NCBI GenBank assembly: GCA_040754295.1 | Contig: JBFMCQ010000003.1 | Span: 19,381 to 83,380 of the forward strand | Origin: Pseudomonadota bacterium | Lineage (GTDB): Bacteria > Pseudomonadota > Gammaproteobacteria > Nevskiales > Nevskiaceae | DNA length: 64,000 bases | Direction: 5' to 3' | Shown: one piece after another, positions 1 to 64,000 of the stretch | Numbering within the stretch: position 1 is the stretch's first letter | Layout of the letters: each line of letters begins with the position of its first letter | Notes under the pieces: model-generated | What the model was told of the DNA's origin: nothing | Databases searched by the model: none | Seen by the model: the letters and a program-made list of their open reading frames with translations, nothing else | Made by a program: the position numbers and the translations under genes

Positions 1-462
1 GACGAGGTGGTGGCCGCCGGCCTGCGCGGCCTCGATGAAGCGCGCCGTGAAGCTGTCGAAGGGCTCCACGCGCACGCGCTCGACCTGGGCCTGCCCCGCC
101 TCCTCCAGCCGCCGGATCTGGCGCTCGAAGCTCGTGAACTCGCTGTCGGTCGTCAGCACGCGAAACGGGTGCGCTTCGATGCCGGACAGCGCGCGCAGTA
201 TCAGCTCGTGCGTATTCGTGCCGAAGCAGATCGTCTCGGGATCGGGCAGGTTGAGCAGGCGCGCCAGGTGATGCTGCGCGGTCGGCACGACCTCGCCGAA
301 GACCTTGTCCCACTTCGCGTCGGCAAGCTCGGCGGCATCCAGCCAGGCCTGCTGCTGCGCTTCGAAGCTGACGTCCGGCCACGGATGGTGGCTATGGGCG
401 CAGAAGTGCAGCCGCTGCGGATGCCGGTCGAGGAACCGCGAGAAGTGGTGCTTGAAGCTCAT
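1..462 (-). CDS. PLP-dependent class V aminotransferase-fold enzyme, N-terminal 154 codons (the rest lies beyond the window start)
   Basis: I translated the minus strand from the ATG at 462-460: MSFKHHFSRFLDRHPQRLHFCAHSHHPWPDVSFEAQQQAW...ICFGTNTHELILRAL. GC3 is high in this frame. The ORF track omits it because it runs off the window edge. The family call comes from a remembered N-terminal pattern and was not searched. Confidence 0.5.
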   Translation of the reverse strand, partial: MSFKHHFSRFLDRHPQRLHFCAHSHHPWPDVSFEAQQQAWLDAAELADAKWDKVFGEVVPTAQHHLARLLNLPDPETICFGTNTHELILRALSGIEAHPFRVLTTDSEFTSFERQIRRLEEAGQAQVERVRVEPFDSFTARFIEAAQAGGHHLV

Positions 463-610
463 GGGGCATCTCTCTGCACCTCATCGTACACGTTGCCCGT
501 GTCGAAAAGGGTGCAGCGTCATGGAGATGCGTGCTCGGCGAACCTCCGCGCGGGAATATCGGTCCAAGCCGCGGTAGAATCCAACGGCGTGTCCTGAAAC
601 GGAGGCTTCA

Positions 611-1342
611 ATGAGCTGGAACGAGAACATGCGTGCTGTACCCGCACGTGCGCACGGTAGCGTCGTCCGCGGCACCGCTGCGCATGATCTGGCGGTGGCA
701 TCGGCGCAGAAAGTGTTGCGCAACACTTATCTGCTGCTGTCGATGACGCTGCTGTTCAGCGCCGCCATGGCTGGCGTATCGATGGCGATCGGCGCGCCCT
801 ACGGGTTGAGCCTCGTCTGCTCGCTCGCTGCCCTGGGCCTGCTGTGGTTCGTCGTGCCGCGCACGGCGCAGTCCGAGGCGGGCATCTGGGTGGTCTTCGC
901 CGTCACCGGCCTGCTCGGCTTCGGCCTCGGCCCGGTGCTCAACATGTACCTGAAGGGCTTCGCCAACGGCTCGCAGATCGTCATGGGCGCGTTCGGTCTG
1001 ACCGGTGCCGTCTTCGTCGGCCTCTCCGCCTACGCAGTGCGCAGCCGCCGCGATTTCAGCTTCATGCGCGGCATGCTGTTCAGCGGCATCCTGCTGGCGT
1101 TCGTGCTGAGCATCGGCCTGCTGGTGGCCTCGCTGTTCGGCTACTACTTCCAGCCGCTGGCGCTCGGCATTTCGGCGCTGTTCGCGCTGCTGATGTGCGG
1201 CCTGATCCTGTACCAGACCGGCGAGATCGTGAACGGCGGCGAGACCAACTACGTGCTCGCGACGGTCACGCTCTACGTCGCCATCTACAACCTGTTCACG
1301 AGCCTGTTGCACCTGCTCGGCTTCGCGTCGGGCGAAGATTGA
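611..1342 (+). CDS. Bax inhibitor-1/YccA family inner membrane protein
   Basis: The 243-aa ORF has about 7 hydrophobic helices and the typical BI-1/YccA C-terminus (LILYQTGEIVNGGETNYVLATVTLYVAIYNLFTSLL). A rho-independent terminator follows it. Confidence 0.9.
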   Translation: MSWNENMRAVPARAHGSVVRGTAAHDLAVASAQKVLRNTYLLLSMTLLFSAAMAGVSMAIGAPYGLSLVCSLAALGLLWFVVPRTAQSEAGIWVVFAVTGLLGFGLGPVLNMYLKGFANGSQIVMGAFGLTGAVFVGLSAYAVRSRRDFSFMRGMLFSGILLAFVLSIGLLVASLFGYYFQPLALGISALFALLMCGLILYQTGEIVNGGETNYVLATVTLYVAIYNLFTSLLHLLGFASGED

Positions 1343-1367
1343 TTCACGCGCCGTGCGCGTTCTGCGA

Positions 1368-1393
1368 GCCCCGCCACCCGGCGGGGCTTTTTT
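1368..1393 (+). terminator. Rho-independent terminator
   Basis: Stem gccccgcc / loop accc / stem ggcggggc, followed by tttttt, 26 nt after the BI-1 stop codon. Confidence 0.8.
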
Positions 1394-1406
1394 GTGAGCA
1401 AGACCG

Positions 1407-1751
1407 ATGAACTGGACAGTACTCGGACAGACCGTGGCGCTGCTGGTCCTGTCCAACGTATTCATGACGCTGGCCTGGTATGGCCATCTGCGCGACCTGC
1501 GCGACAAGCCCTGGATCGTCGCCGCGCTGCTCAGCTGGGGCATCGCCCTGTTCGAGTACCTGCTGCAGGTGCCGGCGAACCGCATCGGCTACGGCAGCCT
1601 GACGCTGCCGCAGCTCAAGATCCTGCAGGAAGTGATCACGCTCTGCGTGTTCGTGCCCTTCGTGCTGTTATACATGCAGCAGCCGCTCAAGCTCGATTAC
1701 CTGTGGGCCGCGCTGTGCTTGGTCGGCGCCGTCTATTTCGTCTTTCGCTGA
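1407..1751 (+). CDS. Small DMT-superfamily membrane protein (DUF486-like)
   Basis: The 114-aa ORF has 4 predicted TM helices. The sequence MNWTVLGQTVALLVLSNVFMTLAWYGHLR...GALFEYLLQVPANRIGY matches the remembered DUF486/DMT family pattern. Confidence 0.8.
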   Translation: MNWTVLGQTVALLVLSNVFMTLAWYGHLRDLRDKPWIVAALLSWGIALFEYLLQVPANRIGYGSLTLPQLKILQEVITLCVFVPFVLLYMQQPLKLDYLWAALCLVGAVYFVFR

Positions 1752-1799
1752 GCCTGGATCACGATAGCCTGAAACGATCGACTCCATCAGAAACGATGT

Positions 1800-1835
1800 C
1801 TTTAAATGTTGTTGCGAATCATTATTATTAAGACA
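1800..1835. promoter_or_regulatory. AT-rich island with a Fur-box-like 19-mer (candidate promoter/operator)
   Basis: tttaaatgttgttgcgaatcattattattaagacac is strikingly AT-rich for this genome. Positions 1808-1826 (GTTGTTGCGAATCATTATT) match 13/19 positions of the GATAATGATAATCATTATC consensus by hand alignment. The site lies about 30 nt upstream of the DUF2061 start. Confidence 0.25.
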
Positions 1836-1855
1836 CATTCTTGTGGAGCCACGAC

Positions 1856-2047
1856 ATGGCCAAGACGCTCAGCTTCGGCGCGATGCATATCGGCGTGGCG
1901 TTCACGGTCGTCTACCTGATGACCGGCGACTGGCTCACCGGCGGCCTGGTGGCGCCTTGCGTCAACACGATCGCGTATCACGTCCACGAGCTGCTGTGGA
2001 AACGGCGCGAGGCGGCGGCGCCGGCCGTGCTCGCACACGCGCACTGA
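1856..2047 (+). CDS. DUF2061-like small membrane protein
   Basis: I chose the internal ATG at 1856 because GGAG sits 7 nt upstream. The sequence MAKTLSFGAMHIGVAFTVVYLMTGDW...NTIAYHVHELLW fits the remembered DUF2061 pattern. Confidence 0.7.
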   Translation: MAKTLSFGAMHIGVAFTVVYLMTGDWLTGGLVAPCVNTIAYHVHELLWKRREAAAPAVLAHAH

Positions 2048-2141
2048 GCGGGCTGCGGCGCAGCCGCGCGCTGCGCGCCCCGCGGAGCCGGAGGCGTTCC
2101 GGCTACTCTATGCGCCGTTCGGCCACGGGAAGACGACAACA

Positions 2142-3081
2142 GTGATTTCCGCCGCGGAGTGCCCGCAGCACGATGGCCTGGCGCTCGCCGCGCTGCTGCA
2201 GCGGGGCGAAGTCAGCGCCGCCGAGCTGCTGGAGGCCGCGATCGCGCGCGCCGAGGCGGTGAACCCGGCGATCAATGCGATCGTCACTCCGGTGCACGAG
2301 ATCGCGCGCGAGCGTGCGCGGCAGCCGCTCGAAGGTCCGTTCGCCGGCGTGCCCTTTCTGATCAAGGACGTGATCAAGGACTATGCCGGCGTGCCGACGA
2401 CGGTTGGCAGCCGTGCGATCCGCGACTACGTGCCGGACAAGCATGCCGAGGTCACCGCGCGCTTCCTGCGCAGCGGGGTCGTCGTCTTCGGCAAGACCAA
2501 CTCGCCGGAGCTTGCGCTCGAGGGCATCACCGAGCCGCATGGGCGAAGTCGCCGCCGACATAGCGCAGTGGGGCGCGCTCGCCGGTGCGCGCGAGTCCGA
2601 GTTCGAGCCGGAGACGCGCACGCTGGGCCTGCTCGGCCGCACGCTGCCGGCCGGCGAGGCGGTGCGCTCGTGGCGCCGCTGGAACGACTACGCGCGCGCG
2701 CTCGGTCGTTTCCATCAGCGCTACGCGCTGTATCTGACACCGACGCTGGCGTACCCGCCGGTGCGCATCGGCGAGCTCGAGCTGCCGCGCTGGCAGCGGC
2801 TGGCGCAGTCGCTGCTGCTCGCGCTCGGCGCCGGCAAACTGCTGCATGGCAGCGGCATCGTCGAGCAGCTGGCACGCGACAGCCTGGCGAAGGTGCCGTT
2901 CACGCAGCTCGCCAACCTCACCGGCACGCCGGCGATGTCGGTGCCCTTGAGCTGGACTGCCGCCGAGCTGCCGATCGGCGTGCAGTTCATCGCGCCGTTC
3001 GGCGGCGAAGATCTCCTGTTCCGCGTGGCCGCGCAGCTGGAGCGGGCGCGGTCGTGGGCGCAGCGCAGGCCCAGGCTGTGA
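2142..3081 (+). pseudogene. Amidase-signature family amidase with an internal deletion and frameshift (catalytic core missing)
   Basis: The N-terminal amidase part (...FAGVPFLIKDV...VVVFGKTNSPELALEGITEP) reads in the frame of 2142. From about 2539 the homologous C-terminal part (...EFEPETRTLGLLGRTLPAGE...NLTGTPAMSVPLSWTAAELPIGVQFIAPFGGEDLLFRVAAQLE) reads in the frame of 2383. The two parts total about 313 codons, against about 470-490 for intact relatives. No GGSSGG Ser-cisSer-Lys segment is present. Confidence 0.75.
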
Positions 3082-3094
3082 GGCGGGAAACGGC

Positions 3095-5899
3095 GTGAGC
3101 GATCCGCTGCAGCAGCAGCTTGCCGAGCGACTGCCTGCGGTCGCGGTGGAGTTGCCGCGCGTGCTCGCCGCCAGCCGGTTTCTGCGCGCGGCGCTGCAGG
3201 TGCTCGCCGACGCCGGTGAGGGTTTCGACGACTTCGCCCGTCATTACCGTGCCGGCGACACCGCAGCGCGGGTCGATGCGGCGCTCGCGGGCTGCGACGA
3301 CCGGCCGGCCTTCATGCGCGCGCTGCGGCGCTGCCGGCGCCGGCAGATGGCGCGCATCGCGCTGCGGGATCTCGCCGGCGTCGCCGAGCTCGACGAGACG
3401 CTGCGCGACCTGTCGGATCTCGCCGATGCCTGTGTCGACGCGGCGCTGTGCCATGCGCAGCGACAGCTGCAGCGCGCCCACGGCGTTCCGCGCACGGCAG
3501 ACGGAGAGGAAATCCGCCCCGTCGTGCTCGGCATGGGCAAGCTCGGCGGCCGCGAGCTGAACTTCTCGTCCGACATCGACCTGATCTTCTGCCACACCGA
3601 CGCCGGTGAAACCGACGGCGAGCGGTCCTTGAGCTCCGACGAATACTTCGCACGCCTGGCGCAGGAGACGAGCCGGCTGCTGCTCGCGCGCACCGAGGAC
3701 GGATTCGTCTTTCGCGTCGATACGATGCTGCGGCCGTTCGGCTCCGCCGGTGCGCTGTCGGCGTCGTTTCGGGCGCTGGAGGATTACTACCAGGTGCACG
3801 GGCGCGAATGGGAGCGCTACGCGCTGATCAAGGCGCGGCCGATCGCCGGCGACCTCGATGCCGGCTACGAGCTGCTGCAGATGCTGCGGCCGTTCGTCTA
3901 CCGGCGTTATCTGGACTACAACGCGATCGGCGCACTGCGCGAGCTCAAGCGCCTGATCGGCGACGACGTCGTGCGCAAGGGGCTCGAAGACGACATCAAG
4001 CTCGGCGCCGGCGGCATTCGCGAGATCGAGTTCATCGTGCAGTCGTTTCAGCTGGTGCGCGGCGGCGCGGTCGCGGCCCTGCGCGACAGCCGTCTGCGTC
4101 CGGTACTGCGCTATCTCGGCGACAACGGCTATCTGGCGGCGGCGGATGCGCAGCGGCTCGATGAGAGCTACGTGTTCCTGCGCCGCCTGGAGAACGCGAT
4201 CCAGATGTACGCCGACCATCAGACGCACGCACTGCCGGCGACCGGCGAGGCCCGTGCGGCGCTGGTCGCCGCGCTGCGCTTCGACGACTGGTCGCAGCTC
4301 GTGGCTCGGCTCGCTGCGGTGCGCGGTTTCGTCGCCGCGCAGTTCGCGCGCGTGTTCGCCAGAGATGAGGACAGCAGCGACAGCGGGCAGCGGCCGCTCG
4401 TCACCGCGCTGTGGAGCGGCGCGCTCGGCGGCGAGGCGGCGCTCGACGCACTGTATGCCGCCGGCTTTCGCCGCGATCCGCAGCGGGTGCACGCCGAGAT
4501 CGAATCGCTGCGCAGCGCACGGCTGGTGCGCGAGATGCGCGACGACGCCGTGCGGCGGCTGCAGGCGCTGGTCGCGCGGCTGTTCGACGAGGCGCTCAAG
4601 CACAGCGAGCCGGAAACCGCGCTGGTGCGTACGCTGCGTGTGGTCGAGGCCGTTGCCGGCCGCAGCCCTTATCTAACCTTGCTGTACGAATCCGACGCCG
4701 CGCGCGGCGGGCTCGTGCGCCTGTGCGCGGCGAGCCCGTGGCTCGCCGAGTTCATCGCGCGCTCACCGATGGTGCTCGACAGCCTGCTCGATCCGCGCAC
4801 GCTGTACGCACCGCCGGACCGCGACGAACTGTTTGCCGAGCTGGCGCGGCGCGCGGAGTCGCTGCATCCGCCGGCGGATACCGAGCAGGCGATGGATCTG
4901 CTGCGGCACTACCAGAAGGAGATCACGCTGCGCGTCGCCGCCGCCGATCTGGTCGAGGCGCTGCCGCTGGTCATGGTCAGCGACCGGCTGACCTGGCTCG
5001 CCGAAGCCATCGTCGCTCAGGCGCTCGCCTTCGCCTGGGCCGAGATGCGCGCGCAGTACGGCGAGCCGTTGAAGAGCGATGGCACGCCGGCCGGCTTCGC
5101 CGTGATCGCCTACGGCAAGTTCGGCGGCATCGAGCTGGGCTACGGCTCGGATCTCGACCTCGTGTTCCTGCACGACTGCGACGCGCTCGACGCCGACAGC
5201 GTCGGCGGCGCCCGGCGCATCGACAACGGCACTTATCTCTCGCGTCTGGCGCAGCGCCTGATCAACTGGCTGTCGACGCAGACGCCCGCCGGTCGCGCCT
5301 ACGAAGTCGATACCGAGCTGCGGCCGAACGGGCGCTCCGGGCTGCTGGTGACCAGCGTCGCCGGATACGAGGCGTATCAGAAGGGCGACGCCTGGACCTG
5401 GGAGCATCAGGCGCTGACGCGTGCGCGCTGGGTGGCCGGCAGCCGCGCGATCGGCGCCGCCTTCGCGCGCATCCGCCGGGAAGTGCTCACGCGGGTGCGC
5501 GACGCCGCGGCGCTGCGCGCCGAGATCATCGCCATGCGCGCGAAGATGCGCGCGAATCTCGACAAGTCGACCGCCGAGGTCTGGGACGTCAAGCAGGGCG
5601 AAGGCGGGCTGATCGACATCGAGTTCATCACGCAGTATCTGGTTTTGCGCGACGCGCATCGCGATCCGCGCATCGTCGAGTGGAGCGACAACTGGCGCCA
5701 GCTGGAAGCGCTGACCGCTGCCGGGGTGATCTCGGACGACGACTGCGAAACGCTGATCCACGCCTACCGCAGGCTGCGCGCGTGGAGCCACGCGCGCAGC
5801 CTGCAGCAGGCGGACGCACGCGCGCCGCGCGGCGCGTTTGTAGAGGAGCGCGAAGCCGTGCGCCGGCTGTGGCGCGGCATCGGGCCGGGGTCGGAATAG
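3095..5899 (+). CDS. glnE: Bifunctional glutamine synthetase adenylyltransferase/adenylyl-removing enzyme
   Basis: The ORF is 934 aa with two nucleotidyltransferase modules (GKLGGRELNFSSDIDLIF and GKFGGIELGYGSDLDLVFLH). Length and motifs are typical of GlnE. Confidence 0.95.
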   Translation: MSDPLQQQLAERLPAVAVELPRVLAASRFLRAALQVLADAGEGFDDFARHYRAGDTAARVDAALAGCDDRPAFMRALRRCRRRQMARIALRDLAGVAELDETLRDLSDLADACVDAALCHAQRQLQRAHGVPRTADGEEIRPVVLGMGKLGGRELNFSSDIDLIFCHTDAGETDGERSLSSDEYFARLAQETSRLLLARTEDGFVFRVDTMLRPFGSAGALSASFRALEDYYQVHGREWERYALIKARPIAGDLDAGYELLQMLRPFVYRRYLDYNAIGALRELKRLIGDDVVRKGLEDDIKLGAGGIREIEFIVQSFQLVRGGAVAALRDSRLRPVLRYLGDNGYLAAADAQRLDESYVFLRRLENAIQMYADHQTHALPATGEARAALVAALRFDDWSQLVARLAAVRGFVAAQFARVFARDEDSSDSGQRPLVTALWSGALGGEAALDALYAAGFRRDPQRVHAEIESLRSARLVREMRDDAVRRLQALVARLFDEALKHSEPETALVRTLRVVEAVAGRSPYLTLLYESDAARGGLVRLCAASPWLAEFIARSPMVLDSLLDPRTLYAPPDRDELFAELARRAESLHPPADTEQAMDLLRHYQKEITLRVAAADLVEALPLVMVSDRLTWLAEAIVAQALAFAWAEMRAQYGEPLKSDGTPAGFAVIAYGKFGGIELGYGSDLDLVFLHDCDALDADSVGGARRIDNGTYLSRLAQRLINWLSTQTPAGRAYEVDTELRPNGRSGLLVTSVAGYEAYQKGDAWTWEHQALTRARWVAGSRAIGAAFARIRREVLTRVRDAAALRAEIIAMRAKMRANLDKSTAEVWDVKQGEGGLIDIEFITQYLVLRDAHRDPRIVEWSDNWRQLEALTAAGVISDDDCETLIHAYRRLRAWSHARSLQQADARAPRGAFVEEREAVRRLWRGIGPGSE

Positions 5900-5929
5900 G
5901 ATCGGCGGACGGGGCGGTATCGGGGGCGC

Positions 5930-6748
5930 TCAGTCGAAATTCAGCGCGTAGTCCGGCTTGCTCGGGTTGTTTGCTGCATCGAGGCCGGGGAGCGGATAGC
6001 GATCCTTGCGTGGCCGCGAGCTGCCCTCGAGCAGTGCCTTGTTGAGCAAGGTGATCTCGATGACGGTCGGGAAGTCGATGCCGGCGTCGTAAGGTTTGCA
6101 GTTGTTGCCGTGCACGTGCACGACGGCGAAGTGCTCGCCGAGCTTGCGCAGCGCTTCGTTGAAGCGGACCTTCTCGCGGTCCAGATCGTGGAATTCCGCC
6201 GCGATGCAGCTGATGCGCTCGTGGCCGGCGGCCACGGCGGGAATCACCTCGTACTCGCCGCCCTCGATGTCCATTTTCAGAAACACGTCGTGCCGGCCGG
6301 CAGGCTGCGCGAGCGCGAGCAGTGCGTCGACCGAGACGCTCGATGCACCGCCGGTGGCGGCGACCCGCTTCATGATGTGCCGGTGCGGCGGCCTGAAAAA
6401 CGAGAAGTAGCGGACCGACGCGTCGAGACGGCGACGCCACTTGCGCAGTTTGCGGCGGTTGAAGGTCAGCGCGTAGAACAGCAGCTTGAACAGACTGGCG
6501 CAGAACCGGCCGACGAAGAACAGCGGGCCGACGGTGTGGTCGACGCCGATGAGCTGCGCCTGCGGATTGGCGCGCAGAAAGTCCTCGTCGAAGCTCCATT
6601 CGTCGGAGAGTCCGAGCGACAGCAGGTACCGGGCCGAGCGCACCGCGTCGTCCGGCACGACATAGCCGCCGTCGCCGTCGGGACGGCCGAGCCGCACCAG
6701 CCGGGCGCACTCGACGGGCCGCAAGGCCGCGCGGTTCAGGTTCTCCAT
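5930..6748 (-). CDS. FkbM-family methyltransferase
   Basis: The 272-aa ORF contains ...DVFLKMDIEGGEYEVI...AAEFH..., the hallmark of the FkbM (Methyltransf_21) family. Confidence 0.8.
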   Translation of the reverse strand: MENLNRAALRPVECARLVRLGRPDGDGGYVVPDDAVRSARYLLSLGLSDEWSFDEDFLRANPQAQLIGVDHTVGPLFFVGRFCASLFKLLFYALTFNRRKLRKWRRRLDASVRYFSFFRPPHRHIMKRVAATGGASSVSVDALLALAQPAGRHDVFLKMDIEGGEYEVIPAVAAGHERISCIAAEFHDLDREKVRFNEALRKLGEHFAVVHVHGNNCKPYDAGIDFPTVIEITLLNKALLEGSSRPRKDRYPLPGLDAANNPSKPDYALNFD

Positions 6749-6796
6749 GACTCTCCTGGGCTTGAGCAGACGCGATTCTGCGCGATACGCGGCGCG

Positions 6797-7873
6797 CTAG
6801 CGAGTGCGTTGCAGCGCCCGGCGGTAGACCGCCAGCGTTTGCTGCGCGGTCACCTGCCAGGTCTTGGCCGCGGCATAGGCGCGAGCGGCCGCGCGCTGCG
6901 CAGCGGACATCGCCAGCACCGCCTCGATACCCTGCGTCAGGGCCTCGACCGAAGTCGCATCTGCGAGCACCGCGTGGCCGCCGGCGACCTCGGGGCAGCT
7001 GCCGCCATGGCTCGTCAACACCGGCGTGCCGGCGGCCATCGCCTCGAGAATCGGCAAGCCGAAGCCCTCGTAGAGCGACGGAAAGCTCAGCGCCTCGGCG
7101 CCGGCGTAGAGCAGCGGGATATCGGCGTCATCGACATACCCCGCAAGCACGACCTGCGCTTGCGCCGCGTGCTCAGCGAGCAGATTCTGCAGGCGGGCTC
7201 GTACACGTTCGTTGCAGTGGCCGACGAGGACGAGCCGGTGCGTGCGCGCCGCGGTGCTGCGCATGAACGCCGGCAGCAGGCGGGCCAGGTTCTTGTTCGG
7301 GGCCAGCAGACCCTGGAACAGCAGGTACGGCGCACCGCCGGCGAAGCGCTGCCGCGCCCGCGCCTTGCCGGCGGCGTCGACCGGTACGAAGCGCCTCGAG
7401 ATGCCGTGATGCACGACCGCGGTCGCCGCGGGATCGAAGCGAAAATGCGCGAGGAAGTCGCGGCGCGTGTTCTCGCTGACGAATATCAAGGCATCGGCGC
7501 GCGCCGCCAGATCCTCGTAGACGGCACGTTGCTGCGCGATTGCCTCGGCGCTGCTGTAGTTGATGCCGACCATCGCATAAACGTCGTGGACCGTGGCCAC
7601 CAGCGTGGCGCACCGCGCATGCGGCAGCCGCTGGCCGGTGGCGTGGATCAGGTCATAGCCCGCGAGCGGCGGCCACGGCGTGCCGAGCCAGGCGCGCCGG
7701 CGCACGCCGGCAAGCAGCGCGTGCCGTCGCCGCCAGCGCGACAGGCGATAGAGCTGGGTCAGCCGCGGTGCGTCGTCGAGCTGCAGCAGATGTTCGGCGA
7801 GGCTCAGCGCATAGCGCCCGATCCCGGTCGGGTTGGCATTGACGGCGTTCGTGACTTCCAGGGCGACGTGCAT
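6797..7873 (-). CDS. Glycosyltransferase family 4 (GT-B, group 1)
   Basis: The 358-aa ORF carries the C-terminal motif FPSLYEGFGLPILEAMAAGTPVLTS, typical of the GT4 EX7E region. Confidence 0.9.
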   Translation of the reverse strand: MHVALEVTNAVNANPTGIGRYALSLAEHLLQLDDAPRLTQLYRLSRWRRRHALLAGVRRRAWLGTPWPPLAGYDLIHATGQRLPHARCATLVATVHDVYAMVGINYSSAEAIAQQRAVYEDLAARADALIFVSENTRRDFLAHFRFDPAATAVVHHGISRRFVPVDAAGKARARQRFAGGAPYLLFQGLLAPNKNLARLLPAFMRSTAARTHRLVLVGHCNERVRARLQNLLAEHAAQAQVVLAGYVDDADIPLLYAGAEALSFPSLYEGFGLPILEAMAAGTPVLTSHGGSCPEVAGGHAVLADATSVEALTQGIEAVLAMSAAQRAAARAYAAAKTWQVTAQQTLAVYRRALQRTR

Positions 7874-7953
7874 GGCGCCGTATTCTTGGGCTTTCGGGCG
7901 ATCCGGGCAGCGGGCTCAGGGCATAATCCGCGTCGTTCCGCGCCGGCCAGCCC

Positions 7954-8616
7954 ATGATTCTCTCGAACCGCTACAACTTTCTCTACGTCCACATCGCCAA
8001 GACCGGTGGCACCAGCGTGCGCGCGGCGCTGCGCAAGCTGCAGTGGAAGGACCCGTATTACCTGGCACAATTCGTCTGCTCGCGGCTGTCGCATCTGACC
8101 GGGCACCGCATCGCCGCCAAGCTGCCGCGGCACGCCAAGATCGTCTGTGCGCAGGAGATGCTGCCGAAGGACTTCTTCGACGGGCTGTTCAAGTTCGCGT
8201 TCGTGCGCAATCCCTGGGACCTGCAGGTGTCGAGCTATCACCATCTCAAGCGCGAGCGGCCGCATCTGCTCGAAGGCCACGAGAGCTTCGAGGCGTTCAC
8301 GCGCTGGAAGCTCGATCCGCAGCGGCCGTACCAGTACCACCTCGACACTGCGATCACGCCGCAGACGGACTATCTGATCGATCTGCACGGCGGCGTGCTG
8401 ACGAACTACCTCGGCCGCTACGAGCGTCTGCACGAGGACTTCGACCACATCTGCCGCACGATCGGCGTGCCGACGCCGGAGCTGCCGCACAAGCGCCAGG
8501 CGACGGACCGTTCCAAGGACTACCGTAGCTACTACAGCGACGATCTCGCCGAGCTGGTCGGGCGCCACTTCGCGCGCGACGTCGAAGTGCTCGGCTACCG
8601 CTTCGATCCGAGCTGA
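7954..8616 (+). CDS. Sulfotransferase family protein (Sulfotransfer_2-like)
   Basis: The 220-aa ORF has a 5'-PSB-like motif (YVHIAKTGGTSV) and a 3'-PB-like motif (FAFVRNPWDLQVSSY). Confidence 0.85.
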   Translation: MILSNRYNFLYVHIAKTGGTSVRAALRKLQWKDPYYLAQFVCSRLSHLTGHRIAAKLPRHAKIVCAQEMLPKDFFDGLFKFAFVRNPWDLQVSSYHHLKRERPHLLEGHESFEAFTRWKLDPQRPYQYHLDTAITPQTDYLIDLHGGVLTNYLGRYERLHEDFDHICRTIGVPTPELPHKRQATDRSKDYRSYYSDDLAELVGRHFARDVEVLGYRFDPS

Positions 8617-8618
8617 GC

Positions 8619-10436
8619 ATGTGCGGCATCGCCGGCATCGTGCTGCGGGACGGCGTCGTTGCCGATGCCGATCTGCGGCGCATGGCGTCGCAGCTTTCGC
8701 ACCGCGGACCGGAGGATAGCGGCACCTACGTCGCCGGCCGCTTCGGCATCGCGCACACGCGCCTGGCGATCATCGACGTCGCCGGCGGTCATCAGCCGCT
8801 GTTCGACGCGGCCAGGCGCTATGCACTGGTCTGCAATGGCGAGATCTACAACTACGTCGAGCTGCGTGCCGAGCTGGAGGCGCTGGGTGCCCGGCCGCTG
8901 ACGCAGTCCGATTCGGAAGTCGCGCTGCATGGGTATGCGCACTGGGGCGCGGACTCGTTCCGCCGTCTGCACGGCATGTACGCGTACGCGCTGTACGACC
9001 ATGAGGCGGAGGAGCTGTGGCTGGTGCGCGACCGCCTCGGCATCAAGCCGCTGTACTTTGCGCGTCTGCCCGATCGCATCCTGTTCGCGTCGGAGCTCAA
9101 GGCGCTGCTGCCGCTGCTGCCGCAGCGGCGTGTGCACGTCGATGCGCTGGCACAATTCTTCCAGAACCAGTACTCCACAGGCGCGCGCACGATCGTCGAT
9201 GGTGTCGAGCGGGTTCCGGCCGGCTGCGCGCTGCGCATCGGGCGCGATCTCACGGTGCACGTGCAGCGCTACTGGTCGGCGCTCGACGTGCAGCCGCGGG
9301 CGCACGTCTCTTTCGAAGACGCGGTCGCCGAGTGGGAGCCGCTGTTCGCGCAGGTGATGCGCGAGCACATGCGCTCCGACGTGCCGTACGGTGTGTTTCT
9401 CTCCGGCGGCGTCGATTCAGCGGTGCTGCTCGGCCAGCTCAAGCGCCATCACAGCCAGCCGATCCGCACCTTCTCGATCGGCTGGACCGACGCGCGCCAG
9501 CGCGATGAGCTCGACGACGCCGAGGCGATGGCGCGCCTGTTCGGTACCGAGCACCGCTCGATCCGCATGGACGCCCAGGCGGTGTTCCGCCGGCTGCCGC
9601 GCTCGGTGTGGGCGGCCGATGATCTGATGCGCGACTACGCCTGCCTGCCGACGCTGGCGCTGGCCGAGGCCGCCGCGCGCGAGCTCAAGGTGGTCTTCAG
9701 CGGCGAGGGCGGTGACGAGGCGTTTGCCGGCTACGGTCGCTATCGCCCGGATTTCTTCGAGCGCGCGTTCAAGTCGCTGCGCCATCCGGGCAGCGGCGGG
9801 TTCCGTGTGCGGCCCGAGCTTTCGCCGGCGTGGGTCAACCGGCTGTTCGTGCCCGAGCTGCAGCGGGCGCTGGCCGGCTACCGCGATCCGGTCGTCCAGG
9901 CCTGGCGCGAGACGCCGAAGGCCTGGAGCGAGCTGCAGCGACGCCAGTACGTGGACCTGTCGACGAACCTGCCCGACGACCTGCTGGTCAAGGTCGACCG
10001 CATGCTGATGGCCTGCAGTGTCGAAGGCCGCGTGCCGTTCCTGGATCATCGCGTCGTCGAGTTCGGGCTGGCGCTGCCCGATGCGCTCAAGGTGTCGAAA
10101 GGCGCCGGCAAGGTTTTCCTCAAGCGCTGGGCCGAGTCCTTCATTCCGCGCGAGCATTTGTGGCGGCGCAAGCGCGGCTTCCACGTTCCGGTCGGCGAGT
10201 GGCTGCGCGGTGCGTTCCTCGAGGCGCTGAGCGCACGCCTGCCACAAAGTCCGGCCATCCGCGCCTGGTGTCGCGACGAGACGGTGCGCCGGCTCCTCGC
10301 GCGCCAGCAGGCGAAGGGCGATGTGACGCGCGAGGTCTGGAGCCTGCTGCAGTTCGCGATCTGGCACCGGCTGTTCATCGACGGTGCACCGGCGGTGCCC
10401 GCGGTCGAGGAGGACCCGCTCGAATGGATCGCGTAG
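8619..10436 (+). CDS. Asparagine synthase (glutamine-hydrolysing)-family amidotransferase
   Basis: The 605-aa ORF has an N-terminal MCGIAG Ntn-glutaminase nucleophile and an SGGVDS PP-loop (FLSGGVDSAVL). Confidence 0.9.
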   Translation: MCGIAGIVLRDGVVADADLRRMASQLSHRGPEDSGTYVAGRFGIAHTRLAIIDVAGGHQPLFDAARRYALVCNGEIYNYVELRAELEALGARPLTQSDSEVALHGYAHWGADSFRRLHGMYAYALYDHEAEELWLVRDRLGIKPLYFARLPDRILFASELKALLPLLPQRRVHVDALAQFFQNQYSTGARTIVDGVERVPAGCALRIGRDLTVHVQRYWSALDVQPRAHVSFEDAVAEWEPLFAQVMREHMRSDVPYGVFLSGGVDSAVLLGQLKRHHSQPIRTFSIGWTDARQRDELDDAEAMARLFGTEHRSIRMDAQAVFRRLPRSVWAADDLMRDYACLPTLALAEAAARELKVVFSGEGGDEAFAGYGRYRPDFFERAFKSLRHPGSGGFRVRPELSPAWVNRLFVPELQRALAGYRDPVVQAWRETPKAWSELQRRQYVDLSTNLPDDLLVKVDRMLMACSVEGRVPFLDHRVVEFGLALPDALKVSKGAGKVFLKRWAESFIPREHLWRRKRGFHVPVGEWLRGAFLEALSARLPQSPAIRAWCRDETVRRLLARQQAKGDVTREVWSLLQFAIWHRLFIDGAPAVPAVEEDPLEWIA

Positions 10437-11554
10437 ACCGCCACCGCATCGCGATCTTCATGTCGACCTCGGGGCACAGCGGCGTCGACCGTGCGATGAA
10501 GCACCTGATTCCCGCACTGGCGCGGCGCGGCTACGTGGTGGATCTGCTCAAGGTGCGCCGGCACGGGCCGAGTCTCGACGAGGTACCGGCCGGGGTGCGG
10601 ATTATCGACACGGGTGCGAGCACGACTTACCTCGCGCTGTTCGCGCTCGTGCGCTATCTGCGCCGCGAGCGCCCGGCGGTGCTGCTCGCCGACAAGGACA
10701 AGGTGAATCGCACGGCCTTGCTCGCGCGCTGGCTCGCGCGCGCGGGCGACACACGGCTCGTGCTGAGCTCGGGCACGACGATCTCGATCGACCTGCAGCA
10801 TCGCGGTGCGTTCGAGCGCTGGCTGCAGCGCACGTCGATGGGGCGGCTGTATCGCTACGCCGATCAGGTCATCGTCACCTGTGCCGACGTTGCCGACGAC
10901 ATGGCGGCGTACACCGGACTCGCGCGCGCACATATCCAGCCGGTTGCGAGCCCGGTGGTGCCGGCGAGCCTGTTCGAGGCCCGGCCGCCGCCGCCGGATC
11001 ACCCGTGGTTCGCGCCGGGGGAGCCGCCGGTGATCGTCGGCGTCGGCGAGCTGTCGCCGCGCAAGGACTTCGAGACGCTGATCCGCGCGTTTGCGCGCCT
11101 GCGCGCCGGGCGCAGCTGTCGGTTGGTGATCGTCGGCAAGGGCCAGCGGCTCGATGCGCTGCGCGCGCTCGCGTCGTCGCTGGGTGTCGCCGCCGACGTC
11201 GACTTCCCCGGATTTCGCAGCGACGTCTATGCTTTCGTCGCGCATGCCGCGGCGTTTGCAATGACTTCACGCTGGGAAGGGCTCGGATTCGTGCTGATCG
11301 AGGCGCTCGCCTGCGGCACGCCGTGCGCGGCGACGAGATGCCCGAGCGGTCCGCGCGAAATCCTGCAGGATGGCCGCTACGGCCCTCTGGTGCCGGTGGG
11401 CGACGCCGCCGCGCTCGCGGCTGCGCTCGCGCAGCTGCTCGAGCGGCCGCTGCCGCGCCAGACGCTGCAGCAGGCGGCGCGGCCCTACGAGATCGAAGCC
11501 GCGACCGACGCCTATCTGCGCGCCTTCGCGCTGCCGCGGGAGGCTGCCGCATGA
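10424..11554 (+). CDS. Glycosyltransferase family 4
   Basis: This is an internal start within track ORF 9830..11554 (MDRVDRHRIAIFMSTSGHSGVDR...). The C-terminal region reads MTSRWEGLGFVLIEALACGTPCAATRCPSGPREIL. It overlaps the asnB-like stop. An alternative ATG lies at 10460. Confidence 0.85.
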   Translation: MDRVDRHRIAIFMSTSGHSGVDRAMKHLIPALARRGYVVDLLKVRRHGPSLDEVPAGVRIIDTGASTTYLALFALVRYLRRERPAVLLADKDKVNRTALLARWLARAGDTRLVLSSGTTISIDLQHRGAFERWLQRTSMGRLYRYADQVIVTCADVADDMAAYTGLARAHIQPVASPVVPASLFEARPPPPDHPWFAPGEPPVIVGVGELSPRKDFETLIRAFARLRAGRSCRLVIVGKGQRLDALRALASSLGVAADVDFPGFRSDVYAFVAHAAAFAMTSRWEGLGFVLIEALACGTPCAATRCPSGPREILQDGRYGPLVPVGDAAALAAALAQLLERPLPRQTLQQAARPYEIEAATDAYLRAFALPREAAA

Positions 11555-12717
11555 GCCTGTCGCGCCCGGTCGCCGTTTACTCGAGTTTCCTGCGCAACCG
11601 GGCCCGCAAGCCCGACACGGCGCCGCTGGTCCAGCACGGCATCGATCGGTGGACGCTGGAACTGGCCGCCGCACTCGCGCAGTGCGGGCAACGCGTGGAC
11701 CTCCTGGTGAAGACGGATCGGCTACCGCCAAGTGATCGTATGCCGCTGCCGGAAGGCGTCAGACTCGTGAAGGTCGGCCGCACACGCCTGCGCTCGTTCT
11801 GGTCGCTGCTGCACTACGTCTACCGCGAGCGGCCGCGGGCCGTAATCGGCGGGTTGCGGTTCGCCAACCTGCAGTTGCTCCAGCTCAAGCGCCTGTGCGG
11901 CGCGCGAGCGGTCTTGATCCTGACCGTGCACGACCACGTCGGCACGCGGCTGGCCGCGCTCGGCGAACGCAGGCGCAAGGCGTATCTGCGTGAGCTGCGG
12001 CGCTACGCGTGTGCCGATGCCGTCGTTTGCGTCAGCGAAGGCGTGCGCAGCGATCTGGTCGCCCACGTCGAGCTGCCGCCGGCGCGGATGCTGACCGTCT
12101 ACAACCCCGTGCGTGTGCCGCCATGCGATCAGCCGCGTGGATCGGACGATGGGCTGCGCATCGTGCTCGGCGTCGGCCGGCTCGGTCCCGACAAGGGCTT
12201 CGACCGGCTGGTCGACGCGTTCGCGTTGCTGGCGGCGGATCCGTCGCTGCGGCTGGTGATCTGCGGAACCGGCGTCGAGAGCGTTGCCGTGGATCTGCGC
12301 CGGCACATCGCCGCGCGCGGGCTGCAGGATCGGGTCGATCTGCCGGGACATGTCGACGAGATCGGCTGCTGGTATCGTCGTGCCGCGGTGTTCGTGTTGT
12401 CGTCCCGTACCGAGGCTTTGCCGTATGTCCTGCTGGAAGCGCTGGCTTGCGGTGCGCCGGTCGTCGCCTTCGATTGCCCGACCGGTCCGGCCGAGATCCT
12501 CGACGGCGGTCGGTTCGGTCGTGTCGTGCCCAACGGCGATGTCGCCGCACTCGCCGCCGCGATCAGCGCCGCGCTCGACGACCCGGGCAATGCCGACGAG
12601 CGCCGCGAGCGCGCCCGTCAGTTCGATCCGGCGCATATCGCAGACACATGGCTGCGATTGATCGACGAGCTGTCCGTCGCGGCTCAGCCGCAGCCGGTGC
12701 GCGACCTCCTCGCATGA
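11551..12717 (+). CDS. Glycosyltransferase family 4
   Basis: This is an internal start within track ORF 10384..12717 (MSLSRPVAVYSSF...), with an ATGA overlap onto the upstream stop. The motif is LSSRTEALPYVLLEALACGAPVVAFDCPTGPAEIL. Confidence 0.85.
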   Translation: MSLSRPVAVYSSFLRNRARKPDTAPLVQHGIDRWTLELAAALAQCGQRVDLLVKTDRLPPSDRMPLPEGVRLVKVGRTRLRSFWSLLHYVYRERPRAVIGGLRFANLQLLQLKRLCGARAVLILTVHDHVGTRLAALGERRRKAYLRELRRYACADAVVCVSEGVRSDLVAHVELPPARMLTVYNPVRVPPCDQPRGSDDGLRIVLGVGRLGPDKGFDRLVDAFALLAADPSLRLVICGTGVESVAVDLRRHIAARGLQDRVDLPGHVDEIGCWYRRAAVFVLSSRTEALPYVLLEALACGAPVVAFDCPTGPAEILDGGRFGRVVPNGDVAALAAAISAALDDPGNADERRERARQFDPAHIADTWLRLIDELSVAAQPQPVRDLLA

Positions 12718-13811
12718 AGCGCCTCGGCGTCGTCATTTCGTTTTCCGGCGACGGCGGCGTCGAGCGCATGGTGATCAATCTGTGCGCCGAGTTTGCGAAG
12801 CATGTGCAGGTGGACCTGCTCGCGATCCGCGCCGGCGGCGGTCATGTCGAGCGCATCCCTCCGGCCGTGAATCTGCGCCGCCTCACGGCGCAGCATGCCT
12901 GGACCGCGGTGCCGGAGATCGCGCGCTACCTGCAGGAGGTAAGGCCCGATGCCCTGCTCGTCGCCAAGGACCGTGCCGGACGCGCGGCGATCAAGGCGCG
13001 GCGCCGCGCCGGCGTCGACATGCCGCTGTGGATCCGGCTGGGCACCCATCTGTCGGCGGCGCTCGAGCGCAAGGACCGCTTCAGCCGCTGGCTGCGCGTC
13101 TCACCGATGCGCCGCCTGTATCCGCTCGCCAGCGGCGTCATTGCCGTGTCGGAGGGCGTCAAGCAGGACACTCAGCGCGTGACCGGGCTGCCGCCGGAGC
13201 GCATCGTCGTGATCCGCAATCCGGTGATCACGCCGCAGCTCGCCGAGCACGCAGCCGAGCCGATCCCGCATCCCTGGCTCGCCGACAAGCTGGTTCCGGT
13301 CGTGATCGGCATGGGCCGGCTGACGCGGCAGAAGGACTTCCCGACGCTGATCCGCGCGTTCGCCGCGCTGCAGAAGGACCTGCCCTCGCGCCTGATTCTG
13401 CTCGGCGAAGGCAAGGATCGCGATGCGCTCATCGAGCTGGTCGGCGAGCTGGGCCTGGTCGACAACGTCCTCTTCGCCGGCTTCCAGGCCAATCCGTATG
13501 CCTGGCTCGCGCATGCGGATCTGTTCGTGCTGTCCTCGGCCTGGGAGGGCTCACCCAACGCGCTGACCGAAGCCCTCGCGCTCGGCGTGCCCAGCGTTTC
13601 CACCGACTGTCCGAGCGGCCCGCGCGAGATCCTCGACGGCGGCCGCTACGGCCCGCTGGTGCCGGTCGGCGACGCACGCGCAATGACCGAGGCGATGCGC
13701 GCGACTTTGCACAGCCCGCTGCCGTCCGAAACACTGCGCGCCGCGGTCGACGAGTACCGCGCCGAAACCAGCGCGCGGCGCTATCTGCAGGTGCTTGGCC
13801 TTCTGGCTTGA
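12714..13811 (+). CDS. Glycosyltransferase family 4
   Basis: This is an internal start within track ORF 12009..13811 (MKRLGVVISFSGDGGVERMV...), with an ATGA overlap. The motif is LSSAWEGSPNALTEALALGVPSVSTDCPSGPREIL. Confidence 0.85.
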   Translation: MKRLGVVISFSGDGGVERMVINLCAEFAKHVQVDLLAIRAGGGHVERIPPAVNLRRLTAQHAWTAVPEIARYLQEVRPDALLVAKDRAGRAAIKARRRAGVDMPLWIRLGTHLSAALERKDRFSRWLRVSPMRRLYPLASGVIAVSEGVKQDTQRVTGLPPERIVVIRNPVITPQLAEHAAEPIPHPWLADKLVPVVIGMGRLTRQKDFPTLIRAFAALQKDLPSRLILLGEGKDRDALIELVGELGLVDNVLFAGFQANPYAWLAHADLFVLSSAWEGSPNALTEALALGVPSVSTDCPSGPREILDGGRYGPLVPVGDARAMTEAMRATLHSPLPSETLRAAVDEYRAETSARRYLQVLGLLA

Positions 13812-13836
13812 GCCGCGCGCGTTCCCCGCGCACCCG

Positions 13837-14919
13837 CTAAGAGCCGAGCAGCTCGCGGTAAACGGCCAGATTGCCGTCGACCATCGCGTCGAGCGAGAAC
13901 TCGCGTGCGATCAGCGCCGGGCCGCCTGCGCCGAGCCGGCGGCGCAGCGCATCGTCGGTGAGCAGCCGCAGCAGCGCGGCCTGCAGTGCCGCGGCGTCTC
14001 CGGGCGGGACGAGCAGTCCGTTCTCGCCGTCGCGCACCGCTTCCGGCATGCCGCCGGCGCGGCTGGCGATGATCGGCACGCCGGCGGCCGCGGCCTGCAG
14101 CAGCGAAACGCCCAGGCCTTCGATGTACGCCGGGTGCACGAGCAGGTCGAGGCAGCCCATCCAGCGCGGCAGATCGTCGCGAAAGCCGGCGAAGCGGACG
14201 TCTGCCTGCAGTCCCAGCCGCGCGACCTCGGCTGCGAGCGCTGCGCGCTGCGGCCCCCGCCCGAAGCAGAGGACGAGCGGACGCTGCGCCACCGGCATGC
14301 GCGCCAGCGCTTCGAACAGCACGCGATGGCCCTTGCGCTCGATCAGCTGCGCGACGACGCCGGCAACGAGCCGGTTCTCCGGCAGATCGAAGGCCGCCCG
14401 AAACTCGGTGCGCGCGGCCGGACGCGTCCACGCCTGCGCGTCGACGGCGCTGCGCACGACGCGGATGCGATCCGCGGCTACGCCCTCGTTGCGCAGCACT
14501 GCGGCGATGCCCTCGGAGATGCAGATCACGCGCGCGTACTGCCGGTACTTCAGTTGCGCCCACCAGCGCACTTCCGGGTTGTCGACGCGGCGCGACAGCA
14601 GCGCCGGCACGCGACAGCGGCGCGCCGCGATACCGCCGAGCAGGTCCGCGCCGCGGCGCGAATGCAGATGCACGAGCTGCGGCCGCTCGGCGGCGATCGT
14701 GCGCGACAGCCGGCCGACGAAGCCCAGATCGAGATCGCCGCTGCAGCGCAGCTCGACGACTTTCACCCGGCTCTCGCGGAAACGCGCGCCGATCGCCGCG
14801 CCCGGCGGACACACCAGCACGTTGTCGACGCCGCGGCGCGCAAGACCGTCGAGCAGATAGGCGAGCTGCTGCGCGCCGCCGTAGAGGTGCATGCCGGTTT
14901 CGACGTGCAGGATCTTCAT
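13837..14919 (-). CDS. Glycosyltransferase family 4
   Basis: This is an internal start within track ORF 13837..15765 (MKILHVETGMHLYGGAQQLAYLL...). The motif is HPAYIEGLGVSLLQAAAAGVPIIASRAGGMPEAV. It has an ATGA overlap with the upstream GT9 gene. Confidence 0.85.
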   Translation of the reverse strand: MKILHVETGMHLYGGAQQLAYLLDGLARRGVDNVLVCPPGAAIGARFRESRVKVVELRCSGDLDLGFVGRLSRTIAAERPQLVHLHSRRGADLLGGIAARRCRVPALLSRRVDNPEVRWWAQLKYRQYARVICISEGIAAVLRNEGVAADRIRVVRSAVDAQAWTRPAARTEFRAAFDLPENRLVAGVVAQLIERKGHRVLFEALARMPVAQRPLVLCFGRGPQRAALAAEVARLGLQADVRFAGFRDDLPRWMGCLDLLVHPAYIEGLGVSLLQAAAAGVPIIASRAGGMPEAVRDGENGLLVPPGDAAALQAALLRLLTDDALRRRLGAGGPALIAREFSLDAMVDGNLAVYRELLGS

Positions 14920-15980
14920 TCGCCCGCGCCCGGCTCGGGGCCGCGATCGCGGCCGGGGGCCACGCCTATGGGCCTTGCCAGGAGCGCGCGTGCAGCCTGC
15001 GCGACGCGCTGCGGTGTGAGCTGGCGCATGCAGGTGTAGGCGCCGGCGCAAGTCGGGTGGCGCTTGCACGGCGCGCAGGGCAGGGCGTCGTAGAGCACCG
15101 TGAGCGGCGAGTCGGCGCCGCGCGTGTACGGACAGGTCGAGCCGAACAGCGCGATCGTCGGCGTGCCGGCGGCGATGCCGATATGCGTCAGCCCGGTATC
15201 GACACCGATGACCAGCGCCGCCTGCGCCAGCCAGGCGGGCAGATCGGGCAGGGCGGTGGCGCCGGCGAGGCTCAGGCTGCCCGGCGGCATCTGCGCGACC
15301 AGCGCGTCGGCCGGTGCGCGGTCGGCCGGTCCGCCGAGGACCGCGCAGCGTCCAAGCCCGGCCTCGGCCAGCAGGCGCGCCAGCTCCGGCCAGTACGCGT
15401 CCGGCCAGTGCTTCTGCGCGCGCGTCGTGAACGGGCACAGCGCAATGAACCCGGGCTCGACTGCGGCTGCCTGCATGGCCGCCTGCACGCGCTCCGTCGC
15501 AGCCGGCGTGACGGGCAGCTGCGGTGGACCCGCGGGCGTGCCGGTGAGCCGCTCGGCGAGGTAGCGGTACTCCGAGGCGATGTCGGCGATGTCGCCGCCC
15601 TTGTCGATCTGCTCGTGCAGCAGCCAGCCGAGCGGCTCCTTCGAGCAGAAGCCGACGCGCCGCTCGCCACCGGCGAGCCAGGCGAGCAGGCGCGACTTGG
15701 CGAGGCCCTGGGCGTCGATGACCAGATCGTAGCGCCGGCCGCGCAGTGCCTTGCGCAGCCGCCATAGTGCGGCGGGCGAGGACAGCGCCGGCCTGGGCGT
15801 CGCGATGACCCGGGCGATGCGCGGATCGTCGCGCAGTAGTCCGGCGAAGCCGGTTTGCGCCAGCCAGTCGATCGCCGCGTCCGGCCAGGCGCGGCGCAGC
15901 CCTTCGAGCAGGCTGGTACAGAAGACGAGATCGCCGAGCGCCGACAGGCGCACGATCAGGATGCGCTGAGCTTGAGCCAA
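14916..15980 (-). CDS. Glycosyltransferase family 9 (ADP-heptose:LPS heptosyltransferase)
   Basis: The 354-aa ORF has the N-terminus RILIVRLSALGDLVFCTSLL and the C-terminal motif VIGVDTGLTHIGIAAGTPTIALFG, both typical of WaaC/WaaF-type GT9 enzymes. I cannot tell which heptosyltransferase it is. Confidence 0.85.
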   Translation of the reverse strand: MAQAQRILIVRLSALGDLVFCTSLLEGLRRAWPDAAIDWLAQTGFAGLLRDDPRIARVIATPRPALSSPAALWRLRKALRGRRYDLVIDAQGLAKSRLLAWLAGGERRVGFCSKEPLGWLLHEQIDKGGDIADIASEYRYLAERLTGTPAGPPQLPVTPAATERVQAAMQAAAVEPGFIALCPFTTRAQKHWPDAYWPELARLLAEAGLGRCAVLGGPADRAPADALVAQMPPGSLSLAGATALPDLPAWLAQAALVIGVDTGLTHIGIAAGTPTIALFGSTCPYTRGADSPLTVLYDALPCAPCKRHPTCAGAYTCMRQLTPQRVAQAARALLARPIGVAPGRDRGPEPGAGE

Positions 15981-16084
15981 GCGAAGAAGTCCCTGCCGGG
16001 TTGTTTTCGGAACGGCATGATACCCGCGGGCGTGCCGGTCAGGCCCTATAATCCGCGTTTCCGCTGACCTTCCCGGTGCCCCAC

Positions 16085-17008
16085 ATGACGTCTTTTGCCG
16101 ACCGCGACGGCTATATCTGGTATGACGGCGAGCTCAAGCCCTGGCGCGACTGCACGACCCACGTCCTGACCTACACGCTGCACTACGGCGTCGGCTGCTT
16201 CGAAGGCGTGCGCGCCTACAAGACGCCCAACGGCACCGCGATCTTCCGCCTCGAAGAGCACACCAGGCGGCTCTTCAACTCGGCGAAGATCCTCGGCATG
16301 CAGATGCCGTGGAGCGCGGAGCAGCTCAATGCCGCGCAGAAGGACGTGCTGCGCGCGAACGAGCTCGAGGAAGCCTACATCCGGCCGATGGTGTTCTACG
16401 GCTCCGAAGGCATGGGGCTACGCGCCTCCGGTCTGGCGACGCACGTGATCGTCGCCGCCTGGGCCTGGGGCGCGTATCTGGGCGCCGACAACATGGAGCG
16501 CGGCATCCGCATCAAGACCAGCTCGTTCGCGCGCCACTACGTCAATGCCTCGATGTGCCGTGCCAAGGCCAATGCCAACTATCTGAACTCGTCGATGGCG
16601 CTCAACGAAGTGCTGCGCGACGGCTACGACGAGGCGCTGATGCTCGACCCGGACGGCTACGTCGCCGAGGGCAGCGCCGAGAACATCTTTCTCGTCACGG
16701 GCGGCGTCATCAGCACGCCGGACGTGACCTCCGCGCTCGACGGCATCACCCGCCGCACGGTCATGCAGCTGGCGCAGGACTTCGGCTACAAGGTCGTGGA
16801 GCGCCGCATCACCCGCGACGAGGTCTACATCTGCGACGAGGCCTTCTTCACCGGCACGGCGGCCGAGGTCACGCCGATCCGCGAGATCGACAACCGTCCG
16901 ATCGGCAGCGGCGCGCGCGGCCCGGTGACCGAGAAGCTGCAGAAGGCCTATCTGGATCTGGTCAAGGGCCGCAGCGAGAAGTATCCCGAGTGGCTGGCGT
17001 ATATCTGA
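16085..17008 (+). CDS. ilvE: Branched-chain amino acid aminotransferase
   Basis: [17 protein letters not shown]...[12 protein letters not shown]...[16 protein letters not shown]... Length and motifs are those of class IV IlvE. I used the ATG at 16085 rather than the GTG at 16076 in the track. Confidence 0.9.
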
Positions 17009-17027
17009 CACGCAGGCGCGCCGTGCC

Positions 17028-18455
17028 ATGAGCGCCGCGCTGCCCGATTTCCGCCGCGCCCGCGTGCTGGTCGTGGGCGACGTGATGCTCGACCGCTACT
17101 GGACCGGCCCGGTGCAGCGCATCTCGCCGGAGGCACCGGTACCGGTCGTGCGCGTGCGCGGCGACGAGGCGCGGCCGGGCGGCGCGGCCAACGTCGCGCT
17201 CAACGTCGCGAGTCTCGGTGCGCGCGTGCATGTCCTCGGCGTGGTCGGTGCCGACGACGCCGGCGCGCAACTGCGCGCGGCGATGGCGGCACGCGGCGTC
17301 GACGCCGAGTGGATCGTCAGCCGCACGCTGCCGACGATCACCAAGCTGCGCGTGCTGTCGCGCAACCAGCAGCTGCTGCGTCTGGATTTCGAGGAATCGC
17401 TGGCCGCGGCCGGCGCCTTCGATCAGGCCGCGCTGCAGGCGCGCTACGCCGAGCTGCTCGCCGACTGCGACGTCGTCGTCTGCTCCGACTACGGCAAGGG
17501 CACGCTGGCCGAGGTCGCCGCGCTGATCGCCCTCGCACGCAGGGCCGGCAAGCCGGTGCTGGTCGATCCCAAGGGCAGTGACTACGCGCGCTACGCCGGC
17601 GCGACGCTGTTGACGCCCAATGTGCCGGAGCTCGAAGCGGTCGTAGGCGGCGCAGCCGATGAGGCGGATCTGCTCGCCCGCGGCGAGCGCCTGCGCGACC
17701 GGCTGCAAGTGGACGCGCTGCTGCTCACGCGCAGCGAAAAGGGCATGAGCCTGCTGCGCCGCAAGCACCCGCCGCTGCATCTGCCGGCCGAGGCGCGCGA
17801 AGTCTTCGACGTGACCGGTGCCGGCGACACCGTCATCGCCGTGCTCGCCGCGGCGCTGGCCGCGGACGTGGAGCTGCCGTTCGCGTGCCGTCTGGCCAAC
17901 CTTGCTGCGGGCATCGTCGTCGGCAAGCTTGGTACCGCCGCCGTCAGCGTCGCCGAGCTCGAAGTGGCGCTACAGCATGCGCACGGCGACGCCGGCGTGC
18001 TCGACGAAGACGCGCTGCTGCTGCGCGTCGCCGCCGCCCGTGCAAGCGGCGAAACGATCGTCATGACCAATGGCTGCTTCGACGTGCTGCACGCCGGCCA
18101 CGTGAAGTATCTCGAGGCCGCGCGCCGGCTCGGCGACGTGCTGATCGTCGCCGTCAACGACGACGACTCAGTGCGCCGGCTCAAAGGCCCGACGCGACCG
18201 CTGAACTCCTGCGCCGACCGCATGCGCGTGCTCGCCGGCCTGCGCAGCGTCGACTGGGTCGTCCCGTTCGCCGAGGACACGCCGGCGCGCCTGATCGGCG
18301 CCGTGCTCCCCGACGTGCTGGTCAAGGGCGGCGACTACGCCCCCGAGCAAATCGCCGGCCACGACACCGTGACCGCCAACGGCGGCCGCGTCGTCGTGCT
18401 CGACTACCACGCCGGCTATTCGACGACGGGGCTGATCGAGCGCGTGCAGAAGTAG
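17028..18455 (+). CDS. hldE: Bifunctional D-beta-D-heptose 7-phosphate kinase / D-beta-D-heptose 1-phosphate adenylyltransferase
   Basis: The 475-aa ORF has an N-terminal PfkB-type kinase ([11 protein letters not shown]) and a C-terminal cytidylyltransferase ([16 protein letters not shown]). Confidence 0.95.
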
Positions 18456-18485
18456 GCGCGTCTGCGGCGTCGTCGCAACGCAGCG

Positions 18486-19028
18486 TTACGCCGTGAAGCG
18501 CGGCGCGCCGTCCTCGTGCTCGATGCGCAGCGCGTTCACCAGATACGACACGCCGTGATACTGGCCGGCGAGCATGATCAGCTCGATGAGCTGTGGCGGC
18601 TCCAGGACTTCGCTCAGCGCGGTCCACAGCGCGTCGTCGACCGTGTGCGCCCGGTGCAGGGCTTCGGCGAGCTGCAGCACGAGGCGGTCTTGCGCGCTCC
18701 AGGTTCCCGGATCGGCGCCGCTCGCGCTGGCGCGCCATTCCGCTGCGCTGAGACCGGCCGTCGCGGCGAAGGCGGCGACGTGCACGCCCCATTCGTATTC
18801 GGCGCCGCAGAGCGCCGTCGTGCGCAGGATCATCAGCTCGCGCAGGCGCATCGGGATGCTGCCGCGGTCGAGCAGGCCGCCGGTCATGAAGCGCTGCAGC
18901 ACGCGCGGATTGCGCGCGATGGTGCGGAATAGCTTCAGCGGCGGGGCGCCGCGCATGACGATGTCGAAGGCGGCCTGGATGTCGGCTGCGTAGGGTGGAT
19001 CGATCGGGGCGATGCGGGGCTCGGCCAT
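18486..19028 (-). CDS. Carboxymuconolactone decarboxylase (AhpD-like) family protein
   Basis: The 180-aa ORF contains ...ELMILRTTALCGAEYEWGVH..., which fits the CMD-family pattern. It is divergent from an HxlR-type regulator. Confidence 0.75.
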   Translation of the reverse strand: MAEPRIAPIDPPYAADIQAAFDIVMRGAPPLKLFRTIARNPRVLQRFMTGGLLDRGSIPMRLRELMILRTTALCGAEYEWGVHVAAFAATAGLSAAEWRASASGADPGTWSAQDRLVLQLAEALHRAHTVDDALWTALSEVLEPPQLIELIMLAGQYHGVSYLVNALRIEHEDGAPRFTA

Positions 19029-19084
19029 CTGCGGTCTCCAGTGCTACGATATTCGAAGCATAGCGCTTCTAAAACCGTAGCACA

Positions 19085-19441
19085 ATGACCCTCTTCGATC
19101 GCCCGGTCCGCGGCTCGCGCAGCGGCCGACCCATCATGGTGCTGCTCGATCTGCTCGGGCGGCGCTGGACGATGCGCGTGCTCTGGGAGCTGCGCGGCGA
19201 GGCGCTGAGCTTCCGTGCGCTGCAGGCGGCGTGCTCGGGCATGTCGCCGTCCGTGCTCAACCGGCGCCTGGGCGAGCTGCGCGACGCCGGGCTGGTCGAA
19301 GCCTCCGCGGCCGGCTATACGCTGACGCCGGGCGGCCGCGAACTCTTGGTGCTGTTCGAGCCGCTGAACCGGTGGGCGGAGCACTGGGCGCAGGAGCGCC
19401 GTGCAGAGGGGCGCCGGACGAAGTCGCATGGGTCCGGGTGA
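19085..19441 (+). CDS. HxlR-family winged-helix transcriptional regulator
   Basis: The 118-aa ORF contains ILDLLGRRWTMRVLWELRGEALSFRALQ...SPSVLNRRLGELRDAGLV. Confidence 0.85.
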   Translation: MTLFDRPVRGSRSGRPIMVLLDLLGRRWTMRVLWELRGEALSFRALQAACSGMSPSVLNRRLGELRDAGLVEASAAGYTLTPGGRELLVLFEPLNRWAEHWAQERRAEGRRTKSHGSG

Positions 19442-20309
19442 GCTGTTCGCGCTGGGCTGCGCGCTGACCTGGGCGGTCGCCGTCATCCTGTTCAAGAAGT
19501 CCGGCGAGCACCTGCAGCCGTTTGCGCTCAATCTGGTCAAGAACGCGATCGTGCTGCCGCTGTTCGCCGTCACGCTGCTGCTCGTCGAAGGCGCCGCGTG
19601 GCCGGCGATTCCAGGGCCGCATCTGTTGTTCATCGCGCTGTCCGGCATCTTCGGCATCGCCGCCGGCGACACGCTGTACTTCCACGCGCTGAACTCGATC
19701 GGCGCGAGCCGCATGGCGGTGGCGCAGGCGCTGTACTCGCCGTTCGTGATTCTGCTGTCGTTCGTCTACCTGCACGAGCGCCTCGGCGCCTGGCAGTTCG
19801 CCGGCGTCGGCCTGGTGCTCGCCGGCATCGTGCTCGTCACCTGGTCGGGCGAGCGCGAGCGCACGGAGGCGCGCGCGCTGCGCATCGGCATCGCCTGGGC
19901 GGTGGTCTCGGTGTTCCTGATGGCGCTGGGCGTGGTCATCGCCAAGCCGATGCTGGAGCAGCACAATTTTCTGTGGGTCGTGACGCTGCGTGTCGTCGCC
20001 GGCTTCGCCGGCATGCTGCTGATCGCGCTGTTCGCCGGCGGGACCGCACGGCTGTGGCGCGCGTATCGCGGCGTCAGCCATTGGCCGGCGATCGTCGCCG
20101 GCGGCATCACCGGCACCTACCTGTCGATGATGCTCTGGCTCGCCGGCTACAAGTACACGCAGGCGTCGATCGCGGCGGTGCTCAACGAGCTGGCCGCGGT
20201 GTTCATTCTGCCGCTGGCGGTGATCTTCCTGCGCGAGCGCGTGCGCCCGCGCCAAGTGCTCGGCGTGATGCTCGCGCTCGGCGGCGTGGCGCTCGTCGTA
20301 TCGATGTAG
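19428..20309 (+). CDS. EamA/DMT-family transporter
   Basis: The protein has 10 TM helices and two EamA-like halves. I chose the internal ATG (MGPGELFALGCALTWAV...), which overlaps the end of the hxlR-like gene. Confidence 0.8.
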   Translation: MGPGELFALGCALTWAVAVILFKKSGEHLQPFALNLVKNAIVLPLFAVTLLLVEGAAWPAIPGPHLLFIALSGIFGIAAGDTLYFHALNSIGASRMAVAQALYSPFVILLSFVYLHERLGAWQFAGVGLVLAGIVLVTWSGERERTEARALRIGIAWAVVSVFLMALGVVIAKPMLEQHNFLWVVTLRVVAGFAGMLLIALFAGGTARLWRAYRGVSHWPAIVAGGITGTYLSMMLWLAGYKYTQASIAAVLNELAAVFILPLAVIFLRERVRPRQVLGVMLALGGVALVVSM

Positions 20310-20445
20310 CCGCCGGCGCCGTCTGTCGGCGCAGCGTGCGCGCTCGGCCGTGGTCGCCTTCAGCGCACGCGGCCGCAGCCGCTTTCGATCTCAGCCTGCT
20401 CCTTTGTCCCGCCTGCGCGCCGGCGCGCGCCCGACCGGAGAATGC

Positions 20446-21279
20446 ATGTCGATCGAGGCCCGCTTCTATCGCATCGTCGTGGACGCGCTCACGTCCGACC
20501 GCCTGGTTCTGCCGACGCTGCCGGAGGTGGCACTGTGCATCCACGAGCTGTTGCAGCGCGACGAGGTCACCAGCAGCCAGCTGGCGGCCGAGGTCCAGCG
20601 TGACCCGGCGATCGCCGTGCGCCTGATCCGCGTGGCCAACAGTGCGGCGATGCGCGGCGGCCGCAGCGTCGAGAGCATCCAGCAGGCGGTCACGCGGCTC
20701 GGGCTGCAGTACACGCGGCTTCTGGTCAACGGCCTGGCGCTCGAGCAGATGTTCAGCGCCGGCAGCGACATGCTCAAGGATCGGCTGGCCCGCTGCTGGC
20801 GCGACAGCGTCAACGTCGCCGCACTGGCGCGTGCGCTGGCGGCGCAGTGCACGCTGCTGCCGCCGGAGATGGCGATGCTCGCGGGTCTGATCCACCGCGT
20901 CGGCGAGCTGCCGATCCTGAAGATGGCCGAGCAGCATCAATCGGCGATCGATACGCCACAGGCGCTCGACGAGGTCGTCGAGCGGCTGGCACCGCGCATC
21001 GGCCGCATGGTGCTGCAGGCCTGGAGCTTTCCGGCGGATCTCGTCGACGTGCCGGTGCTGTGGCGCGATGGCGCGCGCGACCATCCGGGCGCCGCCGACC
21101 ATGCCGACGTCGTCGCCGTCGCCGTGGCGCGGCTGCGCCTGGAGCGGCAGCCGGAGCCCATCCCGCCGCCGATGCCGGCGCATACCAAGCTCGACCTCGA
21201 GCCGTGCTTCGACCTCGGCGGCGCCGGGCCGCTCGCCGACGTCTACCACTCCTCGCTGCGGCTGCTGCAGGCGGCCTAA
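20446..21279 (+). CDS. HDOD domain-containing protein
   Basis: I chose the internal ATG at 20446, which has GGAG upstream. The sequence reads MSIEARFYRIVVDAL...LPTLPEVALCIHELLQRDEVTSSQLAAEVQRDPAIAVRLIRVANSA. No other domain is recognisable. Confidence 0.8.
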   Translation: MSIEARFYRIVVDALTSDRLVLPTLPEVALCIHELLQRDEVTSSQLAAEVQRDPAIAVRLIRVANSAAMRGGRSVESIQQAVTRLGLQYTRLLVNGLALEQMFSAGSDMLKDRLARCWRDSVNVAALARALAAQCTLLPPEMAMLAGLIHRVGELPILKMAEQHQSAIDTPQALDEVVERLAPRIGRMVLQAWSFPADLVDVPVLWRDGARDHPGAADHADVVAVAVARLRLERQPEPIPPPMPAHTKLDLEPCFDLGGAGPLADVYHSSLRLLQAA

Positions 21280-21308
21280 GACGGCACCTCGCCTGCGGCC
21301 TGATCCGC

Positions 21309-23039
21309 TTACGGCGCTGCGAGGCTTTGCTCGCGCACCGCCTTGAACTCCGAGCCTTCCTTCCAGTGCGGCCAGTCGTCGCCGTTGGCGACGCGCCAGC
21401 CGACCGCCAGCAGTACCTGCATGTCCTGCGCGGCGCCGCTCAGATCCCAGTCCGGCTTCACCTCGTCCGACACCGCGTGATAGTCGTTGGCGGTGTATTG
21501 CTGGCGCTTCTTCAAGCCGTAGCCGGCCGGTTTGCCGATGACTTCGTTGCCGCCGTCGGCGTACAGCGCCGGCACGCCGACCTTGGCGAACTCGAACTGG
21601 TCGGAGCGGTAATAGAAGCCCTTTTCCGGCTCCTCGTCGGGCACGATCACGCGGCCGTGCTCGGCGACGACTTCGGCGAGCACGTCCTCGAGCGTGTTCT
21701 GCCCGATGCCGATGATCTGGATGTCGCGCGTCGGTCCCCAGGGGTTGAGCCCGTCCATGTTGATCATCGCCGGCGTGCGCTGCAGCGGGTAGAGCGGATG
21801 CGTCGCGTAGTGCCTGGCGCCGAGCAGGCCCTGCTCCTCGGCGGTGACCGCCATGAACAGCACCGAGCGCTTCGGCGGCGTCGAGAGCTTGCTGTACGCC
21901 TCGGCGATCTCGAGCACGCCGGCGGTGCCGCTGGCGTTGTCGAGTGCGCCGTTGAAGATCTGATCGCCTTCGAGCGCCGTATTGCGCCCCAGGTGGTCCC
22001 AGTGCGCCGAGTAGATCACGTGCTCGCCGGCATGCTGCGGCGACGAGCCGGGCAGGCGCGCGATGACGTTCTGCGACTGCACCTCGCGCAGCTTCGTCGT
22101 GATCCGGAAGCTGGCCTTGGCCTCGAGCGGCACCGGGCTGAAGTCGCGCCGCACCGCGGCGCGCTTGAGCGCTTCGAAGTTCTGCCCCGTGGCGCGGAAC
22201 AGCGCCTGTGCCTTCTCGTTGGAGATCCAGCCCTGCACCGGCACGCTGTTCATGTTCTTGTCGGCGGCGGCGAGCTGGAACTGCTCGCCGCTCCAGCTGT
22301 GCTCGACCACCGCCCACGGATAGCCGGCCGGACCGGTCTCGTGAATGATGATCGCCGCCGCGGCGCCGAGCTTGGACGCGATCTCGTACTTGTAGGTCCA
22401 GCGGCCGTAGTAGGTCATCGCCTTGCCGCGGAACATGCTGTCGTCGAGTCGCGACGGGTCCAAAGGGTCGGGGACGGCCGGATCATTGACCAGCATGACC
22501 AGTGTCTTGCCGCGGACGTCCACGCCCTTGTAGTCGTCCCAGCCGTATTCCGGCGCCTGCACGCCGTAGCCGACGAAGACCAGCTCGGCATCGTTGACCT
22601 CGACTTCGGGTACGAAGCGCGCGGTGACGGCGACGAAGTCGCTGCCCCGGCGCATCCTCAGCTTGCGCGGCCCGGCCCACAGCGTCATGCGCGGGGAGCT
22701 GGTGATGCCGACCAGCGGCACGTCCTGCACGTAGCTGCCGTCCGGATTGCCGGGCGCCAGCCCCATCGCCCTGAACTGCTCGACGAGGTAGGCGACGGTT
22801 TTCTCCTCGCCGATGGTGCCGGGCAGGCGGCCGGCGAACGCGTCCGACGACAGCGTGCGCACGTGGCGCATGAGGTCGTCCGCGGTGATGCTCTCGACCG
22901 CCGCGGCATCCAGCGCCGGCGGTGGCGGCGTGGGCGCCGGTGTGGCGACGACCGCGGCCGGCGGCGGCGCCGCACAGCCGGCGGCGAGCAGCGCCGCGGC
23001 GCCAAACCCGCAGCGTAAAAGCGTCTTCGTGCGCATCAT
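21309..23039 (-). CDS. M28-family metallo-aminopeptidase, lipoprotein, with PA domain
   Basis: The 576-aa ORF has a lipobox (LLAAGC) and zinc-ligand contexts ([42 protein letters not shown]). Confidence 0.85.
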
Positions 23040-23103
23040 GCTCTCCTGTTGTCGATCGCGCTTCAGGCCGACGGCGAGGCCACCCGACAGCGCGCGAACC
23101 GGG

Positions 23104-25167
23104 TCACGGTCCGATCCAGCGTTTCAGCCAGGCGCGTACCGTCTCGTGCCACTGCACGCTGTTCTGCGGCTTGAGCACCCAGTGGTTCTCGTCGGGGAAG
23201 ATCAGCAGCTGGCTGGGGACGCCGCGGCGCTGCAGCGCGGTGAACGCGGCGATGCCCTGTTCCGGGGGCACGCGATAGTCCTTCTCGCCGTGAATGACCA
23301 GCATCGGCGTTTTCCACTCGGTGACCTGTGTGGCCGGGTTGTGCTTCTCGTAGGCGCCGGGCGCGACGAAGTACGGCGCGCCGTGCTCCCACTCGTCGAA
23401 CCACAGCTCTTCGGTGCTGTAATACATGCTGCGGTTGTCGAAGATGCCGTCGTGCGAAACCAGCGCCTTGAAGGCTCCGGGCCACTGGCTCGCGATCCAG
23501 TTGATCATGTAGCCGCCGTACGACGCACCCAGCGCCGCCGCGCGGGTTGCGTCGAGGAAGTCGTAGGTCTTGAGCGCGTGCGCCCAACCCTTCTGCAGGT
23601 CGACCAGCGGCTTGCCGCCCCAGTCGCCGGAGATCGAGTCAGTGAACTTCTGGCCGTAGCCGGTGGAGCCGTGGAAGTCGATGAACACGACGGCGTAGCC
23701 CCAGCCGGAGTACACCGCCGGATTCCAGCGGTAGTGCCAGTCGTTGCCCATGCTGCCCTGCGGGCCGCCGTGCACGATGAAGGCGACCGGGTACTTCTTG
23801 CCGGGACGGTAGTTCCACGGCTTCATCACGTAGCCGTAGACGGTTTCGTCGTTCCAGCCGTCGAACGCGAACTGCTCGTAGTCGCCGAAGCGGATCGGTG
23901 CGAGCGTTTCGGCGTTGTGCTGCGTCAGGCGCTGCGGGGTGGTTTCACCGTGCGCGAGGCGATACAGATCGACCGGCGCGCTCAGCGTGTCGAAGCCGTA
24001 GACGATCGCATCGGCGCCGGCGCTGAAGCCCGAGACGTGGCCGCTGGCGGTGAGCGCACTCGGCTTGCCGCTGGCGACGTCGATGGCGAACAGGCGGTGG
24101 TTGCCGATGTCGTCGGCGGTCGTGTACAGCGTCTTGCCGTCGGGCGAGAACGCGAGGTTGCCGGCCGAGCGATCCCAGCCCGGTGCCACCTCGCGGGTGT
24201 CGCCGGTCTTGAGGTCGCGCAGCCAGATCGCGAGGCGATCCGCTTCGAAGCCCGGGCGCCTCATCGCGCGCCAGGCGAGATAACGGCCGTCCGGCGAGAA
24301 CACAGGGCCGACGTCGACGGCCTGGTTCGTCGGCGTGAGGTTCTTCGGCGCGGCCGAGCCGTCGGCGGGCACCCACCACAGGTCGAGATTGGTGCTCCAG
24401 GCTTCGGTCGTGCCGGCGATGCGCGCGGTGAACGCGAGGTGCCTGCCGTCCGGCGCGAACGCGTACTCCGAGGCATCGCCGAAGGGTTTCGACGGCACGT
24501 CGCCGTCGATGCCCTTGCTCACGTGCACCGGGTCGAGCGCGCGGCCGTCGGCGTCGAGCCTGAGCGTGAACAGCTGCGCGCGCGTGCCGTCCTTCCAGCT
24601 GTCCCAGTGGCGGATGAAGAGCTTGTCGAAGAGCATGCCGCTGCGCTTGTCCGCGGCGCGCTCGTCGAGCCGCTTCTTCGTGCACGCGAGATCCGCGCAG
24701 TCGGGAAAGACCTCCATCGACACCGCGATGCGCGTGCCGTCGGGCGACAGCGCGAAGCTGCCGACCGCGAGCGGCAGCTCGGTGACCGGCTTGGCGTCAC
24801 CGCCTTCGGCCAGATCGAGCCGCCACACCTGCGCACTGCCGCTGCGCGTCGACAGGAAGTAGATCCAGCGGCCGTCGGGCGACCAGCGGGGGTCGCTGTG
24901 ATTGCCTTCGGCGTGCGTCAGCTGGCGCGTCTGCCCGCCGGCGAGATCGAGCAGCCAGAGGTCCGTCACCCCCTTGTTCGCCTCGTAGTCCGTGCGCCGC
25001 AGCGTGTAGACCGCCTGCCTGCCGTCGGGCGAGAGCTGCGGGTCGGAGACGCGCACGAGGCGCACGAGGTCGTCGGCCGAGAACGGGCGAGGGCCTTGCG
25101 GGGATGTGGTCGGCATGGCGGCAGTGGCGGTGAGCGCAAGCAGTGCACCCACGATCAAGGATCTCAT
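23104..25167 (-). CDS. S9-family serine peptidase (prolyl oligopeptidase/acylaminoacyl-peptidase type)
   Basis: The 687-aa ORF has a signal peptide, an N-terminal beta-propeller-like region with repeated SPDG motifs, and a C-terminal alpha/beta hydrolase (GASYGGYM nucleophile elbow). Confidence 0.9.
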
Positions 25168-25341
25168 CGTCGTTGGGCTCCTCGCAGCGGAGCGGGGATG
25201 TTATTGAAGCGGCAACATGATATTTGAACTCGGCGCGACGCTGCCCGTTCGCATCGCCCGCGGCGCGGACTGAGGGTAAAGCCTCAGCCTTGCGGCGGGG
25301 CGCCTGCCTATACTCGCCGGAATCCGCCGTCCAGGGACACC

Positions 25342-27060
25342 ATGAGCACGAATCCCCATGCGCGGCCCGGAGATTTCCTGGGCCACCCGAAGGGCCTGTA
25401 CGTCTGCTTCTTCACCGAGATGTGGGAGCGCTTTTCGTTCTACGGCATGAAGGCGCTGCTGCTGCTGTACCTCCTCAAGTACCACCTGTTCGGCGACGAT
25501 GCCGGCTACGACCTGCTCGGCGCCTACGGCGGGCTGGTCTATGCGGTGCCGGTGATCGGCGGCCTGCTCGCCGACCGCTACCTCGGCATGCGCAAAGCGG
25601 TCGTTCTCGGCGGCGTGCTGCTGGTGCTCGGCCATCTGGGCATGGCGTTCGAAGGCGAGCAGGCGCGTATCGTCGACGGCGCCGTCGTGCGCGACGAGAG
25701 TGCGCTGCAGGTGTTCTATCTGTCGCTGGCGCTGATCATCATGGGCGTCGGTTTTCTCAAGCCGAACATTTCGACGATCGTCGGCAAGCTGTATCCCGAG
25801 AACGACCCTCGGCGCGATTCGGGCTTCACGCTGTTCTATGCCGGCATCAACGTCGGCGCGTTGTTCGCGAGCCTGGTCTGCGCCTTCCTCGGCGAGACCT
25901 ACGGCTGGAAGTACGGGTTCGGCGCGGCCGGCATCGGCATGATCGCCGGACTCGGCGTGTTCCTCTGGGGCCAGAAGTATCTCGAAGGCCACGCCGAGCC
26001 CAGCGACCCGGCGAAGCTGCGCGAGCGCGTCGCCGGCCTGCCGCGCGAGGCGTGGATTTATCTCGGCAGTGTCGGCGGCGTGCTCGTCGTCTGGCAGCTG
26101 ATCCAGCGCACGTGGACCGTGCATGGCGCGATGCACGTGATCGCGCTGGCCTTCCTCGCGTGGTTCGTCTGGTTTCTGGTCGCCAAGTGCACGCGCGAGG
26201 AGCGCGGGCAGATGATCTCGCTGGTCGTGCTGATCCTCGCCGTGCTGGTGTTCTTCACGATGTATGAGCAGACCTATGGCTCCTGGATTACGTTCACCGA
26301 CCGGCTGCTGACCAAGGATCTGTTCGGCGCCATCGCCGCCGACGGCGCCGTCCGACTGCCGTGGGCGATCTTCGCGCTCGCCGGAAGCCCGGTGCTGATG
26401 GTGGCGGCGCTCGCCGGCGCCGACCGCGGCCGGCGCGGCCTCGCGCATGCGCTGGTCGGCCTGATGGTGCTCGGCTTCGTCGCCGCGCTCGCGCACGACG
26501 TCGTGCTGGTGCGCCAGACCGCCGGCTCGCTGACCTTCCTCGGTGCGTTCTTCATCGTGCTGCTGGCGCCGCTATTCGCATGGCTGTGGCCGTGGCTCGC
26601 CCGGCGCGGCCTCAACCCGAGCACGCCGCTGAAGATGGCGATCGGGCTCGCCGTTGCCGGCACGGCGTTTCTGCCGCTGATCGCCGCCGCCGAGATCGCG
26701 GCGACGGGCACGATGGCCAGTGTCTGGTGGCTCGTGCTCGCCTATCTGCTGCTCGAGATCGGCGAGGTCTGCCTGTCGCCGATCGGCCTGTCCGCGGTCA
26801 CACAGCTGTCGGTCGCGCGCGTCGTCGGCCTGATGATGGGCGCGTTCTGGCTCGCGACCGCGTACTCGGAGGTGCTCGCCGCGCAGTTCGGCAAGCTGGC
26901 GTCGATCGAACTCGTCGAAGGCGCGGCGCTCGACATGGCGGCCGCGGCGGTGAAGTACGAAGGCCTGTTCGCGACGATGCTGTGGATCGGGCTGGGCGCG
27001 GGCGCGGTCGTGCTGCTGCTGACGCCGCTGCTCAGGCGGGCGATGCACGGCGTGAAGTAA
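25342..27060 (+). CDS. POT/PTR2-family proton-dependent di-/tripeptide transporter
   Basis: The 572-aa ORF contains HPKGLYVCFFTEMWERFSFYGMKALLLLYL, the signature PTR2 motif. Confidence 0.9.
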   Translation: MSTNPHARPGDFLGHPKGLYVCFFTEMWERFSFYGMKALLLLYLLKYHLFGDDAGYDLLGAYGGLVYAVPVIGGLLADRYLGMRKAVVLGGVLLVLGHLGMAFEGEQARIVDGAVVRDESALQVFYLSLALIIMGVGFLKPNISTIVGKLYPENDPRRDSGFTLFYAGINVGALFASLVCAFLGETYGWKYGFGAAGIGMIAGLGVFLWGQKYLEGHAEPSDPAKLRERVAGLPREAWIYLGSVGGVLVVWQLIQRTWTVHGAMHVIALAFLAWFVWFLVAKCTREERGQMISLVVLILAVLVFFTMYEQTYGSWITFTDRLLTKDLFGAIAADGAVRLPWAIFALAGSPVLMVAALAGADRGRRGLAHALVGLMVLGFVAALAHDVVLVRQTAGSLTFLGAFFIVLLAPLFAWLWPWLARRGLNPSTPLKMAIGLAVAGTAFLPLIAAAEIAATGTMASVWWLVLAYLLLEIGEVCLSPIGLSAVTQLSVARVVGLMMGAFWLATAYSEVLAAQFGKLASIELVEGAALDMAAAAVKYEGLFATMLWIGLGAGAVVLLLTPLLRRAMHGVK

Positions 27061-27160
27061 GCACGCCGACGCGGATTTGATCCGGGGAAAGCCGGCAGGA
27101 TGTGCTGAAGCGCAGCCAAGCGCGTCGAGGGGCTTCCGGATGATGCACTGTGTCTTCGGC

Positions 27161-28594
27161 TCAACGGATCCTGTATCTGCACAGCGCCAGCAGTGCCAGC
27201 AGCAGACTCAGGCCCAGCGCTCCGCCGCCGCCACCGCCGGAGGAGTCGTCGCTGCACTCCGCCGGTGCCGCGCTGCCCGGATTCTTGCCGCCGATCGCGC
27301 GGCAGCCGCTGCCGGTCGGATCCAGCCAGGCCTTGAGCTGTGCCGACGGCTCCGCGCCGGCGGTCCATTGCCGCTCGAGGCGGGCGTAGAAGTCCGGCTC
27401 GTCGTTGTCGATGTTGCCTTCGCAGGCGGCGCTGCCGCCGGAAAGCACACCGACGATGCGGCGATTCTGGTTCCAGAGTCCGCTTCCGGATGAGCCTTCC
27501 TCGGTGGTGCCCTGCGCCCAGCGCCGAACCTCCCATGCCGGAATCTGCGGGCCGCCGGCTGTGATCTGCACATTGGCTGCTACAAGCGGCGCCGTGAACT
27601 CGCTGATCTTCTTCGCGTCGCCTGACGGGTGGTGGATGCTCACGCCGCTGTTGCCGCCAGCACCGCTGGCATCCCAGCCGGCGTAGTAGACGTTGAAGGC
27701 GGCGCTCGGCGGCTGGTTCAGCTCGATCAGCGACAGATCAGTGTCGCGGTCCCGGGCGCGCAGCGTCGCACCGCTCTGCGCCTGATCGTCCGGCGCGTTG
27801 TCGACACCGCAGGCGCTGTTCTGGAAGTTCCAGTAGACGACGACGCCCGATGCCGGGCTGCCGATGCGGCCGATCCCGCAGTGATCTGCGGTCAGGATGA
27901 AAGGCCTGTCGTCCTGTGCGGTGTTGTTGACGAGGGTGCCGCTGCACAGGCCGACGAAGCCGAGCGTCACCGGAACCTGCACCTTGACCACCGAGCGGCT
28001 CTCCTCGCGCCAGGCGTCGCCGAGCGGGCAGACCGCGTCGATGTTGCATGCGCCCGAGTCGCCGAGCTGGGCGGCGTTCCTGTAGGCATGACCGAGCCGG
28101 CCGAGGTGCAGCTCGACGTCCTCGCGCCGGCGGGTCGGCACCTGCAGCTCGATCACCGCCGTTTCGCCCGGCACCATCGCGGTCCACAGGCTGCCATCGG
28201 CGGTGTGGTTGCGCGCGTCGTAAGGACCCTGAACGGCATGGCCGCCCGCGTCGTAGATCCACAGCGCAGCTTCCTCGGGCACGCGGAAGCGCGCGAATTC
28301 CATCAGCAGCGACTGCGCGCCGGCGGAGTAAACGCGCGTGCGCCAGCGGCTGACGCCGGCTTCCGGCTCGTCCCACACGCCGCCGGCGAGATCCACCGGC
28401 AGCGGCACGGTCACCGCGAACAGCGCCGGCCCGCTGCCCTTGACGTCCTGCGCCGCTTCGATCGCCTTGGCGGTCGCCGCAGGCGGAGCGACATGCAGCG
28501 GCAGCGCGTCCAGGTCGGACAGATCGCCGGCCGGGACCGCGGCAAGGCAGGTCGATGTCCAGCACAGCGCGCAGGCCAGAACGACGACGCGCAT
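27161..28594 (-). CDS. Secreted lysyl-endopeptidase-like (S1, Lys-C family) serine protease with GlyGly-CTERM-like tail (copy B)
   Basis: This is an internal start within track ORF 27161..29191 (MRVVVLACALCWTSTCLAAV, a signal peptide). The triad contexts are TADHCG, TDLSLIEL and GSSGSGLW. The C-terminus is ...CSDDSSGGGGGGALGLSLLLALLALCRYRIR*. Confidence 0.85.
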   Translation of the reverse strand: MRVVVLACALCWTSTCLAAVPAGDLSDLDALPLHVAPPAATAKAIEAAQDVKGSGPALFAVTVPLPVDLAGGVWDEPEAGVSRWRTRVYSAGAQSLLMEFARFRVPEEAALWIYDAGGHAVQGPYDARNHTADGSLWTAMVPGETAVIELQVPTRRREDVELHLGRLGHAYRNAAQLGDSGACNIDAVCPLGDAWREESRSVVKVQVPVTLGFVGLCSGTLVNNTAQDDRPFILTADHCGIGRIGSPASGVVVYWNFQNSACGVDNAPDDQAQSGATLRARDRDTDLSLIELNQPPSAAFNVYYAGWDASGAGGNSGVSIHHPSGDAKKISEFTAPLVAANVQITAGGPQIPAWEVRRWAQGTTEEGSSGSGLWNQNRRIVGVLSGGSAACEGNIDNDEPDFYARLERQWTAGAEPSAQLKAWLDPTGSGCRAIGGKNPGSAAPAECSDDSSGGGGGGALGLSLLLALLALCRYRIR

Positions 28595-28598
28595 GAGG

Positions 28599-30119
28599 TC
28601 ACCGCCCGATGGGCGGAAGTGCCGCACCGTATGCAGCGCAGCCCGAGCGGCGGCCGTGCACGAGTCGGCGCCCGGCGCCGGCCGCCAGCAGCAGCACCAG
28701 CAGCCACGGCGACACGGTGCCGCCGCCACCGCCGCCGCCGTCGCCGGGCGAAGCGGTCGGAGCCGGGCTCGCGGTGGGTGTGGGCGTTGGCGAGGGCGCT
28801 GGCGTTGGCACGGGACCTGCCCCCGCCTCCTTGCCGGCGACCTGTCGCAGGCCGGTATCGACAGCGTCGAGCCAGGCCTTGAGCTGGCCCGAGGCTTGCG
28901 GCTGCGCGGTCCACTGCCTGTCGAGCCGCGCGTAGAAATCCGGATCGTCCGATTGGGCACACGAGGCAGAGCCGCCAGAGAGTACGCCGACGATTCGGCG
29001 GTCCTGGTTCCACAAGCCCGAGCCGGAAGAGCCTTGCTCGGTCGTGCCCTGTGACCAGGTGACGCGCCACGCCGGAATGTCGAAGTCGCCGCCAGGCAGA
29101 CGGATGCTGCTCTGTACGAGCGGCGTCGTGAACTCGGTGACCTTCTTCGCGTCGCCGGACGGGTGGTGGATGGAGACGCCGCTGTCGCCACCGGTGCCGC
29201 TCGCGTCCCAGCCGGCGTAGTAGACGTTGAACGCGGCGCTCGGCCGCTGGCTCAGCTCCAGGAGCGACAGGTCGGTCGCCTCATCGCGTGCACGCAGCAC
29301 GGCGCCCGTCTGCGTCTGATCGTCCGGCGCATTGTCGGCGCCGTTGCAGGCGCTGTTCTGGAAGTTCCAGTAGACCACGACGCCGGACGGCGGGCTGGAA
29401 TTGCGGATGCCGCAATGATCGGCGGTCATCACGTATGCCTTGTCGTCCTGCGCGAGATTGTTGATCAGCGTGCCGCTGCACAGCCCGACGTTGTCGCCGC
29501 TCGGTATCTGCAGCTTCACGACCGAGCGAATCTCATCACGCCAGGCGTCCCCGAGCGGGCAGGCGGTGTCGATGTTGCATGGCCCCGAATCGCCGAGATC
29601 TCGCGCGTTCTTGTAGGCATGCCCCAGCCGGCCGAGGGCCAGTTCGACATCGCCGCGCTTTACGCTCGGCACACGCAGCTCGAGCACCGCGGTTTCGCCG
29701 GGCACCAGGGCCGTCCACAGGCTGCCTTCAGGGCTGTGGTTGCGCGCGTCGTAAGGGCCTTGCACGGTGCGCCCGGCGGCATCGTAGATCCACAGCGACG
29801 CGCCGTCGGGCACGTGGAAGCGCGTGAACTCCATCAGTAAGGCCTGTGCACCTGCGGAGTACACCCGTGTGCGCCAGCGGCCGACGCCGGCCTGCTCGTC
29901 CCAGACGCCGCCCGACAGGTCCACCGGCAGCGGAACGGTCACGGCGAACAGCGCCGGGCCGCGGCCCTTGACGTTTTCCGCAGCCTCGATCGCTTTTGCG
30001 GTAACCGCGGGCGATGCAACATGCAAGGGCAGAGCGTCGAGCCGCGACAGGTCCGGCTGCAAGGCGGCCTGCGCCGCGGGCAGCCACAAGGAAAGAACCA
30101 GCAGCCAGATGCGGCGCAT
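28599..30119 (-). CDS. Secreted lysyl-endopeptidase-like serine protease with P/T-rich linker and GlyGly-CTERM-like tail (copy A)
   Basis: This is an internal start within track ORF 28599..30338 (MRRIWLLVLSLWLPAAQAA), with GGAGA about 8 nt upstream. The triad contexts are TADHCG, TDLSLLEL and GSSGSGLW. The C-terminus is ...PVPTPAPSPTPTPTASPAPTASPGDGGGGGGGTVSPWLLVLLLAAGAGRRLVHGRR.... Confidence 0.85.
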   Translation of the reverse strand: MRRIWLLVLSLWLPAAQAALQPDLSRLDALPLHVASPAVTAKAIEAAENVKGRGPALFAVTVPLPVDLSGGVWDEQAGVGRWRTRVYSAGAQALLMEFTRFHVPDGASLWIYDAAGRTVQGPYDARNHSPEGSLWTALVPGETAVLELRVPSVKRGDVELALGRLGHAYKNARDLGDSGPCNIDTACPLGDAWRDEIRSVVKLQIPSGDNVGLCSGTLINNLAQDDKAYVMTADHCGIRNSSPPSGVVVYWNFQNSACNGADNAPDDQTQTGAVLRARDEATDLSLLELSQRPSAAFNVYYAGWDASGTGGDSGVSIHHPSGDAKKVTEFTTPLVQSSIRLPGGDFDIPAWRVTWSQGTTEQGSSGSGLWNQDRRIVGVLSGGSASCAQSDDPDFYARLDRQWTAQPQASGQLKAWLDAVDTGLRQVAGKEAGAGPVPTPAPSPTPTPTASPAPTASPGDGGGGGGGTVSPWLLVLLLAAGAGRRLVHGRRSGCAAYGAALPPIGR

Positions 30120-30434
30120 CGTCAGTCTCCGTTGGTCGGTCGCGCGTCCCTGCGCTGGTCCAACTAATGTGGGAATCAGCGGAGTGTAACCGCTCGCTGT
30201 TGCCGCATCGTGTGCACCGCGTCTCGCTTCGGCAAACGAGCCGGCCCCGCCAGATTCGGATGCAGGCCGACTGCCTGTCGTGCCCTGAAGCGTCGGACGT
30301 GATCCGTTGACCGCCGCGCGGAACCGCCGTGCCGTCACGCCGTCAGATTACAAGCCCGTTGGTAGCTGATCGGCGTCAATGCCGGTGTAGGAGCGGTTTC
30401 CCATGCTGACCGGGTTTCACATGCGAGTGTGCAC

Positions 30435-33400
30435 ATGCCGGTATTCCAGCGGTCGCAGCAGCAGCTTTCACGATCGGTCACCGAGGTCCGCCGCTTTCTG
30501 CGGCGCGGCGGGCGGCGGGTGTGGAGCAGCGGCCAGCGCGTCCACGTGGAGCTGCGCGAGCTGCCGCCGCAGCCGGGCGAGGCCGTGGCTGCGCTCGAGG
30601 CGGCGGCCGCGCGCGTGCGCGGTGTGGCCTGGGCGCGCGTGCGCGCCGATCTCGGCGCGCTGGTGGTGCAGCACCGCATCCGCGCCCGGCAGCCGCAGGC
30701 GCGCCGGGCCGCGGTCGAGCGCCTGGAGGACGCACTGGTGCGGGCCGTCGTCGACGCCGAAACCGCGCTGGGCCTGAACCGCGCGCCGCTGTCCGGCGTG
30801 GCCCATCCGGAGCGCCATCCGGGCCACTGGACGCCGCTGGCACGCACGCTGCTGGAGCTGGGGGTGGATGCCGCGAGCGTCGCCGGCGGCTGGGCGCTGC
30901 GCCGTGCCGGCGTCGGGCGCCCGAGCCTGGGCGTGGACCTGGCGGCGCTGCAGTCCGCCATGGCCAACACCCCGGCGCTGCGGCGCTGGTTGGAGCGCTA
31001 CCTCGGCATCGCGCTCACCGAAGTGGGGCTGGAGCTGTCCGGCGCCCTGCTGCATGCCGTGCTGCAGGGCGAGCTGGGTGCGGCGGCGGACATCCTGCAC
31101 CGCTCGCTGCGGCTGCGCGAGCTGGCGGCGCGCCGGCGCCTGTGGCAGCAGTGGGAGCCGCGCCTGTGCGCGGACGGCGAGCTCGTCGCGCCGCCGCCCG
31201 CGGCGCGGCCGCGTCCGCTGCCCGACGGTCCTTTCGAGCGCTACGCGGCGAGCGCTGCGGCCGGCACGCTCGCCGCCTTCGCCGCCACGCTGTTCGCTCG
31301 GGGCGAGATGGAGCAGGCCGCGGCCGCCATCTTCGGCGGCCTGCCCAAGCCGGCGCGGCGCGGCCGTGCCGCCTTCGCCGCGCAGCTCGGCTACCGCCTG
31401 GCCCGGGCCGGCGTGATGGTGATGGAGCCGCAGGTGCTGCGACACCTGGAGCGGCTGGATACGGTCGCCGTGAGCGCGGCGCTGATCGATACCGATCCGC
31501 AGGGCGCAAGCCGGCTGCTCGATGCCGCGGCCCGCGCGCAGTTCGGCTGCGTGGTGGTCGGCTCGCGCGTGCTCGACGCCGCCGCCGGCCGCGTGCGCCA
31601 CCTGGCGCTGCACGGCGCCGATGCGGTGCGCGCACTGCAGGAGGAGGGCCACGGCGTGATGTTCTTCGGCCGCGGTCCCGACGACGCCTACGCCGCCGCC
31701 GACTGCAGCATGGCGCTGTGGGACGAGGGCAGCCTGCCGGCGGCCGGCGCCCATCTGCACTGCGACGGCGGGCTGGCGCAGGCCGCGGCCCTGGTGGAAG
31801 CCGCCGCCACGGCGCGCCGCGCGGCCGAGCAGGTCCTGCAGCTGTCGATGGCCGAGGTGGCGCTGAGCCTGGCGCTCTCCGCCGGCGGCCTGGATCGCCA
31901 GGCCACGCGGCGCATCATGGCTGCGGCCAGCGCCGCCTCGGTGGTGGCCATGGCCGACGGGCTGCGTCTGGCGCAGGGCCTGGCCTGGCCCGCAAGCGCT
32001 GCCTCCGCCGCGGTCGCGGCGCCGGCCTGGCACCGTCTGACTGCGGACGAGGTGCTGCACCGGCTCGGCAGCCGCCTGCAGGGCCTGAGTGCGGAGGAGG
32101 CCGCCGCGCGGCGCCCGGTGCTGCCGCCCACGCCGCCGCGGCTGCTGCAGCTGGCGCGCCTCATGCTCGACGAGCTGCGCAACCCGATGACGCCCGCGCT
32201 GGCCGCCGGTGCCGGCCTGTCGCTGCTCGCCGGCGGCGCGGTCGACGCCCTGCTGGTGGCCGCCGTGCTGGCGGTGAATACGGCCTACGGCGGCCTGCAG
32301 CGCTATCGCGCCGACGCGCTGGTGCGGCAGCTGTCGCGGCACGAGCGCAGTTGCCTGCGGGTACGGCGCGACGGCGCCGTGTGCAGCGTCGCCGACGACG
32401 AGCTGGCGGTGGGCGACGTCCTCGAGCTGGGCGCCGACGAGCTGGTGCCCGCCGACTGCCGTATCCTCGAAGCCTGCGACCTGGAGGTGGACGAATCCAG
32501 CCTCACCGGCGAATCGCTGCCGGTGGCCAAGGCGCCCGGACCCTGCGACGCCGCCAACCTGGCGGAGCGCCGCTGCATGCTCTACCAGGGCACGGCGGTC
32601 TCGGCGGGGACCGCCGTGGCGGTGGTGGTCGCGCTCGGTGCCGACACCGAGCTGGGCCGCGCCGCGGCCGCCTCCGACGGGACCGCCTTCTCCTCGGGCG
32701 TGGAGGCGCGCCTGGCGCAGCTGACCCGCTACACGGTGCCGGTGGCGGCGGCGAGCGCGTTGGCGCTGGCGGCCAGCGAGCGCATGCGCGGCCGGCCGTT
32801 GCGCGAAGTGTTGTCGACGGCGGTGAGCCTGGCGGTGGCCGCGGTACCGGAGGGCCTGCCGCTGCTGGCCTCGCTGGCCCAGCTCGCGGCCGCCGGACGC
32901 CTGTCCCGGCGCGGAGCGCTGGTGCGCAGTGCGCGCGCCATCGAGGCGCTGGGCCGCATCGACCTGCTGTGCTGCGACAAGACCGGCACGCTCACCGAGG
33001 GCCGCATCCGTCTGGTGCGGGTCTCCGACGGCGACAGCGTGCAGGCTGCCGACGCGCTCGACGAGGCGCACCGGGAGATCGTCGCGGTGGCGCTGCGCGC
33101 CAGCCCGTCCAGCTCCGGCGGCGCGCCGGTGGCGCACATGACCGACCGGGCGCTGATCGAGGCGGCGCATGCGGCCGAGGTGGGCAGCCACGACGGCCTG
33201 AGCGACTGGCAGCGTCTGCACGAGATGCCCTTCCAGTCCGCGCGCGCCTTCCATGCCAGCCTCGCCGAGCATGGCGACGGCCGGCTGATCAGCGTCAAGG
33301 GGGCGCCCGAGGTGGTGCTGCCGCGCTGCCGCAGCCGGCGGCTCGGCGGCAGCGAGCAGGTGCTGGACCGGGCCGGCCGCGAGGCTCTGCTGCGCGAGGC

Positions 33401-34568
33401 CCGGGCGCTGGCGGGCCGCGGCTACCGCGTGCTGGCCGTGGCCGAGCGCGAGGCGCACGAGAAGCGCCCCATCGATCCGGACCGGGTCGACCGGCTGGGC
33501 TTCCGCGGCTTTATCGCCTTCGCCGACCCGGTACGGCCGAGCGCGCGCGCGGCGGTGGACCAGCTGCGCCGCGCGGGTGTCGGCGTGGTGATGCTCACCG
33601 GCGACCACCCGGACACCGCTGCGGCCATCGCCGCGGACCTGGGCCTCGACGGCGGTCGCCGCGTGGTCACCGGCGCCGAGCTGGACGCGCTCGGCGACGC
33701 CGAGCTGGCCGCGCTGGCACCGCAGGTGGCGGTGTTCGCGCGCGTCACGCCGGCGCATAAGGTGCGCATCGTCAGGGCGTTCCAGAGCCTCGGCCGCACC
33801 GTCGGCATGACCGGCGACGGCGCCAACGATGCGCCGGCCATCCGCCTGGCCGACGTCGGCATCGCCCTGGGCGAGCGCAGCACCGCCGCGGCGCGCAACG
33901 CCGCCGGCCTGGTGGTGACCGACGGCCGCATCGAGACCCTCGTCGGCGCGGTGCTGGAAGGGCGCGCGCTGTGGCTGTCGGTGCGCGACGCGCTGGGCCA
34001 GCTGGTCGGCGGCAACCTGGGCGAGATCGCCTTCACCCTGGCCGGCGGCCTGCTCGGCGGCCGCGCCCCGCTCAACGCGCGCCAGCTGCTGCTGGTGAAC
34101 CTGCTCACCGACGCCTTGCCGGCGCTGGCCCTGGCGCTGCGCCCGCCGGCCGGCAAGACGCCGGAAGACCTGCTGCGCGCCGGACCCGAAGCCAGCCTCG
34201 GCCCCGAGCTGATGCGCGAGCTGAGCCTGCGCGCCGGCATCACCGCGACGGTGGCCACGGCGGCCTGGACGGCGGCGCGTCTGGGCGGCCGCCGGGGTGC
34301 CGGCAGCGTCGGGCTGCTGGCGCTCACCGGCACCCAGCTCACCCAGGCGCTGCTGGTCGGGCGCGGCAACCGCGCGGTGACCCTGGCCAGCCTCGGTTCG
34401 CTGGCGGCCCTGGTCGCGGTGGTGCAGACGCCGGTGCTGAGCCAGTTCTTCGGCTGCCGCCCGCTGGGGCCGATCGGCCTGCTGCAGGCGGCCGCCGCAT
34501 CCGCGGCCGGCGGCGCGGCCCAGGCGCTGCTGCCGCGCCTGCTGCGCCTTGGCGGAGCGCGGTCCTGA
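30435..34568 (+). CDS. Giant P-type (P2-like) cation-transporting ATPase with a ~480-aa N-terminal degenerate ATPase-like extension
   Basis: The C-terminal ~900 aa carry canonical motifs: TGES (LTGESLP), PEGLP, CCDKTGTLTEG, MLTGDHP and MTGDGANDAPAIRLADVG. The N-terminal part carries degenerate look-alikes. GC3 is very high in this frame. The start could be the ATG at 30435 or the GTG at 30429. Confidence 0.85.
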   Translation: MPVFQRSQQQLSRSVTEVRRFLRRGGRRVWSSGQRVHVELRELPPQPGEAVAALEAAAARVRGVAWARVRADLGALVVQHRIRARQPQARRAAVERLEDALVRAVVDAETALGLNRAPLSGVAHPERHPGHWTPLARTLLELGVDAASVAGGWALRRAGVGRPSLGVDLAALQSAMANTPALRRWLERYLGIALTEVGLELSGALLHAVLQGELGAAADILHRSLRLRELAARRRLWQQWEPRLCADGELVAPPPAARPRPLPDGPFERYAASAAAGTLAAFAATLFARGEMEQAAAAIFGGLPKPARRGRAAFAAQLGYRLARAGVMVMEPQVLRHLERLDTVAVSAALIDTDPQGASRLLDAAARAQFGCVVVGSRVLDAAAGRVRHLALHGADAVRALQEEGHGVMFFGRGPDDAYAAADCSMALWDEGSLPAAGAHLHCDGGLAQAAALVEAAATARRAAEQVLQLSMAEVALSLALSAGGLDRQATRRIMAAASAASVVAMADGLRLAQGLAWPASAASAAVAAPAWHRLTADEVLHRLGSRLQGLSAEEAAARRPVLPPTPPRLLQLARLMLDELRNPMTPALAAGAGLSLLAGGAVDALLVAAVLAVNTAYGGLQRYRADALVRQLSRHERSCLRVRRDGAVCSVADDELAVGDVLELGADELVPADCRILEACDLEVDESSLTGESLPVAKAPGPCDAANLAERRCMLYQGTAVSAGTAVAVVVALGADTELGRAAAASDGTAFSSGVEARLAQLTRYTVPVAAASALALAASERMRGRPLREVLSTAVSLAVAAVPEGLPLLASLAQLAAAGRLSRRGALVRSARAIEALGRIDLLCCDKTGTLTEGRIRLVRVSDGDSVQAADALDEAHREIVAVALRASPSSSGGAPVAHMTDRALIEAAHAAEVGSHDGLSDWQRLHEMPFQSARAFHASLAEHGDGRLISVKGAPEVVLPRCRSRRLGGSEQVLDRAGREALLREARALAGRGYRVLAVAEREAHEKRPIDPDRVDRLGFRGFIAFADPVRPSARAAVDQLRRAGVGVVMLTGDHPDTAAAIAADLGLDGGRRVVTGAELDALGDAELAALAPQVAVFARVTPAHKVRIVRAFQSLGRTVGMTGDGANDAPAIRLADVGIALGERSTAAARNAAGLVVTDGRIETLVGAVLEGRALWLSVRDALGQLVGGNLGEIAFTLAGGLLGGRAPLNARQLLLVNLLTDALPALALALRPPAGKTPEDLLRAGPEASLGPELMRELSLRAGITATVATAAWTAARLGGRRGAGSVGLLALTGTQLTQALLVGRGNRAVTLASLGSLAALVAVVQTPVLSQFFGCRPLGPIGLLQAAAASAAGGAAQALLPRLLRLGGARS

Positions 34569-34624
34569 CGGATGACCCAAAACTCAGTTGATCATGGTCA
34601 ACAACGGGCAAGGCTCTCGCACCG

Positions 34625-39001
<4,377 letters not shown>

Positions 39002-39005
<4 letters not shown>

Positions 39006-40267
39006 CGGGTTTCTCCGGCCTGGGCCAGGGCGGCGCCGGTCAGGCGCTCGATCTCGATACGGTGGAGCTGGAACTCGGCGGCGGCGTCGATGCGCCGGTT
39101 GCGCGCGTCCAGCAGGCGCCGCTGTACATCCGTCCACTCCAGCAGCGAATAGCGGCCGCGGCGCCAGCCGTCCTCGGTCTGGGCGAGCGCGCGCTCCAGC
39201 TCCGGCAGGATCTCGCTGTCCAGCGTCGACACCACGTGCCGGGCGTGCTCCATTTCCTGGTGATGCGTGAACAGCCGTGTCCGCGCCTTCAGCAACGCAG
39301 CGCGGCGCTGCTGCTCGACGAGCGAGAGCTCGGCGTGGGCGGCATCGATGGCCGGCCGCGCGGACGACGCCGGGAACAGCGGCATGGCGACGCCCGCCAC
39401 CAGCGCGGCATCGTCGCCTTGTTCGTAGCGACGCACGCCCAGTGTCGTCTGCAGATCGGTGCTGCCCCGACTGCGGGCCAGCGCCAGCTCCGCCTGCCTG
39501 AGCCGCAAGTCGGCGGCGAACAGCAGGAAGTCGGGCGTCGATTCGACCTGCGCCAACAGCGTTTCGAACTCGGTGGCCGGGGGCTGCGCGAAGAGATCGC
39601 CGGCGATGCGCGTGAAGTCGGGACGATCCAGGCCCATGGCTGCGGCCAGCGCGAAGCGCGATGTGGCGAGCACGTGGCGCGCGTCCTCGAGCAGCAGCTC
39701 GGTTTCGGCCAGCGCAACGACGGCACGGCTGCGCTCGGCCGGCGGCGCGGCGCCGGCCTGTACGCGCTCGTCCACCGCTTTGCGCTGCCGCTGCGCGAGC
39801 CGCAGCGCCGCTTCCGCGCTCGCCACACGCGCCTGCTGCGCGAGCGTCTCGATGAAGGCACGCGCGATCTCGGTCACCACGTCGAGCTGGCGCAAGGATT
39901 GTTCCGTGACCAGGCGTGCGGCTCGGGCATCGGCTGCCGCCAAGCGCGCCTGGCGCTTGCCGCCGAGCTCGAACAGCCGGCTCAGGCTCAGTGTCGTTTG
40001 CGCGGAGTCGAAGCCGCTGCGCGTGTCCGAGCCCAGCGCGTCTTCAACGGCAAGCTCGATCCGCGGCAGCGGTCGGAGCCCGGCTGCGCGCGTTTCGGCT
40101 TCACCGACGCGCCTCTCCAGAACGAATCCTGCAAGCTCGGGCCGGGCACTGCTCGCGCGCTCGATCGCAGCGCGCAGGGAAAGACTCGAACCGTCGGCAG
40201 CGAAAACCATTGCCGACGAACTCAACAGGCACACCGCCAGTGCGGCGTGCACGGATCTGCACAACAT
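39002..40267 (-). CDS. czcC: TolC/CzcC-family outer membrane efflux protein
   Basis: I chose the internal start MLCRSVHAALAVCLLSSSAMVFA, with GGAGA 7 nt upstream (an alternative ATG lies at 40288). The protein has two OEP-type coiled repeats and is first in the czcCBA gene order. Confidence 0.85.
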
Positions 40268-40323
40268 GGACGTCTCCGTCAGAACCATGGCCCCGCGGGG
40301 CGGGGCGAAACCGCGCGCGAAGC

Positions 40324-40722
40324 TCAGACGGCGAGCGGGGGGGCCTGGGAGAGTGGCAGGACGTGCGGCCTGCGCCGCAGCGGAGGGGATTGGTAGCTCG
40401 CTCGCCAGCGGACGCGCTGGCGGCCAGAGACGAGCAAGGCGGCAATACCGGCGGCGAGGGCCAGCAGCACCGGCGAGGGCAGCTTGCCGGCGGTGGTGTC
40501 GGCGGTATCCGCGTCGACCTCGCCGTGGCTCAGGTGCGAGTCGATGTGATCGATCTCGCCGCCCACCCATGCGACGTGGTCATGCTCGTGGTCGTGGTCG
40601 ACGTCCATTTCCTCGACCGCGATCGGGTGCTCGTGGGCGACGTGCACGTGAATACCCAGCATCCGCGCCAGCGCCAACGCGCAGCACAGCACCAAGGTGA
40701 CGATCATGCGGGGCGACTTCAT
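40324..40722 (-). CDS. Hypothetical His/Asp-rich small membrane-anchored protein upstream of czcC
   Basis: This is an internal start within track ORF 40324..40890: MKSPRMIVTLVLCCALALARMLGIHVHVAHEHPIAVEEMDVDHDHEHDHVAWVGGEIDHIDSHLSHGE...LPSPVLLALAAGIAALLV.... It has an N-terminal hydrophobic segment, an H/D-rich stretch and a second hydrophobic segment. It is co-oriented with czcC and ends 57 nt from it. Confidence 0.5.
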   Translation of the reverse strand: MKSPRMIVTLVLCCALALARMLGIHVHVAHEHPIAVEEMDVDHDHEHDHVAWVGGEIDHIDSHLSHGEVDADTADTTAGKLPSPVLLALAAGIAALLVSGRQRVRWRASYQSPPLRRRPHVLPLSQAPPLAV

Positions 40723-40822
40723 CGGCCGCGGATCATCGCACGACCTCGCCACCGGCACCAAACCCGGTCGGGCGCCCTTCGGAACCTGTCGCCGACAACC
40801 GGATGAGCACGGGGTGGTGGGC

Positions 40823-41115
40823 CTACGCGGCCTCAAGCTCCAGCTTGACCTTGTAGCCCAGGGCGCGGGCGGCGCGTGCGAGGGTGTCAATGGTCAGGTC
40901 TGATTAGGCCCTGGTTAGGCCGGTGTCTGTTTCGTCAAGCAGGCGGTCCAGCGCCGAGCGGCTGGTCCGCATGCGCGTGGCCATCAACCTTGATCAGGCC
41001 GCGCTTCTTCATGCCCTGTCCAACCTGCCAGGCTAGTACGCGCTTCATCGCTCGCGCCGAGACGTCCTCGAGCGCCTTGTCTTCGGGTTGGGCGGAGTCG
41101 CGTTCGGGACTACTA
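40823..41115 (-). pseudogene. Degraded XRE-type HTH antitoxin-like gene (frameshift plus in-frame stop, no toxin partner)
   Basis: My translation of the minus strand reads ...EDKALEDVSARAMKRVLAWQVGQGMKKRGLIKV, then a frameshift near 40985, then MATRMRTSRSALDRLLDETDTGLTRA, then a TAA stop (plus-strand tta at 40904-40906), then SDLTIDTLARAARALGYKVKLELEAA*. This matches the remembered antitoxin pattern KRV.AWQ...AMK..G.SK.AMA.RM.TSR.ALDRLLD...TL.TL..AA.ALG..L..EL. A 7-bp direct repeat (ttaggcc ctgg ttaggcc) sits at the stop. Confidence 0.5.
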
Positions 41116-41145
41116 GGGACCCGTGAGCAATCTGTTTTTCTGCGC

Positions 41146-41916
41146 TCAGCCGGCGGGTGCGCGCGCCTGCTGGATCAGCTCGTAGGCGCCGACGATCTCG
41201 CGCGTCTTCTCCTCAGCCAGCGCGCGCATGCTCTCCGGCAAGCCCTTGGCGGCGAGCTTGTCGGGATGATGCTGGCTCATCAGCCGCCGATACGCGGTCT
41301 TGACTTCGGCGTCGCTCGCCGAAGCATCGACGCCGAGCACGCGATACGCTTCTTCGACCCTGCGCTGCGGCGATGCACCGGCGCCGCGCGTGCCCAGGCG
41401 CAGCATCGCCTCGATCCGTTCGACGTCCGCAGCTGACAGCCCCAGTCCACGCGCGACGCGCACGAGCATATCGTGCTCGGCCGGATGCACGCTGCCGTCC
41501 GCGGACAGCGCGGTCAGCTGGATCTGCAGAAACATCTGATGCAGCAGGCGCTGCCCGCGGCTGAGCTGCGCAAAGCGCGTCACCTCGGCGTCGAGATCGA
41601 AGCCCGGTGCCTTGCCGCGGTTGAATGCGGCCTGCGCCGTGGCGCGTGCCTGCGTCGAGAGGCGCAGGCGCTCGAACAGCGCCTCGGCGGCGCGGATCTC
41701 GTCCTGCGTCACCCGGCCGTCGGCCTTGCAGATCGCACCCATCACCGCGAACGTCGATTCGAGGAACTGGGCCTGTACGCGACCGACGTGACCGACGATC
41801 AGCGAGCCGCGCAGGATCTGTCCGGCGAAGTAACCGAGCAGGGCGCCGACGATGAGGCCGGGCCAGCGGCCGATCGCATAACCGATCACCGCGCCGATAA
41901 TCATTGCGAGATTCAT
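41146..41916 (-). CDS. djlA: Co-chaperone DjlA (membrane-anchored J-domain protein)
   Basis: The 256-aa ORF has an N-terminal TM helix (MNLAMIIGAVIGYAIGRWPGLIVGALLGYFAG), a central TerB-like region and a C-terminal J domain (AYRVLGVDASASDAEVKTAYRRLMSQHHPDK). Confidence 0.85.
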   Translation of the reverse strand: MNLAMIIGAVIGYAIGRWPGLIVGALLGYFAGQILRGSLIVGHVGRVQAQFLESTFAVMGAICKADGRVTQDEIRAAEALFERLRLSTQARATAQAAFNRGKAPGFDLDAEVTRFAQLSRGQRLLHQMFLQIQLTALSADGSVHPAEHDMLVRVARGLGLSAADVERIEAMLRLGTRGAGASPQRRVEEAYRVLGVDASASDAEVKTAYRRLMSQHHPDKLAAKGLPESMRALAEEKTREIVGAYELIQQARAPAG

Positions 41917-42100
41917 GCGTCGATTTTAACGGCGATCGGCGGCGCCCCGGTGACGCCCGGTGCCATTCTCGTGTATCGCCACGGGTCGGGTCGTGCGTCG
42001 CAGCCGGACGAGCTGCTGCGCTTCGCCTTGCGGGCTTCGCGTCGGGACTGAGCAGCGCCGCTGATGGCGCTCGACGTCGCGCAGTTCTGAGCGTGCGCTA

Positions 42101-42275
42101 GATGTCGATGCGCTGGCCGTGCGGCGCGCAGAGCGCAGGAGCAGCGCTGCGTCAGGCGCCGGCGGATCAGTCCTGGGGCGACCGCATCGCGATCTTCACC
42201 GATCCCGACGGCTACCACTGGACGTTCGCGACCAACATCGGCGAGTTCGACGCGAGCAGAGCGCCGCCGATGTAG
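42101..42275 (+). pseudogene. C-terminal fragment of a VOC/glyoxalase (PhnB-like) family gene
   Basis: The fragment translates as DVDALAVRR, then a frameshift, then AQSAGAALRQAPADQSWGDRIAIFTDPDGYHWTFATNI...*. This resembles the C-terminus of glyoxalase/bleomycin-resistance-fold proteins (...QFWGDRYG.L.DPFGH.W...). A stop codon lies immediately upstream and no N-terminal part is present. Confidence 0.45.
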
Positions 42276-42329
42276 CGGGCGTGTGCCAGTAACTCCACAG
42301 TATCGCCGACCGGCGCGGCGTGCGGCTAG

Positions 42330-42354
42330 TTAGCCGATCGGCTAAGTTTCTTTT
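42330..42354 (+). terminator. Perfect 16-bp palindrome followed by a T-rich tract (terminator-like)
   Basis: ttagccgatcggctaa (42330-42345) is followed by gtttctttt. It lies about 55 nt downstream of the VOC fragment stop. Confidence 0.4.
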
Positions 42355-42649
42355 GCAGCTGCAGCCGATACAGTGCGCCTACCGAAGCGTGCGGCGCCTC
42401 GCGAACCGGGAGGGCAGCGGGTTGCGCTCGAAGGCCGTCGCATTCGCCACACCGCGTCACCGGCGCGGTGAGCGACAACGCTGCCAGCCGGCAGCGTCTG
42501 CCCGGTAGCCCAGGAAGGGTGCTCCAACACGGTCGGCGGCTGCAGGTGCGTGAGGGAGGCGCTCGCTGCCACATGACCACCGGCCTGCGCAGTGGGCCAG
42601 GACAGCTCCGCGCTTCGCGCCAACACCAGGCCGACGGGAGGCAACTCGA

Positions 42650-42675
42650 GGCGAGCTTCGGCTCGCCCTGTTTTT
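42650..42675 (+). terminator. Rho-independent terminator-like hairpin with no intact upstream gene
   Basis: Stem ggcgagc / loop ttcg / stem gctcgcc, followed by ctgttttt. It lies 165 nt upstream of the DUF3450 gene start. Confidence 0.55.
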
Positions 42676-42840
42676 GCGCGCGGTTTAAGTGCTGTTTCTA
42701 CTGGGATTTGAGGGAAAACCCGGTTACTAAAGCCGTCGGCAATGGTGCTACCATCCGCGCCTTGCCCTCGCCGGCCCCGCATGTTTGCGCCGGTGCTCCC
42801 TGTTTCGAATCAATATTCCCCAGTGAAAGGAAATTCGCCC

Positions 42841-43620
42841 ATGTTCGACAGGCTGTTTCGAGCTGCAGCGCGCCAGCGTTGTGGCTGGGCTGCCGCAGGT
42901 CTGATGATCTGCGCGGTCGCTGCCGCGCAATCCACCGCGACCGTCGAGCGCGCGGTCAACGAGCAGGTCGGCGCCGAACAGGCTGCCCAGCAGACGCAGG
43001 GTCGCATCGAGCAGCTCGATGACGAGACTCGCCAGGCCGTCGCCGAATACCGGGCGGTCATCCAGGAGACCGATAGCCTGCGCCGCTACAACGAGCAGCT
43101 GCAGGCGACGCTGAAGTCCCAGATCGAAGAGATGGAGACGATGCAGCGTCAGCTCGGCGAGGTCGAGACCACCGCGCGTGAGATCGTGCCGCTGCTGCAG
43201 AAGATGCTGAAGACGCTCGAGGAGTTCGTGAAGCTCGATCTGCCGTTTCTGCCCGAGGAGCGCGCGCAGCGCATCGCCGGTCTCAAGGACATGATGACGC
43301 GCGCCGACGTCTCGATTGCCGAGAAGTTCCGCCGTATCGTCGAGGCCTACCAGATCGAGATGGAATACGGCCGCACGCTCGAAGCCTACCAGGGCAAGAT
43401 CGGCGAGCGCACCGTCGAGTTCCTGCGCGCGGGGCGCGCGTCGCTGATGTATCAGACGCTGGACGGCTCGGAGTCCGGCTACTGGGATGCCGAACGCAAG
43501 GACTGGGTCAGCGACAACGACTACGCCGACGCGGTGACCGCGGGTCTCAAGATCGCCAAGAAGCAGGCCGCACCGGATCTGCTGTTTGTCCCCGTCAGCG
43601 CGCCGAAGGAGGCGAAGTAA
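42841..43620 (+). CDS. DUF3450-domain protein (TtpB-like, first gene of a TonB2-type cluster)
   Basis: I chose the internal ATG at 42841, which has aaagga upstream. The protein has a signal peptide, a coiled-coil and the motif ...LDLPFLPEERAQRIAGLKDMMTRADVSIAEKFRRIVEAYQIEMEYGRT.... Confidence 0.85.
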   Translation: MFDRLFRAAARQRCGWAAAGLMICAVAAAQSTATVERAVNEQVGAEQAAQQTQGRIEQLDDETRQAVAEYRAVIQETDSLRRYNEQLQATLKSQIEEMETMQRQLGEVETTAREIVPLLQKMLKTLEEFVKLDLPFLPEERAQRIAGLKDMMTRADVSIAEKFRRIVEAYQIEMEYGRTLEAYQGKIGERTVEFLRAGRASLMYQTLDGSESGYWDAERKDWVSDNDYADAVTAGLKIAKKQAAPDLLFVPVSAPKEAK

Positions 43621-43621
43621 C

Positions 43622-44992
43622 ATGCTGGGCAATACTCTGACCGGCCTGCTGCGCCCCGCGGCGATCGCGCTCGCGGTGCTGCTGCCGGCGTCCGCGCTCG
43701 CCGCGTCCTCGCTCGACGAGCTGCTCGAACAGACGCGTACCGCGCGTGCGCGCGAGGCGCAGCAGAACCAGGCGCGTCTGAAGGAGTTCCAGGAGGAGCG
43801 CAATCGGCGTGCCGAGATGCTCGCCAACGCCAAGGCCGAACTCGCGCGCGAGAACGCGCGTGCCAATCAGCTGTCGACCCAGTTCGACGCGAACGAGAAG
43901 AAGCTGGTCGAGCTGCAGGCCGCGCTCGATGCGAAGCTCGGCAATCTGGGTGAAATGTTCGGCGTCGTGCGTCAGGTCGCCGGCGACTTTGCGTCGGTGG
44001 CCTACAACTCGATGATCTCGGCGCAGTATCCGGAGCGCGAGGCCTTCGCTCGCAAGCTCTCCGAGTCGAAGTCGCTGGCGTCGATCGAGGAGCTCGAGCG
44101 CTTCTGGTTCGAGATGCAGCGCGAAATGACCGAGTCCGGCCGCGTCGTCAAGTTCCAGGCGACCGTCGTCAGCCCGGAGGGCATGGCCGAGAAGCAGCCG
44201 GTCGTACGCATCGGTGGTTTCACCGCGTCGACCGACGAGGGCTTCGTCACCTATCTGCCGGGGCAGAAGGAGTTCGCGGTGCTCAGCCGCCAGCCGGCGG
44301 CGCGCTACGTGCGGCCCAACGTCAATCTGCTCGACGAAACCAGCGGCTACCACAAGGCGACGCTGGACCCGACCCGCGGGACGCTGCTCGCGGTGCTGGT
44401 GCAGACGCCCAAGCTCGGCGAGCAGATCAGGTTCGGCGGGCTGGTCGGCTACATCATCATGGTGATCGGCGCGATCGGTCTGATCATGGCCGCCGTGCGC
44501 TTCTTCGCGCTCACCGCGATCGGCTCGAAGGTGGCCCGGCAGCGCAGGGACTCCGCGAACGCGCGCGAGGACAACCCGCTCGGCCGCGTGCTCGCCGTCT
44601 ATTACAAGGATCCCAACGTCGATCCCGACACGCTGCAGCTGCGGCTCGACGAGGCCGTGCTCAAGGAGATCCCGGCACTGGAAACCTGGCTGCCGGCGAT
44701 CAAGATGATCGCGGCGGTCGGTCCGCTGATGGGCCTGCTCGGTACCGTGACCGGCATGATCCTGACCTTCCAGCAGATCACGCTGTTCGGCACCGGCGAT
44801 CCGAAGATCATGGCCGATGGCATTTCGCAGGCGCTGGTCACCACGGTGCAGGGTCTGGTCGTCGCGATTCCGATGGTGCTGATCCACGCCTATCTGGCCG
44901 GCCGCAGCAAGAACATCGTGCAGATCCTCGACGAGGAAGCCGCCGGCATCATTGCGGAGCATGCCGAGAAGCAGCATGGTCACGCCGCTTGA
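43622..44992 (+). CDS. MotA/TolQ/ExbB proton-channel family protein, long form (TtpC-like)
   Basis: The 456-aa product has a signal peptide, a coiled-coil N-terminal half and a C-terminal ExbB core (...AVGPLMGLLGTVTGMILTFQ...GISQALVTTVQGLVVAIP). Confidence 0.85.
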   Translation: MLGNTLTGLLRPAAIALAVLLPASALAASSLDELLEQTRTARAREAQQNQARLKEFQEERNRRAEMLANAKAELARENARANQLSTQFDANEKKLVELQAALDAKLGNLGEMFGVVRQVAGDFASVAYNSMISAQYPEREAFARKLSESKSLASIEELERFWFEMQREMTESGRVVKFQATVVSPEGMAEKQPVVRIGGFTASTDEGFVTYLPGQKEFAVLSRQPAARYVRPNVNLLDETSGYHKATLDPTRGTLLAVLVQTPKLGEQIRFGGLVGYIIMVIGAIGLIMAAVRFFALTAIGSKVARQRRDSANAREDNPLGRVLAVYYKDPNVDPDTLQLRLDEAVLKEIPALETWLPAIKMIAAVGPLMGLLGTVTGMILTFQQITLFGTGDPKIMADGISQALVTTVQGLVVAIPMVLIHAYLAGRSKNIVQILDEEAAGIIAEHAEKQHGHAA

Positions 44993-45500
44993 TCTGCTCG
45001 CCGATGTCCGCGATCTGCTGGAGATCGGGGGTCCGGTCGTCCGTCTGCTGCTGATCGCGGCGTTCGTGCTGTGGGTGCTGATCCTGGAGCGCTGGCTGTA
45101 CGCGCGCCGCGAGCTGCCGAGGCTGGTCGCGCGCCTGCAATCCGAATGGGACGCGCGCAGCGATCACTCGTCCTGGTATGCGCGCCAGGTCAAGCGCAAG
45201 CTTCTTTCGGAAGCCACGCGCGCGATCCGCGGCAGCCTCGGCATGATCAAGGCACTCGTCGCGCTGGCCTCGCTGATCGGCCTGCTCGGTACGGTGACCG
45301 GCATGATCCAGGTCTTCGACGTGATGGCGACGCTGGGCACCGGCAACGCACGGGCGATGGCGTCCGGCGTGTCGGCCGCGACGATCCCGACGATGGCCGG
45401 CATGGTCGTTGCGATTTCCGGTCTTTATCCGATCTTGTGGCTCGAGAGGAAGCTGGCTCAGGAGACGAGCCGCCTCAACGACCACATGATCACGCATTGA
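44976..45500 (+). CDS. exbB: MotA/TolQ/ExbB proton-channel family protein
   Basis: I chose the internal start MVTPLDLLADVRDLLE.... The ExbB core is LASLIGLLGTVTGMIQVF...GVSAATIPTMAGMVVAI. Confidence 0.85.
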   Translation: MVTPLDLLADVRDLLEIGGPVVRLLLIAAFVLWVLILERWLYARRELPRLVARLQSEWDARSDHSSWYARQVKRKLLSEATRAIRGSLGMIKALVALASLIGLLGTVTGMIQVFDVMATLGTGNARAMASGVSAATIPTMAGMVVAISGLYPILWLERKLAQETSRLNDHMITH

Positions 45501-45513
45501 GTAAGGTGTAGTC

Positions 45514-45924
45514 ATGGCCCGTAGAGCCCGAGGCAGCGACGACGACGCCCAGATCGACCTGACGCCGATGCTGGACATGTCGTTCATCCTGCTGATCTTC
45601 TTCATCGTGACGACGTCGTTCGTCAAGGAGGCCGGCATCGACGTGAACCGGCCGAGTGCGGCGACCGCCGAGCGCAAGGAGCGCGGCAACATCCTCATCG
45701 CGATCCGTTCCAACGGCGAGATCTGGATCGACAAGCGCGTCGTCGACAAGCGCGCGGTGCGCGCGACGGTGGAGCGCCTGCACGCCGAGAATCCGGAAGG
45801 CTCGGTGGTCATCATCGCCGACAAGTCGTCCGAAACCGGCACACTCGTCGAGGTGATGGACCAGGTGCGGCTGGCCGGCGTGTTCAACGTCTCGATCGCC
45901 GCCGATCAGGGCGGAGGCGGCTAA
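45514..45924 (+). CDS. exbD: ExbD/TolR-family biopolymer transport protein
   Basis: The 136-aa ORF contains IDLTPMLDMSFILLIFFIVTTSF.... Confidence 0.9.
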   Translation: MARRARGSDDDAQIDLTPMLDMSFILLIFFIVTTSFVKEAGIDVNRPSAATAERKERGNILIAIRSNGEIWIDKRVVDKRAVRATVERLHAENPEGSVVIIADKSSETGTLVEVMDQVRLAGVFNVSIAADQGGGG

Positions 45925-46550
45925 TGGCGCGTACTGCGCTCGCCGTCGTGCTGGCTGCGTTCGTCGCCTTCGCTCTGTTCTGGGTCATGCACCTGCTGAT
46001 CCTCGGCCGCGACGTCGGCCCCAGGAAGGACACCAGCGGCGCGGTGATCGACTTCGTGCGCCTCAAGCGCGAGACCGAGCTGGAGACGCGCACGCGCAGC
46101 AAGCCGGAGAAGCCGCCGCCGCCCAAGCAGCCGCCGCCGCCGCAGATGAAGATCCAGGCGCAGGCCAATCCGGACATGGCACCGACACCGTTCAACCTGC
46201 CGAATCTGAATCTGCCGACGTCGATCACCGGCGGCCCGTTCCTCGGCACCTTCGCGGCCGGCGACATCCAGGGCGACGCCGAGCTGATTCCGCTGGTGCG
46301 CATCGCGCCGCAGTATCCGCGTCAGGCGCTGCGCGACGGCATCGAGGGCGAGGTGACGCTGGAGATCACGGTCGGGCCGGACGGCACGGTGAAGTCGGCG
46401 CGCGTGAAGAGCGCGAAGCCGCGCGGTTACTTCGAGTCCTCGGCGGTTTCGGCGGCGTACAAGGGGCGCTTCCGTCCCAAGGTCGTCGACGGCCAGCCGC
46501 AGGAAACGACGGGCGTGTACACGGTCCGTTTCAAGCTGGGCGAAGGCTGA
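45924..46550 (+). CDS. tonB: Energy transducer TonB
   Basis: The 208-aa ORF has an N-terminal TM helix, a Pro-rich spacer (KPEKPPPPKQPPPPQ) and a TonB C-terminal domain (PQYPRQALRDGIEGEVTLEITVGPDGTV). Confidence 0.85.
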   Translation: MARTALAVVLAAFVAFALFWVMHLLILGRDVGPRKDTSGAVIDFVRLKRETELETRTRSKPEKPPPPKQPPPPQMKIQAQANPDMAPTPFNLPNLNLPTSITGGPFLGTFAAGDIQGDAELIPLVRIAPQYPRQALRDGIEGEVTLEITVGPDGTVKSARVKSAKPRGYFESSAVSAAYKGRFRPKVVDGQPQETTGVYTVRFKLGEG

Positions 46551-47863
46551 TGATGCGCGTGATCAAGGCAACGATGGCGGCGCTGCTGGCGGCGGGCGTG
46601 CTGTTCGCCGCACCGGCCTCGACGGTGCACGCGCAGGCCCAGAAGAAGGAGCGCAAGGCGACCGGCACGCTCTCCGAGGCGACGTATCGCCAGCTCGAGC
46701 GCATCCACGATCTGATCGGCAAGAACAAGAACGCCGAAGCGCTGGAGAAGTCACAGGCGCTGCTGGGCCGCGTCAGCAACGACTACGAGCGCGCCGTCGT
46801 TCGTCAGACGATGGCCTTCATCTACATCTCGCAGAACAACTACAAAGCCGCGATCACCGCGTTCGAGGAGGCGCTGGCGCTGGAGGCGCTGCCGCAGCAG
46901 CCCTACGAGCAGATGCTCTACAACGTCGCGCAGCTCTACTTCCAGGACGGCCAGACCGACAAGGCGATCGAGCGCATGGAGCACTACTTCCGCGAGGCGA
47001 CGACCGAGCCGCTGGCGGATGCGCACATCCTGCTCGCCAGCGCCTATGCCGATCGCAAGCGCTTCCGTGACGCGCTGCCGCAGGTCGACAAGGCCTTGCA
47101 GAAGGTCAAGGAGCCGAAGGAGTCCTGGCTGCAGCTCAAGCTCGCGCTGCATTACGAGCTCAAGCAGTTCCCGCAGTGCGCGGAAGTGCTGCTCAAGCTG
47201 ATCTCGCTGGTGCCGAGCAAGGAAGACTACTGGAAGCAGCTGTCGAGCATCCTGTTCGAGATCAAGCGCGACAAGGAGTCGCTGGCGGTGCTGGCGCTCG
47301 CCGACCGTCAGGGTTTCCTCGACACCGAAACCGAGCTGCGCAATCTCGCCAACATCTATCTGCTGCTCGATATCCCGTACAAGGCCGCGCAGATCCTCGA
47401 GCGCGGGCTCGAGCAGAAGATCCTCAAGGCCGACGAGAAGACGCTGCAGCTCACCGCCGATGCGTGGACGATGGCGCGCGAGTACGACAAGGCGGAAGTC
47501 GTGCTCAAGCGCGCCGCATCCATCTCGGGCAGCGGCGAGATCTACTACCGCCTCGGCCAGATCTATGTCGAGGACGAGCGCTGGCAGGACGCGCTCGACG
47601 TACTGAGCCGCGCGCAGAACAAGGGCATCAGGAAAATGGGCGATGCCGCGTATCTGGAAGGCGTCGCCGCGTTCCAGTCCGGCAACCGCCAGCGCGCGGT
47701 CGAGTCGCTGCGCAGGGCGCAGCGCTATGACGACAGCCGCAGCAATGCCTCGCAATGGCTCGCGCACATCGAGCAGGTCGAAGCGGCCGAAGCGCAGGCG
47801 GCGCTCGCCAGAGCCGAGGCGAAGCAGCAGGCCGAGCAAGAGGACGAAGCGGCCAAGAACTGA
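46550..47863 (+). CDS. Tetratricopeptide-repeat protein (TtpD-like), secreted
   Basis: The 437-aa ORF has a signal peptide and multiple TPR-like repeats. It sits immediately after tonB, as in TonB2-type clusters. Confidence 0.8.
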   Translation: MMRVIKATMAALLAAGVLFAAPASTVHAQAQKKERKATGTLSEATYRQLERIHDLIGKNKNAEALEKSQALLGRVSNDYERAVVRQTMAFIYISQNNYKAAITAFEEALALEALPQQPYEQMLYNVAQLYFQDGQTDKAIERMEHYFREATTEPLADAHILLASAYADRKRFRDALPQVDKALQKVKEPKESWLQLKLALHYELKQFPQCAEVLLKLISLVPSKEDYWKQLSSILFEIKRDKESLAVLALADRQGFLDTETELRNLANIYLLLDIPYKAAQILERGLEQKILKADEKTLQLTADAWTMAREYDKAEVVLKRAASISGSGEIYYRLGQIYVEDERWQDALDVLSRAQNKGIRKMGDAAYLEGVAAFQSGNRQRAVESLRRAQRYDDSRSNASQWLAHIEQVEAAEAQAALARAEAKQQAEQEDEAAKN

Positions 47864-47871
47864 TCGCACGC

Positions 47872-48762
47872 TTGGCCGCCACACGTCAGCTGCAGCTCGT
47901 CGCCGCCTTCGGCACCGTCTACCTCGTCTGGGGCTCGACCTATCTCGCGATCCGCGTCGGTGTGCACGATCTGCCGCCGGTCCTGTTCGCCGGAGTGCGC
48001 TTCCTGCTCGCCGCGCCGATCATGCTCGCCTACGCGTGGCTGCGCGGCGCGCGCCTGCCGAAGAGCCGCCGCGACTGGGCGGTGATCGCGCTCACGGCGC
48101 TGATGATGCTCGCGGGCGCAAACGGGCTGGTGACCTGGAGCGAGCAGTGGGTCGAATCGAACCAGGCGGCGCTGATCGTCGCGACCTCGGCACTGTGGAT
48201 GGCCTGGTTCGGCACCTGGGGCGATCGCGGCGAAGGGCTGTCGCGGCTCGCGGTCGCCGGGCTGCTGCTCGGCTTTTGCGGCGTGGTGCTGCTCGTCGGT
48301 GCCGGCCTGCGGCTGCAGCTCGCGCCGTGGTACGCGTATGCGGCGCTGCTCGGCTCGCCGGTGCTGTGGGCCGCCGGCTCGGTGCTGTCGCGGCGCAACC
48401 CGCTGAGCTGCTCGCCGCTGATGGCGGCGGCGCTGCAGATGCTGATCACCGGCGTGGTGATGACCGCGCTCGGCCTGGCGCTCGGCGATGCGCAGCGCTG
48501 GAACCCGACGCCGGCCGCGCTCTCGGCACTGGTCTACCTCACCGTCTTCGGCTCGTGCATCGCCTATGGCGCCTACTACTGGCTCGTGCACGAAGTCTCG
48601 CCGGCGCAGCTCGGCACCTATGCCTACATCAACCCGGCGATCGCGGTGCTGCTCGGCTGGTGGCTGCTCGACGAGGTGATGCAGTTGCCGCAGATCCTCG
48701 GCACGCTCGTCGTCCTCGCAGGCGTGGCGCTGGTGACCGTTGCCGCGCGGCGCATCCGCTGA
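47872..48762 (+). CDS. EamA/DMT-family transporter
   Basis: The sequence ...LVAAFGTVYLVWGSTYLAIRVGV... and about 10 TM helices support the call. The start is uncertain. The track ATG at 47755 lies inside the TPR gene, so I propose the in-frame TTG at 47872. Confidence 0.7.
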   Translation: MAATRQLQLVAAFGTVYLVWGSTYLAIRVGVHDLPPVLFAGVRFLLAAPIMLAYAWLRGARLPKSRRDWAVIALTALMMLAGANGLVTWSEQWVESNQAALIVATSALWMAWFGTWGDRGEGLSRLAVAGLLLGFCGVVLLVGAGLRLQLAPWYAYAALLGSPVLWAAGSVLSRRNPLSCSPLMAAALQMLITGVVMTALGLALGDAQRWNPTPAALSALVYLTVFGSCIAYGAYYWLVHEVSPAQLGTYAYINPAIAVLLGWWLLDEVMQLPQILGTLVVLAGVALVTVAARRIR

Positions 48763-48843
48763 GTGGGCTGGATATTCACTGCCGTGAACCCTGGCGGTTT
48801 CGCAACACGCACGCTGAACGACGCATTGTTAAGCTCACCGCCC

Positions 48844-50436
48844 ATGCACACGGGTCATCGCATGGGGCTGCACGGCATCGGCATCGCACTCGCGCTGTTG
48901 TTGGCCGCGCCGGCGATCGCCGCGCCCGCGGACATGCTGCGCATCGGCAATGGACCGGAGCCGGAAACGCTGGACCCGCACCGTGCCGAAGGGGTCAGCG
49001 CCGGCAACATCGTCCGCGATCTCTACGAAGGGCTGACCGCGATCGCCGCCGACGGCAGCGCCGTGCCGGCGGCGGCGCGCAGCTGGAGCATCAGCGCCGA
49101 CGGCCGGACGTATCGGTTCGAGCTGCGTGACGATTTGTGCTGGTCCAACGGTGAGGCGGTGAGCGCCGAGGATTTCGCCGCCGGCCTGCGCCGCAGCGTG
49201 ACGCCGGCAACCGGATCGGCGTTCGCGCAGATGCTGGCGCCGATCCGCAATGCCAGCGCCGTGATCGAGGGGCGGCTGCCGCCGGCGCAGCTCGGCGTGT
49301 CGGCGCCGGACGCCCGGACCCTGGTGATCGAGCTCGAGACGCCGGCGCCGCATCTGCCGGGCCTGCTCTCGCATCCGTCGACGTTTCCGCTGCATCGGCC
49401 GAGCCTGCGTGTGCACGGTGCTGCGTTCGCACGCGCCGGCCGGCTGGTCGGCAACGGTGCGTACCGGCTGGAGCAGTGGGTGATGCAGTCGCACGTCGAG
49501 CTCGAGCGCAGCTCGTGCTACCGCGCGCCCGCGGCGATTGCGCGCGTCCGCTACGTCGTCACCGAGGACATCCACTCCGAGCTCAAGCGCTACCGCGCCG
49601 GCGAGCTCGACGTGACCTACGAGATTCCGCCGGTGCAGGCGGCGCAGATCCGCCGCGAGCGGCCGCAGCAGCTGCGCGTCGCGCCCTACCTCGGCGTCTA
49701 CTACTACGGTCTGAACCTGACGCGCGCACCGTTCGCCGGCGCGCCCGGGCTGCGGCGCGCGCTGTCGATGGTGATCGACCGCGAGGTCATCGCCGAAAAG
49801 GCGCTGCACGGCCTCGCACTGCCGGCCTACGGCTGGGTGCCGCCGGGCACCGCGGGCCACACGCCGCAGCGGCCGGAGTGGGCGCAGTGGCCGTATGCGC
49901 GGCGCGTCGCCGAGGCGCAGCGGCTGTACCGCGAGGCCGGCTACTCGGACGCGGCGCCGCTCGCCGTCGAGATCCGCTACAACACCCACGAAAGCCACCG
50001 CCGCGTCGCCACCGTCGTCGCGGCGATGTGGAAGCAGACCCTGGGGGTGCAGGTGCGACAGGTCAACGAGGAGTTCAAGGTGTTCCTGCACAACCGCCGG
50101 CTGCGCGAGGCGACGCAGGTGTTCCGCGCCGCGTGGATGGCGGACTACGACGATCCGTCGAGCTTCTTCGGCATTCTGCACAGTGCGCACGGCAAGAACG
50201 ACAGCGGCTGGCGCAGTGCGCGCTACGATGCGCTGCTCGCAGAGGCTTCCGCGACGGCCGATGCCCACGCGCGGGCGTTGCTGTGGCAGCAGGCCGAGCG
50301 GCGGATCTTCGACGAGGTGCCGGTGATCCCGATCTACTTCTACGTCTCCAAGCACCTCGTCAGCCCGCGCGTGCGGGGCTGGACCGACAACCTGCTGGAC
50401 TATCACTACAGCAAGGACCTGCGTCTGGCGCAGTGA
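48844..50436 (+). CDS. ABC transporter substrate-binding protein, family 5 (peptide/nickel, OppA/DppA-like)
   Basis: I chose the internal ATG (MHTGHRMGLHGIGIALALLLAAPAIA, a signal peptide). The sequence LRIGNGPEPETLDPHRAEG... follows the typical SBP_bac_5 pattern. Confidence 0.85.
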   Translation: MHTGHRMGLHGIGIALALLLAAPAIAAPADMLRIGNGPEPETLDPHRAEGVSAGNIVRDLYEGLTAIAADGSAVPAAARSWSISADGRTYRFELRDDLCWSNGEAVSAEDFAAGLRRSVTPATGSAFAQMLAPIRNASAVIEGRLPPAQLGVSAPDARTLVIELETPAPHLPGLLSHPSTFPLHRPSLRVHGAAFARAGRLVGNGAYRLEQWVMQSHVELERSSCYRAPAAIARVRYVVTEDIHSELKRYRAGELDVTYEIPPVQAAQIRRERPQQLRVAPYLGVYYYGLNLTRAPFAGAPGLRRALSMVIDREVIAEKALHGLALPAYGWVPPGTAGHTPQRPEWAQWPYARRVAEAQRLYREAGYSDAAPLAVEIRYNTHESHRRVATVVAAMWKQTLGVQVRQVNEEFKVFLHNRRLREATQVFRAAWMADYDDPSSFFGILHSAHGKNDSGWRSARYDALLAEASATADAHARALLWQQAERRIFDEVPVIPIYFYVSKHLVSPRVRGWTDNLLDYHYSKDLRLAQ

Positions 50437-50442
50437 TCGCGC

Positions 50443-51363
50443 ATGCCCTACCTCATTCGCCGACTCGCCGCCGGAATCGTCACGCTCGCCGTGCTGCTGA
50501 CGCTGACGTTCTTCATGCTGCGCGCGGCGCCGGGCGGACCGCTCGACCGCGAGCGCTCGCTGCTGCCGCGTATCGAAGCGGCGATCGGTGCGCAGTACCA
50601 CCTCGACGAGCCGCTGTGGCGGCAGTATCTGCGCTACGTCGCCGGCGTCGCGCGCGGCGATCTCGGGCCTTCGTTCCAGTACGAGGGCTATCGCGTGACC
50701 GAGCTGATCGCCGCCGGCCTGCCGGCGTCGGCGCTGCTCGGCGCCTGCGCGCTGATCGTCGCGCTCGCGGCCGGCCTCGCGGTCGGCATTGCTGCAGCGC
50801 TGCGAGCCGGCGGCGTGCTCGACCGCCTGCTGATGGCCGCGACCCTGCTCGGCGTCTCGGTGCCGAGCTTCGTCGTCGCGCCGCTGCTGATCCTGCTGTT
50901 CGCGCTGCATCTGGGCTGGCTGCCGGCCGGCGGCTGGCGGCCTTGGGACGTGTCGAGCCTGCTGCTGCCGGTCACCGCGCTGGCGTTGCCGCACGTCGCT
51001 TACGTCGCGCGACTGGCGCGCGGCAGCCTGGCCGAGGTGCTGGACTCGCCGTTCGTGCTCGCGGCGCGCGCACGCGGCCTGCGCACGCCGCGCATCGTGC
51101 TCCGCCACGCGTTGCGCCCGGCGCTGCTGCCGGTGCTCTCGTATCTCGGGCCGGCGGCCGCCGGGCTGCTCACCGGCTCGGTCGTCATCGAGCAGATCTT
51201 CGGCATTCCCGGCGTCGGCCGCTACTTCGTGCAAGGCGCGCTGAACCGCGATTACACGCTGGTGCTCGGCGTCGTGCTGCTCTACGGCGCACTGATCGTC
51301 GTGCTCAACCTGATCGTCGATCTGCTCTACGGCGCGCTCGATCCGCGCGTGCGGCCGGCATGA
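50443..51363 (+). CDS. ABC transporter permease (OppB/DppB-like)
   Basis: The 306-aa ORF begins MPYLIRRLAAGIVTLAVLLTLTFFMLRAAPGGP..., the typical N-terminus of this family. Confidence 0.9.
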   Translation: MPYLIRRLAAGIVTLAVLLTLTFFMLRAAPGGPLDRERSLLPRIEAAIGAQYHLDEPLWRQYLRYVAGVARGDLGPSFQYEGYRVTELIAAGLPASALLGACALIVALAAGLAVGIAAALRAGGVLDRLLMAATLLGVSVPSFVVAPLLILLFALHLGWLPAGGWRPWDVSSLLLPVTALALPHVAYVARLARGSLAEVLDSPFVLAARARGLRTPRIVLRHALRPALLPVLSYLGPAAAGLLTGSVVIEQIFGIPGVGRYFVQGALNRDYTLVLGVVLLYGALIVVLNLIVDLLYGALDPRVRPA

Positions 51364-52181
51364 GTGCCTCCGCCCCGCTGCGGCTGGGTGCCTCGGCCTG
51401 GATCGCGCTGGGGCTGCTGCTGCTGATCGCGCTCGCCGTCGTCGTCGGCCCCTGGCTGAGTCCGCATGCGCCCGACGCGATCGACTTCGCGGCCGAGTGG
51501 GGCAGCGCGCCCGACCGCAGGCACTGGTTCGGCACCGACAGCCTCGGCCGCGACGTCTTTGCGCGCACGCTTGCCGGCGGGCGCGTGTCGCTGCTCGTCG
51601 GGCTGGTGGCGACCGTGGTCGCGGTCCTCGTCGGCCTCGCCTACGGCGCGCTCGCCGGCTATCTCGGCGGGCGCGTCGACCAGTGGATGATGCGCGCCGT
51701 CGACGTGCTCTATGCGCTGCCGTTCATGTTCATCGTGATTCTGCTGATGGTCGCGTTCGGCCGCGAGCTGATTCTGATCTTCGTCGCGATCGGTCTGGTC
51801 AACTGGCTCGACATGGCGCGCATCGTCCGCGGTCAGACCCTGACACTGCGCACGCGCGGTTTCGTGCTCGCTGCGCAGCTGTATGGCATGCCGGCCGCCG
51901 CGGTGCTGCGCCGGCACATCGTGCCGAACCTGGCCGCCACCGTCGTCGCCTACGCGACGCTGACCGTGCCGCAGGTGATCCTGATCGAGTCGTTTCTGAG
52001 CTTCCTCGGCCTGGGTGTCACCGAGCCGGCGGTGAGCTGGGGCTCGCTGATCGACGATGGCGCGCGCGACATGGAAGTCACGCCATGGGCGCTGGCGTTT
52101 CCGACCGCGTTTCTGACGGTCACGCTGCTGTGCCTGAACCTGCTCGGCGAGCGCCTGCGCGACGCGGTGCAGCGCACATGA
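51360..52181 (+). CDS. ABC transporter permease (OppC/DppC-like)
   Basis: This is an internal start within track ORF 49476..52181 (MSASAPLRLGASAWIALGLL...HWFGTDSLGRDVFARTLAGGR...), with an ATGA overlap onto the upstream gene. Confidence 0.9.
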   Translation: MSASAPLRLGASAWIALGLLLLIALAVVVGPWLSPHAPDAIDFAAEWGSAPDRRHWFGTDSLGRDVFARTLAGGRVSLLVGLVATVVAVLVGLAYGALAGYLGGRVDQWMMRAVDVLYALPFMFIVILLMVAFGRELILIFVAIGLVNWLDMARIVRGQTLTLRTRGFVLAAQLYGMPAAAVLRRHIVPNLAATVVAYATLTVPQVILIESFLSFLGLGVTEPAVSWGSLIDDGARDMEVTPWALAFPTAFLTVTLLCLNLLGERLRDAVQRT

Positions 52182-52951
52182 GCGCGCTGTTGCAGGTACA
52201 GGATCTGGTCGTGCGTCTGGGCCGCGACGCGCCGGCCGTGGTCGACGGCGTCAGCTTCGAGCTGGCCGCGGGCGAGGCGCTCGGGCTCGTCGGCGAATCG
52301 GGATCGGGCAAGTCGCAGACCGCGCTGGCCGTGCTCGGCCTGAGCCCGCGCGGCGCGCGCGTCGAGGGCCGCATCGTGTTCGACGGCCGGCCCTTGCTCG
52401 GCCTGTCGGAGCGCGCGCTCGCCCGTGTGCGCGGGCGGCGCATCGGCGCCGTCTTTCAGAATCCGCTGGCCAGTCTCGATCCGCATCTGCGCATCGGCAC
52501 GCAGCTGCGCGAGGTGCTCGCCGTGCACCGCGTGGCGACGGGCGCGGCGGCGCGGGCCGAGTGCCTGCGCCTGCTCGACGCCGTGCGCATCGCCGATGCG
52601 CCGCGCGTGCTGCGCCAGTACCCGCACGAGCTGTCCGGCGGGCAGTGCCAGCGCGCGGCGATCGCGATCGCGCTGGCATGCCGGCCGCAGCTGCTCCTCG
52701 CCGACGAGCCGACGACCGCGCTCGATGTGACGACACAGGCGCAGCTGCTCGATCTGCTGCGCCAGCTGCGCCGCGAGCTCGGTCTGGCGCTGCTGCTGAT
52801 CTCGCACGACCTCGGCGTCGTTGCCGAGCTGTGCGAGCGCGTGCTGGTCATGCGCGCGGGTGCCGTCGTCGAGCAGGGCAGCGTCGCGCAGCTACGCGCG
52901 GCGCCGCGCGCGGCCTACACCGCAGCGCTGCTCGCTGCCCATGACGGGTAG
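52178..52951 (+). CDS. ABC transporter ATP-binding protein (OppD/DppD-like, short form)
   Basis: This is an internal start (MSALLQVQDLVV...). It has Walker A (GESGSGKS), the signature motif (LSGGQCQR) and Walker B (LLLADEPTTALD). At 257 aa it is short, and no second ATPase gene follows. Confidence 0.9.
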   Translation: MSALLQVQDLVVRLGRDAPAVVDGVSFELAAGEALGLVGESGSGKSQTALAVLGLSPRGARVEGRIVFDGRPLLGLSERALARVRGRRIGAVFQNPLASLDPHLRIGTQLREVLAVHRVATGAAARAECLRLLDAVRIADAPRVLRQYPHELSGGQCQRAAIAIALACRPQLLLADEPTTALDVTTQAQLLDLLRQLRRELGLALLLISHDLGVVAELCERVLVMRAGAVVEQGSVAQLRAAPRAAYTAALLAAHDG

Positions 52952-53049
52952 TCGACCCGACAGGGACAAGGCGCGCGCTCATTGGCGTGCACTTGTCCGG
53001 CGCGCTCGGCGCCGGGAGTCTCCGGTAGGGTCCGGGCGTCCAGGCGCTG

Positions 53050-53484
53050 CTAGCGCGTGAGACAGACGGCGAGCACGTCGCAGCGCGCACGCTGCACCAC
53101 GTCTTCCTCGGTGTGGCTGAACAGCGCGGACAGGCCGTGCCGCGGATGATGTCCGACGACGATCAGGTCCGCGCCCAGCTCGCGCGCGGCGCGGTGAATC
53201 TCGGCGGCCACGCCGCCGCTGGCCACGCGCAGCGTCGCTTCGCCCAGATCGTGCCGCCTGCACAGCTCGCCGAGCCGCGTTTCCGCCTGCCGCTGCAGCT
53301 GCGTGGCCAGATCCGGCGGCGCGGCCATCAGCGCCTCGCCGGTTTCCAGTGGGATGTATTCGACCACGTGCACGACCGACAGCCGCGCACCGAAGGCCTG
53401 CGCGAGCGCCCGCGCGCGCAGCGCCACGCCCTCGCCGTGCTCGTCGAGCGCAATTGCCGCGAGCAGATGCTGGTAGCTTGACAT
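53050..53484 (-). CDS. Universal stress protein (UspA family)
   Basis: I chose the internal start MSSYQHLLAAIAL..., with GGGAGGAG upstream. The motif ...ADLIVVGHHPRHGLSALF... is present. Confidence 0.8.
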   Translation of the reverse strand: MSSYQHLLAAIALDEHGEGVALRARALAQAFGARLSVVHVVEYIPLETGEALMAAPPDLATQLQRQAETRLGELCRRHDLGEATLRVASGGVAAEIHRAARELGADLIVVGHHPRHGLSALFSHTEEDVVQRARCDVLAVCLTR

Positions 53485-53597
53485 GACTCCTCCCGCGCGC
53501 GGTGCCCGAACAGCAGTGTAGTAGGGCGGGTCAGACGCGCAAAGCGCGCAGCGCAACCCGCCGGATGAGGCGCGCGCGATTCACGGGCAGGCTCTAA

Positions 53598-54419
53598 CTA
53601 AGAAGGGCGCGCGGCCATCAGCCCCACCAGCCGCGCGAAATCGCGTGCGTGCAGCGTTTCGGCACGCGCGCGCGGGTCGATGCCGGCGCGCGCGATCGTC
53701 GCCGCGTCGATGAGCGACTTGAGGGCGTTGGCGAGCGTCTTGCGGCGCTGCGAGAACGCCTGCGCGACGACGCGATCGAACAGCGCCGGGTCGGCGATCT
53801 CGAAATCCGGCGCACGCGGCACCAGGCGCACGACGGCCGAGTGCACCTTGGGCGCGGGCTTGAACGCGCCGGGGCCGACGTCGAACAGATGCGCCAGCTC
53901 GCAGCGCGCGGCGAGCGCGACCGTCAGCCGCCCGTACGCCTCCTCGTCCGGGGCCGCGCACATGCGGTCGACGACCTCCTTCTGCAGCATGAAGTGCATG
54001 TCGGCGATCGCGTCGGCCTGCGCGAGCAGGTGGAACAGCAGCGGCGTCGAGATGTTGTACGGCAGGTTGCCGACCAGCCGCAGCCGCGTGCCGGGCGCTG
54101 CCAGCGGGCGGAAATCCAGCTTGAGCGCATCGGCTTCGACGATCGTCAGGCCCGGATGCGCGGCGCAGCGCGCACGCAGCAGCGGGATCAGGTCGCGATC
54201 GATCTCGACCGCGGTGAGCCGGCCGGCGCGCTCGAGCAGCGGCAGCGTCAGCGCACCGAGCCCGGGGCCGATCTCGACCAGCGTGTCGGCCGGCCGCGGA
54301 TCGACGCTGCGCAGGATGCGCTCGATCACGCCCGGATCGTGCAGGAAGTTCTGGCCGAAGCGGCGTTTCGCGGGCAATGCCGGAACCCGGGAGCCTGGAC
54401 TCGGGACTCGCTGAGTCAT
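53598..54419 (-). CDS. rsmA: 16S rRNA (adenine1518/1519-N6)-dimethyltransferase
   Basis: [17 protein letters not shown]...[11 protein letters not shown]...[15 protein letters not shown]. The gene sits in the canonical lptD-surA-pdxA-rsmA order. Confidence 0.95.
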
Positions 54420-55426
54420 GGCTGCGGGCCGCGCGCTGCCAGCTCGATGGCGAGCCGGACCGCTGCCCGCAGACTACCCGCACTCGCTTGGCCGCTGCCG
54501 GCGAGGTCGAGCGCGGTACCGTGGTCGACCGAGGTGCGCAGGATCGGCAGGCCGAGTGTGACGTTGACCGCCTCGCCGAAGCCGGCGTGCTTGAGCACCG
54601 GCAGGCCCTGATCGTGGTACATCGCCAGCACTGCGTCCGCATCGCCCAGCCGCTGCGGCGTGAACAGTGTGTCCGCAGGCAGCGGTCCCTGCAGGCGCAG
54701 GCCTTCGGCGCACAGGCGCCGGATGACCGGCGCGATCACTTCGATCTCCTCGCGGCCGAGGTGCCCGGATTCGCCGGCATGCGGATTCAGGCCGCAGACC
54801 AGCACCCGCGGCTGCGCGATGCCGAAGCGCACGCGCAGCTCGCGATCCAGCGTGCGCAGCACCGTTTCGAGCAGCGGCGCGCTGATCGCGTCGGGGACCG
54901 CGCGCAGCGGCAGATGCGTCGTCGCCAGCGCCACCCGCAGCGGCCCGGCCGCGGTCGACGCGACCAGCATCATCACCGGCTGCGCGGCCGCGCAGCGCTG
55001 CGCCAGAAACTCGGTATGGCCCGAGAACGCGATACCGGCGTCGTTGATGACGCTTTTCTGCACCGGACCGGTGACCAGCGCGTCGGCATGCCCGTCCAGA
55101 CACAGATCGGCGGCCCGGCGCAGGGTTTCGAGCACGTAGCCGGCGTTCGCCGGATCGAGGGCGCCGGGGCGCGCCGGGGCGGCCAGCTCGACCGGCAGCA
55201 CCGGCAGCACGCCGGGGACATGCGGCTGCGGCGCGCAGGCGGGATCGAACAGCCGTGTCTGCAGGCTCAGGCCGAGCAGGCGCGCGCGCTCCCACAGCAG
55301 CTGCGGATCGGCGACGGCGACGAGCTCGGTTTCGGCGGGCTCGTGCGCGAGCGCGCAGACCAGATCAGGGCCGACGCCCGCCGGCTCGCCCGGGGTGATG
55401 AGAATGCGCAGCGGCGCCCGACCCAC
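54416..55426 (-). CDS. pdxA: 4-hydroxythreonine-4-phosphate dehydrogenase
   Basis: [13 protein letters not shown]...FSGHTEFLA...GLNPHAGE...[11 protein letters not shown]...RTSVDHGTA. Confidence 0.95.
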
Positions 55427-55429
55427 GGG

Positions 55430-56767
55430 TCACGACTTCTGCGCCTGCGCGTCGCCCGGCAGCCGGTACTCGACGTAGGCCTCGCTGCGCAGCCGCCGCA
55501 GCCAGGTTTCGTACTCCTCGGCGGCCTTGCGGTTGCCGATCGCCGCGCGCGCGCGCGCGCGCCGCGTCTCCTCGGTCGTGTCGCGCGTGCGCCGCTCGAC
55601 GACGCCGGCGACGTGCCAGCCGAACTGCGTGCGAAACGGCGGCGACAGCTCGCCGGGCTGCAGCTGGTCGATGCGGATCTGGAACTCCGGTGCGAACACG
55701 CCCGGCGGCTGGAAGCCCAGATCGCCGCCGCTGTTCTTCGAGCCCGGATCGTCCGAGTACTGCTTGGCCAGCTTGGCGAAGTCCTCGCCGGCGACGAGGC
55801 GGTTGTAGATGTCGCGCGCGAGCAGGCGCGCCTGGTCGTCGTCGCGCACGGCATTGGTCTGGATCAGGATGTGCCGCGCGCGCGTCTCGTTGACGGTCTT
55901 GCGCTCGTCGCCGCCGCGCAGGTCGACGAGCTTGACCAGATGGAAGCCGCCGGAGGTCTCGATCACGTTGCTGGTCTGGCCCGGGGTCAGGCGCGCCGCG
56001 GCCTGCGCGAACACCTGCGGCAGATCGGCGCCGCGGCGCCAGTCGAGGTCACCGCCCTGCAGTGCCTGCTGGCCGTCGGAATGCGCGATCGCGATCTCGG
56101 CGAAATCCTCGCCGGCACGGATGCGCTCGAGCAGCTTTTCGGCGCGCGCACGCGCGGCGTCGCGGGCGTCGGCATTGGCGCCTTCGGGCACGGCGACGAG
56201 AATGTGCGACAGACGGTACTCGGCGTCGCCGTCCGCGCCCTGCGTCGCCAGCAGCAGGTCGACGTCCTGATCGGTGACGGTGACGCGGCTGTCGACTTCA
56301 CGTGCGCGCAGGCGCTGGATCATGATCTCGTCGCGCACCTGCTCGCGCACCGCCAGGTAGTCCATGCCGTCCTCGCGCACCGCGTCGGCGAACTCGGCCA
56401 GGTTCATGCCGTTCTGCCGCGCGATGTTGGCGAGCACTTCGTTGAGCTCGCGGTCGTCGACGCGGATGCCGGCGGCCTGCGCGCGCTGCGTCTGGATGCG
56501 CGTCAGGATCAGGCGCTCCAGCACCTGGCCGCGCAGCAGCTCCTCGTCGGGCGCGGCGATGCCGCGCTCGCGGATCTGGCGCCGCGCTTCGTCCATCGCG
56601 CGGTCGAGCTCGCTTTGCAGGATCACGCCGTCGTTGACGACGATGAGGATGCGGTCGAGCGGCTCGCCGGCATCGGCCGGCGCCGTCAGTCCGAGGGCGA
56701 GCAGCAGCGCGCAGAAGAGCGCAGGAAAGGGCAGTCGGAAAAACGGCGACTTCGTCATCGGCAGCAT
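55430..56767 (-). CDS. surA: Periplasmic chaperone / peptidyl-prolyl isomerase SurA
   Basis: The 445-aa ORF has a signal peptide, a SurA N-terminal domain and two parvulin-like regions. Its position between lptD and pdxA supports the call. Confidence 0.9.
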   Translation of the reverse strand: MLPMTKSPFFRLPFPALFCALLLALGLTAPADAGEPLDRILIVVNDGVILQSELDRAMDEARRQIRERGIAAPDEELLRGQVLERLILTRIQTQRAQAAGIRVDDRELNEVLANIARQNGMNLAEFADAVREDGMDYLAVREQVRDEIMIQRLRAREVDSRVTVTDQDVDLLLATQGADGDAEYRLSHILVAVPEGANADARDAARARAEKLLERIRAGEDFAEIAIAHSDGQQALQGGDLDWRRGADLPQVFAQAAARLTPGQTSNVIETSGGFHLVKLVDLRGGDERKTVNETRARHILIQTNAVRDDDQARLLARDIYNRLVAGEDFAKLAKQYSDDPGSKNSGGDLGFQPPGVFAPEFQIRIDQLQPGELSPPFRTQFGWHVAGVVERRTRDTTEETRRARARAAIGNRKAAEEYETWLRRLRSEAYVEYRLPGDAQAQKS

Positions 56768-56831
56768 CGAAAAGTGCGGAAGGGGCGGATTATCGCGTAT
56801 TGCGGCAACGGGGCGTGTGCGCGCGGGCGGT

Positions 56832-58988
56832 TCATTCGACCATGCTTCTGGGGAACAGGTTCGTCAGGCCGGAGCCGAGGCGCGCCAGCCCCTTGAGCTC
56901 CAGTTGCAGGTAGACCCCGGCGTTGAAGTCGCCCTCACCGGCGACGTAGCGCCGATACGAGGTGCGCAGCGCCCAGCAGCAGGTTTCGTACTGCAGGCTC
57001 GCCAGCGTGTCGAGCGAATTGCCGTCCTGCACCGAGTAGCGCCAGCGCCCGATCAGGCTGAAGCCCGCGTACAGCGGCGTCGACGCGATCACGTCGGTCT
57101 GCTCCAGCAGGCCCTCGCGGTAGCGGTAGGCCACCTCGAACGCCCGGCGCTGGTCGCGGTAGCGCAGGCCGGCGCTGGTGCGCGTGAAGTCCGAGGTTTC
57201 GGGCGACCATTGCGTGTCGACACGCAGCGTCCAGTGATCGAGCAGGTAGTAGTCCAGCCCGCCGATGAAGTCGGTCGCGCCGCGGTCCGGCGCCGGCTCG
57301 CCGGGCAGGCGCACCTCCGGTGCCTCGAAGCGGAACAGCTGGCCGATGCTGGCGCTGGCGCGCACCCGGCCGGTGTCGGCGTCGAGCTGGCGCCCGGTCA
57401 GCGCGACGGCGAACTGATTGGCGTCGGAGATGCGGTCCTCGCCGGAAAAGCGGTTGCGCGCGAACAGCTGGGTGAAGTCGAAATCCGGCTCGCCGCTGTC
57501 GAACACCGGCAGATCGTTCTGGTTTTCGTACGGCACGAACAGGTAGAACAGCCGCGGCTCCAGCGTCTGCGGCGCGCCCGACGGCGTGATGCGCTCGAAG
57601 CGCAGTCCGTACTCGGCGCTGAAGATCGGCAGCGAGCGGTCGACCTCGGACGGCTGCCCGGCGGCGGTGCCGGTGAGCGCATAGGCGGTGTAGCGGAAGT
57701 CGAGCTGCGATTTCGCGAACCAGGCGACGCGGTCCTTTTCCAGGCGCAGATACGGATGCAGATCGACGCGCTGAGCTTCCACGGAGTCCGCACGCACGAA
57801 GTTGACGTACTCGCCGCTGCCGCCGAGGCGGATGTCCCAGACGTCGTTGCGCGTGATCGCGTCGATGCGCAGCTGCGGCAGCCGCCGGTAGGGCTCGTCG
57901 ACCGCATCCAGATTGCTGGTGATCGTCTGGTAATCCTGGAACAGCGCCTGCACTGTGTACGCCGCCGGCGCGTTGTAGGTGAAGCGCGCGCTGCGCTCCA
58001 GATGCGTGATCGCGCTCAGATCGACACTGCCGCCCAGATCCTCGAAGTACTCCGGATCGCTGACGTCGGCATAGCGGACGTCGACGCCGAGCTTGCGGCT
58101 CAGCAGGCCGCGGTGCTCCAGCTCGGCGTAGGTGCGGCGCTCGCCGGTCAGCTCGTCGTCCGCCAGATACTCGTAGCCGAGCCTGCCTTCGGCCCGGCGC
58201 AGCAGGTAGCGGCCCTCCGCATCGAGCTGCAGCCCGCGGTCGCTCATGTAGCGCGGCATCAGCGTGGCATCGTAGTTCGGGGCGAGATTCAGATAGACCG
58301 GTACACGCAGATCCCAGCCGGTCTTGTCGGACTCGCCGATCGTCGGGAACAGCAGGCCGGTGCGGCGGCGATCGTCGATCGGGAACTGGAACCACGGCGC
58401 GTACAGGATCGGCACGCCGAAGAAGCGCAGACGCGCATGACGCGCGGTGCCGAGGCCTTCCTCCTGGTCGAGCTTGATCGCGCCGGCTTGCAGATACCAG
58501 GCGTCGGAGCCCGGGCGGCAGGTGGTGTAGCGCACGTCGTCGAGCTGCGCGGTGCCGTCGGCCTTGAGCCGGATCGACTCCGAGCTGCCGCGTGCGGCGC
58601 GCTCGCGCAGCACGAAGTCGGTGCCGTCGAAGCGGCCGGTTTCGGCGTCGAGATCGAAGCTCGCCGATTTCGAGCGGATCAGCAGATCCTTGTTGCGGAA
58701 CATCGACTCGGCGCGGACCTCGATGCTGCGCGCCTGCGCGTCGTATTCCAGCGCTTCGGCGCTGAACAGCTTGTCGCCCTGGCGCAGGCGCACCGAGCCT
58801 TCCAGTTTCGACAGTCCCTCGGCGCCAAGGTCGACCTGGTCGGCATCGAGCACGACGCGCGGATCCGACGGACCTTCGGGCTCTGAGAGCGCGTCGTCGG
58901 GCTGCGTGCAGGCCGCTTCGATGCGCGCGGCCGGCGCCATCAGCAGGCAGGCCGCCAGCAGCGGCAGCAGCGATCCGCGTTGGGGCAA
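56832..58988 (-). CDS. lptD: LPS-assembly outer membrane protein LptD
   Basis: ...RYTTCRPGSDAWYLQAGAIKLDQEEG...FGVPILYAPWFQFPIDDRRRTGLLFP.... There is no ATG near the signal peptide. I propose the TTG at 58988, which has GAAGGA 8 nt upstream and gives MPQRGSLLPLLAACLLMAPAARIEA. The rest of track ORF 56832..60119 is antisense to amgK. Confidence 0.85.
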   Translation of the reverse strand: MPQRGSLLPLLAACLLMAPAARIEAACTQPDDALSEPEGPSDPRVVLDADQVDLGAEGLSKLEGSVRLRQGDKLFSAEALEYDAQARSIEVRAESMFRNKDLLIRSKSASFDLDAETGRFDGTDFVLRERAARGSSESIRLKADGTAQLDDVRYTTCRPGSDAWYLQAGAIKLDQEEGLGTARHARLRFFGVPILYAPWFQFPIDDRRRTGLLFPTIGESDKTGWDLRVPVYLNLAPNYDATLMPRYMSDRGLQLDAEGRYLLRRAEGRLGYEYLADDELTGERRTYAELEHRGLLSRKLGVDVRYADVSDPEYFEDLGGSVDLSAITHLERSARFTYNAPAAYTVQALFQDYQTITSNLDAVDEPYRRLPQLRIDAITRNDVWDIRLGGSGEYVNFVRADSVEAQRVDLHPYLRLEKDRVAWFAKSQLDFRYTAYALTGTAAGQPSEVDRSLPIFSAEYGLRFERITPSGAPQTLEPRLFYLFVPYENQNDLPVFDSGEPDFDFTQLFARNRFSGEDRISDANQFAVALTGRQLDADTGRVRASASIGQLFRFEAPEVRLPGEPAPDRGATDFIGGLDYYLLDHWTLRVDTQWSPETSDFTRTSAGLRYRDQRRAFEVAYRYREGLLEQTDVIASTPLYAGFSLIGRWRYSVQDGNSLDTLASLQYETCCWALRTSYRRYVAGEGDFNAGVYLQLELKGLARLGSGLTNLFPRSMVE

Positions 58989-59129
58989 GAGCGCGATCCT
59001 TCTTGGGGCGTTTGCGAGGGCGGCAAGTATCGGCGCAGGCCGGTTGCAGGTGCAATTGCCGCGCTGGCGCCGCGGCGCGCCGGCGTGACAGTGTAAGCTG
59101 CGCCGCTTCCGCCGCAGCGCCCGCCAACC

Positions 59130-60814
<1,685 letters not shown>

Positions 60815-60884
60815 ACCCCCGGGTTCAGCGGTCAGGCGTCGTCCGGATGCTAAAGTGCACGGCCTTCCGAGTTCCTGCGCCACC

Positions 60885-62228
60885 ATGAACGATTCACCCG
60901 CTGCCGCACTGCCGACGCCCGAGTCCCTCGAACGCTGCATTCAGCTCGCGCTCGATGCGGCGCGTGCCGGCGGGGCGACGCAGGCGGAGGCGAGCGTCGC
61001 GGCGAGCCGCGGGCTGACGGTGAACGTGCGCAAGGGCGAGGTCGAGAGCCTGGAGTTCCAGCAGGACCGCGACCTCGGCGTGACCGTCTATCTCGGCAAG
61101 CGCAAGGGCAGTGCGACGACCGGTGATCTGGGCGACGCCGGCATCCGCAGCGCGGTCGCGGCCGCGCTGGACATCGCGCGCGCGACCGGCGAGGACCCGT
61201 GCAACGGTCTCGCCGACGCGGAGCTGATGGCGCGCGAGTTTCCGGACCTCGACCTGGATCATCCCTGGGACCTGCACGCCGACGCGGCGATCGATCTCGC
61301 CGCCGCCTGCGAGGCGGCGGCGTTCGCCGCCGACGCGCGCATCACCGGCAGCGAAGGCGCGAGCCTGTCCAGCCACCGCGGGCGCACCGTCTACGCCAAC
61401 ACGCACGGCTTCGTCGGCCTGCGCACCGGCACCAATCACAGCCTCAGCTGCGCCGTCGTCGCCACGCACGGCGACGAGATGCAGCGCGACTACTGGTACA
61501 GCAGCGCGCGCAAGCCCGCCGAGCTCATGGACGCACAGGCGCTCGGCCGCAAGGCCGGAGAGCGCGCCGCGGCACGGCTCGGCGCGCGCCGGCCGGGCAC
61601 CTGTGCGGTGCCGGTGCTGTTTCCGCCGGAGCTGGCGCGCGGCTTCTGGGGCCATCTGCTCGGCGCGATCTCCGGCACCTCGCTGTACCGCAAGTCGAGC
61701 TTTCTGCTCGACAAGCTCGGCCAGGCGGTGTGCGCCCCGATCGTGACGCTGGAGCAGAAGCCGTTCCTACGCGGCGCTGCCGGCAGCGCCGCCTACGACC
61801 AGGAGGGCGTGGCCACGCGCGAGCGCACGCTGGTCGAGGCCGGCGTGCTGCAGGGCTGGCTGCTCGGCAGCTACTCAGCGCGCAAGCTCGGCCTGCAGAC
61901 CACCGGCAACGCCGGCGGTGTCTTCAACCTCATCGTCCGCCCGGGCGCGGACGACTTCGACGGGCTGCTGCGGCGCATGCACCGCGGCCTGCTGCTGACC
62001 GAGCTGCTCGGCCAGGGCGTCAACCTGGTCACCGGCGACTACTCGCGTGGCGCCGCCGGCTTCTGGGTCGAGAACGGTGCGATCGCCTACCCGGTCGAGG
62101 AGCTGACGATCGCCGGCAATCTCGCGGACATGCTCAAAGGCATCGTCGCTATCGGTAGCGACGTCGATCCGCTGGCGAACGTGCGCACCGGGTCGGTGCT
62201 GATCGAGCAGATGCAGATCGCGGGCTGA
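60885..62228 (+). CDS. pmbA: Metalloprotease PmbA (TldE)
   Basis: This is an internal ATG within track ORF 60300..62228 and gives 447 aa. ...GVTVYLGKRKGSATT...LVTGDYSRGAAGFWVENGAIAYPVEELTIAGNL... is typical of PmbA/TldD-family proteins. Confidence 0.9.
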   Translation: MNDSPAAALPTPESLERCIQLALDAARAGGATQAEASVAASRGLTVNVRKGEVESLEFQQDRDLGVTVYLGKRKGSATTGDLGDAGIRSAVAAALDIARATGEDPCNGLADAELMAREFPDLDLDHPWDLHADAAIDLAAACEAAAFAADARITGSEGASLSSHRGRTVYANTHGFVGLRTGTNHSLSCAVVATHGDEMQRDYWYSSARKPAELMDAQALGRKAGERAAARLGARRPGTCAVPVLFPPELARGFWGHLLGAISGTSLYRKSSFLLDKLGQAVCAPIVTLEQKPFLRGAAGSAAYDQEGVATRERTLVEAGVLQGWLLGSYSARKLGLQTTGNAGGVFNLIVRPGADDFDGLLRRMHRGLLLTELLGQGVNLVTGDYSRGAAGFWVENGAIAYPVEELTIAGNLADMLKGIVAIGSDVDPLANVRTGSVLIEQMQIAG

Positions 62229-62249
62229 GCGCCCGGCGGCACACGAGCC

Positions 62250-62708
62250 CTACAGCAGCCTGCGGTACAGCACGATGCGCCAGACCTCGTCGAAGCCGAG
62301 CCGCTGCCAGTAGGCCTGCGCGTCGGTGTCCTCGAGCTCGGCGTCGCAGGCCATTTCGCGGCAGCCGGCCTGGCGGAACCACTCCACGGCGCGCTCGACC
62401 AGCGCGCGGCCGACGCCCCGGCCGCGCAGCTCCGAGCGCACGTACAGGCCTTCGATGTAGCCGACCGGCGAGCCATCGCAGCCGTCGACGATGTTGCGCT
62501 GCGAGACTTCCACGAAACCGGCCAGCTTGCCGTCGCCGGACAGCGCCACGAGGCAGGCCTGATCGGGCGCGGAATGGATCGCCGCCATCTCGCGCTCGTG
62601 CTCGGCGTCGTCGAGCCCGGTATACAGCGAGTTGCGCAGCCGTTTCCATTGCGGGAACAGCTCGGGAGTCACCACGCCCAGACTCAGCTCGCTCCGGTCG
62701 CTGCTCAT
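62250..62708 (-). CDS. GNAT-family N-acetyltransferase, AAC(6')-I-like
   Basis: This is an internal start (MSSDRSELSLGVV...) and gives 152 aa. ...GYIEGLYVRSELRGRGVGRALVERAVEWFRQAGCREMACDAELEDTDAQAYWQRLGFDEV... resembles the remembered AAC(6')-I C-terminal pattern. Confidence 0.75.
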   Translation of the reverse strand: MSSDRSELSLGVVTPELFPQWKRLRNSLYTGLDDAEHEREMAAIHSAPDQACLVALSGDGKLAGFVEVSQRNIVDGCDGSPVGYIEGLYVRSELRGRGVGRALVERAVEWFRQAGCREMACDAELEDTDAQAYWQRLGFDEVWRIVLYRRLL

Positions 62709-62824
62709 GATCCATCGGTCTCCTTGGCCGCGACGACGTAGCAGGATAACCGCGAAGGCCGGTGCGCCGCGAGGGCGCCTGAGTGAACCGACCACAGCGT
62801 GACGCCGCCGCCGGCGCCGTCGAT

Positions 62825-63000
62825 GCCGCCTGGCCGTGCAACTGCATTGCCGACAGGCTGATTGCGTCGACATCGGTCGCACCTGAGACCGCCGCCACCG
62901 CGTAGAGCCAGGCGCTGCCCAGCCTTTCGTCGACTGCGGCGGCGATCACCCGCACAAGCGCAAACAGCAGCGCGAAGCTCAACGCGCCGAGTGGTCGGCG
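62825..63000 (-). pseudogene. Fragment of a MgtC/DUF4010-type membrane protein gene
   Basis: The minus-strand translation RPLGALSFALLFALVRVIAAAVDERLGSAWLYAVAAVSGATDVDAISLSAMQLHG contains the DUF4010-like motif SG.ADVDAITLS. Only about 55 codons are recognisable, and they sit inside an otherwise implausible 338-aa track ORF. Confidence 0.35.
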
Positions 63001-63118
63001 GGATTCGTCAGGTCCAGCGGCGGGCGGCCGCTCGGCGCTGCGGCTGTGTTCGCGTAGCTTGGACTCCGGATCAGGCTTTCGGCTTTTCCGGATGACGGGC
63101 CAAGCTGAGACTCGAGCC

Positions 63119-63358
63119 TCATTCACAATCAAGTGGTTCGACGAGCCCCAGGCTGACGGCCGCACGGACAGCTTGCGGGCGCGTGGTCACATCGAGCTTT
63201 TGATAGATCCGGCGGATATAGGTATAGACCGTGCTGACGCGGATATTCAGGCGAGCCGCTATCGCCCGCGCCGTCATACCATCCGCCAGCAGACGCAGCA
63301 CGGCATGTTCCCGATCGGACAGGATTGCCGCCTGTAAAACGTCTCGCGACGTATTCAT
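63119..63358 (-). CDS. LuxR/GerE-type HTH regulator, DNA-binding domain only (solo)
   Basis: I chose the internal start MNTSRDVLQAAILSDREHAVLRLLADGMTARAIAARLNIRVSTVYTYIRRIYQKLDV..., which gives 79 aa. No receiver or autoinducer-binding domain is present. Confidence 0.75.
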   Translation of the reverse strand: MNTSRDVLQAAILSDREHAVLRLLADGMTARAIAARLNIRVSTVYTYIRRIYQKLDVTTRPQAVRAAVSLGLVEPLDCE

Positions 63359-63624
63359 GCAGTCTTCCCCCCTATGGGTCTGCGGCCGACAGATCGGCAG
63401 CGCTGGCGCTGCGATCATTCTGCCGCCAGCTTGCCGGGCCTCCGGTCCATTCGCAAGGCCTTTACCGCGGGGCGTCCAACCCTAACGGCAAAGTCTTACG
63501 GTGCACTGATCCGGTGTCCGGCGTGGGACTGTGAGCTTCGTCACGCCTTGTCCTCAATATTGGGGACGCGGGCGCGCCGAGAAGTTCGCTACCGTCTGCT
63601 CCAGGTGTCAGGGAGCGGCAAGCG

Positions 63625-64000
63625 GTGTCGACACTGTTTCGCAATGAGGTGCTTGAGTCGCGGGGTCACTCGCTGTTTGGCGGCATCGTCGTGCCCACGA
63701 CGTGCGTCAGCACGGTGTTTGCTGCCGCTGCCCTCCTGGCAGCGGCTGGGGTGCTGGTGCTGATCAGCTTTGGGTCGTACGCCTCCAAGGTTGCCGTTCC
63801 GGGCTACCTTGTTCCGACCGCGGGCCTCGCACACGTCGTGCCGGGGCGCTCCGGCGTCGTCGAACGCGTACTTGTTCGGGAGAGCGACGTCGTCGAGGCA
63901 GGGACGCCGTTGTTCGTCGTCGGGTCGCAGCGCGTCACGCCCGGACGCTCCGCGGATGTCGATTCCGTGCAAATCGAACGCCTCAGTCTGGACCGGGCGG
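63625..64000 (+). CDS. HlyD/CvaA-family type I secretion membrane-fusion protein, N-terminal part (runs off the window)
   Basis: I translated from the GTG at 63625, the first start codon after the in-frame stop at 63532, with GGGAG 9 nt upstream: MSTLFRNEVLESRGHSLFGGIVVPTTCVSTVFAAAALLAAAGVLVLISFGSYASKVAVPGYLVP...VRESDVVEAGTPLFVV. LFR.E.LE is the hallmark N-terminus of CvaA-like bacteriocin/peptide export adaptors. Confidence 0.7.
   Translation, partial: MSTLFRNEVLESRGHSLFGGIVVPTTCVSTVFAAAALLAAAGVLVLISFGSYASKVAVPGYLVPTAGLAHVVPGRSGVVERVLVRESDVVEAGTPLFVVGSQRVTPGRSADVDSVQIERLSLDRA

Follow-up and report, generated by a model that had tools for sequence, protein, structure and literature searches.

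Tandem Lys-C-like proteases with GlyGly-CTERM-type C-terminal tails in a conserved Nevskiales gene cluster

How a pair of lysyl endopeptidase-like enzymes comes to end in a glycine run, a hydrophobic helix and a basic cluster, and where such a tail would send them, is the question raised by two adjacent genes in the 64-kb stretch of DNA analyzed here (the window). By the ORF list and translations, copy A (28599..30119, minus strand; 506 aa) and copy B (27161..28594, minus strand; 477 aa) each encode a Lys-C-like S1 pre-pro-endopeptidase, the stop codon being included in these coordinates. In translation, the stop codon of A is followed after a spacer of only 4 nt (28595..28598, minus strand) by the start of B, which implies, as far as gene spacing is a guide, that the two are co-transcribed; the DNA around the gene pair showed no match to the consensus of a sigma-70 promoter or an intrinsic terminator. 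The preliminary description of this DNA, which had reported two co-oriented paralogues 4 nt apart, was borne out with the genes running from 30119 to 28599 and from 28594 to 27161; it had left the strand unstated. Pairwise alignment showed the copies to be 71% identical over 442 residues. The GC content of the genome is ~70%, and GC3 in the reading frame of the pair is 0.81. Chance resemblance was discounted because of the identity between A and B, this GC3 value and Pfam scores that pass the gathering cutoffs.

Those Pfam scores are to PF13365 (Trypsin_2) and PF00089 (Trypsin), for both copies. The closest solved structures are Achromobacter protease I (API; 1arb, E 2.9e-49) and Lysobacter Lys-C (4nsy), and the AlphaFold model of copy A (pLDDT 87.8) matched both in Foldseek with TMt values of 0.87-0.88. 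The likeness to API and the Lysobacter enzymogenes enzyme thus extends to the S1 fold as well as to sequence, at 37% identity. In pairwise alignment, His57, Asp113, Ser194 and Asp225 of API all have counterparts, the corresponding residues of copy A (H235, D283, S365 and D394) are invariant across 34 homologues, and at the bottom of the S1 pocket the API segment RSD225QYGR lines up with EPDFYAR. Alignment to API and Lysobacter Lys-C, proposed earlier as a check on the Lys-C-like reading, therefore upheld it for the catalytic triad as well as for the S1 residue. Two auxiliary residues that are important for the high activity of API were unmatched in the pairwise alignment, His210 lying opposite a Ser and Trp169 opposite an Ile in a gapped loop, so that strict Lys specificity is not established. 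These two residues typify API itself and do not define the family, and the sequence and model evidence supports the assignment of both gene products to the Lys-C family of S1 proteases.

Each copy is built as a precursor, all features lying on the minus strand. A signal peptide can be read from the sequence at residues 1-18/19 of both copies; in copy A it occupies residues 1-18 (MRRIWLLVLSLWLPAAQA; 30066..30119) and is modelled as a helix at residues 2-16. It is followed in copy A by a beta-rich pro-domain with a Lysyl_endopep_N-type fold (residues 19-175; 29595..30065), modelled with pLDDT > 90 at residues 30-168 and leading into a flexible junction at 171-180. The copy B pro-domain (residues 20-177; 28064..28537) was placed by alignment to copy A and by a precomputed match to PF27052 (Lysyl_endopep_N), which is also found on its homologues and orthologues. 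The pro-region, previously given as about 190 aa, proved to be ~157-158 aa, with ~176 residues upstream of the mature enzyme. The mature N-terminus, GDSG, begins at A176 and B178, aligned to Gly1 of API; near the pro/mature junction copy A has AYK and copy B AYR. The catalytic S1 domain spans residues 176-430 of copy A (28830..29594; His235, Asp283, Ser365 and S1 Asp394, from Pfam, alignment and structure match) and residues 178-437 of copy B (27284..28063; His238, Asp286, Ser369 and S1 Asp402, from residue-by-residue alignment to 1arb). The active-site motifs quoted earlier are present in both copies: TADHCG at A232-237 and B235-240, TDLSL(L/I)EL at A282 and B285, and GSSGSGLW at A363 and B367. 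Downstream of the catalytic domain, copy A has a disordered linker rich in Pro, Thr and Ala (residues 431-458; 28746..28829; pLDDT 44-67). Sequence and homologue comparison place in copy B a short linker with two Cys (GSGC...AEC; 27245..27283), which likely form a disulphide loop because both are kept in B-type orthologues. Like API and Lys-C, the pair has a long pro-domain (PF27052) at the N-terminus and an extension at the C-terminus, but here a short linker and a GlyGly-CTERM-type tail take the place of a large folded extension, which in API is ~180 aa long.

Both tails are tripartite, consisting of a Gly/Ser motif, a TM helix and a basic cluster. In copy A (residues 459-491; 28647..28745) the order is GDGGGGGGG, the helix and RRLVHGRR, and in copy B (residues 451-477; 27164..27244) it is SSGGGGGG, the helix and RYRIR at the extreme C-terminus. 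The C-termini quoted in the preliminary description were exact on re-translation, except that the residues of copy A beyond RRLVHGRR number 15 and not 17 (SGCAAYGAALPPIGR; 28602..28646). Only two helices lie outside the folded domains in the copy A model, the signal peptide and residues 471-488, the latter after the disordered linker; by sequence and by this model, there is no TM segment besides the tail helix once the N-terminal signal peptide is set aside. When scanned alone, the copy B tail scored 15.0-16.2 bits on TIGR03501 (cutoff 15.5), although no NCBIfam match was reported for the full-length protein. The copy A tail scored 13.4-15.1 bits on the same model, and on TIGR03867 (cutoff 19.7) copy A scored 20.1 bits as a trimmed tail and 18.7 bits as a full protein, 1 bit short. 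The TIGR03501 values of 13.4-16.2 bits are placed in the grey zone of that model as defined by Haft (2017), with NO below 12.5 bits and YES above 16 bits. Neither tail had a meaningful match to PEP-CTERM, LPXTG or other sorting models. Typically, 0-5 residues follow the basic cluster in GlyGly-CTERM proteins; on sequence, copy A with its 15 is an atypical member, whereas copy B ends at the cluster. Similar post-basic extensions are present in several homologues.

It is the family that lifts these borderline scores. A tail of GGGG, TM helix and RRR is shared by about 100 of the 120 best homologues, most of them from Nevskiales, the three-part order recurring at 42-72% identity and also after unrelated linkers and extra cadherin-like domains. 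Across 107 homologue tails, the Gly run directly ahead of the helix is nearly invariant, and 34 reach E <= 0.022, roughly the trusted cutoff of TIGR03501 (best E 3.7e-6). Haft's rule for biocuration is that homology must run into trusted GlyGly-CTERM examples of the same protein family, and in the Lys-C-like family it does so, through those 34 of 107 tails. From the build of the tails, their borderline HMM scores and the conservation throughout the family, we conclude that this is a genuine tag of GlyGly-CTERM type. The earlier assignment of the tails to this type accordingly stands on architecture and conservation, while their own scores on TIGR03501 and TIGR03867 are borderline only. The suggestion that the pairing of this tail with a Lys-C-like protease is unusual did not survive: most of the best homologues share the tail, and the tandem pair with its neighbors is conserved in Fontimonas. 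Tailed Lys-C-like proteases are common in databases, without discussion in the literature searched, and the gene pair is an ordinary new case of a known system, with a mechanism that is not new. In other phyla, relatives of the family bear T9SS or PPC C-terminal modules in place of the GlyGly tail. The homologous Lys-C-like proteases of Bacteroidota, Acidobacteriota and Planctomycetota are 32-47% identical in the shared pro-domain and catalytic domain but differ in having T9SS-type sorting, PPC-like or other C-terminal modules. Such variation of C-terminal tails across homologues matches what Haft reported for GlyGly-CTERM families.

In Vibrio cholerae, the Ves proteases are processed by the rhombosortase RssP/RrtA and exported by the T2SS, and GlyGly-CTERM proteins go together with a rhombosortase in 104 of the 108 genomes that encode them. 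By analogy, we infer rhombosortase processing and T2SS export for both copies. The earlier remark that the window does not encode the sorting enzyme was borne out: no rhombosortase was found in these 64 kb by phmmer, for which GlpG and a further two rhomboids served as queries, by a scan for the motif G.SG..[HYF]G or with an HMM built from four rhombosortases, nor was any other rhomboid gene, and no T2SS genes were found there. Likewise, no rhombosortase or T2SS gene lay within 10 kb of 80 homologous protease loci, and no Lys-C-like gene was seen in the flanks of 80 rhombosortase loci in a metagenome scan. The sole rhomboid near the 80 protease loci (at L025) has the motif SGAVF and is an ordinary rhomboid, not a rhombosortase. 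The PDB holds no rhombosortase structure. Against plasmids, tblastn with GlpG recovered ordinary rhomboids only; with the published rhombosortase 15-mer QLLGYVGLSGMLHGL, it led to rrtA on pSbal01 of Shewanella baltica, and further copies came from Variovorax, Cupriavidus and Aeromonas. The matches listed by a rhombosortase profile search were from Shewanella, Aeromonas and Variovorax, with none from Nevskiales. The search of representative clusters yielded 744 at E < 1e-30; among the top 150, the ten with the highest GC content bore no Nevskiales name, and the samples of two of these ten did not match samples with this locus. A tandem of related peptidases on a Comamonas odontotermitis plasmid was set aside, as it has neither GlyGly tails nor a rhombosortase nearby.

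These searches, in the window and beyond, bear on the idea that the tail simply anchors the protein in the membrane by its C-terminus and is never cleaved, in which case the proteases would remain on the periplasmic face of the inner membrane, unsorted to the surface. In favor of it, the searches gave no rhombosortase for the lineage, the HMM scores are borderline, and the long post-basic extensions of copy A and many homologues are unlike canonical GlyGly-CTERM. An anchor, however, needs no Gly motif, and the run before the helix is near-invariant among the 107 tails, about a third of which reach the TIGR03501 cutoff. Moreover, a broad-acting endopeptidase kept in the periplasm would be a hazard, and the adjoining genes indicate extracellular protein scavenging. 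We regard a plain anchor as rather unlikely.

Another idea, in our judgment improbable, is that the paralogues are sorted differently, copy B, whose tail is canonical, being cleaved by rhombosortase and lipid-anchored at the surface while copy A escapes normal processing or cuts itself or B free, and one copy perhaps activating the other. The Pro/Thr linker of copy A is long and opens with a single Lys, and the 15-residue extension of this copy is predicted to be cytoplasmic. With a cut at the linker Lys, copy A might free itself, or B, much as VesC does in V. cholerae, and because the residue that is Lys in A close to the pro/mature junction is Arg in B, one copy might activate the other.

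A MYXO-CTERM-like or other Cys-dependent signal, cut by a myxosortase-type (CPBP) enzyme, had been left open in the preliminary description on account of the Cys in copy B, which lies 8 residues ahead of the Gly run. On TIGR03901 (MYXO-CTERM), the tails scored 9.5-18.7 bits, copy B reaching 17.7-18.7, and 24 of the 107 homologue tails cross-hit this model. All of the scores for the pair are under the cutoff of 20, and cross-hits between the MYXO-CTERM and GlyGly-CTERM models are known; what distinguishes them is a Cys inside the motif, always found in MYXO-CTERM and never in GlyGly-CTERM. Cys is absent from the Gly run of both copies, the Cys of copy B being outside the motif and belonging to a pair conserved in B-type orthologues only, while a Cys at that place is lacking in copy A and most homologues. 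MYXO-CTERM is described for Myxococcota, whereas the present relatives belong to the Nevskiales, an order of Gammaproteobacteria; we reject this reading as very improbable. That the tails are meaningless read-through is hardly credible, for although a genome so GC-rich abounds in Gly, Ala, Leu and Arg codons and the extension of copy A resembles read-through toward the next gene, the tail is modelled as a confident lone helix and its three-part order is retained in some 100 homologues, whatever linker or domain precedes it.

We propose, as the probable explanation of the whole, that the locus is an operon of paralogous Lys-C-type proteases that are sorted by their Gly tails via rhombosortase and the T2SS and serve in protein scavenging at the cell surface. 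Each of these API-like endopeptidases would be made as a pre-pro-enzyme, which the signal peptide seen in the sequence would take through Sec to the periplasm, where the ~158-aa pro-domain may act as folding chaperone and inhibitor before its later removal. The Gly run, TM helix and basic cluster would serve as the GlyGly-CTERM signal by which the inner membrane retains the precursor. As in V. cholerae VesB, a rhombosortase from another part of the genome would then cut within the Gly run, the new C-terminal Gly would be linked to a glycerophosphoethanolamine-containing lipid, and the T2SS would carry the enzyme to the cell surface, to be retained or released later. VesB is the only protein for which a cut in the Gly motif and the attachment of lipid have been demonstrated. 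At the surface, the enzymes may cleave proteins into products for three neighbors in the conserved cluster: an M28 aminopeptidase-family protein (21309..23039, minus strand) and a secreted S9 prolyl-oligopeptidase/DPP-type peptidase (23104..25167, minus strand), which would trim them, and a POT/PTR2 di-/tripeptide transporter (25342..27060, plus strand), convergent with copy B, which would import them. Synteny of the tandem pair with M28, S9 and POT is conserved in Fontimonas, i.e. across genera, from which we infer that cluster and pair work jointly in peptide scavenging.

The nearest precedents are VesA, VesB and VesC of V. cholerae, which share with the present pair an S1 fold, a signal peptide, a disordered linker, a Gly-rich motif, a TM helix and basic residues, as well as the occurrence of several paralogues per genome, but are of the chymotrypsin/trypsin-type S1 subfamily and not API-type. 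The Ves proteins are not known to have a 158-aa pro-domain. The GlyGly-CTERM form of the MprA protease (TIGR03867) is the model on which the copy A tail scores best, although it derives from another protease family and the resemblance is limited to the tail. These results would add the Lys-C (API) family to those using the GlyGly-CTERM/rhombosortase route, and would refine annotation that at present gives only "trypsin-like peptidase" or "lysyl endopeptidase". In the Nevskiales, the tailed Lys-C-like protease is the usual architecture, set in a conserved peptide-scavenging cluster, and its natural tail variants, with linkers of Pro/Thr or Gly/Ser type and long stretches beyond the basic cluster, offer a means of probing the tolerance of rhombosortase.

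The two proteases are encoded on the minus strand, copy A at 30119..28599 (506 aa) and copy B at 28594..27161 (477 aa) in the ORF listing and translation, with 4 bases between the stop of copy A and the ATG of copy B. They share 71% identity across 442 residues, with divergence confined to the part beyond the catalytic domain; in a window of ~70% GC their frames have a GC3 of 0.81, slightly below the 0.88-0.93 of neighbouring genes. The motifs and both C-termini named in the preliminary description were all found in the translations, and two of its lengths are corrected here: 15 rather than 17 residues follow RRLVHGRR at the end of copy A, and the pro-region is ~158 rather than about 190 aa, with ~176 residues in total ahead of the mature N-terminus. 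Both copies exceed the gathering scores of the Pfam models Trypsin_2 and Trypsin, and the best sequence matches of copy B among solved structures are Achromobacter protease I (API; 1arb, E 2.9e-49) and Lysobacter Lys-C (4nsy, 1.4e-45). In pairwise alignment, API His57, Asp113 and Ser194 fall on TADHCG, TDLSL and GSSGSG, and the S1 residue Asp225 (RSDQYGR) on EPDFYAR; all four positions are invariant across 34 aligned homologues, which bears out the initial assignment to the Lys-C family.

The AlphaFold model of copy A (mean pLDDT 87.8, pTM 0.82) comprises a signal helix (residues 2-16), a confident, beta-rich pro-domain (30-168), a flexible junction (171-180), a catalytic domain reaching ~residue 430 and followed by a disordered linker, and a lone helix (471-488) with a disordered end after it. 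Foldseek matched the catalytic domain to 1arb and 4nsy at TMt 0.87-0.88, HtrA/DegP-type proteases being runners-up far behind, and the pro-domain is of the PF27052 (Lysyl_endopep_N) type, recorded for copy B and orthologues. Because API His210 and Trp169 have no counterparts in the pairwise alignment, copies A and B are termed Lys-C-like by homology, with putative Lys specificity. Close to the flexible pro/mature junction lie AYK in copy A (29604-29612) and AYR in copy B (28073-28081), the family consensus at this site being Arg, and in both copies Leu lies directly ahead of the aligned mature N-terminus. In API, Lys precedes Gly1. Given the AYR and Leu of copy B, its self-activation through post-Lys cleavage would not be obvious.

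The best-supported reading of the C-terminal tails, and a likely one, is that they are GlyGly-CTERM signals. By analogy, rhombosortase would cleave the tail, with lipid modification and export by a type II secretion system (T2SS), as suggested by the published presence of rhombosortase in 104/108 genomes carrying the signal and by the work on the Vibrio cholerae protease VesB. The tail scores themselves are borderline. In whole-protein scans, the sole match of copy A was to the model of the MprA protease GlyGly-CTERM tail, TIGR03867 (18.7 bits, cutoff 19.7), and copy B matched no tail model. In isolation, the tail of copy A scored 13.4-15.1 on the GlyGly-CTERM model TIGR03501 (cutoff 15.5), 18.6-20.1 on TIGR03867 (cutoff 19.7) and 9.5 on MYXO-CTERM (cutoff 20), and that of copy B 15.0-16.2 on TIGR03501 and 17.7-18.7 on MYXO-CTERM, with no match to TIGR03867. 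The tail scores fall between the later NO and YES thresholds of Haft (<12.5 and >16 for TIGR03501; <16 and >20 for TIGR03867). According to the authors of the GlyGly-CTERM model, true members escape the HMM, and a low-scoring tail is acceptable if homology within the same family reaches trusted examples. A Gly run, hydrophobic stretch and Arg cluster end ~100 of the 120 best homologues, and 34 of 107 homologue tails scanned singly with TIGR03501 gave E <= 0.022, roughly the cutoff (best 3.7e-6). Since these tails include trusted-range scores, those of copies A and B can be accepted on the model authors' terms, and the GlyGly-CTERM type first proposed for them stands.

That the tails are plain, uncleaved membrane anchors, an idea favoured by nothing beyond the borderline scores and the long extension of copy A, we consider unlikely. 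The MYXO-CTERM-like signal first entertained for copy B is highly improbable: the Cys that separates MYXO-CTERM from GlyGly-CTERM lies inside the motif, where neither copy has one, and the MYXO-CTERM cross-matches of 24 of the 107 homologue tails are expected of models known to cross-react. The upstream Cys of copy B belongs to a pair (GSGC...AEC) that recurs in B-type orthologues, e.g. P0011 of Fontimonas, and this pair would fit a disulphide loop better than a lipidation site. Meaningless GC-rich read-through is less credible still, being contradicted by family-wide conservation of the tail. Another metagenome yields a near-identical copy B (P0001), whose one difference is an Asp to Gly change (CSDDSS vs CSDGSS) in the linker just upstream of the Gly run, beside the sorting motif; the comparison set window 28647-28745 against L001/L002 and P0001.

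The 64-kb window holds no rhomboid-family gene, as the preliminary description had stated of the sorting enzyme, and no further GlyGly-like tail besides those of copies A and B. The absence of rhombosortase here agrees with the published rule that multi-target genomes carry it away from its targets. Rhombosortase searches were seeded from the annotated rrtA of Shewanella baltica plasmid pSbal01 and from Variovorax, Cupriavidus and Aeromonas; the Shewanella seed and representative matches score 134-177 bits on TIGR03902. The matches listed by a protein profile search came only from Shewanella, Aeromonas and Variovorax, and an exhaustive representative search showed the family to be very large, with 744 clusters at E < 1e-30; none of its examined representatives could be tied to Nevskiales. 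The 10-kb flanks of 80 protease loci contained no rhombosortase, and those of 80 metagenome rhombosortase loci no Lys-C-like gene. The rrtA gene stands beside at least gspG in 48 of 80 metagenome loci, and at least three gsp genes occur in 18 of the 29 rrtA loci that are at least 10 kb long. One rhombosortase clade of fairly high GC content has a divergent rrtA adjoining the T2SS operon gspG-H-I-J-K-L-M-N (L091, 487-11604; L092, L096, L106, L113, L117, L121 and others); its member P0298 reaches 151 bits on TIGR03902 and has a locus of 66% GC. This link between the genes agrees with experiments in which GlyGly-CTERM proteins depend on the T2SS. The betaproteobacterial rhombosortases of Variovorax paradoxus (L087, 4001-4576) and the Cupriavidus metallidurans CH34 megaplasmid (L088, 3611-4540) have Tyr in the motif (GLSGVLYG, GFSGVNYG) at the position reported in 2011 as His in "virtually all" rhombosortases; each has a large, GlyGly-CTERM-tailed protein as its neighbour, and with 134 bits the Variovorax type passes TIGR03902.

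The nearest named relatives, at 56-72% identity, are from Sinimarinibacterium, Fontimonas, Solimonas and Hydrocarboniphaga (order Nevskiales), and Nevskiales relatives carry several paralogue types, with a Pro/Thr linker (copy A-like), a Cys loop (copy B-like), a Gly/Ser linker or extra cadherin-like domains, all bearing the same kind of tail. A survey in which each species was represented by a single genome placed the Lys-C-like family in many phyla. Its C-terminal module varies by lineage: Nevskiales and other Gammaproteobacteria have the GlyGly type, Bacteroidota have T9SS-type tails, and the rest carry PPC-like or other domains. Sorting-tail swapping within GlyGly-CTERM families was described by Haft and Varghese. 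The preliminary description did not recognise the combination of such a tail with a duplicated pair of Lys-C-like proteases in a very GC-rich genome as one already described. Our literature search returned no paper pairing lysyl endopeptidase with GlyGly-CTERM, and the supplementary table of Haft 2011 contains "trypsin-like" proteases, none annotated as lysyl endopeptidase; public databases, however, hold well over a hundred proteins of exactly this architecture, under the automatic labels "lysyl endopeptidase" or "trypsin-like peptidase". The VesB work has established this sorting route and that S1-fold proteases use it, and the pair is useful for annotation and unsurprising to a specialist. 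On Comamonas odontotermitis plasmid NZ_CP083452.1 (L085, 9722-13281), tandem, distantly related trypsin-like peptidases (~30% identity), one with a lipoprotein-like N-terminus and neither with a GlyGly tail, are inserted between ruvA and ruvB.

Fontimonas sp. SYSU GA230001 has A-type and B-type genes that overlap by 4 nt and are followed, as in the window, by genes for a POT/PTR2 peptide transporter, an S9 peptidase and an M28 peptidase, and then by HDOD, EamA, HxlR and CMD genes. This shared order dates both the duplication and the cluster to before these genera split, and the cluster can be read as a unit for protein-to-peptide scavenging. A DUF3450/ExbB/ExbD/TPR set typical of TonB-type energy-transducing systems (42742-47863) precedes an oligopeptide-type ABC transporter (SBP_bac_5 plus permease; 48763-51363), a further means of peptide uptake ~20 kb away from the protease cluster. 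Where the window is richest in GC (75-77%), a 1379-aa ORF at 30429-34568 (+) encodes a P-type cation ATPase, all of whose Pfam domains begin after residue 640; the ~640 N-terminal residues match no family and reflect either a start called too early or a novel, long extension. Glycosyltransferase genes at 8500-16100, with GT4/GT1 domains at 10384-12714 (+) and 13840-15765 (-), probably form a surface-polysaccharide cluster, in a region with a weaker GC3 signal than elsewhere in the window and many long overlapping ORFs on both strands.
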